A stretch of DNA of 58,859 nucleotides, the filler included, from Jimgerdemannia flammicorona (Eukaryota), in the NCBI GenBank assembly GCA_003990765.1. It is 3 parts of 3 records of this genome, joined end to end, with 100 filler letters (N's around TTAATTAATTAA, not from the genome) between each part and the next. Parts side by side here need not be neighbours in the genome. Positions count along the whole stretch, not along the records: positions 1 to 19,558 come from RBNJ01001912.1; 2 more parts are not named here. The stretch is one strand, 5' to 3'. Made by a program: the position numbers and the translations under genes. Each line of letters begins with the position of its first letter. Positions within the stretch are counted from its first letter, which is position 1. Shown here piece after piece: positions 1 to 58,859 of the stretch. Under the pieces are notes generated by a model, which was not told the origin of the DNA, made no database searches, and was given only the letters and a program-made list of their open reading frames with translations.

Positions 1-54
1 TAGCATAGTTACTCAAATTTAGTGCATCACAACCCAAGCCAACCCATGTACATA

Positions 55-430
55 TTTAATCTGACCTGGAATTATACATCACCTGTCTTTAACCTGATCT
101 AGAATTATATATTACCTGTCTTTAACCCGACCTGGAATAATATGTCACTCATCTTTAATCCAACTCAGAATAATATGTCACCTGTCTTTAATCTGATCTG
201 GAATTATATGTCACCCATCTTTAACTTGACCTGGAAACATATATCACCCATCTTTAACCTGATCTGGAATTATATGTAACCCATCTTTAACCCAACCTGA
301 GAAATATACATGACCCAACCTGAGAAATATATATGACCTAATCCAAGAAATATACATGACCCGACCCAAGAAATATATGTGACCTGATCCTGACCCATAT
401 TTAACCTGACACAGACCCATCTTTAATCTG
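55..430 (+). repeat. left subterminal tandem repeats of the hAT element (~37-bp unit TTTAACCTGACCTGGAATTATATGTCACCCATC, then shorter units)
   Basis: About 7 imperfect copies visible directly; the reverse complement array lies at 18050-18290. Confidence 0.85.
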
Positions 431-719
431 CCTTTAAGCTACAAGATACCAAAAAAAAAAAATTGTACATCTAAGATATATATTTAGAATAAACAAATAG
501 AAATATAATTAAGAATCAGAAATCAAAATAAAATCAGAAATAAATAGGAAGTAAATCAGGAAAATAAAGAACTTACCAGTGTGAATAGATCTTACTCTTT
601 ATCATTATAAACCAACTGATCCTTCTCCTCTTTATTACTATAAATCAACTGATCCTCCTCCTTCTCATATTCCAAACCATCTTCCTCTATATATTCTGAA
701 CCACTTTTCTCTATATCCT

Positions 720-1080
720 CCTCCTCCATATTCTCCTCTGTACTGACCTCCTTCATGCCAATCTCCATTTCATTCTCTGCACTGACCTTCCTGTATTCCT
801 CTGTACCGACCTCCCTGTATTCCTCCATGCCAACCTCCCCATGTTCCTCTGCGCCAACCTCCCCATGTTCCTCTGCACCAACCTCCCCATGTTCCTCCAT
901 GCTGACCTCCCTCACACTGACCTCCCCATATTTCTCTATGCTGACCTCCCCTGTGCCAATCTCTCTATATTCCTCTGTGCCAACCTCCCCTGTGCCAACC
1001 TCCCCCATGCCAACCTCCCCTGCACCAACCTCCCCCATGCTGACCTCTCCACTGACCTCTCCACCAGTGCTGACTCCTCT
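720..1080 (-). repeat. 24-bp and 15-bp coding minisatellite (EEHGEVGA / GEVGT repeats)
   Basis: Repeated CCAACCTCCCCATGTTCCTCTGYR units; translation in ORF 592-1158. Confidence 0.85.
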
Positions 1081-1729
1081 ACCAGTATCAACCTCTTCCA
1101 CCTCTCCATCTCCTCCACCACCACCCCCTTCAACAAAATGCACAAGCCTACCATCCATCAGTTATATATAAAGTGTTTTGTCATTCTTCACCAGTACTTG
1201 TTCAAATATGGCCAGCAGTTTTTCGTATTCACCCATGATGACAATTCCATCTGGACAACCTTGCTTGTTCTATACTTTGGCATTCACCTTGAAGCTGGTA
1301 TAGTATGACGAATGTTCTACAATTTTCACATGGTTTTCTATCACTCTTATGACTTCTTGCCTCAGTTAGTCATCATATACTTTCTTAATACATTTGTTGG
1401 CCATAGTGAAAGTACACCTAATGTCTGATTTGTAAGGCATTTTCTCCATGAGGTTTGGGACATCTAGGAAATTGATTTGGCAATGCTTCCAGATGGTATT
1501 TGGGCAAACTTGATAGCAAAAATAGCAATTATAGCAAGATTTGCACTCCAGCCCAGACTTAGAAGCTAGAGGATATATATATTTCGAATGTTATTAGAAA
1601 AAAAATTCAGACATTGATTTAAAAAGAAAAAAAGAAAAAAAACTAACTTTTTCAAGCTACATTATTAGGATCTGGTGGGGGACCTTATGCTTGTAGACCA
1701 GTGGTAAGCTAGTGGTCAAGCTGGAGATC

Positions 1730-1870
1730 AGAGAGCTGAGGGTCAGTGAGCTGGGAGTTAGCGAGCTCAGCAACCTGGGTGTCAGCAAGCTTGGCAGACT
1801 GGGTGTCGGCAAGCTCAGCAGGCTGGGTATCAGTAAGCTCAGCAGACTGGGTGTCAGCAAGCTGGGCATC
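1730..1870 (-). repeat. 24-bp coding minisatellite (approx. DTQPAELA repeats)
   Basis: Repeated AGCAAGCTCAGCAGRCTGGGTRTC units. Confidence 0.75.
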
Positions 1871-2299
1871 TTTAGGGTGCTGAGCTTTGGGATAGCGAGC
1901 TGAAGTGTGTCAAGCTTGGGGGGGGCCAAGTAAATACTTATTGGCTGGGCACTCATATCTATGTTTTCTCAACATAGTGGTAAATTAAGTGAGGCAAAGT
2001 GAAGGATGAGATGAAGTGAAGGATGAGGCAAAAAGAATGAGAGGTGAAAGTAAGCTTTTTGATATCTTAAATGTTCAAAAGCTATAATATCTTTCAGAAG
2101 CTCTTTCAGAATCTCTCTGAAATCTCTTTCAGAAGCTCTTTCCAAATCTCTTCGAAATCTCTTTCGGAATCTCTTCAAAATCTCTATTGAAACCTATTTC
2201 TAAATTGTATATTTGCAATCTGAGGAATAAGGGTAAGGGAGGTGGAGGAATATGTGAGGGTTGTGTACGAGGAGTAGAATACAAGAGGAGTGGAATGCA

Positions 2300-2927
2300 A
2301 GAGGAGTGGAATACAGTGAGGAAAGCTCCAGATTGTAAGCATAAGTATAAGTATAAGTGTAAGCATAAGCTTTGCTCTGCTCAGCTAATAGCTGATATCA
2401 TGTGATATCAGCTTATTATCAGCTTGTCAGACTGAGCAGAGCAAAGCTTATGCTTGCAATCTGGAGCTTTCCTCACTGCATTCCACTCCTCTCTACAAGA
2501 TTCAGTGGATTCTGCATAAGCCCCAATTGAGCAAGGTTTGCAACAATGTTTGAGCAAGGTTTGTAGTACATTTGAGCAAGATTTATAGCGAGGTTTGAGT
2601 GAGATTTGCAAGTGAGATTTGTATAAGTCAGGCTTTGCAAGTCTTGTACTTGCAAGCTCAGCTGATAGCTGATATCATATCATATCAGCTTATATATATA
2701 TCATATTAGCTTGTGACTGAGCTTATCTAGGCTTGCAAGTGCAAGACTTGTAAAGCCTGACTTATATAAATATTACTTTAATCTTACATGCAAATCTCAC
2801 TTACAAATCTTACTTTAATCTTGCTTGCAAATCTTGCTTGAACCTTGCTGCAAATCTTGCTCAAACACACCACAAATCTTGCTCAAATGTTATTGCAAAC
2901 CTTGTTCAATGCAGAACATGCTGAATC
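2300..2927. repeat. two adjacent long inverted repeats, each centred on the same ~60-bp palindromic core
   Basis: Arms 2300-2384 vs 2432-2492 and 2499-2656 vs 2730-2927 are reverse complements. Cores 2380-2436 and 2657-2721 both read CTCAGCT-ATAGCTGATATCA..ATATCAGCTTAT..AGCTTGT-GACTGAG. Confidence 0.85.
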
Positions 2928-3270
2928 TCCAAAGTATGTTTGCTGTTTGCAGTTGCATGATGGATACTAGTTTATCACCTATGCATATTTATTCATCCAT
3001 CCTCTGTCCACAATCAATCATTGGCTATCACACACCACCTTGCTACTCTCTCTCTTGCTGCCCCCCAGCTCGCTGACTCTTGTTCCAGGCCCCACAGTTC
3101 CTGGCTTTTCCCACCACTTGCTGCCTCCCCCCAACTCCCTGCTCCCTAGTTCACTACCCCCCCAGCTCGTTTCCCAGTTTGCCACTCCCTAGCTCACCAC
3201 TTTCTAGCCACTTTCCAGCTCTTGGCCTCCCACTCAAGCTCCCAGTCTCTGCCATCATTAAACATTTGAA

Positions 3271-5595
3271 ATGTCTAAAGATCAAGAAGTATATTTAGGA
3301 GAAATCTTAGAACTGTTGGATGATATATTGGAGGATATATCAGAGGATATATCAGATATCTCCACTAGTTCATTATTACCAACAAGCATGAGAATAAAAA
3401 TAAAAACAAAACCTAGTGATAGCTGGGTGTCAAATCATACCACAAAGGTAGTTTTATATATTATGCTAATGGTTAAATTCATAGGGGTGATTGGTCTCAT
3501 CAGTCATAAGAATGGGTGGTTAGTTGTAAGTAGTTGAGGTTCTAATATAGTCTCATATCTCTCTATTCAAATAGAATTTACAAAGTAAGCTTATCAGTTG
3601 CAACTATTGCATGACTTAGAGCTATATATTGAAGGATGGCAATATCAACAATCTTAAATGATATCTCTGGAAGCATTACAATGTTATGCTCTTATCTCTC
3701 CAGTGTGCTGAGAATCCTCGCTGGTCTAAGAAAGATGATATTATAAGTATGGATAGAATGGAATTCAGGAAGTACTTAGGAGATTATTAGAAAAATAATT
3801 GATCAAATTTTATTATTACAAATAGGAACACACTAGTAAGACTTTAAGTAATGAAAATTTCTATCAATTAATTGCCAACTTCATTGTCACTGGATATCAG
3901 CTATTCTTCACTATTGAAAATGCTAGCTTCAAGTATCTCCTTCACATATTATACCCTGATATGGCCCTTCCATTGGCTGATACGATTTTATAAGTTATTT
4001 GAAAGGAATTCGAACTATTGTAGACTTAAGTGAAAGTAAGGCTAGCAGGGCTCAAGTTGAAGGTATTACTTACACTTGATTGTTGGACATCAGATATTAA
4101 CATTAAGACCTTCCTTAGAATAATAGCCCATTGGATTGACAGTGATTGGAAGATGCATGACATTATCTTAGACTTTGTGAATATTAGCAAAATAACACAC
4201 ATGGGTGCCAATCTTATGAAAAGTCTGGAGCTAGTAATAGATGATTTATTACCTAGTAACAATCAAATCATTACTATTGTGTGTAACAATGCTAGTAACA
4301 ATGATACTCTGTTTGAGAATCTCCATCATCTGCTTACTCATGTATGCTGTTTTGGATATATGTTGAATCTCATCATTCATAATACTCTTGGTTCTCTTAG
4401 TGAGCCCATTGGAAAGCTACGAGAGTTGATAAAGAAGATTAAAAATTCAGTACAATGATAAGCACAACTGACAAAGGTCTGTGAATCCTCCAGAATTCCC
4501 ATTTTGAAGCCTCTCTTAGATGTTATAATGAGATGAAGTTCTATATATAAAATGTTAGCACATGCTCTGGAGATTCATAAGATAAGATTTTAAATCTATT
4601 TGTATAGATTTTGGAATATAATTCGGAAGTATTTTGGTACTAAATAAATTGATATTACATCCAAATAGGGCTTGGATATATTGTGTACCATGGATAAGCA
4701 AATGAGCAATATATCTGAAGATGTATGGCAACAATTTGAATTGATTTGCCAATTTCTCAAGCCTTTTGCCAAAGTGACAACTGTGATATCAGCTTCAAAG
4801 TATCCTGCAATAGCAGCTATTATCCCACTATTTAATTGGCTATATGATCATCTCAAAGATATCATCGATACATATCAAACTGGTGAAAATTTTAATCAGG
4901 TATATATATAATTTTGAAAGTAATTTTATTTGTAAATTTAAGAACTAATTTAGTAAGTAATTGGGAAGTAATATGTGTATATTTTTATTTTTTATAGATA
5001 ATGCTTACTGCTACTGAGAATGCATGTACAAAACTTCTAAAGTATTACTATAAGATGACACCATTATACAGCATAGCTTTGGTCTTAGATCTATATATCA
5101 ATATATGTTATTTCCATCATGAGTAATGAAAAAAATCCTTAATTGATGAATGGAAGAATCAGATGGAACATATCTGGGAAAAGGAGTATAAGCCTGTTAA
5201 TGCTATCATTATACCCTCAATATCTTATAATGTCAATGATTTTATCAACTCAATATATGAGAAGAACAGTACATTGATGTGGATGATAAGCTTGAATGGT
5301 GAGTGTTGTTTTTATGTTTTTTGGTTGGCTTGATTAATTTTCACTTATATTTCTCTGTTTCAGTTATTTGTCAAAGAATCTAGCTGATCCTCATATAGAT
5401 ATACTGAATTGGTGGTAGCAAAATCAGTTAGTATATCCTAATCTTTCATAAATGGCTTGTGATTATCTTACTATTTTGGTGACATCTGTTCTATCTGAAC
5501 ATATTTTTTCTATTGCTGGTGAGCTAGTGACTGAATGTCAAAACAGCTTGTGTGTAAATACAATTCGTACATTCATGTGTTTGGATTCTTAGTGG
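3271..5595 (+). pseudogene. hAT transposase pseudogene (BED zinc finger, DDE/RNase H-like core, hATC dimerisation domain), with introns
   Basis: W..CNYC..GNINNLK*YLWKH (BED); LTLDCWTS..FLRIIAHWID; CCFGYMLNLII; FLKPFAKVT; DILNWW*..YPNLS*MACDYLTILVTSVLSEHIFS (hATC). Probable introns ~3449-3574, ~4900-4997 and ~5300-5363; many stops. Confidence 0.9.
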
Positions 5596-5659
5596 TCTTC
5601 AGATATTTTTCACTTTCAATTACTCTGAATATTATCTAAATATTTTCTGAATCATTTTT

Positions 5660-5770
5660 TCAGGGCAGAGTTCAGAGGGTCGGGTTCAGGGTCAGGTTCA
5701 GGGGTTGGGTTCAGGGTTGGGTTCAGGGGTTGGGTTCAGGTTTAGGTTAAGAGTAAATAATAGGTCGGGT
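5660..5770 (+). repeat. GGGTTCAGGGGTT short repeats, inner part of the hAT right end
   Basis: Tandem GGGTT(C/G)AGG units immediately before the LTR insertion; the right end continues after 18042. Confidence 0.7.
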
Positions 5771-5981
5771 GATATTGTGATGTATGCAATTGATAATGGA
5801 GTACCAGTGACTGCTAAGATCAGACGACATAATGGCATGACAATCGAATAGACAGCCTGACCCATTAGGTGATCACTCCAAAAGGAGCAATGATAATCCG
5901 AGCCAAAAGGAAGACTACGTTATTTAAAGAACCATACTCCACCTCAGGAATCAGCACCAAAGAACAAGTATCCACCACACA

Positions 5982-6899
5982 ATGCCTCCAATCCGCTACC
6001 CCAACCACCACTCTTCCCCCTTACCTGGCCCAAAGACTCTAATCCTTGAAGCAATCAAGAAGGCTATTTGGCACCCAGACACCTCTGAACATCTGAACTT
6101 CTACACCAAGGATCTTGGACACTTTATCAATTACCAGTACATAATGACCCAATAGCTCAAAGATACCACTGAATGAATGACCCTCTGGTATGATTACGAA
6201 ATTGGACACCACCTTCATAATGAAACCCAAGAAGGTGACCAGAAAGACCTCATTGCCGAAATGTTAACTACCAGCTGGCTAATCAAGAGAGCCCTCCATG
6301 TCTACCAAATCTTCCACCATATTCCCTGGGCTATAGCATACTTACAAGGAGTAACTGCTGGAAGTCTTGCCTGTCTCTCAACTGAAGATGCAGACTGGAT
6401 AGAATCAGAAGTAGCCAACTCTATTGGTAGTAACCAGGTCACTGTAGGAAGCCAACAAACTGAGCCCACTCAACCAGGCTTTCACACCACTCCACTCCGA
6501 GACAACCACTAAGATCACCTAATGAGTCTCATGGAAATCTTCGAAGGACCACCCATTACTATTACAAAACCTGTTGGAGCAACCCCAACTACTCACCACC
6601 CTGTCAGCTACAATTCGCACCTCATCGTTTGGGAACTAAATCAAGAAGTCCCAGAAGTCCCTACCAATACAGAAACTGGAGGATCTGAGGAAGAAGAAGA
6701 GGAGGAACAAAGAATCTACCAATCCTCTGTCCGCCTTCAAGCAGTCTAAGAGTTGGAGAATTTCATCGAAGATGATTGGCCACAATTCTACCCCCTCACC
6801 TCCTGGTTGGCACTCCCACCCTTTGAAGAACAGAATGAAGAAGTCACAATCCAGCAAGATGATTGGTTCACTGACAAAGGGTACTTTACCATTCAGTGA
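5982..6899 (+). pseudogene. disrupted copy of the LTR-encoded ORF (5' LTR)
   Basis: Same sequence as 16047-16973 with a deletion near 6005 and TAG/TGA/TAA stops. Confidence 0.8.
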
Positions 6900-7146
6900 T
6901 CTAACGTCCATTTCCTCAGTCCAGTTAGCCAATGTTCGTCAGCAAGTCAGTAACATCCGTTTCCAGCGATATCACCCCCAACAACCAAATCCAGTACTGG
7001 CACTCGTCTTATCTCAATTCAGTGATCCAATGTCCGTTTCCTTAGTCCGGTTAGCCAACATTTGTCAGTAAGTCAGTAACATCCGTTTTCAGTGATACCA
7101 CCCACAACATCCATATCCAGTACTAGTACTCATCTTATCCCAATTC
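6892..7146 (+). repeat. 2 x 126-bp direct repeat in the LTR U3 region (also ~16966-17220), CCAAT-containing, enhancer-like
   Basis: TTCAGTGATC...TTAGCCAA...GTCAGTAACATCCGTTT...CTTATC repeated at 6892 and 7018. Confidence 0.8.
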
Positions 7147-7217
7147 GGCGCAAACAACTATCACACCCATATTTAGCAATTAAACCACCACAATATAGTA
7201 TACCTTAGCCCCCCCCC

Positions 7218-7272
7218 CATAGCTAGCAAAATTGTATAAATAACCCTATATCTTAAAGTGAATAAACCTCAG
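7218..7272 (+). promoter_or_regulatory. LTR core: TATA box (TATAAATA) followed by AATAAA; second copy at 17293-17347
   Basis: CATAGCTAGCAAAATTGTATAAATAACCCTATATCTTAAAGTGAATAAACCTCAG; near-identical module in the LTRs of elements B and C. Confidence 0.7.
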
Positions 7273-7973
7273 TCAGTTTGTGTTTAAAAGTAAAAAAAGG
7301 AATTACAGAGAAACCTCACTGCCTCCAAGAGACCAGATAAATTCTGAGAACAAGATAACTAGAGCAATGATCGCTCAAGGTTTGAGTTAAAGAATTTTCT
7401 CTTGCCACGGAAAAACGTTCAAGATTCGCTGCTAAGGAAAGCCACATGAAAAGCCGTTCAGTTCAGTTTAAAGACCTGCCGCTAAGGAAAGTTATATGAA
7501 AAAACCGTTCAGTTCAGTTTAAAGACCCGCTGCTAAAGGAAAGCTGCACAAAAACTGCCAACTGCTGCCAAGATCCTGCCAACCCAACCATCGTGCATTC
7601 GGAACCAACCACCATTCGAGGTTCAAGACTGCACATTTGAGACCTGCCATTCAAGTGTTAAGACCCCAGCCAAGGAACCCAAGGATACTAGAACAAGACC
7701 GTCAGTGAACAACCAACTGCCAGAACCCACCCTCAAGTTAAGAACAAATGTTCAACTGAACTATTGACCTGAACGATTCCCTACTGCACCATGAACTGTG
7801 TATGTTCAAGAAGTAATTCGCCCCGAGCCTCCATCATATAAATCGAATGCACTGATCATGTGACTATCTACCCGTAATCGTCGTGAATGCACTCATATCC
7901 ATCACACACTTCACCAAGTGGCACATTGAGCCATGCTTGAAGCAACTAGAGATACAAACCGGATGCTACATTT

Positions 7974-7990
7974 TGAGGGCTCAACTGGGA
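7974..7990 (+). other. primer-binding site, probably tRNA-Pro type (decayed)
   Basis: TGAGGGCTCAACTGGGA, 3 nt after the LTR, vs canonical tRNA-Pro PBS TGGGGGCTCGTCCGGGA; 3 of the 4 mismatches are G>A or C>T. Confidence 0.65.
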
Positions 7991-8036
7991 AAGTTTTCAA
8001 AAGACTTGACCATTTGGCTCAAGAACCCAGCTATCT

Positions 8037-11000
8037 ATAGTAGAGAACTTAACAGGACCAAGTCAGCAACCAAACCAGGGGCAGCAACAGCCCTCCTCAG
8101 CAGAAAAGAAAGCCCACACTCTTGTCAGAACAGTAGCCAGGACCCTATTCAACACCAGTAGCCAGAAAACTGAATCAGAAGAAAGAAGTGACCCAGATTA
8201 TGGTTTGACTTCAAGAGAAAGGAGACAACTCAAAGGACAACCAGAACTGCCCCTTCAGATCCAAGACTTAGGCCAAGAAGAAGAAGAGGACATTCCCGAG
8301 GAGTATCAAATCCTTATCCATAGGAAGAACTCAGACAGAAGTGACTACATAACTACTGTTGTTACTTGAGTCACTCCACTAGACCAGGTATACTTTGAAA
8401 CATCAGAAGGAGAAGAGGACTACCATCCATATCAACCAGAGCAAGATGATGATTGGGGATCAGACCATCAAAGAGACGAATTCAACCTATACTATTATCC
8501 AGACAGCGACACAAACCCACAACAAGGTGAACAAGACCTCACTACTTCACAACAACAAGGGGCAGATGAACTCACTATCAGTTATATCAGTCCACTCCCA
8601 CCATCAGTTGCTCAAACTTCAGTACCCTGGTCACTCATATCTCACCACTATCACCAGTCAATCAGAAGATCTCCACCACTACCCAGGACTTCAACCCCAG
8701 CATTAATTAGAAGAGCCAGATTACCCTCACCCTCACCAAAACACCGCCCTCTGCCAGCACCACTAGATCATCAAGTACTAGCACCACCACCTTTCCCATC
8801 ACCCTGAGGATCCGCCAGATCCCCTACTCCTGAACAATACTCAGATAGTGAAGATGAGCCAGACATGAGCTACCTTCAGAAGTTCCATGGTGCAGACAAT
8901 GAAGACATCAAGGAATTCTTTGGAGAAATTGAAGTTCAAGCAGCTGCCAAACAATGAGATGCTGCAAGAAAACTCAGAATTGTGGAGTCACTCCTGAGAG
9001 GACCAGCCCTACAGAGGTATAATCAAGCCAAGTAAGCCGGAGGAGGAATCCATGCAGAGGAACTGAATGATAGCCTTCAACCTGATAGAAACCATGTAGC
9101 AAGGTACATAATTCACAAAGCCTGGCTCCATGCCCAGTTCAATGGATTCAAGTACCAATAAGAAGTACAGGAGGCTTTGACCTATATGAGCCAAGCTGCC
9201 AATGAAACTCCCAAGAGTTTCTACCATCGGATTCAAGCTCAAATGATCAAGGCAAACCTTCAACCAGCAGTCCAACTAGCTCTAGCTTCAACTACCTTCC
9301 TCAATGGCTTATACCCAGAACTTTGAAGGCAAGTTATCAGGATGGGATATCGAAACATTGAACAGCAAGTTGCTGGAGCACAAGGATGTTGGGAAGCAGA
9401 TTATAAACCGGTACAACAAGTACAAGGCTATCCTGAGCCAATCTGAGCTGAAACTCCAAGGACCTGAGGAACAACCATGGAGCAAGAGAACGCCTTCCTC
9501 AGAGCCCAAATAGCCAACTATGAGAACAGACCAGCACCCACAAATCTGACTCCATTCAGGAAACCACAGTAGCAGCCACCATCAAGAGTTCAAGAAGACC
9601 CCATGACAATGCTCACCAAGCAAATGAAGGACCTGGCCATCGCAGTTGCCTAGCTGAAGAACCGAGGTAGAAGACAACAAGACTACCATCATGATAACAG
9701 ACCAGACTACCGGCAACAAGATAAAAGAGGTCCTGCTCCCACACTACCAGCTGCAACTACAGTCTCATCAGCGACTGGTTCCTATGGTCCCACCTACTTC
9801 AACTGTGGAAATCAAGGCCACATCCAGAGGAATTGTCCAAGGAACCAATCCACCCAGTCCAATGACAGAAATGTCAACCTCTTTCAGGTAGATGAAGAGA
9901 CTCAGGAAATGAAAGAAGAAGCAGCCTGGCTCCATGGTCAAGAAGATGACATCTATCCATACTTCGAGGCTTTTCCATCTAAGGTGACATGGGAAGCTGC
10001 CCCTGCAGAGACCAGAGGATGAGGAAGACCACAAAGGAACCCCCCACCTCAACTGCCAGTAACAATATCCACAGGCAAGCATCTGCAATATGACCATTCT
10101 TCTTCAGATACTCTATAAGAACAGGAGAAGCAAGTTAGAAGAGATACTCCTGAACCAGAAGCTGGACCATCTAGGATAACCCCCAGCTCTACCCTGCCAG
10201 ACCTTGAAGAAGATAAGCATATGAACATAGAATCTTCAGCTGACAAAATGCCCATCAGGAATGAGAGACTACACTCCAAGGGACCAAGACACCGAAGAAG
10301 CAGCAAGCCCCATGCAGCAGCCTCACTTTGGGAACATATCCGCCTACAGAATGCTGGTCTTACAGTTGAGCAAGTCCTCAAGAATGCACCAGAGGTCAGG
10401 CGAAAATTCCTGAAAGAAGCCAAGAAAGATACCAAGAGACTTCCAGTCCAAGGACCACATACTCAAGAACCTAGCACTATCCACATAGCCTATGAGAGCC
10501 AGCGATATGAACATCAATTTACAAGACTCACCAATGGAAAAGTGCATGGTGAAAATGCCAGAATTCTCGTCAATACTGGAGCAGCAGTATGCATCATCAC
10601 CCAAAGGATTTTGGAGTGAATTGGATGGGAAATAGATGAAGGAACCAAAGCAAGAGTTATCATGGCCAACGGATCAGCTTCTACACCCCTTGGACTTGTC
10701 AGAGACATCCCCATTCAAGTCGGAAAGACCTGCCTCAATGTACCCAAAGCCATTGTAACCCCCACAACCTCCTATGACCTGATTCTGGGAACTGACTGGT
10801 TAAGCCGAGTCAGAGCTAATGTAGATATTAAGAAACAACTCCTGGTCTTCTCCATTCATGGACAGAAGTACAAGGTGCCCATTGACTTGAAAGGATTATC
10901 CAAAAAGATGAATCAAGCCTCAGAAACAGAATGGCAAGGATATGGTAACACCCCCATTACTACTGAGGATGAAAGTGAGGCCAATTTCCTACAAGAACTA

Positions 11001-14000
11001 GGAAGTGATTTCAATGCCCCAAGGGACCAAGAAAGTGAACAAGAAGACTCTTTCATTGGAGTTATTGGTGTCGAAGGTCTGGAAGAAAGCATTGATAGAG
11101 CCATTAATGCAAGGGCAGCACTTGAGTCTGCAGGACCATCTGCTCAACCACCATTACCACTGGTAGAAAATCAGATCATGCGAGCCTTTCGTCAAGGCAT
11201 ATGTGAATATTTTATCAGCTTCCACTCACCAAGAGATGATTGCAGCAATTGCCGAATCCTGGATCTCAAGAAGGTTCCAATGCCAGAAATTGATGATAAG
11301 GACAAATTGAAGCAAGCACCTTCCCACAGTCGAATACAACCTCCAACCCCGAAGACCTTCAAGAAGACCTATAAGGGAGGACAGAAGATCCTCGCCCACC
11401 AAACATTCAAGTCCCTTACTATCGAAAGAGAAAGAAACAGCTCTTACACTATCACCTGGGCCCTCCAGATCACACAGCCCACCTATGACAAGTATCGGAA
11501 GAGATTCCCTACCAGTAGGGAAGTCAAACAGCGAAATAAAGACTTTGTCAAGAAGGGACATTGTGATTGCAGAAAGACCTTTACCTGCCACTGGTATGAA
11601 CATCGAGATGTTCACCTCAGCAAAGATATCTACAAGAGCCGAGTCTAGAGAAAGGATTCCACTCTGCAAGAACCTCGAATTCACTGGGCCTGTTGGAAGT
11701 GCAAAGAAATCAACCATGAAGGAGATTGCAAGATCAAGAGCAAGACCTCTATCTGGGACCTACCATTGGAAGTTCTTGCCATCATTTACTGGTACTGTCG
11801 CCCTCATCAAGAAAAAGAAGGTATCAATCTTGCCTTCATCCTTATGGAAGCTCTGGACCCTCTAGGAAAGACTGGATTCAATTACACAAGAAACTCCAAG
11901 ACAGGAGCTCACTGGCCTTTCTTCAAACTGGAGTGCATGAACTTCTCACCTATAATGGCAACAGCTGAAGCACTATTTCTCAAAGCTGAACCAATTATCC
12001 AGGTCAAGCTGCTTTCACCCTGAGTACAGCCACCTCTTGCACAAATAGAAGGATCAGTTGGTTATAACCTCTGCCTCCCCTACCAAGCAAGAATCCAACC
12101 CAGAAGTACCAGGACTTTTGATCTACAGATCACACTTGCTATACCACCTGGGCATTATAGACAATTGGCCTCAAGATCCTCATTGGCAACCAAAGGAGTC
12201 ACAGTAGAAGGAGGAGTCATCAATCAGGACTACCGAGGTCTCTTGAAGGCCATTATCTGCAATTCTAGTAGAACCAGCTGATTCTTCAGCCCTATGGAAG
12301 CCATCTGCCAAATCCTATTTATCAAGACATCACAGCCGACTATCCAAGAGGTAGACCAACTAGAAAATACCAACAGAGGACAAGGAGGCTTTGGAAGCAC
12401 CAATAGAAATCTACGGACACTACCTATCGAGGTTCATTTAGCAACAGTTACTCAATTCTGACAAATGAGACCCCACATCTACCACCCAATCTGAGCAAGA
12501 GAAGACATCCTCCTGCAGCCCTACCAGCAAAAAGGCCTAAATGTGCACCTACCAGTAGAAGCAAACAACTTGATATTTGCACCATCACTGGAGCTTCAAA
12601 AGGAATGCTACATCCTCCTGGCTGAAGAACAAGTTCATGACCAGATATCACCGATCCACATCTCTATCAGAAACTTGGGCTTCAAAGTGATAACCATCCC
12701 CAAGGGAACAACACTGGGATATTTCGAACCACTGATAGACACCTATAAGGAAGAAGTCTTTGAATTCTTGGGAAATGGCAAGCCCTCTCCGGTGAGACTG
12801 ACGGTACCAGGGAGGAAGACTCAGCAAATTCAGCAATCAAAGCCATCAACATCGAGACAACTCTAACCAAGGACTAGCAACAACAGATACAGGAGTTGAT
12901 AGAGGAGTACAAAGATATATTTACCACCACATATGTATGATAACTTCCCACCATATCAATATGGAGAACACCCTATACATACTGGAGATGCAAGACCAAT
13001 CTGACAACAACCCTACCAAACTCCACATCATCTGATTGAATTTGAACAACAACACATAGATGAAATGCTATGAAATGGAGTCATCAGACCATCATCAAGC
13101 CCCTGGGCTTCACCAGCAATCATAGTACCAAAGAAAGGAGGATGGAGATTAGTCGTGGATTTCAGAAAACTCAACAAAGTCACCACAGAAGATGCCTACC
13201 CACTGCCAAGAATTGATGACCTCATCAATGCCCTTGGAAAAGCCAAATACATGACCACTACTGACCAGTTCCAAGGATTCCAAATAATACCCATTGCCAA
13301 AGGAGATATCTGCAAGATGGCCTTCATCACCAGATGAGGACAGTACGAATATCTACGAATGCCCTTTGGACTCTGCAATGCACCTGCCTCATTCCAACAA
13401 ATGATGAACTATGTCTACTGGGATCTCATTGGAAGAAATGTACTAATGTACATAGATGATGTAATCATCTACTCTGAGACATTCAAGCAGCATTTGCAAG
13501 ACCTCCGCAAAGTATTCAATACCATTCAAAATTCAGGACTCAGACTCAATGTCAAGAAGTGCTTCTTCGGAAAACATCAAGTCAAATATCTGAGATATGT
13601 TGTCTCAGCTCAAAGAATACATGCCGACCCCTGCAAGGTGGAGAAAGTCAAGAACTACCCAACCCTGACCTCAGCAAAGGAGACCCTATCTTTCCTTATG
13701 CTGGCATCCTACTATCGATAATTCATCCCAAGGTTTTCAGATAAGGCAGCACCTCTCCGAGATATCTCCAAGAAGGACCAACCATTCTACTGGAAAGAAG
13801 AACAACAAAAGTCATTCGACCTACTCAAGAAGGCCCTTACTGAAGCCCCTGTCCTGGTGTGACCAGACTTTGGCAAACCATTCATCCTGACAACTGATGC
13901 CTCAGCCTTAGGACTTGGATCAATTCTATCTCAGCAAGATGACCAGAAGAGGGAGTATGTTATCGAATATGCTAGCAAGGCCACAAATGAAACACAAGCA

Positions 14001-14309
14001 AACTATGGAGCCACTAAGTTGGAATGCCTAGCAGTAGTTTGGGCTGTGGACCACTTCTGACACTATCTCTTGGGAAAGAGATTTGCTCTCATCACTGACC
14101 ATTAAGCTCTACAATGGTTGTTCAACAAGCCGGAGCCCTCAGGAATCTTCACTAGATGGATCATGTCTCTGCAAGAATATCAGTTCACTATTGTCTACAA
14201 GAAAGGTGCTAAGAATTCCAATGTCGATACCCTGTCAAGAATCCCGTGAAACCAACAAGAAGGGAAGGAACCCCCACAAGAGAAGGCTGCTTCCCGCTCA
14301 CCCAAATGA
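8037..14309 (+). pseudogene. single-frame gag-protease-dUTPase-RT-RNase H polyprotein of element A (many in-frame stops)
   Basis: ORF fragments 10221, 10662, 11766, 12543, 13155 and 13359 share one frame. Capsid-like KFHGADNEDIKEFF at 8865; knuckle (C>Y)FNCGNQGHIQRNC ~9796; protease ILV(D>N)TGA; RT MPFGLCNAPASFQ..YIDD; RNase H LTTDASALGLG..KLECLAVVWAV. The start at 8037 is inferred (ATA from ATG). Confidence 0.9.
11990..12405 (+). pseudogene. dut: dUTPase domain of element A
   Basis: Motifs GSVGY(N)L, SRSSLA, GGVI(N)QDYRG, AICQ and RGQGGFGST, in the polyprotein frame. Confidence 0.9.
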
Positions 14310-15515
14310 ACCAAGAATTGCACCTCGCCCTCACCTGGAGTCTGCACCATAGAAGCTTCAAGAAAGGAATCCAACCAGCTCACAAGTTATTTATCCAAAG
14401 GAATTTCAAGAAATTCCAAGAAGGTGATGGCAAACTTTGGAGAGTAGAAGGAGAGCAGTACACCCGAGTTCCAAGAGAGGAAGAAATATTGAAGATCCTG
14501 ACAACAAATCATGACCAAAATGCATACTGAGAAATTGGCACCACTATTGCAAGAATCAAGAAGCAATACTGGTGGCCCAAGATGAGAAAACAAATTTCAA
14601 TGCACATTCAACAATGTGATACCTGCCAAAGATACTGACAAAAGCCTACTGACAAAGTACCATTAATACCGATTGCAGCACCAGCTGGAGCCTTTCAAAG
14701 ACTGGGAATAGATATTATTGGACCCCTACCAGTAACCAGCCGAGGAAGATGCTACATCCTCACTATCGAAGACCACCTGACAAAATGGTCTGAAGCCTTT
14801 GCCATTGAGACTGCTGATGCCCAGATAATTATTGGGATCCTGTATAATGAAATTTTCAGCTACCATGGTGTGCCCAAGGAAATCATTACAGACCAAGGCT
14901 GAGAATTCATCAACCAAGCCATGAAGACCTTTGCGAGCAACTTCAAGATCAAGCTACGACTAATAACAGCCTACTACCCATAGGCAAATGGACTCACTGA
15001 ACGAATGAACCAGACCATCAAGCGAGGTCTCAGTAGAACTGGAGATCAACTAAACTGGGATATCTATCTACCGGCAATTCTGTTCAGCATCCATACCTCT
15101 AAGGCAACCACTACCCAACAGACCCCCTTCTATTTGGTGTATACAAGATCCTACTAAACCAGTCCAGCTAGATCTGTCAAAACGAGTCACAGAAGAGATC
15201 ACCCGGTTATACAACATATGCCAGCAAGCATGAGGATTTATCACCAAGGCACAAGAATGACAAAAGAGGTACTACAACTGCAAAGCCAACCTCAAACCCC
15301 TGCTCATTGGACAAAAGGTTCTGGTGTACCATACCATCATAGAAGGAAATTGGAGTGCCAAGCTTGAACCAAAATGGGAAGGCCCCTATCTCATACACCA
15401 AGTATTCTCATACCACACTTATCAACTCAAGACCTTGGATGGAGTTATACTCAAGACCAAGATACACCATAACCGCATAAGACTCTACTACTCAAGAGAA
15501 GCAAAACACATTTGA
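14306..15515 (+). pseudogene. integrase of element A (HHCC zinc domain, rve core, GPY/F), separate ORF with its own ATG
   Basis: MNQELHL...; YWWPKM..CDTCQ; GIDIIGPLP; IITDQG; NGLTERMN; KLEPKWEGPY. In the -1 frame relative to RT-RH; one decay frameshift near 15147. Confidence 0.9.
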
Positions 15516-15830
15516 ACAATCCTGTTCACTCTGTCTGTGTCATCTCCACCGGAGATATGACAGATGTTTCATTTGGAACTCAAGAAAGCCAACAACATTG
15601 GAACCAGACTCAAGCCCATCCACATGACAGACATTGTTACTAAGAAATTGCCTCAGATTACAAGAAATACTATTTCCGATAGGTTCGAACCCCCAGCCGC
15701 AACTATGGGAGCCCTCGCCCTAGACAAGGATGGCCAGTCCTCACAAATGCGCTGACATTCTGCTCATCCCTGGAGTAAAGACCACCCAACCCTGTGTAAC
15801 CCTCACCACCAAGGACAGCTCTAATTTTGC

Positions 15831-15840
15831 AAGGGACAGA
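15831..15840 (+). other. polypurine tract of element A
   Basis: AAGGGACAGA directly before the 3' LTR TG. Confidence 0.65.
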
Positions 15841-18042
15841 TGTGACGTATGCAATTGACAATGGAGTACCAGTGACTGCTAAGATCAGATGACATAATGG
15901 CATGACAGTCGAATAGACAGCCTGACCCATTAGGTGATCACCCCAAAAGGAGCAATGATAATCCAAGCCAAAAGGAAGACTATGTTATTTAAAGAACCAT
16001 ACTCCACCTCAGGAATCAGTACCAAAGAACAAGTACCCACCACACAATGCCTCCAATCCACCACCCCAACCAGATCTCCTACTGCTCTTCCCCCTTGCCT
16101 GGCCCAAAGACTTTAATCCTTGAAGCAATCAAGAAGGCTATTTGGCACCTAGACACCTCTGAACATCTGAACTTCTACACCGAGGATCTTGGACACTTCA
16201 TCAATTACTGGTACATAATGACCCAACAGCTCAAAGATACCACTGAACAAATGACCCTCTGGCATGATTACGAAATTGGACACCACCTTCATAATGAAAC
16301 CCAAGAAGGTGACCAGGAAGACCTCATTGCCGAAATTTTAACCACCAGCTGGCTAATCAAGAGAGCCCTCCATATCCACCAAATCTTCTGCCATATTCCC
16401 TGGGCTATAGCACACTTACAAGGAGTGACTGCTGGAAGTCTTGCCCATCTCTCAACTGAAGATGCAGACTGGATAGAATCAGAAGTAGCCGGCTCTATTG
16501 GTAGTAACTGGGTCTCTATAGGAAGCCAACAAACCAAGCCCACTCAACCAGGCTTTCACACCACTCCACTCCGAGACAACCACCAAGGTCACCTAATGAG
16601 TCTCATGGAAATCTTCAAAGGACTACCCATTACCATTACAACACCTGTTGGAGCAACCCCAACTACTCACCACCCTGTCAGCTACAATTCGCACCTCATC
16701 ATTTGGGAACCAAATCAAGAAGTTCCAGAAGTCCCTACCAATACAGAAACTGGAGGATCTGAGGAAGAAGAAGAGGAGGAACAAAGAATCTACCAATTCT
16801 CTGGCTGCCTTCAAGCAGTCCAAGGGTTGGAGAATGTCATCGAAGATGATTGGCCACAATTCTACCCCCTCATCTCCTGGCCGGTGCTCCCACCCTTTGA
16901 AGAACGAAATGAAGAAGTCACAACCCAGCAAGATGATTGGTTCACTGACAAAGGGTACTTTACCATTCAGTGATCCAATGTCTGTTTCCTCAGTCCGGTT
17001 AGCCAATGTTTATCAGCAAGTCAGTAATATCTGTTTCCAGTAATATCACCCCCAACAACCAAATCCAGCACTGGCACTCGCCTTATCTCAATTCAGTGAT
17101 CTAACGTCCGTTTCCTCAGTCTGGTTAGCCAATGTTTGTCAGCAAGTCAGTAACATCCATTTTCAGCAATACCACCCACAACATCCATATCCAGTACTAG
17201 CACTCATCTTATCCCAATTCGGTGCAAACAACTGTTGCACCCATATTCAGCAATTAAACCACCACAACATAGTATACCTTAGCCCCCCTCCCCATAGCTA
17301 GCAAAATTGTATAAATAACCCTATATCTTAGAGTGAATAAACCTCAGTCAGTTTGTATTTAAAAGTAAAAAAAGGGATTACAGAGAAACCTCACTGCCTC
17401 CAAGAGACTGGATAAATTCTGAGAACAAGATAACTAGAGCAACAATCACTCGAGGTTTGAGTTAAAGAATTTTCTCTTGCCATGGAAAAATGTTCAAGAT
17501 TTGCTGCTAAGGAAAGCCACATGAAAAGCCATTCAGTTTAGTTTAAAGACCTGTCGCTAAGGAAAGCTGTATGAAAAAACTGTTCAGTTCAGTTTAAAGA
17601 CCCGCCGCTAAAGGAAAGCTGCACAAAAACCGCCAACCACCACCGAGATCCTGCCAACCCAACTGTCATGCATTCGGAACCAACTGCCATTCGAGGTTCA
17701 AGACCGCACATTCGAGACCCACCATTCAAGTGTTAAGACCCCAGCCAAGGAACTCAAGAATACTAGAACAAGACCGCCAGTGAACAATTGACTGCCAGAA
17801 CCCACCCTCAAGTTAAGAACGAACATTCGACTGAACCGTTGATCCAAATAATTCCCTACTGCACCACGAACTGTATACATTCAAGAAGTAATTTGCCCTG
17901 AGCCTCCATCATATGAATCAAATGCACCAATCACATGACTATCTACCCGTAACCATCACGAATGCACTTATATCCATCGCATGCACCAAGTGGCACATTG
18001 AGCTGTGCTTGAAGCAACTAGAGATACAAACCAGATGCCATA
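15841..18042 (+). repeat. 3' LTR of element A (~2202 bp)
   Basis: Starts TGTGACG and ends GCCATA (CA>TA); followed by TSD ATAT. Confidence 0.95.
16047..16973 (+). CDS. 308-aa open ORF inside the 3' LTR; unknown accessory protein with an acidic, disordered C-terminal half
   Basis: Uninterrupted ORF; segment KRALHIHQIF..AIAHLQGVT matches ORF3 of element B (AKRIHKLF..ALAHL*GVT). Confidence 0.7.
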   Translation: MPPIHHPNQISYCSSPLPGPKTLILEAIKKAIWHLDTSEHLNFYTEDLGHFINYWYIMTQQLKDTTEQMTLWHDYEIGHHLHNETQEGDQEDLIAEILTTSWLIKRALHIHQIFCHIPWAIAHLQGVTAGSLAHLSTEDADWIESEVAGSIGSNWVSIGSQQTKPTQPGFHTTPLRDNHQGHLMSLMEIFKGLPITITTPVGATPTTHHPVSYNSHLIIWEPNQEVPEVPTNTETGGSEEEEEEEQRIYQFSGCLQAVQGLENVIEDDWPQFYPLISWPVLPPFEERNEEVTTQQDDWFTDKGYFTIQ

Positions 18043-18300
18043 ATATATATTTCCAGGATGAGTTATGTTTAATTCTAGGTCAGGTTAAAGATGGGTAATA
18101 TATCTTTCTGGGTCAGGTTAAAGATGGGTGATGTACAATTCTGGGTCAGGTTAAAGACAGGTGACATATAATTCTGGGTCAGATAAAAGATGAGTGACAT
18201 ATAATTCTGGGTTAGGTTAAAGACAGGTGATGTCTAATTCTGAGTTGGCTGTTTTATGAGTCAGGTTTCAGGTTAATCAGATCAGGTTTGCAGAGTACTA
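18043..18300 (-). repeat. right subterminal repeats and terminus of the hAT element
   Basis: AATTCTGGGTCAGGTTAAAGAYRGGTGACATAT units are the reverse complement of the 55-430 array. Confidence 0.85.
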
Positions 18301-19558
18301 CTCATATCTAGTTACCTATATATTATCATATAGTGGTTGCTGAGTTCTTCAAATATGCCAGATTCTCTTTAAGATGTATCTCTTAGACTAACTCAAGTTT
18401 ATTATAAGCAAGTTCTTATTGGAGTGCCTTCCAAAGGTCTTATAGTCCTCAAACTTCTTATCTTTAACTATCTTGTTATCTCTTAGATTACTTGCAAGGA
18501 AGTGTATATATTGTACTGAGAAGACTGACTTTATTTCAGAGGAAATAAGAGGGGTATTTATACAAAATATAATTCAATAGTTTCTAAGATATAAAACTAA
18601 TATAAATTCCAATAACTAAAATAAAATGCCAGAACAGGAAAAACTGCTAAGTTTCAGGGTTGGCACTGATGGTTGTATAGATTCAGAATACTGGTATAAT
18701 TTGGTATCACATCAGAATACTGGTGCTGGTATTATTCAATATTACATCAGATACCAGTGCTGGAACAATTTCATATCACCTCAGAATGCTGGTGCTGACA
18801 TTATTCCATATTACAAGGGACTTAGAGCAAAATTTTCAAGATCATAGGGGCTTCATCCTTATCATCAGAGGTCAAGATATCTTCAAAGGAGATGAGATCT
18901 ATGAACATCTTATCAAGGTCACATAGATCATGTAGGATGACATCATCACCAATGATGTCATCATGTTTGACAGCAGAAAAATTAGGAATAAGGAGATCTG
19001 GAGCTCTCTAGTCTATAAGGTTCTCTTCTACAAAATAGGAAACAAATGTGAGGTCTTGGAGAGATCTAATCTGGATGCCCTTTATTACCGAATCTATAGT
19101 GTTTACAATATAAGTCACCCACCCAATCAACCAATGCCCCGGGGGCCCAACTCCCCTCCCTCAACCTTCCCTTGCCCAAGCACCACCCGATCACCCACAA
19201 CCTGGACCCTCCCACCACTCTTCTGGGAGATACACTGTACTAAACCCCTGCGGTACCCCCTGCCCACACCCCAATCCCACCACCAGCTATTCAAAATGTC
19301 CAACAGCAACCACTCCCACCGAGCCACCTTTTCACCAACCCCAACGCTACGCCCATTCTCAAATACATGCACCCAATGCCCCGCCAACCCAACCTACATA
19401 GCCAAGGCCCAGCCAAGGGTCAGCCACTCATCCCCAACCCCACCCACCAATCGCCGGCAAAGCACTCCCCATCTCCCCCCTCCCTCTCCACCCCCATCCC
19501 CCAACCCTAACCGATACATGATGCGCCCCCAGAACTCCTCCAAAACCTCACACTCACC

Positions 19559-19658
19559 NNNNNNNNNNNNNNNNNNNNNNNNNNNNNNNNNNNNNNNNNN
19601 NNTTAATTAATTAANNNNNNNNNNNNNNNNNNNNNNNNNNNNNNNNNNNNNNNNNNNN
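19559..19658. other. artificial contig spacer
   Basis: 100 nt of N with central TTAATTAATTAA (stops in all six frames). Confidence 0.98.
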
Positions 19659-19670
19659 TTTTATCAACAG

Positions 19671-21473
19671 AATCGTCCCAAGCAACTAACCCTCGTACAC
19701 ATGCGCACGCTCAAGATGTCGGACGACGTGCTTTGCGTCCGATATAGCCCCGACCAAAACCTCATCGCCGTCTCCCTCCTCGACGCGACCGTCAAGGTCT
19801 TCTACCACGATACGCTAAAGTTCTTCTTGTCACTATACGGTCACAAGGTGAACATCTGGCTCATTACAATATCATCTTTTCGTTTTCGTGGTCTTATTCC
19901 TGTAATAAAATATCAATTTATTATTCAAACGTCGGCCCTCCCCTCCTTAGCTCCCCGTCCTCTCCATGGACATTTCCTCGGACAGCACGCTCCTAGCCAC
20001 CAGCTCCGCGGACAAGAACGTTAAATTATGGGGTCTGGACTTCGGCGACTGCCACAAGTCCATCTTCGCGCATCAGGAGAGCGTCATGGCTGTTCAGTTC
20101 GTGTGGGGGACGCACTACTTCTTCACAGTGGGCAAGGACCGGGTTGTGAAGTACTGGGACGGAGATAAGGTATATTCTGTGGGCCGCCGTTTCTCAGGGT
20201 TGTGACACCATCTGATGACGATTTCCATGATGCCAATCGATCGCTGACCTTTTCCAAACCCTTCACTAATCACGCGCTATCAGTTTGAGAACATCATGAA
20301 GCTCGACGGTCATCATGGGGAGGTGTGGGCGCTCGCGATCGCCAAGCATGGGAGCTTTGTCGTTTCCGGGTCGCACGATCGGTCTATCCGGGTTTGGGAG
20401 CGAACAGAGGAGCAGGTATTATAGCGCGCTTGTATACATCAATGTTGAAGTCTCAAGCATCTCTCTACGACACCAGGCTATCACTCACTTACTCGCCTAA
20501 CCATATTGCATTCACCAGCTCTTCCTCGAGGAAGAACGTGAGAAGGAGCTGGAGGAGCTGTACGAAACCACGCTCTCGAACCAGCTGGAGAAGACAGATC
20601 TCCAGGACGGCGAGGGTACGGAAGTGGCGTCCGCGGGGAAGCAAACAATGGAGACGCTCAAGGCCGGCGAGCGGATCATGGAGGCACTGGACACGGGGGA
20701 CGAGGATAAGGGCGCGTGGGAGGATTATGAGCTGGTACATACTAATTGAAGGGGTTTCCTTCGTTATTATGGAATTTATGAAAAGGAGCCAAACACATAA
20801 ACTCTTCGATTCGAATCTCTACGACTGATCTATGGTAAGTTGACTGACGGATACCTATTCCACATCCCATCAGCTTAAATCGCGAGGGCTCAACCCCGCA
20901 CCACCACAGCGGAGCCCGATCCTAGCGGCCCTTGGCGACGTGCCGGCGGACAAGTATGTCCTGAACACGGTGGAGAAGATCAGGGCCAACGACCTCGAGG
21001 AGGCCTTGCTGGTGCTGCCGTTCAGCAAGGTCATCTCGTTAATCGGCTACGTGGACGCGTGGGCCAAGAAGGTGCGCTTGAATATTGGTCTGCGCCTCCT
21101 ACTCACATGCCAACGCAGTTACTAAAAAAATTCACTCATCGATCATTATACTGACTGACACTTTCCTTTCATTCCAACTCCCAAGGACTGGAACATCCTC
21201 CTGACATGCCGGATCCTCTTCTCGCTTCTCAAGACGCACCATCACCAAATCGTGTCGAACCGCATGATGCGGCCCATGCTGGACTCAATCCGGTTCCACC
21301 TACGTGAGCAGCTCAAGCGGCACAAGGACACGATGGGATACAACCTGGCGGCGTTGCGGTACATGAGACGAGACTGGGAGAACCGTAACCTGGCCGAGTT
21401 CTGGGACGAGGACACACAGAAGGAGAAGGAGAAGGACAGCGCAAAGAGAAAATTCGTCACAGTGACGGTGTAA
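19671..21473 (+). CDS. UTP12: U3 snoRNA-associated WD40 protein Utp12/Dip2 (WDR3), 3' part; exons ~19671-19847, 19951-20169, 20284-20415, 20519-20734, 20874-21071, 21186-21473
   Basis: [71 protein letters not shown]-terminal Utp12 domain [25 protein letters not shown] introns. Confidence 0.95.
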
Positions 21474-21646
21474 GGGAGGATGCCCTTTTTTTTTTTTAGA
21501 AGGCAATTAGATACTATATTTAAAATTGGTGTGGTTTGCTAATAAACTAAACTGCATGCCCCAAACAAGTAAACAAGAACGCAACTCGGAGTTCTTCAGC
21601 TATACAAATCCTTCTTATTCACCCCCGAAATTATTCCTATTACGCT

Positions 21647-24600
21647 TCACTCCATCATGTTAAGCTAAATAGAGGAATATAGATGGATGAGTAATAAGTT
21701 TTGGCAACAAGATGCAACCTTTCACGAAATAGCACGTGATAACGAAAATAAAAGAATGTATGCTCACCAAATCGTCCGTATCCACCGCATCATCATCCAC
21801 CGGCCTTTCAGGTTGCACCGGCACTATCTCGGCATTGCGCAAGAACTACACGACGTTTTCACGCGTAGAGCAACGTATATTGATCATTAAAGCCCGAATC
21901 TCAAACGAACCTGTCCCCCCAAAAAAATAGATAAATAAATCAAGGCGCACCTTGTCCGCCTCTCCCTGGGTCACCTTGCTACTCGGTGACTCCTCCGAGC
22001 TGATAATCGTAACGTTCTCCGCGACGACCATGTCCCAGAAATCGGCGCGGCGCGACGTGCCCAAGCATGTGGCGCGGAGGTCGGGCAGGAAGGCATTGAA
22101 GATGTCGGACTCGTTTTCCTAACGTTGGTGAGCAAGCAAGGGATGCATATGGACATGGAGGGGCGTGAGCGAAGATCCACACACAAACAACAACCTGATT
22201 AGGCCCCGCGTTCGTAAAAGAAAGCGTGGCACAAACTTGAAACCACCATAGGAACCGGGCATAAAGACTGCGGACTCACCGACACACACACCTCCCTTAG
22301 CGCCTTGAGGCAGTCGACGGCTTTGGCGTAGAACTGGTCGTTGAAGGAGGTGGTCACCAATTGCTTGATCACGTCGCACATCTGCTCGACGGCTGGGGAG
22401 AGGTGAGACGAGAGAGATGGGAAAACGATACCAGGAAAAAATGTGTGAGTTCACCGAATGACATTGTGATCGTGTTAAACGCAACCTTCGTCGACTAACA
22501 CCACCCCATTCAACCATCAAAAGGAAAAAGGAATCCTACCCAGGGAGACCAAATCTTCCTGCCGATTCGCGACCATGCTCCTGAAATCCGCTACCGGATT
22601 CACGGTACCCACACGACGCACAGCATTCTCCGTCAACGCGCGCATATTCATTCCCGAGGGATACGTGGCATCCTCGCCTTCGATTTTGACGCGCATGGCG
22701 GGGTCTTCGCTCGGTCCGCGGTTAAGAATGTCGTTGACGGTTCCGACGCTCGAGGCACCCGTCAAGGCTGCAGTCGTGGCGGCGCCATATCCGCGTTTGG
22801 TGTCCTTGGTCTTGGCTTGAACTTTCCGAAGTTTGTATTCTGTATTAGACCTTGATGTGGTTGACGCGCTGCTGAAATCCATCAACCCGTAAAAATCATA
22901 TGCACTCACCCTTCTTGACATCAAACAACGTTTTCATCTCTTGCACGAGTCCCCTCGTACTCTCGGTCAGTTCTGGGACGGGCCTCAACTGTGCCAGGAG
23001 TTGATCATGGCTGGGCGGGATGGGTGCGGATGGGTCGAGCGCGCGGATTTTGATGGCTTCGTTGAGACGCTGGTAGGCTGGGTTGAAGGTATTCTCCGGG
23101 GGGAGGTACTCGCAGACGTCGCTGGGATGAATTAGTGACAGAAGGATAAGTTTTACTTTTAAGATAAATAGGAAGAAAACAAAGCTGCTCTACATACCCT
23201 TCATTGTCCCTCCCTACACTCATGAGGTCCATGGCGCGAATGAATTCCTCGGTCTTGTTGAGCATCTCCTCCGACGGGATGTTCTTGTGTTCTGTCAGCA
23301 CCTTCCCCGACGCCGTGACGATCTTCTCCAGCGACGCGAATGTATACCTCCGCACGTCCTCTGCAAACGGAACCTATCCGGCACAATCCAAAGTACGGTC
23401 AGCTCACAAACGATCGAAGCCACGTCCTTCCCCCCCACCGCCTCCTTCCCGCTACCGGCGCCACTCCTCCTGCACCTACCTGAACAAAGTACAACATGTC
23501 CACCCCAGGCACGAACGCTGGAAATAATAGGCCGAGCTTGGGTCCTGCGTCGGTGCGCGATACATATCGGGTAAGGGCGAGATTATTCTTCTCCAGCAAG
23601 CCACGGGCGAAGGCCGAAAGGGCGACGCCGGCACCCTCGTCGTACGGCGGTGGCACAAGGATGTAGACGTTGGACATGGAGTAGTCGCGGGGGAACTGTT
23701 GCAGAGGTGGGAGTTATGAGGTGGGGGTCTGGCGGGACGCATGTAGTTGTGTAAAAACACTGCGGAATTAAACAAGACAGTAGGCAAACCCACCGCATCG
23801 GCATTCAAGAATCCCAAAATGGAAAGCTCCTTATTCGTCTTCAACTTAAGCACCTCCTCATCAACCTTCCTGATCGGCACAATGGTCTTCCCGTACATAT
23901 ACGCCTTCTCGAGATCCTCCTTCTCCACCTCTTCCTCCTCGACACCCTCGCCGGCCTCGCCCATACCCTTAATTTTGAACGTCCTGCTCATCGTGACCTC
24001 GCATGTCTTCCTTTCGTTCTCTGGAGAGGTTTCCGCGAGTACTGAGTACTTCTTCGCGGTGAGCGACTTGAGCTCGTAGGTGCGCGCGAACATGTGCACG
24101 GGGATCGCGAGGGCCGTGTCCGGGTGCGCCTCTGGGTCGCCTAGTGTCAGATCGCCTTGGTAGACTGTCGTGGGTTTCACGGACTTCGTGCGAAATGAGA
24201 AGAGCTCCGAGAAGGCTTCCGGCACCGTGATGAACGTGCCGTTGACGTTGGTAATAAGAGAGCGGAAGAATTCTTCGTTCTCACGCTATGGGGGGGGGAA
24301 GGGATGGAGGGAGGGGGAGAAATATGCTGATTGAGAGTGGCGTGTGTCTGCGTTTCCGGATTGTGTTGCCAGTGTTTCCAGGACATAATACCATATCGTA
24401 TGAAGAGCTCTTTCGTATCAACATACCTTGACATCAGGCTTATCTTCCTGCTTGAACCCAGTATCCGGATCATCGAAGTCAATTCCACTATCCATACAAC
24501 CAAACCAATGCCAATGGTGGTACCAGAAAATAAACATAAAACTGTCGGTAAAAAGAGCCTTTGCTAAAATAAAAAATAAAATAAACATGCTCCGCCCCCT

Positions 24601-25423
24601 CTCTCTCGCCCGGGTGCCCAAATAACAATCCCACTCACACAATCGCCAACTCAATGTTATTGTTGATTAATTGGTTCTGAATAGCTTCAGCGTCATCAAT
24701 GTTGACGGGGGTCTCCGCGTCTGTGAAGAGAACAAGCTTCTTCTGATACTTGAGCTGACGGCAGTGGACGACCATCATGTCGATGGCGACAATGAGGGCG
24801 TCGATGACTGGAAGGGGAACAAAGAAGATATTTTTTAAGTATGCTCCGCGCGCAAAGGCAAGGCATTGGGAGATAATGTAATGGATTCTCACGGTCGCCC
24901 GGATCGTCACCCACGACAACGCTACTGTTGAGCTCGCGGAGGAGGGCCAGATTTGGCTGCGAGATGGCGCGCAGCTCAGTGATGTGCTCGTACTGGCCTG
25001 GTTCGGTGGCGAGATGATTCTCCGTCTCTATTGTGGCGCGAATGTAATACGTCAGTGGCTTCAATGCTATTCCATATTCATAGTAGTATGCTTAGTATAT
25101 TGGAAAGAATACCGTTCGTGCCGGAGAGCACCACGCCGACCATGTCCGTTTTGCGGCCTATAATGACCTATGAAACGCGAGCGAATCGAGGAATTAGCTT
25201 CGTTTGAAGCCTCGAAGTGACATTCGCACTATTCGGCCACTTGAGATTCACAGTGCTAAAAACGCGATCCACGCGTCACTGGGCTGACACACACCTTGTC
25301 CTGGATCATAGCGGTAAGGAGCTTGATGGAGTTGTCAAGATTCGTTACGTTTTCATTCTGCCTCTTTGCGCCCATGGTTGGGGCCAGGTCGAGGAGGTAA
25401 ACGGTTGCGGCCTTGCCTGCCAT
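21647..25423 (-). CDS. KU80: Ku80 (XRCC5/YKU80) DNA end-binding subunit, multi-exon
   Basis: vWA start MAGKAATVYLLD; DALIVAIDMM; core KAYMYGKTIVP, ALTRYV..PKLGLLFP, FAEDVRRYTF; C-terminal VGTVNPVADF, KAVDCLKALRE, ending DDLLNMME*. Confidence 0.93.
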
Positions 25424-25513
25424 TGGAGTGAGATTGTGTGTCGTGGAAAAGGAAATAGGGAGGGGACATTGGATTGACGCCCGTCTTATATGGGACAACT
25501 CGCTCGCTCGCCT

Positions 25514-25553
25514 ACGCCACATGGTGATGTCACGCCACATTGAGTGATGTCAC
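25514..25553. promoter_or_regulatory. tandem ~20-bp motif (CGCCACAT..GTGATGTCAC x2) in the 185-bp KU80/TTI2 divergent promoter
   Basis: Two adjacent copies of the near-palindrome GTGATGTCAC between the head-to-head ATGs. Confidence 0.4.
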
Positions 25554-25608
25554 CCTTCCCTCACCATTAAAAAAAAAAGGAACTTCCGATTGTGACGCGT
25601 ATCTTACA

Positions 25609-27340
25609 ATGTCGCCCTCACCAACCCAATTTATCACACTCTTCTACGAAACCTGCTGCCCACACGACGACTGTCCGCCTGAACCAAATCTCCCCATAAA
25701 GGCCACCCATCTCATCCGCCGCCACGCCAGCATCGTCCTCGAGTCGCACGTCAGACCCGCCTTCGCCGCCCAGGGCACACACCCGGCCTTGGATAAGCGG
25801 CGGCGCCGAAAGGGGGACGTGGAGCCCTTTTACGAGACGCAGCCGTGGAAGGAAAGGAGGCAGGGGGATGAGTGGGATGCCGTGGAGGTTTTGAATTGGT
25901 GTGTTCTCGGTACGGAGGTGAATAGATTGAGGCTACGCAATTCCTGATCAACATTTTGAAGATACCAGAAGCCAATCGCATCACATCACATCACATTTCA
26001 AGAAACCGGATTTAGAACCTCTCCTTCCGCTCCTCGTTCCACCTATCCTAACTCTCATCGATGACTGGGAGGTGAAATACAAAACCACAGGCGTGGTCCT
26101 CCTGCGACACACCCTCCGCAACATCAACCCCACCCACCTCTCCAAGATGGGTCTCGGCGACGTCTTCTTCGACGTAGGTCCTCACTCCACCCACCTTCTC
26201 CATTTTACCCCCCACACCCATTCCTAACCCTCTCATACCTTCATAGGCTGTCACCACCTGCCTCACCTACGTCAACGACCCGGACTCGCACATCCCACTT
26301 CTCTGCGAGGGCTTCCCCTGCGCGCTGGAGCTCGCGCGTGCACTGCATCCGCGCGGGTCTGAGAAGTACATTGTGGCGCACGAGCGCGTGCTGGTGAATG
26401 GAGTGCTAAGCGGGCTGACGTATGCGGGCGAGTCATTGGCAGTGCGACGCGTGCTTCTCGAGCAGGTGGAGGAAATCTACGAGGGGCTGGGGGCTGTGGG
26501 GGTGAGGTATCTCAAGGTTGGTACCGACCCCGTCACGAGGTCGTAACTTGATGTCATTTTGTAACGCTGGATCCCGCAAGCGAGCACCCATTTATCAGCT
26601 GCATCCTCATGCGACCCATCCCTTCACAAAAGTACATTGTCCCAGCCCTCTGCGAAACCCTCGAGACTCCCTTCCCCGTTAATCCCACCACCACCCGCCC
26701 CGGCTCGCTCTCCCTGCAGACCGTCGCCGCGCAAGTCCTTGCGCGCGTCATCACCGAGTGCTGGCCTAGGTGGGCCACTGAACTCGACTTTCCTCCGTCT
26801 CTTTGTAGCGCACGCTCTCTAACGCAGCATTCCATGCGCACAGGATTCCGATGTACCGTGGCGCAATTTTGTGCGCTCTCGCCGTAGCGTGGCGGAGGTT
26901 AGTCGGGTGGACGAGGGCGAGGGTAAAGGAAGGTGAGGTGCTGGGTAGGTTTGGCATTGGAATTGCGGTTGATTGTGTGTCGATTGGGTTTCATGGCTTG
27001 GTTGGCTCACGTTGATGAGATTTTCCACCCGTAGACACCGAGATAGAGGCGCTGCGCGGGTTATTGAAGAAAGACTGCGGACTATTGAGAGAGGCGTGCG
27101 GGGATGTGACTGAGGTAGGTGGGGAGGAATATATTTCTCTTCTTTCCTTTCAATCCCGTGCTCTCGTTTTCTTTCAGTTGGTCCTTTTTCATCGCGAATA
27201 TCCCTTTTCCTATTCCACATCACACATCCCTACCACATCTTCATTTTCTGAAGCCCGACTTCGCCGCTCTAAGAACCCTCGACCACGAGGTTTTTGACGG
27301 TCTGTTACTCTCCACGCCGACACAGGCGCACGGAAGATGA
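25609..27340 (+). CDS. TTI2: TEL2-interacting protein 2 (TTT complex subunit), multi-exon
   Basis: HVRPAF..PWK; LLPLLVPPILTLIDDWEVKYKTTGVVLL; GLGDVFFD..TCLTY; LGAVGVRYLK; VITECWPRIPMYRGAIL. These match recalled Tti2-family motifs; GT-AG introns. Confidence 0.75.
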
Positions 27341-27859
27341 GCCGAGGTGGTCGGGTTGAGCTGCCAATTGCCAATTCGACATGGTGGGAGAACCTGTTCT
27401 AGGGTGGCATTGACGTGTGATCTGGATAAGGTTGAGGCGAATACGATGTACGGACGGAACTCTTCCTACCCCCACCGTATAAAATAAAAATAAATAAAGG
27501 TTCTTTTATTATCATTCTGCGAGCTTGTCATTTGTCAACAAAAAATCGTGTTCATATTCATGACCGAATATATTGACCCTAAACTCGCACTTCACGCTGA
27601 AACTCATGGAATAACGAAAACTAAGATGATAAAAGCTATTATGGATGTAAGTTGTGGTGTAGACGTTGGTCTCAATGCCTCAGATGTTGATGCTCTCGTC
27701 AAAAAGAGAAAAGCTTGGTTTTGCGTATATATATTATTCCCCATCAATAAAGTGACTGCTACTAGCACGGGTCGCATTCCAAAGTCGGACTAACGAAACT
27801 TTCGACACATCGCCACATTCCACATTCCACATTCCGCGTTGACCCAGAACACCGTCAGA

Positions 27860-30800
27860 ATGATACTCCAGCAAACTTGTCCCGGAAAGACGAATGGAAG
27901 CGAGCAGAGCTTTCAGGCCTTCTTGTGGAACAACACGAGATACATCGTAAGTAATTACCCAAGTGAACTGAAGTCGGACTCAGCCAATCACCGATTCACC
28001 CATGCTTTGTGTCCAACTTCTCGCATAGATATACGGCACGAATGAGAGGATCGAAATATACACGGGTAACTTTGAGCATGTGCAGACCGTACCTGTGTTG
28101 CAGGATGCAGAGAAAGGTAAAGTTTCGGCTGTGGCAGTGTGTGACGCTCACAGTATGGTGAGTACTAGAGGTATTCGTAGTTTCATTTTTGCCAATCGCA
28201 GGCTGTTCCGGATCGATTCGGAGATTGCGGTTTTTTACGGATAGGTTTGTTGGAGTAGCTGAAGAGTTTCCATAGAGGGATCAGTTCTCAGGGGAAAATG
28301 GTCGACCTCTACGAGGCATACAAGGGTGATGGGATGTCTACCAGAAAATATGGAATGGTTTTATAAGGGAGATTAAGTTCTGTAATGTCAACGCAGCCTT
28401 GCATATCGGGGTTGTGTTTGTTCCTATGGTGATGCGGGTAACTGACGCATGACCAAATACAACTTCGATATTAAACCAGATTGCCGTAGCATTGCACTTG
28501 AAGGTTTTGATATTTAAGCCTGGTCAATCCGATGCGGATGGGGTATGTCATATTTTGTGGTCATGTATGGGGGGATGAGATCTAGGTAGGGTGACATGCC
28601 ATTCACGATTGCATGTTCAATGTTGGTTCAGACCACTCAATGGGGCAGCTACGAAACGTTGGTTCATGATCTGCCCATTTCATGTCTTGATTGGGCTGCA
28701 AGCGGTGAGCTACATTTAAACAATTTGCAATGCCAAGAATTCCTTTTGAGATGGATTCGGCTGACAACGTCGATCCTTGCGATATGGAATGTGATAGGAG
28801 ATCTGCTGACTGGCGGCGATGAGATAAATCTGTGGCGAACAAAGAGGGATGGGGACGAGTCGGAGTGGCGACGGGTGTGGAAACAAAGGTAGCCGCTGCA
28901 ACTTTGATGTTGCATATCAAACTTTCTCCATGATACTTAACGTCCATATACCTCTTGTAATACTTAGATGTGCATCAAACATTAAGCTTGCAAAATTTAC
29001 GCCGGATGGAACGCTCTTTGCTACAATCGGGCAGGTATGCATTGACCCCAAAGGTGCGGTTGATCTACAATTGTTATCGATTAAATATCTGACGCTTCAC
29101 ATCCCTCTAGTATGATCGCCTGGTAAAAGTATGGTACCATGATCAAGGTATACTTTCCCTATTCCGAGTTGGCTCTCCAACGTCACCTTGCTGTCCACAA
29201 TAATTTGACCAATTAATACACTATTATAGATGCACCAGGGCTTGAAACTCAATTCCGGTTTGTATACCTGCCTCACCCAAGATCTGTGACAAATTTTACT
29301 TGGAGAAAGTCGTCAAAACCACAAAAGTAGGTTGTTTTTATCCGCATAGATGCTACGCTTCCTTATTTGGGTCATCATTGTGATGTTGACAAATACGCTT
29401 GATATTTCCCAAGAGATCCCACCGAAAACTTCCTTTTTACCATGGCTCGCGATGGCATCTGTCGCCTCTGGTCGTCGACCGATCCGACTGAATCACACAT
29501 GTTCTATATGTGCGCCGTCGTTGATCCGAATCAGTCCCTCGTCACATCCCAATCGCCCGAAGACCGGTCCATCTCCAACCACCCCGATTTCTTCTCGCCA
29601 ATCCACTGCATCGACAGCAAGGAGCTAACAAGCGCGGTCCAATTGGCGGTGGAGATACAAGGCGAAGGGAGTAAGCAGGACCAGATGGCCGAGTTGCGGC
29701 TGCGAAGGCTGAAGGAAATGATCAGAGATACACCGGATCTGTTGTTGCAGGTGCAGCGGGATGGATCGTTGATTATTTGGGGAATTCAGGTATGGACGTC
29801 ATTCGTGGTGATTATGCTGGAGTGCAAGTCAATAGATTGAATATACTCGCAGTGCTTTGTAACCGGTTATTTGTGATGCATGCAGTTTTTGAACAGCTAT
29901 CCTCGCCGGATCCCTAAGGTTTTGGTTGTGTTGAGAGTAGCACAGGCCTTACTTTCATCGGATGCCGAATACTTTGCTGGCGTTGTCTCTGTCTATCATG
30001 ATCACTTGGGCGTCAAAAGCAAATGTGCGTATTCGTGTTATGAATTACCCCTAAAAAAAAATTGAATTGCGGTCTTAATCCTTACCACAACTCGATTCTA
30101 AATTCACTCTCTATATTAGCAACTATCTTCCCTGTCGAACTATACTTCCTCGCTCAGAGCCCTCATGGTCGCCTCAATTGCTATACGATTAACTTAATCG
30201 ATTTTTTCGACAGCACACGGTTCTCATCGCGACTCTACCTCAAGCACTCCTGGACAGGACATCATGGCCAAATCCATCAGGTTATCCAGTCAAACTCAGA
30301 ATCGTATTTCGCGACGCTAGCTGGTGATGGCGAGGTTAACTTGTGGCAATATGAAGATCCCAAAGTATGCTTTGATACCTTTGCTTGAAGACTAGATTTA
30401 TATGGAAGCTCAATATCAACATTATTGACAATTCTGCGGCTTCATTTTAGTTTGGATTACGCAGGGGTTATGGGCTGCAAGAGCAGGCATTAGTGAGCCC
30501 AAAAATCCCGATTAAACTGGTGACTCTAATACCCGGAGGTATACTGTCTTTCGTAGATTTGGGAGTGTGCATCGAAGAAGACGCCCGATTAATGGGTCGT
30601 GTGTACACTTTAATTAGGGAGGTATTTTGCAACTTATGATGGATGTCGGATTATCATCTACGGCTACAACCCCGAAGATGCCCATTGTCACCGCATATGC
30701 ATTTGCGAGGACTTCGACCCGGAAAACCTATTGTTATTCTTGCACGCGTTCACCAATGCCAATCAATCTGGCGAGAAATCGACATACCTGTTTGGGCTCA

Positions 30801-33800
30801 GCGCTAGGTCCAAGATGACATTCCTGTGGATCCTGGACATCGATACCGACGGAACATTTTCTAGTTCGACTTTGATTGCACGTCAAACCCTCCCGATGGA
30901 CTCAGAGCCTTTGTTCGCAGTCGCGCTGAACAGTTGGACAGGGATGGTCCTGACGGCCACTCCGCCGGCGAGACAAAACATATTTGTGACCTATTCGTCA
31001 GACGATGGATTGATTCGGTATTGGGGATTGGTGGAGGAAGGTGGCAATGTTTCATGGACGGCAGGTCCTATCGTTGAGTCGGAAGATCGGGACGTCAAGA
31101 TTGCGAGGTTTGGCGCCGTTGGCGTTTTGGCAACTGGTTAGAAGCGGTTTTGTATGATTTATTTTGTCATCATTCTCAGTGATTTGACGGACGATGAACG
31201 TCAATGCTGATTGCCTCCATTGATTCTATTTTCTCGTGCAGTCTCAAGACATGATAATCGAGATGAGTTGTCTATCTGGACAAGAATTGAGGACGACAAG
31301 GCCCCCAAAAAAGGAGTATCGTATACTTTCAGGTTCGTTATTAGATTCTATTCCAACATGTCCATTGTGTCCCGATCAGAGTTTTGATTATCTATTTATT
31401 ACATTTTTGAAAAAGCGAGAATATTTCCGACGTCGCATGGAACTTCTCACCAGAAGCACAGCACCTGCTGGCTGTAGCATTACCTGCTAAGGTTCAGATA
31501 TTTGGTCGACGGCGAGTGGACACCGACACAACTGTTGCGAATTGGATATTGCTTGCCGAATTCGCCGTGCAAACGTACGTATCTGTGGTGTGTCCACAAT
31601 CGAATATCTATTTGAATCTGAACTAATAATCTGCTCTTCTTCGGTCGTAGCGCGCCTTCTCATGGCGTGGATAAAATTGCGTGGACTGATAATGGGGTTT
31701 TGATCGCAGCGACAGGAAGCCAATTGCTGTGCTACACCAAGTGGATTGGATCAACTGACGTTCTACGGGGTAAGATTCGCTTCTTATTTTAGTTTTTTCG
31801 TTTACGTTTAGCCGATATTTGTTGCTTACGTTAAACATTGAATTCGTAAACGAAGCCACGGAACTGCTAGGATCAAACGAGTCAGTACCTACTATCCATG
31901 AATTAGCATTCCGAGTCAATGGTCCCTTGCCTCCATATCACCCCAGCGTCCTGACTCATTATGTGATGTGGGGTACGTATCATCACGCTTATTTGCCTAT
32001 TGTTTCAGTATTTATAACAAGAATAAACAAATCAAAAAGAATCCTGTTTAATTTTACATTTCACATCTGCAATTCTTCCCTCATCATATGGTGTATCGAT
32101 TATCACTCGCCTAGGCAAATTCGAGCTCGTGCAACACATCCTACTGATACTTCACAACTACCTCAAAATTGTATTCGAGCATGACAAAGAGATCGATCGA
32201 ATGCCCCCAATTCCCTTTAGTAAATTTTTCGAGCTGGACAAGGTAAAGGAGATAACCATCGGAAAGTGTACCTTTCGAATAGAGTTCTGTTTATAGTAAT
32301 CCCAATTTGCTTAAAAAACATTGTTTGCAGCCCGAAAGTTCTGGGAAGGAAACTAAGTACAGCGGCCTTTTCGACGACGAAGAGTCAGAGTAAGTGCAAC
32401 GTGTCTGGTCGCTAGGTTATGTTACAATTTTTATATATAATATAAGCATTATACACAATTACCCTGCAGTCATCAAGATGATCAAATCAAGCTTTCGACT
32501 GAGGCTACTGAATTTTTGATCCAAGAGTTGACTCAGAAAACGCTTCCTGGAGTCTCACATGTCGAGCAACTATATCTGATGGCGCAGATAGAATCCCTGG
32601 TTCAAGTAATACTTGATGCAGTTTTTTATCCATTCAAAAGATTAATTCGGACTTCTAGCTAATCCTAAACATTGTTCCTCCCAGATAGATAAGAACAAAG
32701 GCTCTATTGATGAGAACGGCGCTCGCTATGAAGTGTTTGTAAAACGCCACATGTATTTGAACCGGATTCTACCACCAGCACTCCGAAGAGAAACCCTTGA
32801 GTTTCGTGATGTCGTCTGGGCATTGCACAGTGAATCACAGGCAAGTGAATTGATCGAAAAGTTTGTTTCAAAAGTCTGAGTGCGTAACAATCGCCTGTCG
32901 TATTGCTCTGTTTAGGATTCACTACTCGAGTACAGCTTAAACATAGCCGGCGGCAAACTTCTATGGAAGGATGCCAAAGCGATGGGGATATTTTTGTGGC
33001 TGGAGAAGACTGAAAGTGTGGTATGCATCTTTTAGCGTTTAGTACACCAGCTTGATATATTTGTTATTATAAAATTGTTTAAACGCAGAAATTTCGTCGC
33101 AAACATAGTATCAACAAATGGAAGTAATCGCACGTAACACGTACATGTCAAAGGAAGAAAGGGATCCCATCGACTGCACTTTGTTCTACCTGGCGTTGCG
33201 TAAAAAGAAGCTTCTGCTGGGCTTATGGAAAATTGCTACCCACCACAAGGAGCAAAAGGCGATGCTCAACTTTTTGGCGAATGATTTTGAACAGCCGCGA
33301 TGGCAGAAAGCTGCTTTGAAGAATGCTTTTGCGTTATTAGGAAAGCAGAGATATGGTATGTTGCACAATACTCCTACCCTTTCTATTATTACTATTATTA
33401 TAATCATTCGGCGTTTCTGTTGCGAGTCTTCTTGAAGGCTCTGATGTAAAATACGATACCATGATGATAATTCATGGTATTTCGAATCTTGGTTTCAGAA
33501 TACGCGGCTGCGTTTTTCTTACTTGGTGATCGCCTTCGCGACGCTGTCAACGTATGTCTTAAGCACATCGACGATTTCCAATTAGCCATTGCAATGTGTC
33601 GCGTGTACGAAGGTATTTGGGTTTCGAGATATTGTTATGATACAAATGGGATGTTCAATCACGTTGACCATTCTACTTGCATCATCTACCTCAGGTGACA
33701 ATGGACCTGTTCGGAAGGAGATCATTAACTCTCATGTATTGCCTTTGGCCGTTGGAACGGGCGACCGCTGGTTGGCGAGTCTGGCATTCTGGACTCTGGA

Positions 33801-36800
33801 TCGACGAGATGATTCAGTTCGGGCAATAATGGTAAAGAAAATATTGATTAAGTCACGATAAACCTTGATTTAAGATCGAATTGAAAAAATGCGTTTGTTA
33901 AATGCCCAATACGCAACATTCTCGCCATTATCAGGCGCCGCTAGATTCATTCGGAATCAACGTTTCCGGATCAGCCTCGATGAAATCCCATACCGACTTC
34001 CATGATCCGTCTTTGCTGCTTTTATATCAGTACCTAAAAGACAAGACAAAGCAGACTCGCAAGATGAAAATGGGTATTTCTTACGACATGGAATATGATT
34101 TTGTAGTGAAATCTGCATCGGCGTACGAGCGCCTAGGAAACCCTATACTCGCGTTATACGTCCTAAAAATACACCGGATAGAGCCACCAGAAGTCCCGAA
34201 GCGCACAAAAACGCTTCTAGTAGATGGCAGGCATATAGCGACCACGCCGGCTGTGGAGGACATCAGCACAGGAACAGCTGATTTCGACGATTTGTCATGG
34301 CGCGCTCCGGAAGCTAAACTGGCTCGAGCGGCGGATCTCTTCGCTAATGATGACGAATTTTCAAAACCTGCACGAGCGATTGACATTTTTGCTGAGAATG
34401 ACCCGCAAGAGTCAGCCAAACCTTCGCGTGCCGTTGACCTATTCGCGAACGACAATGACGATATTTTCAGTTCGAAGCCACGTACTGTTAGCATCTTCGA
34501 TAACGACGTAGATATCTTCAAAAATTCAGAAGATCCGGAAGAGTTTGATCCGGATAATTCTACGATTGAAAAAGGCATTATTATTGGCCTTAACAACTCA
34601 AATTTGGATCTGTATAAAGCAGTTTTGGCGATGCAACTAATACAGGTAGGCTGATGCTCTTCACTTGGATACTCGCTCTTCTATTTGGCTCTTAATTCTT
34701 TCCGAAACATCGCTATATCACTTCATAGTATGCTCTGCACACGATCGCCGATGTATCGGAGGACTCGGCAATTATGATCTTGGACAACCCTGCCTTCCAA
34801 AACTATCTCGATAAAGTACATAAAGGACTCACTGCGGTCTGTGATTATGTGAAGCTGCCGAAGTCGATTTTGGGAGATCTGCTGGTCACAAAGGGCGTTG
34901 AGACTGACGCATTTGCACTTGGTGTACGACTGCTGAACGAAGGCATGGTGTCCAAAACCGATACGGAGAAGTTTATTCAAGCACTCGTGAATGGCTGCAG
35001 TACCCTTATTTTTCTGATATTTACGGCGCGAGAGAAAGTGGTTAATATCACCGATCATCTCTATAAATGGACCGAGTACGTATAATTGATGATTTCGTAT
35101 TCATTTTTTTTTTTCTTTTACTCAAAAAGTAACATATTTGCATGTTCTAGGCATGTCCTCTCGTCGTTTATGCACTGGCAACGCCTTATTCAAGATGCGA
35201 TTCCGCCTCCTCTGGGAGATCTTCAGACTCACAAAATCTCATTGTCGGCGTTCTTGTCTCTGAGCATTTTGTCACTTCAAAATGGGCAATACGAACAAGC
35301 TTGGGGCTGCATATTCAATGCTCGGAAATTGTATCACACGTTGGTGGGCGATGTGGCTGGATTAAATAACATCATCAAGCAGATTATCAGCGGACAAGCG
35401 AGGATGGTGAATATTCATGTTCTTCACCGTTGTTTATGCTGTTTATGGCGTCGTTTCGAGTCAAACAAAGTGTGACGATTCTCACTCAATTTCTACGTGA
35501 CTATCGCAGGTTGATATGCCCCCTGATTCCGATGCAAGTTCGCTTGGCGAGGAGTCTCTAGATGACGATGGTCAAAGAGATTTCGTTTCTGACAATTCAG
35601 TCGATCCTCTCGGAATAAAATTACTGGAAGCGGCTTCAGTCAATTACATCGTGCGGTCTCTCGAAATGTTCTTAAACAATCCTGAAGGATCTGTGAGCGG
35701 TTAGTATAATGGTTCTCCAATATTATTAGATCTTACAGAATAACAACTCATTATTCCCTGTTTAATTCTATTGACAGACGATCTAAGTGCGTATGTGTTA
35801 ACGGCGTTACTAGAGCCGTTGATGCACACTGCATATTGTTTGGAACGTGATATCTTGAAATATCCGAGTGAACAACTCTCCAAAGGTATTTGATTGATAT
35901 TGCCGAAATATGGATTTTAGCATAATGGCGGACTCTCATCAATTCCCATCTTGCAGAGGTTATCAAAAAGCATTTCAAGAATTTGCGCGAAAGAAAGTTT
36001 TGGCACTCTCTCGAATCGTTGGAAGAAGTTGACAAACTACTACCATTTGTACGAAGTATTCAGGTAAGGGGGGAGGGGACGTTGCGAATATTTTTTTCTT
36101 CAAAAAAAAAAAAAAAAAAAAAAAACCTCCCCGATATCCGTCTCCGGTCGCAATTACCAGTATTACCAAAAGATGCCTTACATTCATCGATCATGGCACC
36201 GTCAATCATTGCAATTACGAAAATATTGGTGATGATAGGTTGTCTTGAATTTAACAAAATCCATATTTTCAGAATAAAAAAAGCGAGCAAGTCAGTATTA
36301 TGATTACCGAGCATTTCGACTCGTGCGAAACGCTTTTCGACGCACGGTCGACGTTGACAGGATTCTGCGTAAATTCGGTAAGGAACTTCCCGAGGCTGCG
36401 AAATCTAAACATCAAGTTCAAGTCTAAATCTCTATGCTTTCCATTATCCATCATCTTCATAGGCCAATCCAAAGGTTATGGCCGTATGCACGAAGACAGA
36501 GGTGCACGAAATCGATCTTGATCGCATTTTGCATACCTCCGCTGTAAGTTACTTCCACGTGAAACCCGGGCCATGGGGATTGAAAGGATTATTCGGTCAT
36601 TAGTATAATACTGCCAAAACAATCCGCGAGCATCGTCTTACGAACCCCTTGTATCTGTTGACTAGACCGTGACACGCAGCCCCTCTGTATCCTCCCTTGA
36701 GACGGACGCGAACAGCGATGCAGATTCTGACGAAGCTGAGGAACAACTTGTCATTGGCTCAGACACCGAGGTCGAGACTTCCCGCCGACTTCGTGCACGA

Positions 36801-38914
36801 GAACCGTTGGCCGAGCGGTCAAGGTCAAAGCCATCGTCCTTGGGAACGGACCGTCTCAAGGTTCGCGAAGAGCAGCAACAGGAGGTATACCAGAGCAAGA
36901 ATGGCGCTGGGGGGTTCAAGAACTTGAGCTTCGATAATTTGCAGGATGCGTGGAAGCGATCTTATCAGACCGTTTTTAATTCAGGTAAGCGATGGAGAAG
37001 GACATTCGTAAAGGACTGGATTGGCAGTGTTTCCCGCATATGTGCTATATATATAGCTCACAATATGTCATTGTATAGGTGGGACCGAAACACCTCCGGA
37101 ACTAGCAGAGAAGCCAGAGAGGAACGATAAAATCTATAAGCTTGTTAGTACAATGCGAAAATTACATTATTTTATGTCTTCCATCACCTCTCATTTACAC
37201 AGCAACCGTTTTTTCTTCCCCGGCAACGCAATGTTCCAGGATTACCTGAAAAGACATGTAGCTGCGACAACCGCCGAAAGTCACCCAACGTTTCCCTACT
37301 GTATGTATGGTTTTTATTTGACCAATTAGTTTGTACAGAGTACGTTCCATGATTTTCCTGAAACATGTAAGCTTCTTATTTCTGAACTGGGGTCTCTCAA
37401 TTGGATTTCTTTGCCCAGATCTGACCGGATGCGACGTGTCTGCCACCAACCCGAGTGTGATTCTATGGCAGTTTGGTCAAGATAAGGAGCTCATGTCATA
37501 TCACGGAAGCCTCGGGAAGGTCAACAGGCAAGAGTCATAGGCTAAGACGATCATGGTCCTTTCTGTCACATTTTTCGTCATTCACATACTAATATTTACA
37601 CTGCCCTCGACTGCAGAATACATTTTGATCAGTTTGGTCAAAAGTTTGGTGCCGCTGACGCCAAGGGCTCCCTGGCTTTGTGGCGGTTCGACTCGAGTCT
37701 CCAAGCGTCAAAGCCATTTTATGTGAGTTATTTTTTGCTGCCAGTCCTTGGGTACTGTGAGGATATTGATCGAGAATCTCTTCCTTGATGTTGGTGATCT
37801 TTGTGTGTGTATGATTGGACTCACTATTTTATATCTTTCGAAGACCATGATTTGCCATTCTAAGGCCGCGCGCGACTTCGCATTTTTGGATTCAAGTAGC
37901 TTCCTGGTGACAGCTGGCACATCTTTAAGTCAAAGGTATCAAAAGCGTACAGCAAGTGCCGTAACCATGGCTCCACCCAGTTTCGAACGCGATAACTGAC
38001 TTAGGCAAAATGTTTTTTAATTCATGTTGACAGCAAAGCAAACAATCTTTGTTTATGGGATACGCTTTTGCCGGCGGCGAGATCGTTGGTCTGTGGTACG
38101 TTACATTGTCACAACGCACAAGTTGTTTGGGAATGATAAGGAATTAAAAATTAATTATTTTATGCACAGTATTACCGGCCCATGAGGCGGGTGCATATAC
38201 GGTGAAGTATTGGCCAAAGAGCAGGCTGATAATCTCTGGCGGGAAGAAGGGCGAAATCAGTAAGTTATAGGTTTGTCGAATAATGTCGAACCGTTCCGTA
38301 TATGATTCATATGCCGACGATGCTGTTCGATTGCTCAACTTGCTCATTCAACTTTGATATTTCTCACAGCCGTCACCGATGTCCGCCAGCGCTCCATCCT
38401 ACATACTTTCCATGCCCACACAGCACGGATTGGGACCCTTGCGTTCGATTACAGGAACGAGATGCTGATTTCGGGGTCAGTGGACGGAGATCTCAAGGTT
38501 TGTATATTGTGGGCGTTGGCAATGTCTTTTTCGTGAAGGAAGGGTTGAATGCAAACTCCGGTCCAAGTGCACCTCCGACGATCCTTAATTTTGTGGCCCA
38601 CAACACATCTCTGCGCGCTTCCGCAGATCTGGGACCTCGCCACTTTCACAGAGCGACATACGTGGAGTGCGCAAGCGCGTAACAGGTTTTTAAATCCTGG
38701 TTTCGACCGGATACCTGTGAGTTACCTTTTTCTCTCTTCTTGCAAGCCCGATCAGAAAGTCGCGTAGCCTGATGTCCAAAATTCCCCTTGCCCCCTGCTG
38801 CAGGTGAAATCCTTCGGCATCACTGAAATCCGCGTGCTCGACGACGGGTTCATCTATACCTCCGGGCCTAGCGGAATCGGGCGGTGCCGTGAGGCGCCTG
38901 TGTCTCAGTATTGA
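27860..38914 (+). CDS. RAV1: RAVE complex subunit Rav1 / rabconnectin-3alpha (DMXL-like), about 11 kb with many introns
   Basis: FVYLPHPRSVTNFTWRK; LPPYHPSVL; IDENGARY; WALHSESQ; DPIDCTLFYLALRKKKLLLGLWK..FLANDFEQPRWQKAALKNAFALLGKQRYEYAAAFFLLG (Rav1p_C); C-terminal WD40 repeats. Confidence 0.95.
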
Positions 38915-39210
38915 TGGGGTAACTGTTGTGTGGTTTCTTGTGTTGGATGGTCGGCTTGGTGTGCCATGGTTGTGAATGGATGTTCATGTGTTTTCGGCAA
39001 CTTCCCACACCGTCAGCTTTGTGGTTTTAGCCGGGCGCTGTATGTCGGCAAATTCTCGCTCATACTAGCCTCGAAGTTTAAAAAATAATATAATATAATA
39101 AAAATGTCTCTCCCTGGCGAGTTACCACGTCAAATTGGAATTTTGCATTATTATTATTATTATTATTAAAAAACCCCCAAAGACCAGAACAGCATTCGAG
39201 GGAACCCCCC

Positions 39211-39310
39211 NNNNNNNNNNNNNNNNNNNNNNNNNNNNNNNNNNNNNNNNNNNNTTAATTAATTAANNNNNNNNNNNNNNNNNNNNNNNNNNNNNNNNNN
39301 NNNNNNNNNN
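39211..39310. other. artificial contig spacer
   Basis: 100 nt of N with central TTAATTAATTAA. Confidence 0.98.
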
Positions 39311-39760
39311 CCCATCCCGACATCACCCGAAAAGCAGTCACCTACGCCAGAACCGCGCTCGCCGGGAAGCTCGCCAAAGCCAGAGGGCCCCACCACAGGC
39401 ACCGAGGACCTGCAGGTAACCTACACTGAGCACTTGACGCCCAAGGTCGGCCGACTCCCTACGTAGCCCGAGACACACCGAGACAGCACCTTGTTGACGA
39501 CGGCAAAAGGAAGAAGGCGCCGCACCAAAACGGATGCACTCCAGACGCAGCCGAAGACACCAGAAACCGCGAAAAAGTGGAGAAGACACCGATCGGACAC
39601 CGATAAAGGGGCAACTCATCACCATTGCCCTCCTCCCACCATGCCCATGTAGGCACAGCAAACCAACCCGAGGTAGAGGGGGTAATAATAGGGGAAAGGG
39701 GACTCGGAAGGTTGCCTACCAAACCTTGTGACCGGTAAGGTAGCGGAGAAAGGAGAACGT

Positions 39761-42700
39761 GCTTTTTGTTGTCTGCCAGTCCACTGGAACTTGGTATCCT
39801 TCTTGTTGAGTTCATAGATTGGATCTGCGATGTTGGAGAATCCTCTAATGAATCTGCGATAGTAGGAGGCAAGTCCCATGAAGGCTTGGGCTTCTGTGAT
39901 GGTAGTGGGCCTTGGGTATGCTACTACCACTTGTATTTTGAGAGGGTCCATGTGTGTTCCATCTCAATTGATGATATGGCCAAGATAGGAGATCTTGATT
40001 TCCGCAAACTTGCACTTCTTGGGTTTGATATAAAGGCCATGTTGTCTTAGTCTCTCCATTATCTACTGTATGTGCTGCAGATATTCCTCAGGTGTCTTGC
40101 TGTAGATGATTACATCATTGATATAGACCATCATCCATCTTCCCATATTATAGTGAAAGATTTTGTTCATCATTTGCTGAAAGCTTGCTGGTGCATTGCA
40201 TATTCCGAATGGCATTCATAGGTAGATGTAGGTTCCATCTGAAGTGATGAAGGCTGACTTTTCACTTGCCACCTCTGTGAGTCCGATTTGGTGGAATCCT
40301 GAGTATAAGTCCAAGGTGCTGTAGTACTGTGCTTTGTCTCCCAGTGTTATAAGAATGTTGCTGATGAGCAGCAGTGGTTGGCAATCCTTCTTGGTGACTG
40401 CATTGAGCTTTCTGTAGTCAACACAGAGCCTTGGGGCAAATTCTCCAGGTTTGCTTCCTTTTTTCAGAGCTAGTACAACTGGTGAAGACCAGGGGCTGCT
40501 GGCTTCTTTGATGATACCGGCTTCTTTCATCTGCTTAATTTCTTCTCTGAGCCATTCTCGGTAGGCTGGCAGGACAGGTCTTGCCTTCTGATAAATTGGT
40601 TCGGTGTCTCCAGTATCTACCTCATGATAGTAGTGTGGGGTCTTTCCCTTAATATTCTTGAAATCCATGGCAAGGACATCCTCAAATTTGTGGAGTATTT
40701 TTTTGAGTTCCTCCTTGAGTGGGAATTCGTCTTCAATGGTGTAACTGTGCTTGCTCATGTTTTCCTCCTTCTTATGCTCGAGTTCAGTAATCTTGGTGCT
40801 GGCGAATACTCTTCTTCCTGTGGATCCGAATCCTTTCTTTCCTCTTTTCGTTTCCTCCAGATTCTTGACTTCTATGATTCTTGGCTGTATGATTGGGAAG
40901 ATCAACATCTGTGCCAATCGGTCCTTCTTCTTGACTGGGAATGGAATTGTAGGATTGTGGTTCCTAGCAATGAGTAGAATTTCTCCCATATAGTCTGAAT
41001 CAATAACTCCTCCTTCGATTGTGATTTCACTTCTAGCCAGGCTGCTTCTTGTCTTGAGAATCCCGACATGATCCTTTGGGATGGTCATCTCTAGTCCAGT
41101 TGTGAGTAGGGTGGTTGTCTGGGGTTTGAGTACAGTTTCTTCTACTATAGCGATGTCCATTCCGGCTGCATTTTCTGACTTGTATTCTGGCAAGACTGCA
41201 TCAGGGTGGATCTTTCGAATCTTGACTTTGATTTCTTCTTCATCATCACTGTCCTCCAGGAGGGCTGGTGGTTCATCGTCTTCCTTCTTCTCTTCCTCCC
41301 TGATCTGTTTTTCAAGAGCTTTCTGCCTCCTTTCCTGGTAGATCTTCTCGGTTCTGATGGTGCACTGGTAGCAATCGTTGACATGCTCCATACAGTATAT
41401 CTTGATTCCATGAGGACAGACTCCTTGTGGGGCATAGCCTTCTGCAATCTTCTTGCACCATTTTTCTTCACTCATCCATCCGACTTTCTTCTTCTTTGAG
41501 GTAGTTACCATATAAGCTTCCTCTTGCTCACTCTCTTCTTCCTCCATATCGGGCAGGACTCCTTTGTTGATGTTGATGGGAATTCATATCTTCTGTCCCT
41601 AGTAGGTGATCTGCATCTTCTGAGCATTGAGGTCGATTACCACCTTGGCTTTGTGAAGCCATTGATTGCCGATGAGGATGTCATAGTTGGTGGCATTGGT
41701 TACGATTACATCTACTGGGATTATTGCTCCTCCAATCTTGATGGGAATATCTCAGATCTTTCCCAGAGGTGTGGCTCTTGTGCCATCAGCTGTGACAAAT
41801 ACTAGCTTAGTTGCTTCTTCCACATCCCAACCTAGGCAGTCTGCTGCCTTCTTACTGAGGAGACATCCTTCTGCTCCTGTGTCAATGATGGCTTCAAAGA
41901 CTCGATCCTCAATTTGGTATTTTGCATAAGCAGAGGTTTTGAGATTATCCTCACTTTCTTCTCCTGAGTCCTCTTGAATATTATTGGCCTCAGTTATCTT
42001 CCATCCTTGTTCCTTGGTTGTTTCGGCAAGTCCAAACCTCATTTGCTGTCTGAATGTTGGGATTTCTACAAGCTGACCAAAGGTTGCATTGACCTTTTAT
42101 TGGCTGAGATCCTTGAAGATATCATACTTGAAGGTCTTGGTCTTGTGAAGCTTCTTTTCTTTTTCTCCTTCACTGGCTGGAGTGGTTCCTCAGATGATAT
42201 CTTGAACTGCTTGCTCCAGCTCGATATCCTGGTCCATCTCTTCAGCTTGACTTTCTGTGGCAGTTTCCATCCGCTTTTCCACTGGGTTCTTCTTGGGTCT
42301 TTCTGGTGGTCTCTTGTAGGGTTCTTTGTGAGCATCCTTCTTGGTGGTCTGAACAGGATAGGTCTCCCATTTCTCTTCATCGGATTCTCAAATTTCTTCA
42401 AAGGTGATTGTATTGGCCTGCTCCTTGTTTCATGTGGCATTGCTTGGTTGGGCCTTACATTTGGTTTCACTCATACATTCATAGAAGTAGTGGCCTTCTT
42501 CTCCACAGCTGTAGCAGGTATCTTTCTTCTTGTCTGAGGTGGCAGTGAACTTCTGAACAGGGCAGCAATCTCTTCCTCGGATTTCCTTTACCACATCTCT
42601 CAGGTGGGCAGTCATTTCAGCAAACCTTTTGGCAAGTTCCTCCATAGGGTCACTGTTCTTTTGCTGCTCTGTAGCTTTTGGCTGAGGTGTGTTTCGATTG

Positions 42701-43323
42701 ATCATTGTGGTGGGGATCACACAGGTTGCCTTGGGTGCCTCAATTCTGACTCCTGTAACTCTCTCCATTGTATGGTCTTGTGGGTGTCTGGCTATCCAGT
42801 ATCGCTGAGCATAGGTGACCTTTTGTGGCAGATCCAGAATCACTGGTGATGAGCAGATGGCCATGGCTATTTCTGGATGGACTCCTTTCATGAAGGTTGC
42901 TTTAGCTACTTGATCTCGGATAGCAGCAGCATAATCTGCAAGGATTATCTGATATCAAATTCTGGTATAGAATGTGTTTGGATCCTTGCTCATTCCTTGG
43001 CATATTGTGTTGAGCTGATCCTTGCTCATTCCTTGGCATATTGTATTGAGCTGATCCTTCAGAGCTTGCTTGATCTCGTCTGTGCAATATATATTTCGGA
43101 GCCAGGTCTTCTGTGCTGTCAGTATGGCATCTGCATCATTTCCTGCATGGGTTGTAGCTGTGAATGCTGCTCTGGCAGGGCCTCATAGGCTGAAGGGCAT
43201 GAGGGCTACTTGCTGTGCTGCTGTCAGAGTCCTTACAGTGGCATACTGCTTGAAATCGTCAATGAAGATGATGATTGATTCATCTGAGATATATCCATGG
43301 AATATTGGCAGTCTCATATCCAT
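39761..43323 (-). pseudogene. gag-protease-Cys motif-dUTPase-RT polyprotein of element C, one frame
   Basis: MDMRLPIFHGY; CYSCGEEGHYFYEC knuckle; AIIDTGA; NAAGMDI..TRSSLA..GGVIDSDYMGEI..DRLAQ..RGKKGFGSTG; LCVDYRKLN..LDLYSGFHQI. Fragments 42891, 42042, 41547 and 39951 are all in frame; 36-bp in-frame duplication at ~42981-43052. Confidence 0.92.
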
Positions 43324-43437
43324 CTTGTCTGGGTATTGGGGCTCAGTTTGTATGGTTGTTCGAGTAGTGGTGGTTGTTCATTGTTCAGCTTGAAAGTGAG
43401 AGATTCATCTTGAATCACCAGCCAATGGGCACCAAGT

Positions 43438-43913
43438 TGTAACATAGCAGATGCTTACTCTTGAAAGTACATCGGATTTCTGTATCTTGAAAACTTGACC
43501 ATTCTGACTCTCACAGAGTCTCTTGAAGTTGTAGGGGAGAGTGGGTGAGTTCAAAGTATATCTGCCTGTAGGCTTACTAGTTCCTTTGCTATCTCTTTGC
43601 TTTGAACTATTTCGATCTGAGGTTTATTCACTCGAAGATACTGGGTTATTTATACACATTTGCTAGCTATGAGAGGGTGGCTAAGTAATAAATGAGTCAT
43701 TTGGACTTTGTCGAAACATTTGGACAATGTCTAAATACTATACTAAATCAGGGTGTTCAATTTGGATAATGTCTAAAATTTAGACAATGTCTAAGAATTT
43801 AGACAATGTCGAAATTGAGGACTGCTAACTATAAGGCTATACTACTTTGGGACTGGGTGCGATCAAGTGTCTATTCCCTATTTCCTTCTTCCTAATTTGG
43901 CTATACTGTTATA
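43438..43913 (-). repeat. 5' LTR of element C (~476 bp)
   Basis: Termini and promoter-side half homologous to the element B LTRs (50302-50738, 56492-56886). Confidence 0.88.
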
Positions 43914-46900
43914 CTAGGAAGGTATTGGATTTTATAGAAAAAATTAGTGAGGAATTTTATCCAACTAGCTTACTTTTGAGAAAGAGTAGTCTGAGTCTTG
44001 ATATTGATCAATGATTTATAGACTATCAGTACAGTAAAGTATACTCTTTGAGATATGGATACTATTTGATCAAGGTGTCTATAATAACTAACATTTCTTT
44101 TCTATAGATCATATAGTTGATTTTAGTAGAATTGAACTTGTGAGAATAATAGGCCATAGGGTGTCCTTCTTATATAAATACTGCTCTAAGAGCTAGGTTA
44201 GAGATATTAGTGATAACTTTATATGATAAGGCAGGGTTTACTACTTGAAGTACTAGAGTAGTTATCAGGATATCTTTTAACCTATATTTTGTTCAGATTC
44301 CCATTTAATAAGGTTGTTGAAGAGTCTTTTACTTACTTTGTTATCTAAGGTTATTCTTTTTTTTTACTATACTTAGTCAGTTAGATAAGAGTATTAGCAA
44401 TCTTGGCAAATTTGTAATAAATCACTTATAATAGTTTGCTAATTCTAGGAAAGACTAGAGGTCTTTTAGCTTCTTGGATCTGGGTCATTTCTTAATTACA
44501 GAGATTTTGGTAGAGTTTACTTTGATTCTATTAAGAGTAATGATATATTCAAGAAATTAAATTTTCTTCAGAAAGAATTCATATTTACTAAGTTTTAGAA
44601 AGATTTGGATTTCTTAAAGCTTCAATAGTACTAGTTCAAGATATTTAAGATATTTCTCCAAAGTTTTGCTAAAGACTAGAATATCATTAATATAGATAAT
44701 AACAAATGTAGATATAAGTATAGAATAGTATTCATCAGAGTCTAGAAGGTTGTAGAAGCATTAGTCAAGTCAAAAGGCATAACTAGGAACTCAAAATGTC
44801 TATAACAAGTACAGAAGGCAGTTTTGTAGATGTCTTTTTCTTTTATAGCAATTTGCCAGTAGCTATTTTATAGATCAAAAGAGTTTATAAATTGTGGGTT
44901 GATAAGCCTATTGAATATTTTATTGATTCAGAGTAGTAGATAATAGTTCTTGATGATCTATTCATTGAAGTCTTGATAATTAATATATATTTATAGATCT
45001 TCTTCTTTTTGATAACAAAGAAAACTAGTATACTATATAGTGATATATATACTAGGTCTAATGAATCCTTATTCTAGAAGTTTATTGATTTCTTTCTTAA
45101 GTATATCAATTTCTCTAGGAGATATGTGGTAGATTGACTTGAAGACAGACTTGCCATCTGGGATGGTTTTGATTGCATACTCAACTGCTTGTTTAGATAG
45201 TAGACCTTTTGAAAGTTTTCTTGAAAATATATCTCAAAATTCCTGGAGTAAGGGTCTAATATAACTGTCAACTTTAGAAAAGTCTTCTTTGAGGTTCTCA
45301 GATTCCCCTTTGGATAGCCTTATAGAGATAACAAAGAGAGGACACTTCTTTGCTAATTTCTTAAGTTATAGTTTATTAATATAGGTGATCTTTAGGCCTA
45401 GATCACTGGAGCTAAGTGGGTCATTTTCTTCTTGTAGTTTGAAATTATAGTTCTTTCTTAATGATCAGAGAATGTTTAATCCAATTGATCATAGAGCTCT
45501 CTTGTTTTAACTATAGGGTCCCCAGGATTATCTCATTTTTAAAGAGTAATATATACTTAGTAGTTATCAATTCTAAAGAATAGATTGTAGACTTCTTTAC
45601 TAATGATATGTGAGGTTCTATCAGCTATGGCAACTGCTTGGGTTTATTGTACTGGAGAGGTCAGAACTTTAAGTTTATTAGCTGTTTTCTCATTAATGAA
45701 ATTGCCTGAGACACTACTATCTATTATAATTTTGATAAGACCCAATTAACAAAAGATTAAAGGATAAGTAGTTTGTCTGATCTAATAGTAATAATTTTGA
45801 TTACAAGAGGTTTCTTTCTGTTGGCTCTTCATTAGACTAACTAATTGATATAAGAGAAGCAATCATCAATTATTTAAAAGGAGTACATTTCAATACTATG
45901 GAGGTATCAGCCACTTAGTATAAATTCATCTTTGATTTTTCTGTAGAATTATTCCTCCTTATTTATACTAAGTTAAGCTGGGACCTTATTTGATGAGCAA
46001 AATCCTTTGGATACTCAAATAATAGGTAGTAGTTTGGAAACTTCCTTGACTGTCAAAGTTGATTCAATTTTTCAAATAGGATCTGGGCAATATAATAACT
46101 GATAGAGATTTTGAATAATGTCTAACTATAGTTTTGAATGAGGATAATGATTTCGCCTGTATAATCTTTATCAATGACTCTTCCTTCTACTGAGCATTCT
46201 TTTAATACAAGGCTACTGTGACAGCATATTTATCTTATATATTCTTTAGGAATTTGAATACTGATTTCTGTAGAGACTTACTTGACTTCTCAGTTAGAAA
46301 TAGTAACTTCTTTGGCTGCATATAGATCATATCTAGCTGCTTTTCAACTTTCTCTAGTTAGGGCCATAGTTGTTATCCTTAACTTGACAAAGTCTAGTAT
46401 CTTGATAGTCAGATTATTGAGATAATACATAGTAGTAACAGTAGCTCATATTGTAGTATGGGTTTTTTGATAGGGCAGGCACTGACTATATATCCTGTCA
46501 TTTGGCAATAGAAGTATACTCTGCTTCTTTGGAGTTCATTTCTTTCTCCTTCAGTGAGTTTCTTAAAGATATTTGGCTGGATGGATTCAGAATTCTGAGA
46601 TGTTCAAGAGTTAGATATAAAGGGAGCTCAGGAGACTTCATACTTAGATACTTCTTTTTTGGTCCAAGATTTTTCCTTATTATTGAATTGGTTTTGAGGC
46701 AGAATTAGTCCATCTGTTAGGATTTACTTGACCAAAGTCTTGATTGTGATCAGGTACCATTATTAGTAATCATAACCAACTGGGCATTCTTGTTCATAGA
46801 TCTTTCTTATGAGTCATTCTGGTAGTATATTAAATAAATTGTCTACTCTTATACTAATTCATGCTTTATTATTGGCAATATATTCTAGGTCAATAGTGTT

Positions 46901-49181
46901 CAGGAGTGACTCAAGTTTTAAATAACAGATTTCAAATTCTTTCTTTCTATATGTATATATTAAATTTGAGATTGTGGAGTTTGACTCAGGATTCAGTAAT
47001 TAGAGTTTTGCTATAATATTATACAATTATAAGTTGTTTGAGTCCAGGGCCACAGGGTGGTCTTTATATCTAGGGGTATTTTTTGCTGTATTTTGAACAA
47101 TAACTACAGGTTGAGTATTCTATATGAGGGGTTTTTCTGGAAGAGTTTAGCACCATTCTTCAGCAGATCCTTGGAAGAATGTAATAACTTAATATACATA
47201 AGCTATAGTAGTAGTAAAGAGTTATTCAATAGTGTGGTCTTAGTTATTTATTAAGAGGCGATCAGTAATATACTTATTTGTCTATTGATTGATTTCAAAG
47301 TTAGTATCTATTATACCGATGAAGCTTTAGACCTCTTATACAGTACTATTAAAGATATGTAGACTCAGGCTCTTTATTGGTCAGATCTGTTCAGCTAGGG
47401 TAGTAATAGTTGCTGCCATTATAGCTATCTAGGCTGTGAGATCTAAGATTTATTAGTTTACCATATTATTTACTAGAGATAGTTAAACTGCTATTAATGG
47501 GTTTATTAGTATGACTTAAGATACTGGTGTAGAGTATGATAGTGTTCTTTGAGACTATATAAGTTACTAGAGAACTGTTGTAGATCCGATATAAGGGCTT
47601 GATAGATAACTATCTATTGTTTTGTAGGTATGTTTTATTCTGAGGTTGGTATGTATATCTTCTTTAGCAGTATATGTATCTGAGATCAAATTTAGTGAGA
47701 TACTTCTCTTCTTCTTTGCTTAAGTCTTTGTATAGTTAGGTTTATTCAGCATCAAAGTAGATAGTATCTGTTGTATACCAGATTTCAGATAGATATAAAT
47801 CAAAAGCTAGTTCTAGTTCTACTTTAGATTCAGATAAGATTATAGCTTGGTCTACTTCTGGCTCAGGGTCTGATTATTGATGAAGGGGTTCTCTGGCTTC
47901 TTTTTTAAGAATATAGTAGTTCTTATAATTCTGGAAATAATAGTATAGAGTAGTCTTGATTCTGATATGGTGGTAGTCAGAAGAGTTGAGCCACTTGGCT
48001 ATAGAGACTTATACTTCATAAAGAACTAAGGCTTGAAAGATAGCTACTAGTTGTCCAAGATTACTTGAGGTTATAGAGCTTATATAACTCTTATTGAGAA
48101 GAGTGAAGAAGACTTCTATAAGACCTTCTTCATCTTAACTTATAGGGTATAGAGCAAGGTGTTTATTAAATAGAGTTTCTCTTATCTGTTAATTTAATTA
48201 TAATACTTCTTTATATATGTAAAGCTTGTCCTACTCATTGTAGGCATAGAGGTCTAATTGTCTTTATAATTAGGTTCAATTTGCTCTAGGTTGTCAGATG
48301 GTTCAGAATGAATTCTAGTTCAGTGATTGGGTTTTATACCAACTTATAGGAATTTCTATAGAGAGTTATAACTGAGTAAGGAAGCTTCTTGAAGCAAAAT
48401 TGGATAATAAATCACTACTACTAAGTTATAAGAGGGTACTTTGTTAGAGTCCCATTACTTAGTTCTGAAAGATTATTTTCTTAAGATCAAGATTAATTTC
48501 ATATAGAGTATATTCTCTGTACTTATTGATTTTAAGATTAGGTTAATGACTTAACCCAAAGTCCTTTTTCAGATTTATTCTAAATGTTTAGGATTTTCTA
48601 TATTTCAGAAAGTTTAAGAAACTAAGACTAGCTTAGTTAAATTGGCATATTACTATAGATAATACCTAATTAGAAAATTTTTAGATCTAGTTAAAAGTGG
48701 GATCTAACAAAGTATAGATTTACTTAAAAGTAGTTTGGAGATTATTAAATAGGTTTATTTACTATTTATGATATTGCTATTAGCTAGTACTAGGAGTAGT
48801 GTGTGAAGAGATATTGTGTGGAAAAGTATTCTTGGTTATTTGTATCTATTTAAATCTGAGTTTTTAAGATCTGAGAGAGAGAATATTTATACTAATGGGG
48901 GGCTATCTAGACTATGCTAAATAAGGGTATAAGTATGAACTGTCATGTCAAGAGATCAACTAATTGCTGAGTTAGTATATAGTCATATAGTATAAGGCTA
49001 ATCTAACTATACTATAATAGCTAAGCTATTTATAAGTTAGATACTGTCTGAATACTCTCAATGAGATCACTATTAATAATATTATCTCTGATAAAGTACT
49101 TATCTAGAAAGAGTATTTCTTAGATTATATCTCTCTATTTATTTATATAGTAATATATTGAAACTATATCACTATCTTACA
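43914..49181 (-). mobile_element. older, hypermutated Ty3/Gypsy element D, into whose RNase H region element C inserted
   Basis: Minus-strand relics of RNase H/RT (about 43914-45300; e.g. [14 protein letters not shown]), protease (IDSSVSGNFI, ~45700), gag and an LTR; extremely stop-rich and AT-rich. Confidence 0.75.
48427..49181 (-). repeat. probable 5' LTR of element D (~755 bp) with decayed tRNA-Leu-type PBS at ~48411-48424
   Basis: Termini TATAAGA (from TGTAAGA) and TCTTACA. Adjacent minus-strand TTAGTAGTAGTGAT differs from TTGGTGGCAGCGGT only by G>A/C>T changes. Confidence 0.55.
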
Positions 49182-50050
49182 GGATGGTATTATCTATCTG
49201 ATATACTAGATATAGTATTGATACATATATAGAGAAGGAGTGTATTATCTTCACTTTCATTGGATTTGCTCTTAGCATATCTTTAATAGGTTATGGCTCT
49301 ATATATTATAGAGTTGTAGAAAGCTGGTTACTATTTTTCATATCATTCATACTCAGGAGGTGGGGTTGTTGGTGTGATCTCAAGAATTGTCTGGAGGTAC
49401 AGATTGTATTCTCTAGTCTCTTTATTATAGTTGAAGTAGTCAAGTATAAATGCTCAAAAAATCTTGTATATAGTTATAAAATATTATAAGTTTATTAGTA
49501 AGATTGACAGTGTGATCAGAGTTGATAGAAATCTTTAGCTAGAGGTTATATTAGTATCAGAGAGATCATTGTCTTCTGCTTTATTATTATTGAACTATAT
49601 TATATCATAGATATCTTTTATGGTATATCTAACTTAAAACATTTGTAGGATATAGTCATTTGGATATAAGAAGGATCTGTCTATAGTTTGAACATACTTG
49701 ATATATTTGTGGTTGAGTTCTAGCACTATGTCATCAATTTGGCTATAGCTCAGAGTAGTAACTATTTCAGTATTAATAACTTAGAGGTAGTGATAAAGAT
49801 ACTATACTCATAGAAAAGTTCTAATATTTACAGACAACAAGTTTCTGATATTGAGATATTTCAGTAATATCTATATCATAGTAGTGGTTAATCATATCTT
49901 CTAGGAGGCAGCTCATCTGATAGTAGCTTGAGATTTATCCAATTTAGTAGACCTTACTAAGTATATTTATGACATTTTAACAGACTTCTACAAAATAGAG
50001 GAGTGCTAGGCTGTGGATAATCATGAGAGATAGGGGAGCTATGACTTAGT

Positions 50051-50235
50051 TAGTACTTTTAAACAAATTGAATCAATTCAAATTAAATTGAATTTGGATT
50101 GATTTGAATCAAATCAAATTGGGGATTTTTGTTTTTCAATTGAATTTGAATCAAATTAAATTGAATTGAATTAAGGATTTTTATATTTGAATTGAATTCA
50201 TATTGAATTGAATATCAATTCGAGATTCTCAATAG
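50051..50235. repeat. AATTGAATT/TCAAATT short-repeat field, likely the subterminal region of a decayed DNA transposon; similar field at 57820-58150
   Basis: Dense 5-9-nt repeats consistent with CpG-decayed AATCGAAT units, on both sides of element B. Confidence 0.5.
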
Positions 50236-50301
50236 CTTATATCATGAAGTAATCAGTTCTTTATTTGAAAGATACATCACTTGAAATTCACACATAAATA
50301 T

Positions 50302-50738
50302 TGTAACATAGCGGATGCTAAGGTGGGCAAGTACATCAGATTTCTTTATCTTGAATTCTTGTCTTCTTGACTCCTAGAGTCAGTAGTTCCTTGAGGCCAA
50401 ATGTGTTCTAAGAGGTAATCCCGAAAGTCCCTTTATTGGTATACTTGTTCTTCTTCTAACACTGTTGATCTGAGGTTTATTCACTCGAAGATACTGGGTT
50501 ATTTATACAAGTTTGCTAGCTATGAGATGGCTACTGAGTTACGTGGCTAAGTTATGAGTCATTTAGACAATGTCAAAATGCTATACTAAATCAGGGTGTT
50601 CGATTTGGACAATGTCTAGAAATTTAGACAATATCAAAATCAGCGACTGCTAACTATAAAACTATACTACTTTGGGAATGGGTGCGATCAAGTATCTATT
50701 CCCTATTTCCATCTTCCTAATTCGGCTATACTATCACA
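50302..50738 (-). repeat. 3' LTR of element B (437 bp)
   Basis: TG..CA termini; matches 56492-56886; preceded on the minus strand by a PPT at ~50740-50748. Confidence 0.95.
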
Positions 50739-50787
50739 ACTTCCTCCTGAATAGATGGTCTCGTCTCTGAGACATCTATTCAAACTC

Positions 50788-51237
50788 CTATGCTTCGACT
50801 GTCTGTATGGTTTTGTACTGTTCAATCTGTTGCATGACTGTCTCCCAATGATGTCTCCTTATTTTATCGAAGTCGGTAGGGGTTACTCCTCACAGGTGGG
50901 CTAATGCTGATTTATCATCTTGAAATAGCTTGTGGATCCTTTTGGCAATAGTGATCTGTGAGTAGGAGAGTTGGCACTCTGCGATCCAGTCTTCTTTGGT
51001 CTTTGCTGAATCCTGGTTGAGCACCCATCTAAGCTTGAAGTACTCTTGGAACTCTGCCCGATATTGGTAGGCACTAAAATGTGAGATCTGAGAGAGATGA
51101 GTCTGCACAATACTCTGAATATCCTTATAGTATGCCTCTATGGTCAGAGGCTTGGTGGTGTGCCATTGTCTTTCAATAGCCCTTTGTGTAGTACTAGTGA
51201 TCTTGAGTGCCACTGCAGTGCTCCAGTTATTGGCCAT
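50788..51237 (-). pseudogene. ORF3 accessory gene of element B (env position), one internal TGA (probably CGA)
   Basis: MANNWSTAVALK...TIAKRIHKLFQDDKSALAHL*GVTPTDFDKIRRHHWETVMQQIE; homologous to the LTR ORF of element A. Confidence 0.7.
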
Positions 51238-52420
51238 GGTACTTCTTGAGTCAGTTTTGGTAAATGGTAGTGGGGATTATTGTGCCTGAGGGCTTTCGTA
51301 GTTGGAAAGTGGTCCCTTTTATATCTTGCACCAGGTAAGGTCCTTCCCATTTAGGCTCCAGTTTTCGCGACCAAGAAGCTTCTACTATATTCCAATATAC
51401 CAGAACTTCATCTCCTATCTTGATAATCTCCAGGGGCTTGTGGGTTTTTTCTGCATTGCTCCATTATAGTGCCTGTGCCTTGATTATATAATCTTCTGCC
51501 TTTTTCCTAATTTGATGCAATCTCTGTATCTCCGTATCCACATGCTTCCAGATTGTATCATTACCTGCTGACAAACTTCCACCAGAACCTTCTTTACTGA
51601 ATAGCATTTCTCGTGGTGTAAAATGGGTACTTTGTGATCATATATCCAATAGAGTAGATAATGCTATTGGTAGATAGTGGTCCCAGTTTCCATATTCATC
51701 ACAGATCTTGGCAATGATGTTCTTGAGGGTCTTATTGATTCTTTCTGCTTGCCTGTTTCCTTGTGGGTGATAGGCTGTGGTTTTGATGTACTGGATCTTG
51801 TACTTCTTGTAAAGAACCTCATGGAACTGGTTGACGAATTCTGTTCCTCTGTCTGTAGTAACTTGCTTTGGGGTCTTGAATCGGCAGATGATTTCTCTAT
51901 GAAAGAAATCGGCAATTGACTGTGCATTGGCTTCCTTGAGGGGTCTGGCCTCTACCTATTTTGTAAATAGATCTACTATTACAATGACATATCGGTTGCC
52001 AGTCAATGTCAGGGATAGAGGGCCAATTACATCCATTGTGATGTGGGCAAATGGTATTGGTTTGATGTCTGCTGATCCAGGGGTTTGATCCTGTTGGTCT
52101 TGTTTCTGTTTCTGGCATTTGTCACAGGTTCTGACAAATTGTCTGATATCTTCTTCCATTCCAGCCCACCACATGGTTCTTCTCACTTTGTTATATATAT
52201 TTGTTCCTCCTACATGACCTTGTTCATGTACCTCTTTTATCACTTGGTTCTTCCAGTGCTCAGGGATGACTAATTGTTGTCCTTTCTTGAGTATTTCTCT
52301 ATCAGTTTTGAATTGTTTCCATGTCCGATTAATAATTGTTTTTGTCCATTCTTCTAGATGCAGGGGCATCTTTTGCTGCCCCAGGTAGCTGATGATTCCA
52401 TAGTACAGCTCTTTATTCAT
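51227..52420 (-). pseudogene. integrase of element B, separate ORF with its own ATG
   Basis: MNKELYYGIISYL..HEQGHVG..WWAGM..CDKCQ; TMDVIGPL; KLEPKWEGPY; +1 frame relative to RNase H. Confidence 0.9.
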
Positions 52421-55400
52421 GGTGATTTTGTAGGGGTGGGGTCCTTCGGGGTGTCTGTGAGAGGGTGTCAGCATTGGCATTGATTTTTCCAGGGCGGTGG
52501 ATGATTGTGGCATCATATGCTTGCAGCTTCATGATCCATCGGGCATAGATTCCTTTGGGCTCACTGGTAGTGAGCAACCAAGTGAGTGCTGAGTAGTCTG
52601 TCTGAATGGTGAAGTGCCTTTCAGTCAGATAGTAGTGAAACTTCTCTACAGCCCAGATGACTGTAAGGCATTCCAGCTTATAAGACTCATAGGACTGCTC
52701 TGCCCCACAAGTACCTTGGCTGAGATAGGCTACCACGTATTCAATGCCATTCTTCTTTTGTGTAAAGACAGCTCCAAGTCCCATTGCACTGACATCCATC
52801 TGCAGAATAAACTCTTGAGTCCAGTCAGGTCTTCTCAGGATTGGAGCCTGGGTCAATCTGGTCTTAAGCTCATCAAAGGCTAGTTGCTGCTGCTGAGTCT
52901 ACTGGAACTGACCTCTTTTCTGAACAGATCATAGATAGGACTGGCAATGTGGGAGAACCTTCTGATAAATCTTCTGTAGTAGGATGCAAGTCCCATGAAG
53001 GCTCGGGCTTCAGTGGTACTGGTAGGTACTGGGTATGCTGCTACTGCCTTGATCATTGTAGGGTCTGTATGTATTCCTTCATGGTTGATGATGTGTCCAA
53101 GGTATGCAATTTCTTCTTCTCCAAACTTGCATTTCTTAGGCTTGATATAGAGGCCATGTTTGTGAAGCCTTCTGAGGATTTCCTCAATGTAGCCCAAGTG
53201 TTCTTTGGCTGTTTGGCTGAAGATGATCACATAATCTACATATACCATCATCCATTTCTCCATAACATCTCTGAAGATACTGTTCATCATTCGCTGGAAG
53301 CTTGCTGGTACATTGCACATTCCAAAGGGCATGCGGAGATAGACATAGGTTCTATCGGGGGTAATGAAGGCTGATCTTTTGCTGGCTTCAGGTGTAAGGC
53401 CGATTTGGTAGAATCCTGAGAACAGATCCAGGGTGGTGTAGAATCGTGATTCATTCCCCAGTATGATAAGAATATCGCCAATGTTCGGCAATGGTTGTCT
53501 GTCCTTTTCTGTGACCTCGTTGAGTCTTCTATAGTCTGTACAGAGTCTTGGTGTAAATTCTCCTGGTTGGCTTCCCTTCTTTGATGCAAGGATGATGGGA
53601 GAGGACCAAGGGCTGCTGGCTTCTTCAATGATGCCAGATTCCTCCATCTCCTTGATTTCTGTCTTGAGCCATTCTCTGTATGCCAGTGGAATGGGGCAGG
53701 CCTTCTGATAGATTGGCTTTGCATCTCCAGTATTGATGTCATGACAATACAAGGGTTTCTTGGTCTTGATGTCCTTGAAATCCGTGGCCAGTATATCCTT
53801 GAATGTATGCAAGAGGCTCTGTAATTCTTCCCTGAGGGGGTAGTTTCTTCCGATTGTGTAGGTGTGTTTGTCTTGGCTTTCCTCCTTCTTGTGCTCCAAT
53901 TCTGTAATTTTAGTTACTGTGAGGACTCCTCTTCCTGTAGAGCCGAATCCAGCTCTTCCTCATTGAGTTTGCCTGATGTTTGCGACCTCCTTGATTCTTG
54001 GATTAAGGACAGGTAGGATGAGCATTTGCGCCAGCCGATCCTTCTTTCTTACTTCGAATGGGATTGTTGGGTTGTGGTTCCTGGTGAGGAGAAGGATTTC
54101 TCCAGTATAATCTGAATCGATGACTCCTCCTTCTATAGATATTTTGCTCTTTGCCAGGCTGCTCCTTGTCTTGAGGATTCCAACATGGTTTGGCAGGATG
54201 GCTACTTCAATTCCTGTTCCTAGAATGGTGGTGGTCTGCAGTTCAAGTATTGTGTGTGTTGTAGTGGATAGGTCCATTTCTGCTGCATTCTCCGATTTGT
54301 ATTGTGGCATGACTGCATTAGGGTAGATTCTTCATATCTTGACTGTGATGTCTTCTTCATCATCGCTGTCATCCAATAGTTATGGTGGTCCATCTTCTGG
54401 TTCCTCCTGGTTCTTCTTTGGCTTGTTGGTGATCTTCTTCACCTCAATGATACAGGAGTAGCAGCAATCCAAGTGCTGGGCACAGTACATTCTTTCACCA
54501 TAGGGGCACCTTCCTAGTGGGGCATATCCATCTGCGATTCTTGTATACCATTCTTCCTCTGTCAATTGCTTGTCTTTTCCTTTCTTTATAGTAAACATAT
54601 AGGCTTCTTCTTCTTGGTCTTCCTCCATCTTGGGGCGGACTCCTTTGTGGACATTGATGGGAATTCTGATCTTCTTTCCCTGGTAAATGATCTGCATCTT
54701 CTGTGCACTGAGGTCAATCATTGCCTTGGCTTTATGAAGCCATTGATTGCCGATGAGGATATCATAGTTGGTTGCATTGGTGACGATGACATCCACAGGG
54801 ATAGTGGCCTCTCTGAACTTGATTGGTATATCTCAGATTTTTCCCAAGGGTGTTGCTTGTGTCCCATCAGCTGTGACAAACACCAATTTGGTGGCTTCTT
54901 CTATCTCCCAACCTAGGCGGTCTACTGCTTTCTTGGTGATGAGACATCCTCCTGCTCCTGTATCAATGATGGCTTCAAAGACCCAGTCCTTGATCTGGCA
55001 GGTAGCATAGGCTGATGTTTTCCGGTTATCTTCACTCTCTTCATCTGAATCTTCTTGAGCATTGTTGGCTTCAATTATTCTGTAATCTTGGTCTTTGCCG
55101 ATGTCTGAGATTCCTGTCCTCATTTGTTGTCTGAATGTTAGGATTTCAGCCAGCTGGCCAAAGGTTGCATTGACCTTTTGGTCCTTGAGGTCCTTGAAGA
55201 TGTCATACTTGAAGGTCTTGCTCTTGTGCAGTTTCTGCTCCTTCTTTCCTTTGCTTGATGGGGTAGTATTTCGAATAATATCTTCTACTGCTTGCTCCAG
55301 TTCAGCATCTTGTTCCAGCTCCATATCTTGATCAGCTTTGCTCTGTTGGTTCTCTTTTTCGATGACTGTTTCTGGTTGTCTTATTTGTGTCTGGGCCTTC

Positions 55401-56392
55401 TTAGGAGGTCTCCCTGGAGATCTTTTGTAGGGACTGGATCAGACATCCTTCTTGCCTGAGGTGGCAGGATAAGCTTCCCATTCCTCCCTCTCTTCCTCAG
55501 ATTCTCTAATCTCCTTGAAGGTGATAGTGTTTGCCTGCTCATGGTTTCTGATTGCATTGCTTGGATTGGCCTTTTGCTTGGTTTCTGTCATGCATTTGGA
55601 GGCATAGTGGCCTTCTTCTCTGTAATTGTAGCATGTTATTGATCATCTTGCATTTGTAGTGGCAAACTTCTGTACTGGCTTCTTCTTGAATTCCTTGACT
55701 ACATCACTGAGGTGTGCTATCATTTCCACGAACTGCTTGGCCAGTTCCTTCATTGGGTCGACCCTTCTCTGGTCTTGTGGTTGCAGTTGTGTATTCTGGT
55801 TGACTATGGTAGCCAGGATTGTATTGGTGACTCTTGGTGCTTGTTTGATTTTTACTCCGGTTATCCTTTCCATTGTATGGCCTTGAGGGTGTCTGGCAGT
55901 CCAGTATCTTTGGGCATAGGTAACCTTCTGTCCCAGGTCCAGTGGTGTTGGGGTAGATCGAATGGCTAAAGCAATTTCTTGGTGAATGCCTTTCATAAAG
56001 ATATTCTCAGCCACTTGGTCTTGAACTGCATCGGGGTAGTCAGCAAGGACTATTTGATGTTGGATTCTTGTATAGAATGTATTTGGGTCTTCAGACATTC
56101 CTTGGCAGATAGTATTCAGTTGATCTTTGAGTGCCTGTTTGATTTCGTCTGTATAGTAGGTTGCTTGGAGCCAGGTCTTGAAGGCCAGGATTCTTGCTGG
56201 ATCATCAGCTCCTTGTACATTAGCTGTAGTAAATACGGTTCTTGCTGGGCCTCGGAGGCTCACAGGGAGTAGGGCTACTTGTTGTGCTGCCGATAAGGTT
56301 CTTACAGCAGCATACTGCTCGAAATCATCAATGAAGGTGATGATTGATTCATCCGAAGTATATCCATGGAATATGGGTGGTCTCATATCCAT
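52413..56392 (-). pseudogene. gag-protease-Cys motif-dUTPase-RT-RNase H polyprotein of element B
   Basis: Fragments 56392, 55324, 54796, 54310 and 53899 are in one frame. AIIDTGAG; dUTPase 53930-54340 (TRSSLA, GGVIDSDYTGEI, GFGSTG); RT MPFGMCN..YVD(Y); RNase H FILQMDVS..KLECLTVIWAV; one decay frameshift near 52910. Confidence 0.93.
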
Positions 56393-56472
56393 TCTGTCTG
56401 ATTGTGTTGTGTGGGTTCTCGTTGTGGTTGTTCATTGTTCAGCTTGAAAGTGAGGGATTCATCTTGAATCAC

Positions 56473-56488
56473 CAGCCAATGGACACCA
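56473..56488 (-). other. candidate primer-binding site of element B (same position in C at ~43419-43434)
   Basis: TGGTG(T/C)CCATTGGCTG 3 nt inside the 5' LTR; cognate tRNA not identified. Confidence 0.5.
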
Positions 56489-56491
56489 AGT

Positions 56492-56886
56492 TGTAATGTA
56501 GCAGATGCTAAGGTGGGCAAGTACGTCAGATTTCTTTATCTTGAATTCTTGTCTTCTTGACTCCCAGAGTCAGTAGTTCCTTGAGGTCAAATGTGTTTTA
56601 AGAGATAATCCTGAAAGTCCCTTTATTGGTATACTTGTTCATTTTCTAACACTTTTGATCTGAGGTTTATTCACTCAAAGATACTGGGTTATTTATACAA
56701 GTTTGCTAGCTATGAGATAGCTACTGAGTTATGTGGCTAAGTTATGAGTCATTTAGACAATTTCTAGAAATTTAGACAATGTCAAAATTGGCAACTACTA
56801 ACTATAAAACTATACTACTTTGGGAATGGGTGTGATCAAATGTCTATTCCCTATTTCCTTCTTTCTAATTTGGCTATACCATCACA
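56492..56886 (-). repeat. 5' LTR of element B (395 bp; 42 bp shorter than the 3' LTR)
   Basis: TG..CA termini; the deletion falls between TT(A/G)GACAAT direct repeats. Confidence 0.95.
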
Positions 56887-57173
56887 ATATATAGAAATTT
56901 CCACCTAACTGAAATTCATACATATATAACTGATATATATTATCAAAATTCTCATACATATATATAACCCTGGTCCTGATCTTGGTCTCCACTATGTCTG
57001 GCTATAGTAGTAGCTATCTAGTAAGTATTAATATATAATATCTTTTTTAGCAGAAGATCAGAGATCAATAGATTGAGTTATTGATAGATTTTGAGAAGAG
57101 TATGAAATATTTTCCTATATCTTCTATAATTGTTATAACTTATATAAGATTGATCTTTAGTTTTTAGATAGAT

Positions 57174-57672
57174 AGTAGCTTGGGTAGTAGCTTGGGCTTA
57201 GGCAGCAGCTTGGGCTTGGACAGTAGCTTGGGCTTAAACAGTGGCTTAGGCTTGGACAGCAGCTTGGACTTAGGTTGCAGCTTGGGCTTGGGTAGCTGCT
57301 TGGGCTTGAGTAGTAACTTGGGTTTCAGCAGTAACTTGGGCTTGAGTGGCAGCTTGGGATTAGGCAGTGGCTTGGGCTTAGGTAGCAGCTTAGACTTAGA
57401 TAGTGATGAGGGCTTGGATAGTAGCTTGGGCTAGAGCAGTGGCTTGGGTTTGGGTAGTGGCTTGGGTGATAGCTTTGGCTTGAGTGATAGCTTGGGCTTA
57501 GGCAGTAGCTTGGACTTAGATGGTAGCTTGGGTAGTAGTAGTAGCTTGGGCTTTGGTGGTGGCTTGGGCTTAAGCAACAGCTTGAGCTTAGATAGTGGCT
57601 TTGGCTTGGGTGGGGGCTTGGGCTAGGATGGTGGTGGCTTAGACTTGGGTGGTAGCTTGGGCTTAGGTAGTA
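57174..57672 (-). repeat. 18-bp minisatellite (GGCAGCGGCTTGGGCTTG-like), probably a decayed Pro-rich coding tract
   Basis: More than 20 imperfect copies built from 6-bp GGCTTG/GGCAGC subunits. Confidence 0.8.
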
Positions 57673-58859
57673 TCTTCAGAGACCTCAGGGGTCTCAGAAG
57701 TAAAGGCTTCAGAGGTAGTCTAAGAGGTAGCTTTAGGTTCAATCTTTGAGATAAATTGCTTAATTACTTCTTCAATCTACTTTTTCTTCTTCTTATATTT
57801 ATTATCAGTAGTATTTCTAAATAAATCAATAGAATCAAATTGAGTTCAAATTGAATTGAGATCCATTTCATATTGTTTTAATTGAATTGAGGTCTAATTT
57901 GATTCAAAATTGAAAATCAAACTTTGAAATATAATAACTTAATAAAAACATGTCCAAATTTAATAAATATTAGCTTATTGAATTTGTCTTGATACAGCAA
58001 ATCCAATACATCAAAGGTCATTAAATTTGGATATGTTTTCATCAAGTTATTGAATTTCAAAAAATTTAGATTTGAAATTTAAAATTGGTGATTTGATATA
58101 TTAATTATTTATTTGTTATTCAAATACATAGCAATACAATACATTCAGCACTTATGACACTTGCCTGATACATTCCACTCACCTGATATTAAGTATCTAG
58201 CTGTATACCTGGCTATAGTAATAGTCAATTAATAGGAATTATTATAAGAACATTTTCTTAAACATTGATCAGAAGTCAATCAGTTCAACTTCTGACAAAT
58301 GTTAGTGAGGATACTACAAGTCTTCCTATATCATCTGTAATTATTACAACTGGTCTGAGGATAGCCTCTTGGCTTTAGGGTTACTGGGATGACTGGAGCT
58401 AGAGTGGCTAGAACAACTAGGACTGGGGGGGCTAGAGTGACAACCAGGGCAAGGATGATGACCAGGGCTAGTGGAGTGACTGGGGTAGCTAGAAGGGTCA
58501 GGGCAATAGCTGAGATAAATTGCTCAATCATTTATTAAATATTTTCTTTTTCTTTTTATATTTATCTTGAGTAGTATCAATTCTATCTATCACTACTCAA
58601 ATGGATATCTTGCTAATTGCATGGTTCATATCTTCAAAATAATTTGATTGATAGTTGAGATAAGTTTGAATATTCATTTTATTTTATTTTTATTAGAATT
58701 TATTTTTTTAATAAACATGATAGCTTTTTTTTTTATTTTTTTTTATTTTTTTTTATAGTCACTTGGACTCCATCCTTTATTAACTAATACACCAGTCTAG
58801 CTTCTATATAATACACAGTACCCCACCCCTACCCAATTCCCCTAGGGGCACCTCTCCCC

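Follow-up and report, generated by a model that had tools for sequence, protein, structure and literature searches.

Gag, protease (PR), dUTPase, RT and RNase H share one ORF in a clade of Ty3/gypsy-type LTR retrotransposons, and integrase (IN) follows as a second cistron with a conserved AUG of its own, a gene structure that is supported by decayed copies in a fungal genome and by relatives whose ORFs are uninterrupted. We confirm the split-integrase layout as a lineage trait of this clade, of which element A, in the genome of the Endogonales fungus Jimgerdemannia flammicorona, is a decayed member. Element A lies in the window, by which we mean the whole stretch of 58,859 nucleotides that was analysed, together with a relative on the other strand, element B (Table 1).

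Element A has the LTRs flanking a coding region and the domain order gag (CCHC)-PR-RT-RNase H-IN that mark a Ty3/gypsy element, and the two LTRs are 91.7% identical over 2201 aligned columns. What sets it apart, along with element B and eight further relatives, is that integrase does not lie within the Pol polyprotein from which the protease would release it. The Integrase_H2C2 and rve domains, as recognised by Pfam, occupy a frame different from that of ORF1, open from position 14213, and at the junction ORF1 reads ...tca ccc aaa tga, with integrase in the -1 frame. In an alignment of the integrases of A and B with the proteins P0001 and P0002, the CC, D, D and E positions are invariant. The first-pass annotation had proposed that gag, PR, dUTPase, RT and RNase H form one frame with no frameshift, and that integrase is a separate ORF whose ATG sits on the stop of the preceding frame. 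Both proposals hold: the domains of A fall in a single frame, followed through its internal stops, with agreement from the intact relatives, and ATGA is read at the boundary. Element A itself is a dead copy, since the region from 8370 to 14306 contains 28 in-frame stops (18 TGA, 6 TAA and 4 TAG) and the integrase homology region a further five; position 8370 marks the beginning of the ORF1 frame region and is not an established gag start. The integrase of A probably had its natural end near 15470. We considered a second frame break near 15190, which is disfavoured because the C-terminus, read on in that frame, still resembles P0002, if weakly. A Pfam search with an open frame inside the 3' LTR returned no family.

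Other copies of family A were collected as contigs aligned on positions 13600-15100 with at least 80% likeness, drawn from four runs of three studies (three soil metagenomes and one labelled "organism A"). All contigs of X1, X2 and X3, and one of the two from X5, have A at 14246 and C at 14247, so that these copies read cca cga where the window reads ccg tga. The TGA at 14247 is therefore private to the window copy, and its earlier interpretation as a decayed CGA is borne out. Among the contig rows listed, the only indel between 13600 and 15100 is the loss of a single nucleotide at 14073, in one X3 contig, with none from 14074 to 15100 in any of the four runs; five listed contigs (X2 record 12; X3 records 17, 19 and 20; X5 record 28) align across the junction without a gap, and the listed rows hold no base difference between 14271 and 14321. 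The ATGA is thus likely to be invariant across family-A copies.

Element B breaks at the same aligned position as A, as had been claimed for it, but has an 8-nt overlap, ATGAATAA, with integrase in the +1 frame rather than ATGA with integrase in the -1 frame. Its RNase H frame ends ...NHHE before the TAA. An additional frame change between RT and RNase H is decay. The relative L001 shares the ATGAATAA junction and matches B at 84% identity over 6.1 kb; its ORF1 is uninterrupted. The window also contains a Ku-type ORF at 23476-24285, which along its entire length is 100% identical to a protein named from Jimgerdemannia flammicorona.

Table 1. Features of elements A and B, with positions in the window, and stop/start junctions of their split relatives
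Feature	Position	Strand	Basis or description
5' LTR, element A	5776..7966	+	direct repeat with 15841-18038; begins TGTGA
ORF1, element A	8370..14309	+	single frame, stop TGA 14307-14309; Pfam
zf-CCHC (gag), element A ORF1	9798-9839	+	Pfam
Aspartic protease, element A ORF1	10533-10808	+	Pfam
dUTPase, element A ORF1	12039-12401	+	Pfam
RT (RVT_1), element A ORF1	13125-13592	+	Pfam
RNase H (RT_RNaseH), element A ORF1	13791-14180	+	Pfam
Internal TGA, element A	14247..14249	+	private to window copy; elsewhere CGA
ATGA junction, element A	14306..14309	+	integrase ATG 14306-14308 overlapping ORF1 stop TGA 14307-14309; integrase -1 frame
Integrase ORF, element A	14306..15250	+	Pfam; tblastn homology traced to ~15250
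Integrase_H2C2 zinc domain, element A	14477-14635	+	Pfam
rve core, element A integrase	14693-14980	+	Pfam
3' LTR, element A	15841..18038	+	direct repeat; purine-rich tract before it
Element B	about 51.2-55.3 kb	-	diverged element of the same clade as A
RNase H, element B	52449..52880	-	tblastn, translation, Pfam RT_RNaseH; frame continues to TAA 52415-52413
Junction ATGAATAA, element B	52413..52420	-	integrase ATG 52420-52418, ORF1 stop TAA 52415-52413; integrase +1 frame
Integrase ORF, element B	51242..52420	-	MNKELYYG...; 4 internal stops, single frame throughout
Junction, L001			ATGAATAA; integrase +1 frame
Junction, L002			ATGAATAG; integrase +1 frame
Junction, L003			ATGAACACTGA; integrase +1 frame
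Junction, L004			TGATG; integrase -1 frame
Junction, L009 and L049			ATGAACACTAA; second Met 15 codons on, at aligned position; integrase +1 frame
Junction, L006			ATG start 56 nt past stop start; integrase -1 frame
Junction, L007			in-frame TAG; ATG start 57 nt past stop start; integrase frame 0

The relatives place the layout beyond two decayed copies. A protein search with the integrase of A retrieved P0002, an intact integrase of 394 aa whose start, MNPREY, aligns with that of A. When metagenome contigs were scanned with the integrase alignment, 595 stretches matched; 386 of them encode a relative, and the best 80 of these 386 were kept as loci. With A and B included, the RNase H end and the integrase start are both visible in 34 of 82 sequences, 12 of them split at the junction and 22 fused. 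Ten of the 12 splits (A, B, L001-L004, L006, L007, L009 and L049) follow a common pattern, the eight L-numbered ones being metagenome contigs. The two remaining splits have the look of decay; the close kin of L064 are fused, and a long branch leads to L042. Three loci (L005, L010 and L011) have integrase-like ORFs with no RNase H detectable upstream and stand outside the junction count, and L036 is too decayed for a junction call. ORF1 is uninterrupted in three of the eight relatives, with 1281 codons in L001, 1493 codons in L002 (1486-5967 on its contig, the integrase ORF running from ATG 5960 to 7075) and 1930 codons in L049, where the frame is open at the contig end (integrase ATG 5785, ORF1 stop 5793); the integrase ORF is intact in two, and that of L004 has 409 codons. 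According to Pfam, ORF1 of the relatives encodes a capsid or zf-CCHC domain, protease, dUTPase, RT and RNase H, and ORF2 encodes H2C2 and rve; the order gag-PR-RT-RNase H-IN is recovered in A, L001, L002 and L049. The proposal that Gag is fused to Pol, with integrase set apart at a conserved Met, is thus supported by intact relatives. Additional ORFs follow integrase in L001, L002, L003 and L009, with overlaps of 20-44 nt or gaps of 56-114 nt, and a Pfam search assigned these downstream ORFs to no family.

A Met stands at one shared aligned position in all ten split elements, so the start codon proposed from element A proves to be a conserved one. The integrase N-terminus has the consensus M-[N/D]-x-x-x-Y-x-x-L-x-x-Y-L, and the AUG is located where canonical elements carry the linker between RNase H and integrase. 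Relative to the ATG at the junction, the stop begins at +1, +5, +5, +8, +8 and -2 nt in six families and at -56 and -57 nt in two; in L009 and L049 there is an additional, stop-overlapping ATG 15 codons upstream of the aligned Met, and in the two spacer families, L006 and L007, the conserved ATG is, as read by eye, the first ATG in any frame past the stop. In these integrase ORFs, the chance that an out-of-frame stop falls no more than 8 nt from any one codon start is 0.145, and the occurrence of such a stop in five of five independent overlapping families has a chance of 0.145^5 = 6e-5, a value that is only approximate because the families are kin. The conserved feature is therefore an AUG beside a stop and not ATGA as such, since the relatives use ATGAATAA, ATGAATAG, ATGAACACTGA or TGATG, or place the AUG 56-57 nt past the stop. 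An invariant ATGA junction is likely within family A, where the listed rows agree, and is not seen beyond it.

Phylogeny and gene content both mark the split elements as a lineage. In an integrase tree of 34 rows, the ten fall inside one clade of 17 rows (support 98/94), divided between two subclades (92/89 and 97/89). A fused group of seven rows is nested in the split clade on a branch of length 1.47, which implies either two changes of the trait on the tree or a long-branch placement that is an artefact. All seven split elements whose sequence extends 1.7 kb or more upstream of the RNase H end have a dUTPase between PR and RT; of the 14 non-split elements extending 3 kb or more upstream, none does, and three non-split elements have a dUTPase-like stretch behind integrase instead. 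At the protein level, an exhaustive, profile-free search with P0002, clustered at 50%, listed 149 other representatives. In 28 of them the protein starts no more than 12 residues from the N-terminus of P0002, 16 of these 28 standalone-type representatives sharing its Met-1 and Tyr-6; 99 have at least 150 residues upstream and represent fused forms or joined gene models, and the remaining 22 are other forms, mostly truncated. The fused relatives that we inspected (L008 and four proteins) have no Met at the aligned position. Among the standalone integrases, P0091 has been annotated in the Mucorales fungus Lichtheimia ornata, and others occur in metagenome bins, some of them mislabelled as archaeal (prokaryotic MAGs). 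The closest clusters in the protein atlas belong to Mucoromycota and Rotifera.

For the translation of integrase, termination-coupled reinitiation appears to us the best explanation, and judging from ORF geometry only we are about half convinced of it. Ribosomes would translate the long ORF1 of the full-length RNA to its end and then reinitiate at the integrase AUG; integrase would be produced in a constant, small proportion to Gag-Pol and would join the particle or the pre-integration complex in trans. This reading is ranked first because the stop/start geometry matches that of known reinitiation after long ORFs, with overlap or a distance of a few nucleotides in all families except L006 and L007, and it is favoured by an AUG that stays fixed while the frame relation varies. 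The first-pass annotation had likened the junction to AUGA-coupled termination-reinitiation and suggested folding the region upstream of it. The likeness holds for the stop/start geometry and for the fixed AUG with its varying frames; it does not extend to ATGA itself, and no conserved upstream structure was found. When nine junction windows of 131-141 nt were folded (MFE without pseudoknots), eight were no better than shuffles, with z-scores of -0.04, +1.07, +2.73, +0.40, +1.91, -0.18, +0.33 and -0.31; the sole outlier was L007 (z = -3.68), in which an 11-bp hairpin carries the TAG in its loop. Upstream of the junction, B and L001, a single close pair, show no extra nucleotide conservation (0.87-0.92 vs 0.84 overall). 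At about 1300-1900 codons in this clade, ORF1 exceeds the upstream ORFs that are known from reinitiation elsewhere.

The main rival, in our judgement the less likely of the two, is that integrase is translated as a separate cistron from an mRNA of its own, produced by splicing or from an internal promoter, and that the closeness of stop and start reflects compaction only. In the spliced form, the acceptor would lie shortly before the AUG and receive a leader, in the manner of retroviral env and foamy-virus pol; subgenomic env and pol mRNAs are well established in retroviruses and foamy viruses. A conserved AUG with varying frames fits such an mRNA as well as it fits reinitiation; the failure to find reinitiation-type RNA structure in the nine folded windows, the spaced AUG of L006 and L007 and the more loosely placed ORFs after integrase in four relatives, which also need a means of expression, all speak for it. 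Against it stands the position of the stop, which for six of the eight families is -2 to +8 nt away from an ATG, with a null of 0.145 per family, a coupling so tight that compaction alone does not predict it. L009 and L049, moreover, retain a stop-overlapping ATG 15 codons before the aligned Met.

Frameshifting and stop readthrough are the classical strategies of retroelements, and a Gag-Pol-IN fusion made by recoding (+1 or -1 frameshifting, or readthrough) would turn the conserved Met into a mere internal residue. We think this very improbable. The frame relation is +1, -1 or 0 among close relatives, and none of seven overlaps, read in the frame of ORF1, holds the canonical -1 slippery heptamer X XXY YYZ, so that neither the conserved frame relation nor the slippery site of programmed frameshifting is found. 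In L006 a stop in the integrase frame (1328) lies one codon before the ATG and past the ORF1 stop (1278), an order that excludes fusion by frameshifting in that element; L049 has an integrase-frame stop directly before its ATG, leaving just 8 nt for a shift; and the fused relatives inspected show no Met there. Taken together, the varying frames, the missing heptamer and the stops in L006 and L049 exclude a single shared programmed frameshift. L007 is the one element that favours recoding, since its TAG is in frame, no further stop precedes the Met and the TAG lies in the hairpin loop described above; readthrough is equally possible in L007. That the break arose by decay or as an assembly artefact, through chance indels in the RNase H/integrase linker of two dead elements, is hardly credible. 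The many ORF1 stops of A, the additional frame change of B and the two unrelated splits L064 and L042, which resemble decay, would suit such an origin, but the same junction in uninterrupted ORFs of L001, L002, L004 and L049 excludes it. The retention of the Met in ten elements, the standalone proteins among the representatives and the absence of a junction indel from the listed contigs of four runs and three studies point the same way.

In the open full-text literature, which leaves out most subscription journals and Repbase reports, we came across no Ty3/gypsy lineage described as encoding integrase in an ORF of its own with stop/start coupling. Foamy viruses translate Pol from its own spliced mRNA and so resemble the present clade in producing a replication enzyme apart from Gag, but there the whole of Pol is separate and here integrase alone. 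Tf1 of Schizosaccharomyces pombe has a single Gag-Pol ORF that yields Gag and Pol in equal amounts, as one ORF would here, but its integrase stays in the polyprotein. A dUTPase between PR and RT is described for the basidiomycete PosPlaTy3-5 and Phanerochaete elements (PMC2864245) and for Juno, Vesta and TelKA of bdelloid rotifers (PMC5408684). These are LTR elements with the order PR-dUTPase-RT-RH-IN, like those of this clade, and Vesta1b and Mag likewise have no gag-pol frameshift. As far as the accessible parts of the two sources go, however, integrase lies inside the pol ORF in all rotifer families (PMC5408684), and the fungal dUTPase elements have either a single fused ORF or gag and pol as two ORFs (PMC2864245), whereas integrase here stands apart as an ORF with its own AUG.

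Precedents for the likely mechanism of expression come from outside the LTR retrotransposons. Reinitiation at UAAUG or AUGA after long ORFs is described for caliciviruses, influenza B, CHV1, HvV190S and SART1 (PMC10275272), with AUGA used by Helminthosporium victoriae virus 190S and UAAUG by Cryphonectria hypovirus 1 and the non-LTR retrotransposon SART1. In these systems the stop and start overlap or lie a few nucleotides apart and out of frame, as in this clade, and the downstream product would in both be needed in the lower amount. The cases given there include fungal hosts and one retrotransposon (SART1), no LTR retrotransposon among them and none that separates integrase. In that account, known reinitiation after long ORFs requires cis elements, caliciviruses relying on TURBS and reaching an efficiency of 3-20% (PMC10275272); the present clade shares the geometry, behind an upstream ORF of 1300-1900 codons. 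We put forward only tentatively, as somewhat short of an even chance, a clade of polycistronic elements in early-diverging fungi that would reinitiate with no TURBS or pseudoknot element recognisable to date and recruit integrase in trans. The novelty lies in a canonical set of retroelement genes arranged as non-canonical cistrons, for which the likely mode of expression is already known from other systems.

In textbook LTR retroelements, frameshifting or readthrough fixes the ratio of Gag to Pol, and integrase enters the particle within Gag-Pol. This clade does the opposite, with Gag and the polymerase made in equal amounts and integrase alone made separately. The arrangement raises the question of how a cistron behind an ORF of 4-6 kb is expressed, by a eukaryotic ribosome or from an alternative RNA, and by what route an integrase untethered from Gag reaches the cDNA. 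It also affects how such elements are catalogued: standalone integrase ORFs enter protein collections as separate and mostly unnamed proteins, and automated retrotransposon callers may score intact elements of the clade as broken because integrase is a standalone ORF. If reinitiation is the true mechanism, the clade would represent a new logic of retroelement expression and assembly, and would provide a natural model for reinitiation after very long eukaryotic ORFs.

Downstream of the separate integrase ORF, an additional ORF is present 3' of integrase in four metagenome-contig relatives (L001, L002, L003 and L009) of the decayed Ty3/gypsy-type LTR retrotransposon A, with lengths ranging from 156 to 232 codons, and a Pfam search with these post-integrase ORFs returned no family. 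Two of them, from L001 and L003, are alike (24% over 99 aa, E 3e-5). The L003 ORF also bears a weak likeness (29% over 41 aa, E 6e-4) to a 326-codon open frame located in A's 3' LTR; in the 5' LTR, the counterpart of this frame is disrupted. The post-integrase ORF may represent an ORF3 that extends into U3.

Post-integrase ORFs, the LTR open frame and host genes (contig coordinates for L001, L002, L003 and L009)
Feature	Sequence	Coordinates	Strand	Remark
Post-integrase ORF	L001	5756-6256		
Post-integrase ORF	L002	7129-7704		
Post-integrase ORF	L003	2986-3453		
Post-integrase ORF	L009	1627-2325		
326-codon open frame	Window	15993-16973	+	Within 3' LTR of A
Host genes	Window	22100-25100	-	
Host genes	Window	30600-34700	+	
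Ku70/80 beta-barrel ORF	Window	23476-24285		100% identical to a protein assigned to Jimgerdemannia flammicorona
Rav1p_C ORF	Window	33902-34654		

These host genes, with the exact Ku match, place the host among the Endogonales (Mucoromycota) fungi. Besides B, the diverged minus-strand relative of A, additional pol remnants lie on the minus strand at 39760-41889 and 44416-46268. A second, partial B-like pol copy adjoins the N run at 39211-39310, and a third remnant, which is gypsy-like, AT-rich and more distant (26-40% identity to A), is placed between the two B-like copies. Taken together, these copies suggest nested or tandem insertions. Both window ends carry tandem arrays (18-314 and 57143-57662), with units of 33 nt in at least 7 copies and of 18 nt in at least 16 registers. 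Standalone-integrase fragments of the same clade as A (the P0079 cluster of protein-search matches) are filed at NCBI under a Nitrososphaeraceae archaeon MAG, and look like eukaryotic retrotransposon DNA binned in a prokaryotic MAG.

Differences between copies are overwhelmingly transitions, both across window positions 13600-15100 and between B and L001. Contigs of one sequencing run (X1) compared with 13600-15100 gave 32 T>C, 20 C>T, 17 G>A and 16 A>G changes and 2 transversions; B and L001 differ by 695 transitions and about 190 transversions. TGA accounts for 18 of the 28 stops in ORF1 (the Gag-PR-dUTPase-RT-RNase H frame) of A. This pattern is consistent with deamination-type decay of repeats.

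At the junction in L007, another relative with a split integrase, an 11-bp hairpin holds in its apical loop the in-frame TAG that terminates ORF1. The region folds with z = -3.68 (L007 875-1015), and none of 200 shuffles was equally stable. This hairpin may be a family-specific signal for readthrough or reinitiation.

Follow-up and report, generated by a model that had tools for sequence, protein, structure and literature searches.

In this study, we found that a decayed Ty3/gypsy retrotransposon of Jimgerdemannia flammicorona, element A, appears to carry a full, element-specific accessory gene in sense orientation in the U3 region of each of its 2.2-kb LTRs, whereas the homologous gene of the sister family B lies outside the LTR. 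We assign this reading a probability of about 70%, the evidence for A coming from one element in which both gene copies are decayed. All coordinates (Table 1) refer to the window, i.e. the whole stretch of 58,859 nucleotides that was analysed.

Table 1. Positions, strands and supporting evidence of the elements, LTRs and genes in the window
Feature	Position	Strand	Evidence or remark
5' LTR of element A	5776..7970	+	blastn repeat pair; abrupt start TGTGATG; end GCTACA
3' LTR of element A	15841..18042	+	blastn repeat pair; end uncertain by 2 nt
Putative target-site duplication ATAT, 4 nt	left 5772..5775, right 18043-18046		weak evidence
Polypurine-like run AAGGGACAGA directly before 3' LTR	15831..15840	+	read from sequence; priming inferred
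gag-pol remnant of element A (CCHC, PR, dUTPase, RT, RNase H, IN)	9117..15516	+	Pfam, tblastn
Accessory ORF, 5' copy	5982..6899	+	4 in-frame stops, 9-nt in-frame deletion
Accessory ORF, 3' copy, open but decayed	16047..16973	+	308 codons; frame stop-free from 15993
Tandem repeat, 126 nt, 2.1 copies, from ORF stop on	16965..17224	+	twin in 5' LTR 6891-7146
Core promoter/polyA block (TATAAATA at 17310, AATAAA at 17336)	17293..17347	+	twin 7218-7272
Fragment C	18822..19107	-	candidate LTR start TGTAAAC at 19107
Fragment C TATA block	18551..18563	-	one mismatch vs A/B block
Element B2, sister family	50302..56886	-	LTRs 56886-56492 and 50738-50302
PPT AGGAGGAAGT of element B2	50748-50739	-	directly before LTR
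B2 ORF3, 153 codons, 2 premature stops	50776..51237	-	homologous to A ORF N-terminal half

Element A lies on the plus strand with the order gag-PR-dUTPase-RT-RNaseH-IN. Its direct repeats (5776-7966 and 15841-18038) are 91.8% identical over 2201 columns in blastn; the identity begins abruptly at TGTGA and the termini, TGTGA...TACA, are of the TG...CA type, the outer ends (7970 and ~18042; GCTACA versus GCCATA) having been set by eye. Since Pfam recognises a CCHC zinc knuckle, protease, dUTPase, RT, RNase H and integrase between the repeats on the plus strand, with the dUTPase (PF00692, 12024-12281, E 1.8e-16) between protease and RT, the repeats are LTRs and the ORF at 16047-16973 is in sense. 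The gag-pol remnant holds 22 stops in 1440 codons aligned by tblastn with the pol of L001, a metagenome copy of family B, and 168 transitions but only 6 transversions separate the 3' from the 5' LTR. Element A is an old Ty3/gypsy element of the PR-dUTPase-RT type that has decayed through C-to-T mutation. The order PR-dUTPase-RT-RNaseH-IN is common to A, B and L001, and the dUTPase of B1 matches PF00692 with E 1.6e-28. No primer-binding site was recognisable after the 5' LTR (3' of 7970), and the ATAT duplication is weak because the flank is AT-rich and its length is only 4 nt. The 55-nt TATA/AATAAA block is 92.7% identical between A and B, and a 41-nt form of the block has five matches within the window versus none expected. 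Two host genes, Ku and Rav1, are also present in the window.

In the 3' LTR the LTR start (15841) is followed by the ORF and then by TATAAATA (17310). The ORF stop lies 336 nt upstream of TATAAATA, so the ORF is wholly in U3, before the TATA module, in agreement with the original prediction; the LTR boundaries and the polypurine-like run beside the 3' LTR could likewise be mapped in this one A element. The leader from the LTR start to the ORF is 206 nt long, with TATTTAAA 40 nt and a pyrimidine run with terminal CAG 27 nt upstream of the ATG. A candidate second, partial copy of the gene ahead of the 3' LTR (15775-15918) was rejected (HMM score 0.1, without nucleotide repeat).

The ORF had been described as open in the 3' LTR and disrupted in the 5' copy, and this is the case. 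However, the open copy is no better preserved than the broken one, with 16 derived non-synonymous changes against 18 in the 5' copy. The two copies differ at 8 synonymous and 39 non-synonymous codons, and the A ORF has 4 arginines as compared to 21 in P0001, a member of the same family, with 17 of the 21 positions replaced and none in the reverse direction. Both copies in the window are dead relics, and the 3' copy is still open by luck, without maintenance by selection. The complete lack of stops in 326 codons of the 3' copy (Poisson P 0.007 at the gag-pol rate of 22/1440) could hint at past constraint on it, a hint set aside for the sole reason that the 5' copy shows as much non-synonymous decay as the 3' copy.

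Despite this decay, the ORF has relatives. Of 333 candidates, three proved to be relatives, one of them an intact protein of 325 aa with 67% identity, and further ones show 25-31% identity. A profile search among 1.84 billion representatives gave nine matches at E <= 0.001, four of which are distant members that keep the conserved motifs (E 5.5e-23 to 4.2e-6); P0011, an 846-aa repeat protein also among the nine, was set aside as spurious. The ORF3 family as defined here consists of the A ORF, B ORF3, P0001-P0010 and P0012-P0018. Its intact members, of 214-342 aa and 25-67% identity, share motifs and an MPP start, and the family core is helical, about 130 aa long, with the motifs YEIGH..L and AK.IH..F....A.AHL. 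No Pfam family was obtained for the A ORF at E <= 1, and these sequence comparisons indicate that it belongs to a real protein family without a Pfam entry. No relation to gag was seen (hhalign probability 0.1%), and no long cellular homologue was found in the search. None of 86 pattern matches in metagenome contigs and none of 28 in viral contigs was confirmed as an A ORF locus. In A, B2, L001 and fragment C, the gene lies 3' of pol and 5' of the LTR TATA block, and all relatives with known context adjoin the same LTR promoter block. Conservation of the ORF, proposed as a check, was found at the level of the family, in its intact relatives, but not in the window, where the copies have decayed and the arginines are largely lost. 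A capture of the gene from the host is not supported, every relative found being either element-associated or on a short contig.

The proposed kinship of the ORF core with ORF3 of element B is barely visible in the direct match (39% over 46 aa at 51018-50881, with an internal stop, E 0.021 within the window), but is real by profiles. Comparison of the A ORF family with B ORF3 by hhalign gave a probability of 94.4% and an E of 8.8e-8 over 129 columns, and the family profile scored 24.1 bits on B ORF3, a score reached by 0 of 2000 shuffles (maximum 9.9). These profiles identify the A ORF as a homologue of B ORF3, albeit a remote one (17% identity; 12.8 bits in a six-frame scan). In two copies of family B, B2 and L001, ORF3 is not part of the LTR; L001 is the only metagenome locus retrieved with the TATA-block pattern, which had no match in genome contigs or in viral contigs. 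ORF3 stops 37 nt short of the LTR in B2 and is intact in L001. The differences fall on the three codon positions as 43/27/90 and pN/pS is 0.26 over 151 codons; B ORF3 is under purifying selection.

The order of landmarks is the same in A and B, namely integrase C-terminus, gene core and TATA block. Because the gene is in the LTR in A and before the polypurine tract in B, the start of U3, where plus-strand synthesis is primed, precedes the gene in A but follows it in B. The A LTR (~2200 nt) is about five times as long as that of B (395-437 nt), as had been claimed; the gene was held responsible for this enlargement, but together with its leader it makes up 1133 of ~1770 extra nt, about two thirds only. 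The remainder lies in a longer stretch 3' of the TATA box, 738 nt against 207 nt in B, and in the 126-nt tandem duplication. From the pol stop to the start of the ORF, A has 530 nt that are absent from B, including a 324-nt spacer before the LTR. The first ~20 nt of the LTR are similar (A TGTGATGTATGCAATTG, B TGTGATGGTATAGCCAAATTAG) and the last 7 nt (TGCTACA) are common to both, while the A U3 downstream of the gene shows, TATA block aside, no similarity to the B U3.

In the explanation that we prefer, the layout probably goes back to a polypurine tract with an LTR-end cassette that became established on the upstream side of the gene, with loss of the former priming site. Transcription of the gene in a live A element would be confined to the U3 copy at the 3' terminus of the genomic RNA, as it is for sag of mouse mammary tumor virus, and the accessory protein would be made from a subgenomic and probably spliced message. 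A second copy would reach the 5' LTR through reverse transcription; there it would sit before the TATA box and would not be read by the element's own promoter. If only the priming site had shifted, the 324-nt spacer, the 206-nt leader and the longer post-TATA region would be left unexplained. Two candidate vestiges of an old priming site were rejected. The resemblance of ATTCAG/TGAT at the ORF stop to ATTCAG-GAGGAAGTTG-TGAT in B was picked out by eye and post hoc, and ACCACCAAGG at 15805 compared with 16579 was not significant, with 17 of 300 shuffles as good in plain scoring and 175 of 300 in transition-tolerant scoring.

Alternatively, the LTR end and the priming site may have stayed fixed while the gene and its leader moved into U3 just behind the conserved terminus, by recombination or template switching between co-packaged RNAs. 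The LTR ends common to A and B speak for this, as does the spacer without detectable gene remnant in A where B has ORF3. On the other hand, neither a junction nor an insertion footprint was found, and we regard such a relocation as rather unlikely. It is inseparable from a boundary shift because the A U3 after the gene is unlike that of B except for the TATA block, and both lead to the same outcome, a gene in U3. Of the original proposal that the priming site moved upstream, the collinear gene inside U3 in A and outside the LTR in B stands, but the direction and the mechanism are proposals only, since an upstream move of the polypurine tract, gene relocation or an A-like ancestor would each account for it.

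A less probable view still is that the arrangement was a one-off, in which faulty reverse transcription of a B-like parent started at a cryptic upstream purine run and gave over-long LTRs to this copy and not to an A family. A single A copy is indeed seen in the window, and the searches of metagenome, genome and viral contigs gave no second A-type locus. Yet a random cryptic site would not be expected to resemble the B terminus over ~20 nt at the LTR start, this copy integrated with a target-site duplication, and no B-like polypurine tract followed by TGTGAT is left after the gene. It is hardly credible that the ORF is open by chance or stems from part of a captured host gene without role in the element. 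Although it lacks a Pfam family, its protein model is of low confidence (pLDDT 42) and the window copy is not under selection, it has intact relatives with common motifs and MPP start, a B homologue in which differences are in excess at third codon positions, the same LTR promoter block beside every relative of known context, and no long cellular homologue found.

Fragment C may represent a further arrangement. The last 87 residues of a P0007-like member, with one internal stop, come directly after its candidate LTR start, which suggests that this LTR may start inside the gene; its LTR end is known from one copy, and at the 3' end there are two CA/TATAT candidates (5258 and 5106), strings that are common in AT-rich DNA. 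It is a tentative idea, and one to be doubted, that sister gypsy families in one genome have the U3 boundary after the gene (B), inside it (C, nef-like) and before it (A, sag-like).

The sag gene of mouse mammary tumor virus (MMTV), which encodes a superantigen, lies inside the U3 of the LTR. Like sag, the A gene is a complete sense ORF wholly in U3, doubled in both LTRs and present in genomic RNA only via the 3' U3. Unlike Sag, the A protein has no hydrophobic membrane segment, judged by eye, and no similarity to Sag emerged from the Pfam search with the A ORF or from the fold searches of PDB and BFVD with the L001 ORF3 model; moreover, it belongs to a Ty3/gypsy retrotransposon without env and not to a retrovirus. 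The accessory genes nef of HIV/SIV and bel2/bet of foamy viruses overlap the polypurine tract and U3. Fragment C resembles these in that its LTR seems to start inside the gene, with U3 encoding the C-terminal part only, in contrast to A, where the whole gene is in U3, and B, where none of it is.

The LTR of Cassandra carries a 5S RNA gene. Retrozymes have hammerhead ribozymes in their LTR (PMC12029980, accessible text). As in Cassandra and in retrozymes as portrayed there, a module is embedded in the A LTR and copied twice per element; theirs, however, are RNAs in non-autonomous elements, whereas that of A is a protein gene in an autonomous element. In the PosPlaTy3 elements of the basidiomycete fungus Postia placenta, which belong to Ty3/gypsy, the dUTPase lies between PR and RT, and there is an 'additional ORF with unknown function' (PMC2864245). 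A, B and L001 share with them, according to the portion of that article at hand, the order PR-dUTPase-RT-RNaseH-IN and an extra ORF, which that text does not place inside the LTR. LTR retrotransposons of bdelloid rotifers have diverse family-specific ORF3s after pol, in dUTPase-bearing lineages and some of them helical or coiled-coil, which as a rule form transcription units of their own and are expressed by way of spliced messages (PMC5408684, available sections). Those are from a different host group; the ORF studied here matches none of their GDSL, DEDDy, env-like and TM types, and the sections available mention no LTR-internal placement. In the literature covered, mostly without subscription journals, figures and supplements, U3-encoded ORFs are reported for retroviruses only, and no non-retroviral LTR retrotransposon is reported to have an entire accessory gene within its LTR.

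The limits of an LTR are usually taken as a fixed border between regulatory and coding DNA. If the doubtful idea of three boundary states is true, the priming site and the LTR end would be movable as a unit along a retrotransposon, and A, B and possibly C would form the first such three-state boundary series outside retroviruses, providing natural material on the relocation of plus-strand priming sites and integrase-recognised ends. LTRs and solo LTRs could then carry genes, and if TATTTAAA were a promoter, the gene could be expressed from each LTR independently of the element; solo LTRs, however, do not replicate. LTR finders and maskers would hide or misassign such an LTR-borne gene during annotation. 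Because it comes from single decayed copies, the finding is so far a lead rather than a result, but it does define a small family of accessory proteins of retrotransposons that had no annotation.

In the product of the accessory gene, a helical domain of ~150 aa comes first, and behind it lies an acidic tail that is probably disordered. The structure model of the A protein (pLDDT 42) was unusable for fold search, whereas L001 ORF3 is confidently predicted to adopt a helical fold matching nothing known. With this model, no match at E <= 0.001 was obtained by Foldseek against PDB (TM at most 0.25) or in BFVD, and the best Z among 48,161 chains in VIA-align was 5.8, under the noise level for helical models. 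A sequence search of PDB gave one match with E 0.2, and the atlas comparison gave no coherent family. If this holds, the accessory protein would be new and would have a new helical fold. As for its role, our best guess, and a guess only, is a helical adaptor whose target would be the RNA or the particle of the element itself, or else host silencing.

Direct repeats at 5776-7966 and 15841-18038 (91.8% identity over 2201 columns), both with an abrupt onset of identity at TGTGA, enclose domains whose order on the + strand was taken from Pfam matches (see table), and pol was extended to about 15516 by tblastx and tblastn against family B, a sister gypsy family with copies B1 and B2 in the window. 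The repeat pair, together with the Pfam, tblastx and tblastn evidence between them, identifies element A as a Ty3/gypsy element on the + strand with the repeats as its LTRs. Read by eye, the repeats end in GCTACA (7970) and GCCATA (about 18042); ATAT stands on either flank, and a purine run, AAGGGACAGA, directly adjoins the 3' repeat. A 33-nt satellite array at 18057-18242 flanks the 3' end and recurs inverted at the window start (51-317). Element A seems to have been inserted into or beside this array, in which the R/U5 portion of C-type LTRs may be represented.

Coordinates of element A domains, the shared LTR block and family B features
Feature	Positions	Strand	Remarks
CCHC knuckle, element A	9654-10022	+	Pfam
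Retroviral protease, element A	from 10620	+	Pfam
dUTPase, element A	12024-12281	+	Pfam
RT, element A	13074-13721	+	Pfam
RNase H, element A	13863-14060	+	Pfam
Integrase, element A	14639-14902	+	Pfam
55-nt LTR block (TATAAATA ... AATAAA)	17293-17347, 7218-7272, 50470-50524, 56660-56714, 43617-43690		families A and B
B2 LTRs	56886-56492, 50738-50302	-	each starts TGTGAT, ends TTACA
B2 tract AGGAGGAAGT	50748-50739	-	adjoins 3' LTR
B2 ORF3	51237-50776	-	153 codons with two premature stops; 37 nt from its end to the LTR

The accessory ORF of element A (A ORF, 16047-16973) has 308 codons, with no stop from 15993 on, and lies entirely within the 3' LTR, while its twin in the 5' LTR (5982-6899) is interrupted by four in-frame stops and has lost 9 nt in frame, just as the original prediction of a gene inside the LTR, open in the 3' copy and disrupted in the 5' copy, had it. 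The LTRs of A and B share, at 92.7% identity, a 55-nt block holding a TATA box, TATAAATA (17310), and AATAAA (17336). A 41-nt pattern derived from it matches five times in the window, once per LTR, where no match is expected. This TATA box stands 336 nt downstream of the ORF end, which places the ORF in U3. By the replication scheme of retroviruses and LTR retrotransposons, the element's own promoter would therefore be unable to read the 5' copy, and only the 3' copy would be within the genomic RNA. The block is ~93% identical although the RT-RNaseH proteins of A and B are only 45% identical, which points either to very strong constraint on the promoter/polyA core or to its exchange between the families. 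Two stretches of the leader are conserved in both LTRs, namely TATTTAAA about 40 nt before the ATG (16000-16046) and a pyrimidine run ending in CAG 27 nt before it; these could be a candidate internal promoter or splice acceptor. The leader also contains several upstream ATGs.

In MMTV, the whole sag gene lies within U3, whereas the nef and foamy-virus bel genes straddle the priming site. The layout of element A would work like that of sag, with no sign of kinship of the accessory protein to sag, nef or bel proteins. U3-encoded genes in the literature searched were from retroviruses only, which is no proof of their absence elsewhere. Element A matches the type of fungal gypsy element characterized in passages of PMC2864245, which has an 'additional ORF with unknown function' as well as a dUTPase between PR and RT. 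Passages of PMC5408684 present ORF3s as family-specific and expressed from spliced messages, a general picture that element A would also fit. In structure, element A is a real and unusual variation on a known element type, and it carries a new small accessory-gene family.

Three relatives of the A ORF were found among 333 candidates in a word-indexed search, which found none among longer proteins. One of them, P0001, is intact (325 aa) and matches 97% of the query at 67% identity. Among 1.84 billion representatives, a profile search returned nine matches at E <= 0.001; one of these, P0011, is a repeat protein of 846 aa that aligned in five short stretches, and it was set aside as spurious. Four of the matches, P0004, P0006, P0007 and P0010 (149-342 aa, E 5.5e-23 to 4.2e-6, 25-31% identity), are distant members that begin with MPP and share motifs, among them YEIGH..L and AK.IHQ.F.H.P. 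Frames still open at such identity argue for long-term coding constraint, and the sequence matches indicate that the A ORF belongs to a real gene family.

The similarity of the A ORF core to ORF3, the accessory gene of family B, was weak as a single match within the window (46 aa at 39% identity, E 0.021, interrupted by a stop), but profiles bear it out. Searched with an 8-sequence family profile, the B frame matches over 130 residues (51204-50815), scoring 12.8 bits in a six-frame scan, and B ORF3 scored alone reached 24.1 bits, a score attained by 0 of 2000 composition-preserving shuffles (maximum 9.9). Profile-profile comparison of the A group with the B group, whose ORF3 has seven relatives of its own at E <= 0.01 among 12 candidates, gave a probability of 94.4% (E 8.8e-8, 129 columns, 17% identity). 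RNase H, integrase zinc finger, core and C-terminus, gene core and TATA block are collinear in A and B. The homology suggested by these comparisons is remote but real, and B ORF3 covers just the N-terminal half of the A protein; the acidic C-terminal half is common to P0001, P0006 and P0007 and absent from B.

As predicted, the gene is outside the LTR in family B, both in B2 and in L001, a metagenome contig carrying a B-family copy (84% identity, 1258-aa gag-pol frame). ORF3 of L001 (224-685, -) is intact, encodes 153 aa, shares 44 nt with the end of pol and terminates 41 nt short of TGTGAC. DNA identity between L001 and B2 is 65.4% in ORF3 and 84.4% in pol, and the ORF3 differences fall 43/27/90 by codon position (pN/pS 0.26 over 151 codons). 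B ORF3 is a selected gene outside the LTR, either fast-evolving or exchanged between lineages. The second B-like copy, B1 (39709-43907, -; 66% aa identity to L001 pol), has lost its 3' part in the assembly gap at 39211-39310; its LTR start, TATAACAG, differs from that of B2, TGTGATGG, by transitions only.

Since the LTR 5' end is set by the plus-strand priming point, the priming site in the A lineage would lie upstream of the gene. The upstream shift originally proposed fits this outcome and is plausible but unproven, and it is complicated by three observations. The A and B LTRs resemble each other in about their first 20 nt and in their last 7 nt, which suggests either that priming site and LTR end shifted, or were duplicated, together as a cassette, or that the gene relocated behind a fixed end. 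In element A, 324 nt separate the pol stop from the LTR, and a leader of 206 nt precedes the ATG; neither stretch has a counterpart in B. Gene and leader account for 1133 of the about 1770 extra nt in the A LTR; the rest comes from a longer post-TATA region (738 vs 207 nt in B) and from a tandem repeat of 126 nt. Neither of two candidate footprints of an old priming site in A was significant, no second A-type locus was found in metagenome, viral and genome contig collections, and the boundary may have changed in either direction.

A possible straddling state is seen in fragment C, a minus-strand piece just past the A 3' LTR, where 19091-18825 matches P0007 residues 161-247 (54% identity, E 4e-18) and the TATA block follows 260 nt downstream with one mismatch. 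The similarity reaches TGTAAACACTATAG at 19107, which resembles the B LTR start TGTGATGGTATAG; upstream of it are TATAT and then G-rich, more CpG-rich DNA unrelated to the elements. It is somewhat more likely than not, from this one fragment, that 19107 is a true LTR end and that U3 of this family starts inside the gene, an arrangement that would work like nef or bel. No pol was found nearby, and there is an assembly gap at a distance of 450 nt.

The two LTRs of element A differ by 168 transitions, 105 of them in CpG context, and six transversions. The elements have an observed/expected CpG ratio of 0.2-0.4, against 1.06 for host DNA at 20-39 kb. Extreme transition bias and CpG depletion are confined to transposons (A, 5776-18042, and all other elements), a pattern that fits methylation-driven C-to-T decay aimed at repeats. 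The A ORF copies differ at 47 codons (39 non-synonymous, 8 synonymous), and, polarised with P0001-P0003, the derived non-synonymous changes number 18 in the 5' copy and 16 in the 3' copy, with five ambiguous. Of 301 residues aligned with P0001, 217 are retained in the window protein, which has four arginines against 21; 17 P0001 arginines have become H, C, W, Q, Y or T and none has changed in the reverse direction, a one-way loss that is the signature of CGN decay. The A ORF in the window is dead, a relic. With the amino acids decayed to an equal degree in the two copies, its open 3' frame reads as luck. At the gag-pol stop rate (22 stops in 1440 aligned codons) about five stops are expected in 326 codons, and the 5' copy has four; the Poisson P of 0.007 for none counts against luck.

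None of 16 aligned family members had a credible Pfam match, and no PDB sequence match, kinship to gag or coherent Atlas neighbour was found for the accessory protein. The A protein model was poor (pLDDT 42). That of L001 ORF3, built from a 16-sequence alignment, has seven helices, one of 36 residues (pLDDT 84.9, pTM 0.75); with it, Foldseek against PDB and BFVD gave no match at E <= 0.001, and the best VIA Z among 48,161 chains, 5.8, did not reach the noise level given for helical models. As a low-confidence guess, the protein might be a helical adaptor for the element's own RNA or particle, or act against host silencing.

Elsewhere in the window, the interval between B1 and B2 contains a fourth gypsy remnant that is more distant (44416-46277, -), with dUTPase- and RT-like stretches 25-40% identical to L001 pol. 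Host genes between the transposon clusters are a Ku70/Ku80 beta-barrel exon (23476-24093, -) and the C-terminus of Rav1 of the RAVE complex (33902-34654, +).

Follow-up and report, generated by a model that had tools for sequence, protein, structure and literature searches.

A conserved, soluble accessory protein encoded between integrase and the 3' LTR in a Ty3/gypsy retrotransposon family of Jimgerdemannia flammicorona

Introduction

LTR retrotransposons are known to carry extra open reading frames in the env position, most of them with no assigned role. The locus studied here raises the question of whether one such frame, ORF3, is a gene and, if so, what its protein may do for the element that carries it. 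It lies in a 58,859-nt stretch of DNA from Jimgerdemannia flammicorona (the window), which holds three related LTR elements, A, B and a truncated C. The sequence-only reading had proposed that ORF3 of element B encodes a conserved accessory protein that is not an Env, such as a transactivator, a reinitiation factor or an anti-silencing factor. LTR retrotransposons have been found to hold, after pol and ahead of the 3' LTR, additional ORFs in the sense direction (aORF/ORF3; PMC7264820), and ORF3s are described in bdelloids, three lineages of which also carry a dUTPase (PMC5408684). A search of article listings found no paper on the ORF3 family itself, though supplements may bear on that.

Results

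Element B is a dUTPase-bearing Ty3/gypsy LTR retrotransposon. It has LTRs bounded by TG...CA, a target duplication, a primer-binding-site-like stretch and a polypurine tract (PPT), the gene order Gag-PR-RT-RH-IN, and a Ty3-like RT (Table 1); for the RT of a metagenome relative, L061, Ty3 is the closest among solved structures (E 1.7e-90). The Gag-to-RNase H frame is nearly continuous in L061. No chromodomain was seen, reading by eye, after the GPY/F-like end of the B integrase. The window copy of B is dead and decayed: its integrase has several premature stops, and its LTRs differ at 28 of 395 aligned bases, 24 of the 28 being transitions. CpG is strongly depleted (observed/expected 0.23 in B and 0.26 in A), and we infer that the genome decays ORF3-bearing elements by C-to-T and G-to-A changes. 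Fungal Ty3/gypsy elements that bear a dUTPase (PosPlaTy3-5 and elements of Phanerochaete and Tuber; PMC2864245) resemble B in placing it between protease and RT but differ in that the integrase of B is a separate ORF. A figure legend in the same source mentions an "additional ORF with unknown function", which may or may not be related to ORF3.

Table 1. Coordinates of features of elements A and B in the window
Feature	Position	Strand
Element A LTRs (second is the 3' LTR)	5776-7966 and 15841-18038	+
Broken second copy of the A ORF in the 5' LTR (end approximate)	5982..6890	+
A homologous ORF, 308 aa, contained entirely within the 3' LTR, upstream of the TATA block	16047..16973	+
3' LTR of B (TG...CA), then 4-bp target duplication ATAT	50302..50738	-
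TATA-like/AATAAA block in B 3' LTR, 93% common with A LTR	50470..50524	-
U3 array of ~19-bp palindromes, core GACA-T-TGTC in window subfamily	50561..50641	-
PPT of B	50740..50748	-
Stem-loop over ORF3 family stop, directly 5' of PPT	50748..50781	-
ORF3 of B, 153-codon family frame plus stop	50776..51237	-
Integrase stop/ORF3 start overlap; ATG in +1 frame, inside His codon of integrase KKYH	51227..51237	-
B integrase, separate ORF with own ATG; H2C2 zinc finger PF17921, E 3.7e-18	51227..52420	-
B Gag-protease-dUTPase-RT-RNase H frame, broken in window copy	52413..56392	-
Primer-binding-site-like TGG... stretch after B 5' LTR	56472..56488	-
5' LTR of B	56492..56886	-

Several further features of the elements were observed. 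A 55-nt TATA/AATAAA block recurs at 17293-17347, 7218-7272, 50470-50524, 56660-56714 and 43617-43690, and is 91-93% identical between the A and B LTRs, their RT proteins being only ~41-46% identical. The 4-bp ATAT flanks are apparent on both elements (A, 5772-5775 and ~18043-18046; B, 56887-56890 and 50298-50301), which hints at a target preference. The LTRs of C and B (43430-43914, 50302-50490) have U3 and the TATA block in common and differ in the R/U5 part; C ends at ~39778, before integrase, and is without ORF3 in the window. Tandem repeats occur in the stretch of the A LTR that runs from the end of the ORF to the TATA block (126 bp; 6891-7150, 16965-17224), upstream of B (18 bp; 57143-57676) and, in inverted orientation, on both sides of A (33 bp; 18-357, 18043-18254). 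The L061 contig (1-290 and 5795-6479) opens with an ORF3 tail and PPT, and its two LTRs carry unlike U3 array types, so that L061 may be a chimeric assembly or else an element that is recombinant or arranged in tandem.

ORF3 had been read as open to about 150 residues; the window copy is in fact interrupted at codon 116 (50892-50890) and codon 150 (50790-50788), and the second of these stops had been mistaken for the end of the gene. Because codons 116 and 150 are sense in most ungapped copies (116 of 160 and 143 of 160, respectively) and a stop follows codon 153 in 154 of the 160, the gene has 153 codons and its frame ends at 50778-50776. The codon-116 stop is the "x" preceding G-V-T in the motif A-x-R-I-H-x-L-F-x5-A-L-A-H-L-x-G-V-T. 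One pair of the stem-loop over the family stop switches between subfamilies (A-T in 63, G-C in 62, mixed in 16 and unmatched in 23 of 164 copies).

In its own genome, B ORF3 gave 1825 first-look candidates and the A ORF 5067, and in each case all 150 that were scored matched. Since C-to-T decay had to be avoided, pN/pS was counted on transversions only. Across 82 distinct copies of B ORF3 it was 0.24 in frame, whereas the shifted frames gave 1.47 and 1.49; when five subfamilies were compared with one another it was 0.21. For the A ORF it was 0.21 as against 1.11 and 3.7 (30 copies). Purifying selection across copies, on which the original proposal had been staked, is thus found in both families, and on ORF3 it is about as strong as on integrase. 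It is accordingly very improbable that the frame has no function and is only a remnant, or that it arises as a side effect of constraints on integrase and the LTR: premature stops in the window copy and in 143 of 160 copies (17 are fully open) would suit such an account, but integrase and Pol decay likewise, ORF3 length and stop are fixed across five subfamilies and the metagenome relatives, and the frame-specific selection already refutes it, so we rejected it. In family B, the stretch from integrase to the PPT holds a genuine accessory gene, ORF3, that was once functional.

Outside its own genome, nine proteins share 64-82% identity with ORF3, and a profile search of 1.84 billion representatives returned six matches, of which P0024 and P0025 are distant, true-looking homologues and one is an insect repeat artefact. 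One metagenome contig carries the same gene in the same place. Between B and L061 integrase is 90% identical and ORF3 has 156 differences in 459 bases; ORF3 has been exchanged independently of integrase.

A homologue of ORF3 is also carried by element A. The first ~158 residues of the A ORF are homologous to ORF3 and are followed by an acidic tail. Within the window the two match at E 0.002 by tblastn, and the comparison of family profiles that had been set beforehand as a check was passed (hhalign probability 84, E 7.4e-6, 82 columns), so that on profile evidence the A homologue is to be taken as real. The motif that had been said to be common to both elements is present in B, but its form in A, A-L-H-I-H-Q-I-F-x5-A-I-A-H-L-Q-G-V-T, is looser. 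The A integrase frame ends at ~15518, and the homologous ORF begins ~530 nt beyond the integrase stop. Full-length 3' copies of A show the integrase frame running on for ~85 codons past its stop with few fixed stops (15519-15770), possibly a read-through extension or a further ORF.

At the integrase/ORF3 junction, the integrase of B ends CAT GGC CAA TAA with its stop at 51229-51227, and the ATG of ORF3 (51237-51235) lies 8 nt upstream of that stop in the +1 frame, both as first described. The Pol/integrase junction has a like form (ATG 52420-52418, Pol stop 52415-52413), and in B (52413-52420), A (~14307-14310) and L061 alike integrase forms an ORF of its own, whose ATG overlaps or adjoins the Pol stop. 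The ORF3 junction is intact in 140 of 164 distinct copies, with ATG in 130 and ATA in 10, and the integrase stop follows the ATG by 5 nt (23 copies), 8 nt (70), 17 nt (45) or 41 nt (2). The stop/start coupling claimed for these elements therefore holds as a variable overlap in family B, but its 8-nt spacing is not fixed and it does not extend to A; likewise, because the A ORF lies inside the LTR, the arrangement as three abutting cistrons is a trait of the B family only.

The overlap is compatible with termination-reinitiation (PMC5972666). Translation of family B ORF3 would start from its own ATG, perhaps on a subgenomic RNA or through re-initiation once integrase has been translated, and judging from the junction a subgenomic or spliced mRNA is as likely as re-initiation. 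Within 121 nt at the junction no correctly placed TURBS-like motif was seen; the only TGGGA there, ~110 nt upstream, is dictated by the KWEGPY Trp codon. The His codon that bears the ATG is CAT in 69 of 77 copies, TAT in 8 and CAC in none, and this avoidance of CAC lends modest support to a used start codon and favors own initiation over fusion.

That last observation bears on the possibility that ORF3 works together with integrase or with the particle, as a targeting or packaging module, made by separate translation or by a +1 frameshift, that takes the place of a chromodomain and would be needed because integrase is itself a separate ORF. Such a module would fit the start of ORF3, which in every typed B-family copy lies in the +1 frame exactly where the conserved end of integrase stops, as well as the separate integrase ORF of B and L061 and the ATAT target duplication of A and B. 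We consider it unlikely, however, given the position of the A homologue inside the LTR, the divergence and exchange of ORF3 independently of integrase, and the codon usage that speaks against fusion.

The caulimovirus protein P6/TAV, of ~520 aa, is a translational transactivator. A protein of that kind, enabling re-initiation at the integrase ORF of a polycistronic RNA, could be imagined for a tricistronic element with stop/start overlaps at both junctions, the more so as re-initiation after long ORFs requires either a tethering RNA or a protein of the TAV kind (PMC5972666). At 153 aa, however, ORF3 is far below TAV size, no Pfam match was found in 15 family members at E <= 0.01, HTH_ParB and the P6/TAV families included, and the most variable ORF3 residues track U3 type rather than the junctions. 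We regard this role as quite unlikely, and of the three suggested at the outset, reinitiation factor is the one that gains no support.

The ORF3 protein is soluble: its best 19-residue Kyte-Doolittle mean is 0.07, with no hydrophobic stretch. This value and the lack of a Pfam match bear out the initial view that it has no transmembrane stretch and is not an Env, and the broader proposal of a conserved non-Env accessory protein is supported by the A/B profile similarity and purifying selection. The protein is predicted to be all-helical (pLDDT 78) and has a neutral rather than basic pI. Searches of Pfam, PHROG and PDB sequences found no match, nor did a viral fold library at E <= 0.001, and there was no clear fold match. 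DUF1016_N (YhcG N-terminal) aligned with probability 2.0 and E 0.024 over 55 columns with only 4 sequences, and PF17761 had 0 matches in the own genome. ORF3 thus appears to represent a protein family absent from the catalogues.

Weak fold matches nevertheless recur to ParB/KorB DNA-binding domains over ~93 residues of helical core. The central domain of ParB, Spo0J, Noc and KorB binds palindromes as dimers, and a specificity residue of ParB and Noc lies in a helix after the helix-turn-helix (PMC7383237). Sequence support for such kinship is nil: hhalign against ParB DNA-binding profiles gave a probability of 0.3 with a score within that of shuffles, and a single KorB match had E 0.52.

In B-family elements, the part of U3 that separates the PPT from the TATA block carries repeated palindromes of 18-19 bp with CA-N(1-3)-TG as their basis, at 2.4 per U3 as against 0.30 in shuffles (67 LTRs). 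The array core differs by subfamily (GACA-T-TGTC in that of the window, GCA-N3-TGC, ACA-N2-TGT and others), and residues 117-131 of ORF3, which include its most variable site, vary by subfamily as well. When 161 distinct copies were typed at both places, 4 being dropped as untyped at ORF3 and 5 as lacking a readable array, the U3 array type corresponded to the ORF3 117-131 type in 152 of 152, the typing patterns having been written after the sequences had been viewed. This match would be expected of a protein-operator pair, on the pattern of VANC with its motifs (PMC5735166) and of ParB/Noc (PMC7383237), and equally of plain linkage, which alone would suffice. The two closest subfamilies have given rise to three recombinants, each with its crossover upstream of codon 121; that none of the three should cross between codon 128 and the array has a chance of ~0.19. 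Two subfamilies with unlike residues 117-131 have one array core. The CA-NN-TG palindrome center resembles an LTR-LTR end junction, which makes integrase another candidate binder of the arrays.

Discussion

ORF3 belongs to the known class of additional ORFs: it is sense-oriented, lies between pol and the 3' LTR, is present in most copies and is conserved like other proteins of the element. It differs from that class in lacking a transmembrane stretch and any match to an esterase or exonuclease, in its absence from Pfam, in overlapping a separately encoded integrase, and in that a sister family carries a homologue of it within U3. ORF3 is not an Env, and we do not file it as a ParB, VANC or TAV.

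What the protein does is a matter for more tentative statement. The reading that we prefer, with a probability of roughly one in three, is that ORF3 is a DNA-binding regulator of its own LTR. It would be a trans-acting nuclear protein, helix-turn-helix-like and sequence-specific, that serves as a transactivator or anti-silencer of that LTR, and would bind the U3 palindrome array with residues ~119-129 setting specificity; given such residues and such an array, ORF3 and U3 would travel as one exchangeable cassette. A transactivating or anti-silencing role gains circumstantially from the U3 arrays and the weak ParB-like fold matches. The fullest version, in which a self-encoded HTH-like regulator, possibly remote ParB-type kin, fits the operator-like U3 palindromes as key to lock, changes along with them from one subfamily to the next, and activates or unsilences the element, is rather doubtful.

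Another account, to which we likewise give only limited credence, is that ORF3 counters silencing or otherwise aids the element without binding U3 DNA, for example as an RNA-silencing suppressor or chromatin-factor decoy, the arrays being linked sites for host factors. The selection and position data fit it equally, the pI of ORF3 and the absence of an array from the A LTR agree with it, linkage suffices for the ORF3/U3 match, and CpG depletion with transition-dominated decay shows host pressure. However, ORF3 is without similarity to any catalogued family, and the array core shifts between close subfamilies yet stays palindromic, not a pattern to be expected from a fixed host factor.

For regulation of the own LTR by ORF3, known systems offer two comparisons. 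Complex retroviruses have accessory genes at the 3' end, such as tas/bel of foamy viruses, and sag of MMTV and nef of HIV lie in U3. The position of these genes, between pol/env and the LTR or inside U3, is like that of ORF3, but the elements described here are without env and have a Ty3-type RT, and ORF3 is without a viral fold match. VANC, an anti-silencing protein of Arabidopsis VANDAL transposons for which binding and demethylation have been shown (PMC5735166), is likewise encoded by an element as an accessory gene beside subfamily-specific tandem arrays of non-coding motifs, in a host genome that mutates the element or methylates it. VANDAL is a DNA transposon with direct motifs, however, whereas B is an LTR retrotransposon with palindromic ones, and the likeness is one of arrangement, no sequence link having been found; binding and demethylation are only guessed for ORF3.

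ORF3 thus constitutes a new family of soluble proteins. Its natural variants are many, each of them goes with a defined type of U3 motif, and these paired variants turn the question of a self-made transactivator or anti-silencer into a simple binding experiment. Should the proposed role fail, ORF3 would be one more uncharacterised accessory ORF; should it hold, an LTR retrotransposon would make its own sequence-specific regulator, as complex retroviruses and VANDAL transposons do.

Follow-up and report, generated by a model that had tools for sequence, protein, structure and literature searches.

Integrase (IN) of LTR retroelements and retroviruses is taken to be a product that the protease cuts from the Pol polyprotein, and the known recoding sites in these elements, whether frameshift or readthrough, lie between gag, pro and pol. 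Fungal victoriviruses have an AUGA overlap that requires a pseudoknot upstream. Termination-reinitiation has two textbook overlaps, UAAUG and AUGA (PMC10275272); the first of these couples ORF1 to ORF2 in the non-LTR retrotransposon SART1, with a requirement for downstream RNA structure (Kojima et al., 2005, in PMC10275272). Coupled termination/reinitiation at UAAUG is also described for the hypovirus CHV1 (PMC2699510). In caliciviruses and influenza B the process is TURBS dependent: the core of motif 1, UGGGA, pairs with 18S rRNA, and the motif lies ∼45–80 nt upstream, where it is presented by a motif 2*/2 stem (PMC6393290, PMC3035654, PMC2793014). Among LTR retrotransposons, Ty3 provides an example of gag/pol recoding, with a +1 frameshift between GAG3 and POL3 (PMC5911963, PMC2582038), and the fungal Gypsy element PosPlaTy3-5 of Postia placenta has a dUTPase between PR and RT (PMC2864245). 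In the text of PMC2864245, ‘frameshift’ and ‘separate ORF’ occur 0 times each. No description of a split between RNase H (RH) and IN, or of reinitiation, in LTR elements was found in the open-access full-text literature, and ‘integrase’ has 0 occurrences in the frameshifting review of Atkins et al.

Elements A and B and their RH/IN junctions

The window, meaning the whole stretch of DNA that was analysed, comprises 58,859 nt (filler included) from Jimgerdemannia flammicorona (GCA_003990765.1). Its element B carries, on the minus strand and in this order, Retrotrans_gag, a zinc knuckle, Asp_protease, dUTPase, RVT_1, RT_RNaseH, Integrase_H2C2 and rve (Pfam), and is flanked by direct repeats (50301–50574 and 56491–56764, 94% identity; 50603–50739 and 56751–56887, 90% identity). 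With PR-RT-RH-IN order on one strand and flanking LTRs, element B is a member of Ty3/gypsy (Metaviridae). Fragments of Ku and Rav1p are also present in the window (Pfam), which marks the host as a eukaryote.

Table 1. Positions of elements A and B, their domains and their junction features, counted along the window.
Feature	Position	Strand	Basis
Element B, Ty3/gypsy LTR retrotransposon, decayed	50301..56887	-	Repeats, Pfam domains, ORF map
LTR remnants of element B	56491-56887 and 50301-50739	-	Direct repeats
RT_RNaseH domain, B	52413-52898	-	Pfam, E 1.7e-30
Integrase_H2C2 domain, B	51956-52528	-	Pfam, E 5.4e-18
rve domain, B	51638-51955	-	Pfam
Integrase coding region, B	51194..52420	-	ATG to terminal TAG common to B and L001
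RH stop codon TAA	52413..52415	-	Common to B and L001
Conserved integrase initiator ATG (MNKEL), putative	52418..52420	-	Met column invariant, 25/25 aligned N-termini
Stretch open in both RH and IN (+1) frames, 38 codons	52413..52528	-	ORF map
CCC CGA (then AGG), RH frame, candidate +1 slip site	52446..52451	-	Read from sequence
Private 1-nt deletion of B, separating RT from RH	52907..52910	-	MAFFT vs L001
Element A junction, TLSRIP to MNQEL	14229..14320	+	Sequence read, relatives P0179, P0180

The copy of element B in the window is dead. It was compared with L001, a metagenomic copy that has 83% nucleotide identity to B and is far more intact. Thirteen in-frame stops of B have no counterpart in L001, and in 9 of the 13 a CGA or CGG has become TGA. 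The sole frame-breaking indel across the coding region is a 1-nt deletion near 52910 (MAFFT). An extra T after 52907/52908 is present in seven contigs from three runs (three in X1, three in X2 and one in X4), so the indel is private to B, as the sequence-only reading had held. The RH of B has a separate frame, since this private upstream deletion adds to an ancestral downstream offset of +1. RT and IN of B share a frame, for which compensating indels were considered and rejected: by comparison with L001, the shared frame results from one private deletion plus the ancestral offset. The integrase of B is broken by stops at 51958–51956, 51640–51638, 51466–51464, 51253–51251 and 51229–51227. The TAG at 51958–51956 is common to L001 and falls at a Trp codon; position 51957 belongs to TGG (Trp) in 23 contigs from other copies (among the 40 of 336 base differences listed). 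A TAG inside IN that is common to B and L001 suggests that this sub-lineage may have relied on the integrase of other copies.

At the junction, the RH frame of B reads CTA CAA AAT CAC CAT GAA TAA (L Q N H H E stop), while the IN frame reads ATC ACC ATG AAT AAA GAG CTG (I T M N K E L). The IN frame is thus offset by +1 from that of RH, and the TAA starts 5 nt past the A of the ATG (AUGAAUAA), which has A at −3 and A at +4. The third frame contains three stops in the stretch that both other frames leave open. The RH of B has 87% identity to that of P0002, in which RT-RH is continuous and ends in NHHE.

Element A has the opposite register. Its MNQEL is encoded at 14306–14320 on the plus strand, in a frame that is −1 relative to RH. 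After TLSRIP there is a premature TGA (14247–14249), and the RH-frame tail then continues to a TGA at 14307–14309, which overlaps the ATG at 14306–14308 as AUGA. The premature TGA is probably a product of CpG decay: P0179, whose RH is 90% identical, has Gln where A reads TGA, and P0180 (58%) has a similar 16-amino-acid tail past LSR. The stop/start proximity of A emerges only when this TGA is read through. The −3 position of the integrase AUG of A is C, and several stops and a second frame change are found inside its IN. The stop, the ATG and the +1 offset of B claimed from the sequence alone are confirmed on the minus strand, and the −1 offset of A is confirmed on the plus strand, with its AUGA conditional on the premature TGA; by alignment, the Met of MNKEL and that of MNQEL are homologous, as the sequence-only reading had held.

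The split in other copies and in relatives

In L001, gag-PR-dUTPase-RT-RH forms one ORF of 1281 codons ending in NHHE-TAA, and IN follows in the +1 frame as 190 + 253 codons with a single TAG in between. The alignment of B and L001 contains zero indels at the junction. The RH of P0002 and that of P0172 also end in NHHE, as in B, at protein ends that could be stops or contig ends. Contigs were available from four public runs, all of one study, with DNA or unknown library kind, and contigs are blind to RNA-level events. No indel between 52313 and 52881 was listed for the contigs of these runs, and four listed contigs (X1 records 3, 4 and 5; X2 record 11) bridge 52420–52466 ungapped. A private indel in B would have gone with in-frame RH-IN fusions in other family-B copies; the opposite was found in L001, P0002 and P0172. 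The RH/IN split is very probably an inherited feature of the lineage rather than private decay. This claim of the sequence-only reading is supported by the L001 junction, by the indel-free contigs and by the same pattern in relatives. The junction is more than chance, as it is seen again both in independent copies and in relatives that have diverged.

Alignment of IN N-termini showed that the residue after the invariant Met is Asn in 23/25, and the consensus start across the group is M-N-x-[E/D]-h-Y. Eleven of the 150 representative matches listed begin at residue 1 on the conserved Met. The homologous Met is the first residue of P0009, P0032, P0047 and P0073 (394–423 aa). Intact IN ORFs are present in P0001, P0162 and P0163 (433, 415 and 447 aa, respectively; 72% protein identity to B) and in L004 (422 codons), and several relatives have the two ORFs intact. 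The upstream residues MLTHSQG of a 72%-identical relative correspond to the +1 reading of the N-A-D-T-L-S-R stretch, as back-translated from protein. The join may be of another kind in at least one relative: ALSR of P0030 is in frame with its MNSETY. A profile search of genome and viral contigs with the IN alignment returned only distant relatives (28–35% identity), which were used as outgroups.

Junction DNA was compared for three +1 loci (B, L001 and L003), for two near-identical −1 loci (L002 and L004) and for A, also −1. In the +1 loci the RH stop starts 5–8 nt past the A of the AUG (the L003 junction is AUGAAUUGUGA), and the IN frame is open for 36–55 codons before the AUG. The junction of L002 and L004 is UAAUG, and an IN-frame stop lies just 5 codons before the AUG. 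Measured from the A of the conserved AUG, the RH stop of the six loci begins at the earliest 2 nt before it and at the latest 8 nt after it. The prediction that the Met and the stop/start proximity are conserved, and the register is not, was borne out by these positions in both registers.

RH tails distinguish this group from more distant relatives. Among RH fragments, thirteen with 54% identity or more to the RH of A end 2–27 amino acids past D-x-LSR, at ends that could be contig ends. RH matches at or below 50% identity continue further, and P0202 extends into the integrase zinc-finger region; by this evidence more distant relatives are RH-IN fusions. In the RH tree the short-tail rows cluster, with two changes, a number as low in 0/500 shuffles, and A (−1) falls into one group with B, L001 and L003 (+1) with support of 93/91. 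In the wider related group, IN is very probably not fused to RT-RNase H but encoded as a separate ORF in a register set by lineage, with its AUG a few nucleotides from the RH stop.

Mechanisms that could account for the split

Termination-coupled reinitiation, inferred from the sequences, is the mechanism that fits best, and we hold it with middling confidence. Ribosomes would translate gag-PR-(dUTPase)-RT-RH and terminate at the RH stop, and a fraction of them would restart at the adjacent AUG, yielding free integrase in sub-stoichiometric amounts. Reinitiation is favoured because the Met is invariant, the stop is close to it in both registers and IN ORFs are intact. As gag to RH is a single ORF in L001, lacking a gag/pol recoding site, reinitiation would therefore be the dosage-control step of that element. 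Motif 1 (UGGGA, the calicivirus/influenza B core) was found in 0/6 loci when the 120 nt before the AUG were searched; GGGA occurred in this interval in A only, at −44. Minimum free energies of the upstream 131 nt were no better than those of shuffles at four loci (z +0.38, +1.56, −1.00 for L004 and +1.79), and the folds, made without pseudoknot prediction, showed no shared stem among these few sequences. Downstream folds (101 nt, four loci) were non-significant, with z values of −0.89, −0.89, −1.94 (L004; 6/200 shuffles as good) and +1.28 (A).

Programmed ribosomal frameshifting in the RH/IN overlap would instead yield an RT-RH-IN fusion, comparable to what Ty1 and Ty3 achieve at gag/pol, in which the Met is merely a structural residue of IN. 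It would require a +1 slip in B, L001 and L003 and a −1 slip in A, L002 and L004, and we regard it as unlikely. The open IN frame before the Met in the +1 lineages, which is needed by a +1 frameshift and unneeded by reinitiation, speaks for it, as do the three stops in the third frame of B. B and L001 carry a plausible slip site, CCC CGA AGG, in the RH frame: the C-run permits +1 re-pairing, and the two Arg codons (CGA AGG) are slow in yeast. In L002 and L004, a single tRNA could conceivably slip by −1 on A AAA UAA, and a +1 shift is established for Ty3 gag/pol (PMC5911963). However, the slip site is not conserved between lineages, as CCC CGA is missing from L003, which has AAC CCG TAT. The Ty1/Ty3-type +1 heptamers are CUU-AGG-C or GCG-AGU-U; inspection by eye of 135 nt at all six loci revealed neither CUUAGGC nor GCGAGUU, nor was an in-phase X XXY YYZ heptamer seen ahead of the AUGA of A or across the 13-nt window that L002 and L004 offer. 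If members of one group had changed between +1 and −1 by frameshifting, each change would call for another slip site, whereas the AUG and its closeness to the stop are retained. A downstream stimulatory structure was not significant, and frameshifting leaves the invariant Met beside the stop (25/25) unexplained.

It is improbable that integrase is translated independently of upstream termination, whether the route is a spliced RNA, a subgenomic RNA, an IRES or slippage during transcription of a homopolymer run. Spliced RNAs do serve downstream genes of retroviruses, A occupies −3 of the conserved AUG in 5/6 loci, and both L002/L004 (AAAAAGAAAAAUAA) and B (GGAAAAAUC) have A-runs close to the junction, but such routes leave unexplained that, in four lineages, the RH stop stays within 8 nt of the AUG. 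An AG acceptor close before the AUG is not common to B and L001, which share only a weak GAAG|G; a candidate acceptor just before the AUG was rejected, as CACAG in B is CACGG in L001. Contigs showed no inserted or missing base at the junction, although they would not reveal RNA-level events. Highly improbable, in our view, is a non-functional break, that is an ancestral indel spread non-autonomously on foreign integrase, with Met and stop adjacent by coincidence. The death of B, with its 13 private stops and one private deletion, the TAG at the IN Trp codon common to B and L001, and the several stops and second frame change in the IN of A are what this explanation can draw on. Against it stand intact IN ORFs of 394–447 codons in six or more protein clusters with just 31–72% identity to B, and in L004, because an unexpressed frame would not stay open. 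In addition, the Trp codon is intact in the 23 contigs of other copies, and the split exists as +1 and as −1, each time with the stop adjacent to the same Met. By a rough estimate, the chance that the first RH-frame stop lies within −2 to +8 nt of the AUG is ∼0.05–0.1 per lineage, or ∼3e-4 for three.

Reinitiation in these elements could also be read more broadly. Tentatively, we suggest a group-wide shift of dosage control from the gag/pol to the RH/IN boundary, via TURBS-independent reinitiation in either register (AUGA, UAAUG, AUGnnUAA). If true, such a case would be a first among LTR retroelements, and the group would offer a natural set of variants for what eukaryotic ribosomes need in order to restart after an ORF of ∼1400 codons. 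Annotation pipelines that require a fused RT-RH-IN would score intact members of the group as broken.

Comparison with described systems

The PR-dUTPase-RT order of PosPlaTy3-5 recurs in B, A, element C, L001 and L003; L002 and L004 differ, being without dUTPase. Ty3 belongs to the same superfamily, and there too less of the downstream enzyme is made from one RNA. However, the known recoding acts at gag/pol, whereas here gag to RH is one ORF (L001), the break lies at RH/IN and the Ty1/Ty3 heptamer is absent. The TURBS-dependent systems resemble these junctions in having a long upstream ORF, an out-of-frame AUG that overlaps the stop or lies a few nucleotides from it, and a rather unstructured upstream region. 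They differ in that motif 1 is missing from 6/6 loci here and motif 2*/2 pairing was not found. The hypovirus and the victoriviruses, whose hosts are fungi, share long ORFs and the overlaps UAAUG (L002, L004) and AUGA (A, if TGA 14247–14249 is read through), but they are RNA viruses, and in B, L001 and L003 the stop follows the A of the AUG by 5–8 nt. SART1 is likewise a retroelement with overlapping stop and start, and L002 and L004 carry the identical pentanucleotide, UAAUG. SART1 is a non-LTR element coupled at the ORF1/ORF2 junction, in contrast to the LTR elements described here, in which the junction is inside pol (RH/IN) and no significant structure was seen. If reinitiation does operate at these junctions, it would extend to an LTR element a mechanism whose known examples come chiefly from RNA viruses, plus one non-LTR element, and would do so in a form that works without the calicivirus motif.

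Element B and its RNase H/integrase junction

Element B, one of three related Ty3/gypsy elements in the window, has Pfam domains in the order gag, aspartyl protease (PR), dUTPase, RVT_1, RT_RNaseH, Integrase_H2C2 and rve. The sequence-only reading of its junction between RNase H (RH) and integrase (IN), comprising the stop, the ATG and the two frames, was right in every detail open to checking. Codon-by-codon comparison with a better copy, contig L001, revealed 13 in-frame stops in B that are missing from L001. Changes of CGA or CGG to TGA, a hallmark of CpG deamination, account for nine of them. The copy of B in the window is clearly dead, a fossil. Decay was thus the default explanation of the RH/IN break, and other copies were therefore sought. 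A tandem array beside B has 16 registered copies of 60-73% identity, and one of its strands reads as Pro/Lys/Leu-rich repeats.

Coordinates of elements, junctions and neighbouring features (positions in the window unless a contig is named; register, IN frame relative to RH frame)
Feature	Position	Strand	Register	Details
Element B, Ty3/gypsy LTR retrotransposon	50301-56887	minus		Pfam domains and LTR remnants
LTR remnants of B	56491-56887 and 50301-50739	minus-strand element		90-94% identical to each other
RH frame end in B	52415-52413	minus		L-Q-N-H-H-E-stop, TAA
IN frame start in B	52420-52418	minus	+1	I-T-M-N-K-E-L, ATG
TAG at IN Trp codon, B	51956-51958	minus		
TAG at IN Trp codon, L001	5074-5076			
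Extra ORF, B	50890-51276	minus		128 codons, open
Extra ORF, L001	5795-6253			166 codons
Tandem array beside B	57143-57662			period 18 nt
Element A	about 8000-15900	plus	-1	MNQEL, homologous to MNKEL of B, at 14306
First TGA in RH frame of A	14247-14249	plus		
Second frame change within IN of A	15154-15261	plus		back to gag-RH frame
Element C	39619-43400	minus		gag, PR, dUTPase, RT; related to A and B
Open stretch of C	40216-41583			455 codons
N runs	19559-19658 and 39211-39310			two pairs of 44 N, taken as assembly gaps
Junction of L003			+1	51% identical; AUGAAUUGUGA
Junction of L002 and L004			-1	45% identical; UAAUG
UGA between ORFs of L002	1769-1771			
RH/IN overlap region of L012	2326-2424		+1	65 nt

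Inheritance of the break in close copies

The proximity of the RH stop to the IN ATG had been judged a probable feature of the lineage rather than private decay, and the close copies of B bear this out. In protein P0002 (87% identical to B) RT runs unbroken into RH and terminates ...NHHE exactly like B; RH of P0172 likewise terminates at NHHE. L001, a 6479-nt contig of a near-identical copy (98% identical to P0002), carries gag-PR-dUTPase-RT-RH as a single 1281-codon ORF closing with NHHE-TAA. Its IN lies in the +1 frame, open for 190 and 253 codons with a single TAG in between. Over the coding region, B and L001 align at 83% nucleotide identity, the indels being in-frame ones of 3, 6 and 9 nt and, in B near 52910, the loss of a single nucleotide; none lies at the RH/IN junction. 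That 1-nt deletion, already suspected as private to B, was also apparent when contigs from four public runs of one study were mapped onto 51900-53000, at least seven of them having a T inserted behind 52907/52908. Among the base differences listed (40 of 336) and the pieces displayed, beyond which there are 371 more, at least four contigs span 52420-52466 gap-free and no indel appears in 52313-52881, depth in one run (X3) being nil at 52381-52491.

RT and IN of B lie in one frame, the odd frame being that of RH. A compensating pair of indels was rejected, as the L001 alignment shows a single private deletion; RT and IN share a frame because the ancestral +1 offset was joined by that deletion.

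One Trp codon inside IN reads TAG in both B and L001, and TGG in P0001 and in at least 23 contigs of other copies, so the B/L001 sub-lineage may be defective for IN. Judged from these sequences, it looks as if this seemingly defective sub-lineage still left at least two diverged copies. In both copies an additional ORF, in a different frame, overlaps the 3' end of IN; its ATG in L001 has the context ACCATGG, 41 nt upstream of the IN stop. No Pfam match was found for this ORF, possibly an accessory gene expressed by way of an overlap of its own.

Stop/start proximity and register among relatives

All relatives compared come from metagenomes or assemblies. P0001, P0162 and P0163, 72% identical to B IN, have intact reading frames of 415-447 aa. 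The longer members open with MLTHSQG..., the +1 reading of the stretch coding for N-A-D-T-L-S-R, and back-translation from protein thus indicates that the same offset is probably present there. In an exhaustive HMMER search with the B IN N-terminus, the Met was covered by 17 of the 150 listed matches and coincided with residue 1 in 11 of those 17; starts on the Met among the 150 include full-length IN proteins of 394-423 aa. All 25 rows of an N-terminal alignment have the Met, and 23 have Asn in the next position. The IN fragment P0030 has an N-terminal extension whose ALSR shares the frame of the conserved Met (MNSETY), and its RH/IN join may be different.

As had been proposed, it is stop/start proximity and the Met that are conserved, not the register, which is +1 in B, L001 and L003 and -1 in A, L002 and L004. 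In L002 and L004 a stop in the IN frame lies five codons upstream of the AUG, and the L004 IN ORF is intact (422 codons). The RH frame of A, if read through its first TGA, ends at TGA 14307-14309, overlapping the ATG (AUGA). P0179, 90% identical to A, has Gln at the first TGA; since TGA and CAA are each one CpG deamination from CGA, we infer a decay stop. P0180 has a 16-residue tail after LSR, similar to that of A. Similarity to C ends near 39700, next to an N run, and C is without an RH/IN junction. Host gene fragments with Ku and Rav1p domains and apparent introns lie between the elements.

Among RH fragments, thirteen with at least 54% identity to A RH end 2-27 residues past D-x-LSR, a stop and a contig end being indistinguishable. 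Matches at most 50% identical continue past that point, and P0202 reaches the IN zinc-finger region. In the RH tree the short-tail rows group together (2 changes; none of 500 shuffles had so few), which would allow one origin. A and the B group fall together (support 93/91) with L004 outside; the register thus switched at least once while the split persisted. RH and IN are fused in the distant outgroup contigs L006, L010 and L011. They are split in L012, a distant Gypsy contig (IN 28% identical) in which the RH stop follows the I-M-N opening of the 508-codon IN ORF by 62 nt; the split there may have arisen independently or reflect decay of a single copy. In the AT-rich L002, a single UGA separates gag-PR (589 codons) from RT-RH (510 codons), both in one frame. 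Its context, UGA CUA G, seen at one locus only, is presumably leaky for readthrough.

Expression of the integrase frame

The conserved geometry consists of two ORFs and a conserved AUG, with the RH stop starting -2 to +8 nt from the A of the AUG, whichever the register. Judged by sequence, the case for a conserved RH/IN split is strong. Termination-coupled reinitiation, in which ribosomes finishing the RH ORF would restart at the adjacent IN AUG, is the best fit because it is indifferent to register and needs just the two conserved features; we put its chances at about even. UAAUG and AUGA are classical termination-reinitiation overlaps. UGGGA was found in the 120 nt upstream of the AUG at none of six loci, and reinitiation here would not be of the calicivirus type. 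The stretches upstream and downstream of the junction folded no significantly better than shuffles; the RHDV reinitiation element is itself rather unstructured, according to an excerpt of PMC6393290.

Counted against reinitiation, and in favour of programmed frameshifting, is an IN frame open for 36-55 codons upstream of the AUG in the +1 lineages. In B and L001 this stretch contains CCC-CGA-AGG, a plausible +1 slip site, but the site is missing from L003 and the junction has no Ty1 heptamer, Ty3 heptamer or in-phase -1 heptamer. We regard frameshifting as unlikely. Independent initiation or RNA-level events seem distinctly improbable. The TAG shared by B and L001 would suit a non-functional break, a reading to which we give very little credence.

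The portions of the open-access full-text literature covered contained no account of RH and IN being split, nor of an LTR element using reinitiation. The dUTPase between PR and RT is a feature that B and L001 have in common with known fungal Gypsy elements (PMC2864245, in part). As regards termination-coupled reinitiation, the UAAUG of L002 and L004 is the pentanucleotide used by the non-LTR element SART1, as described in an extract of PMC10275272.
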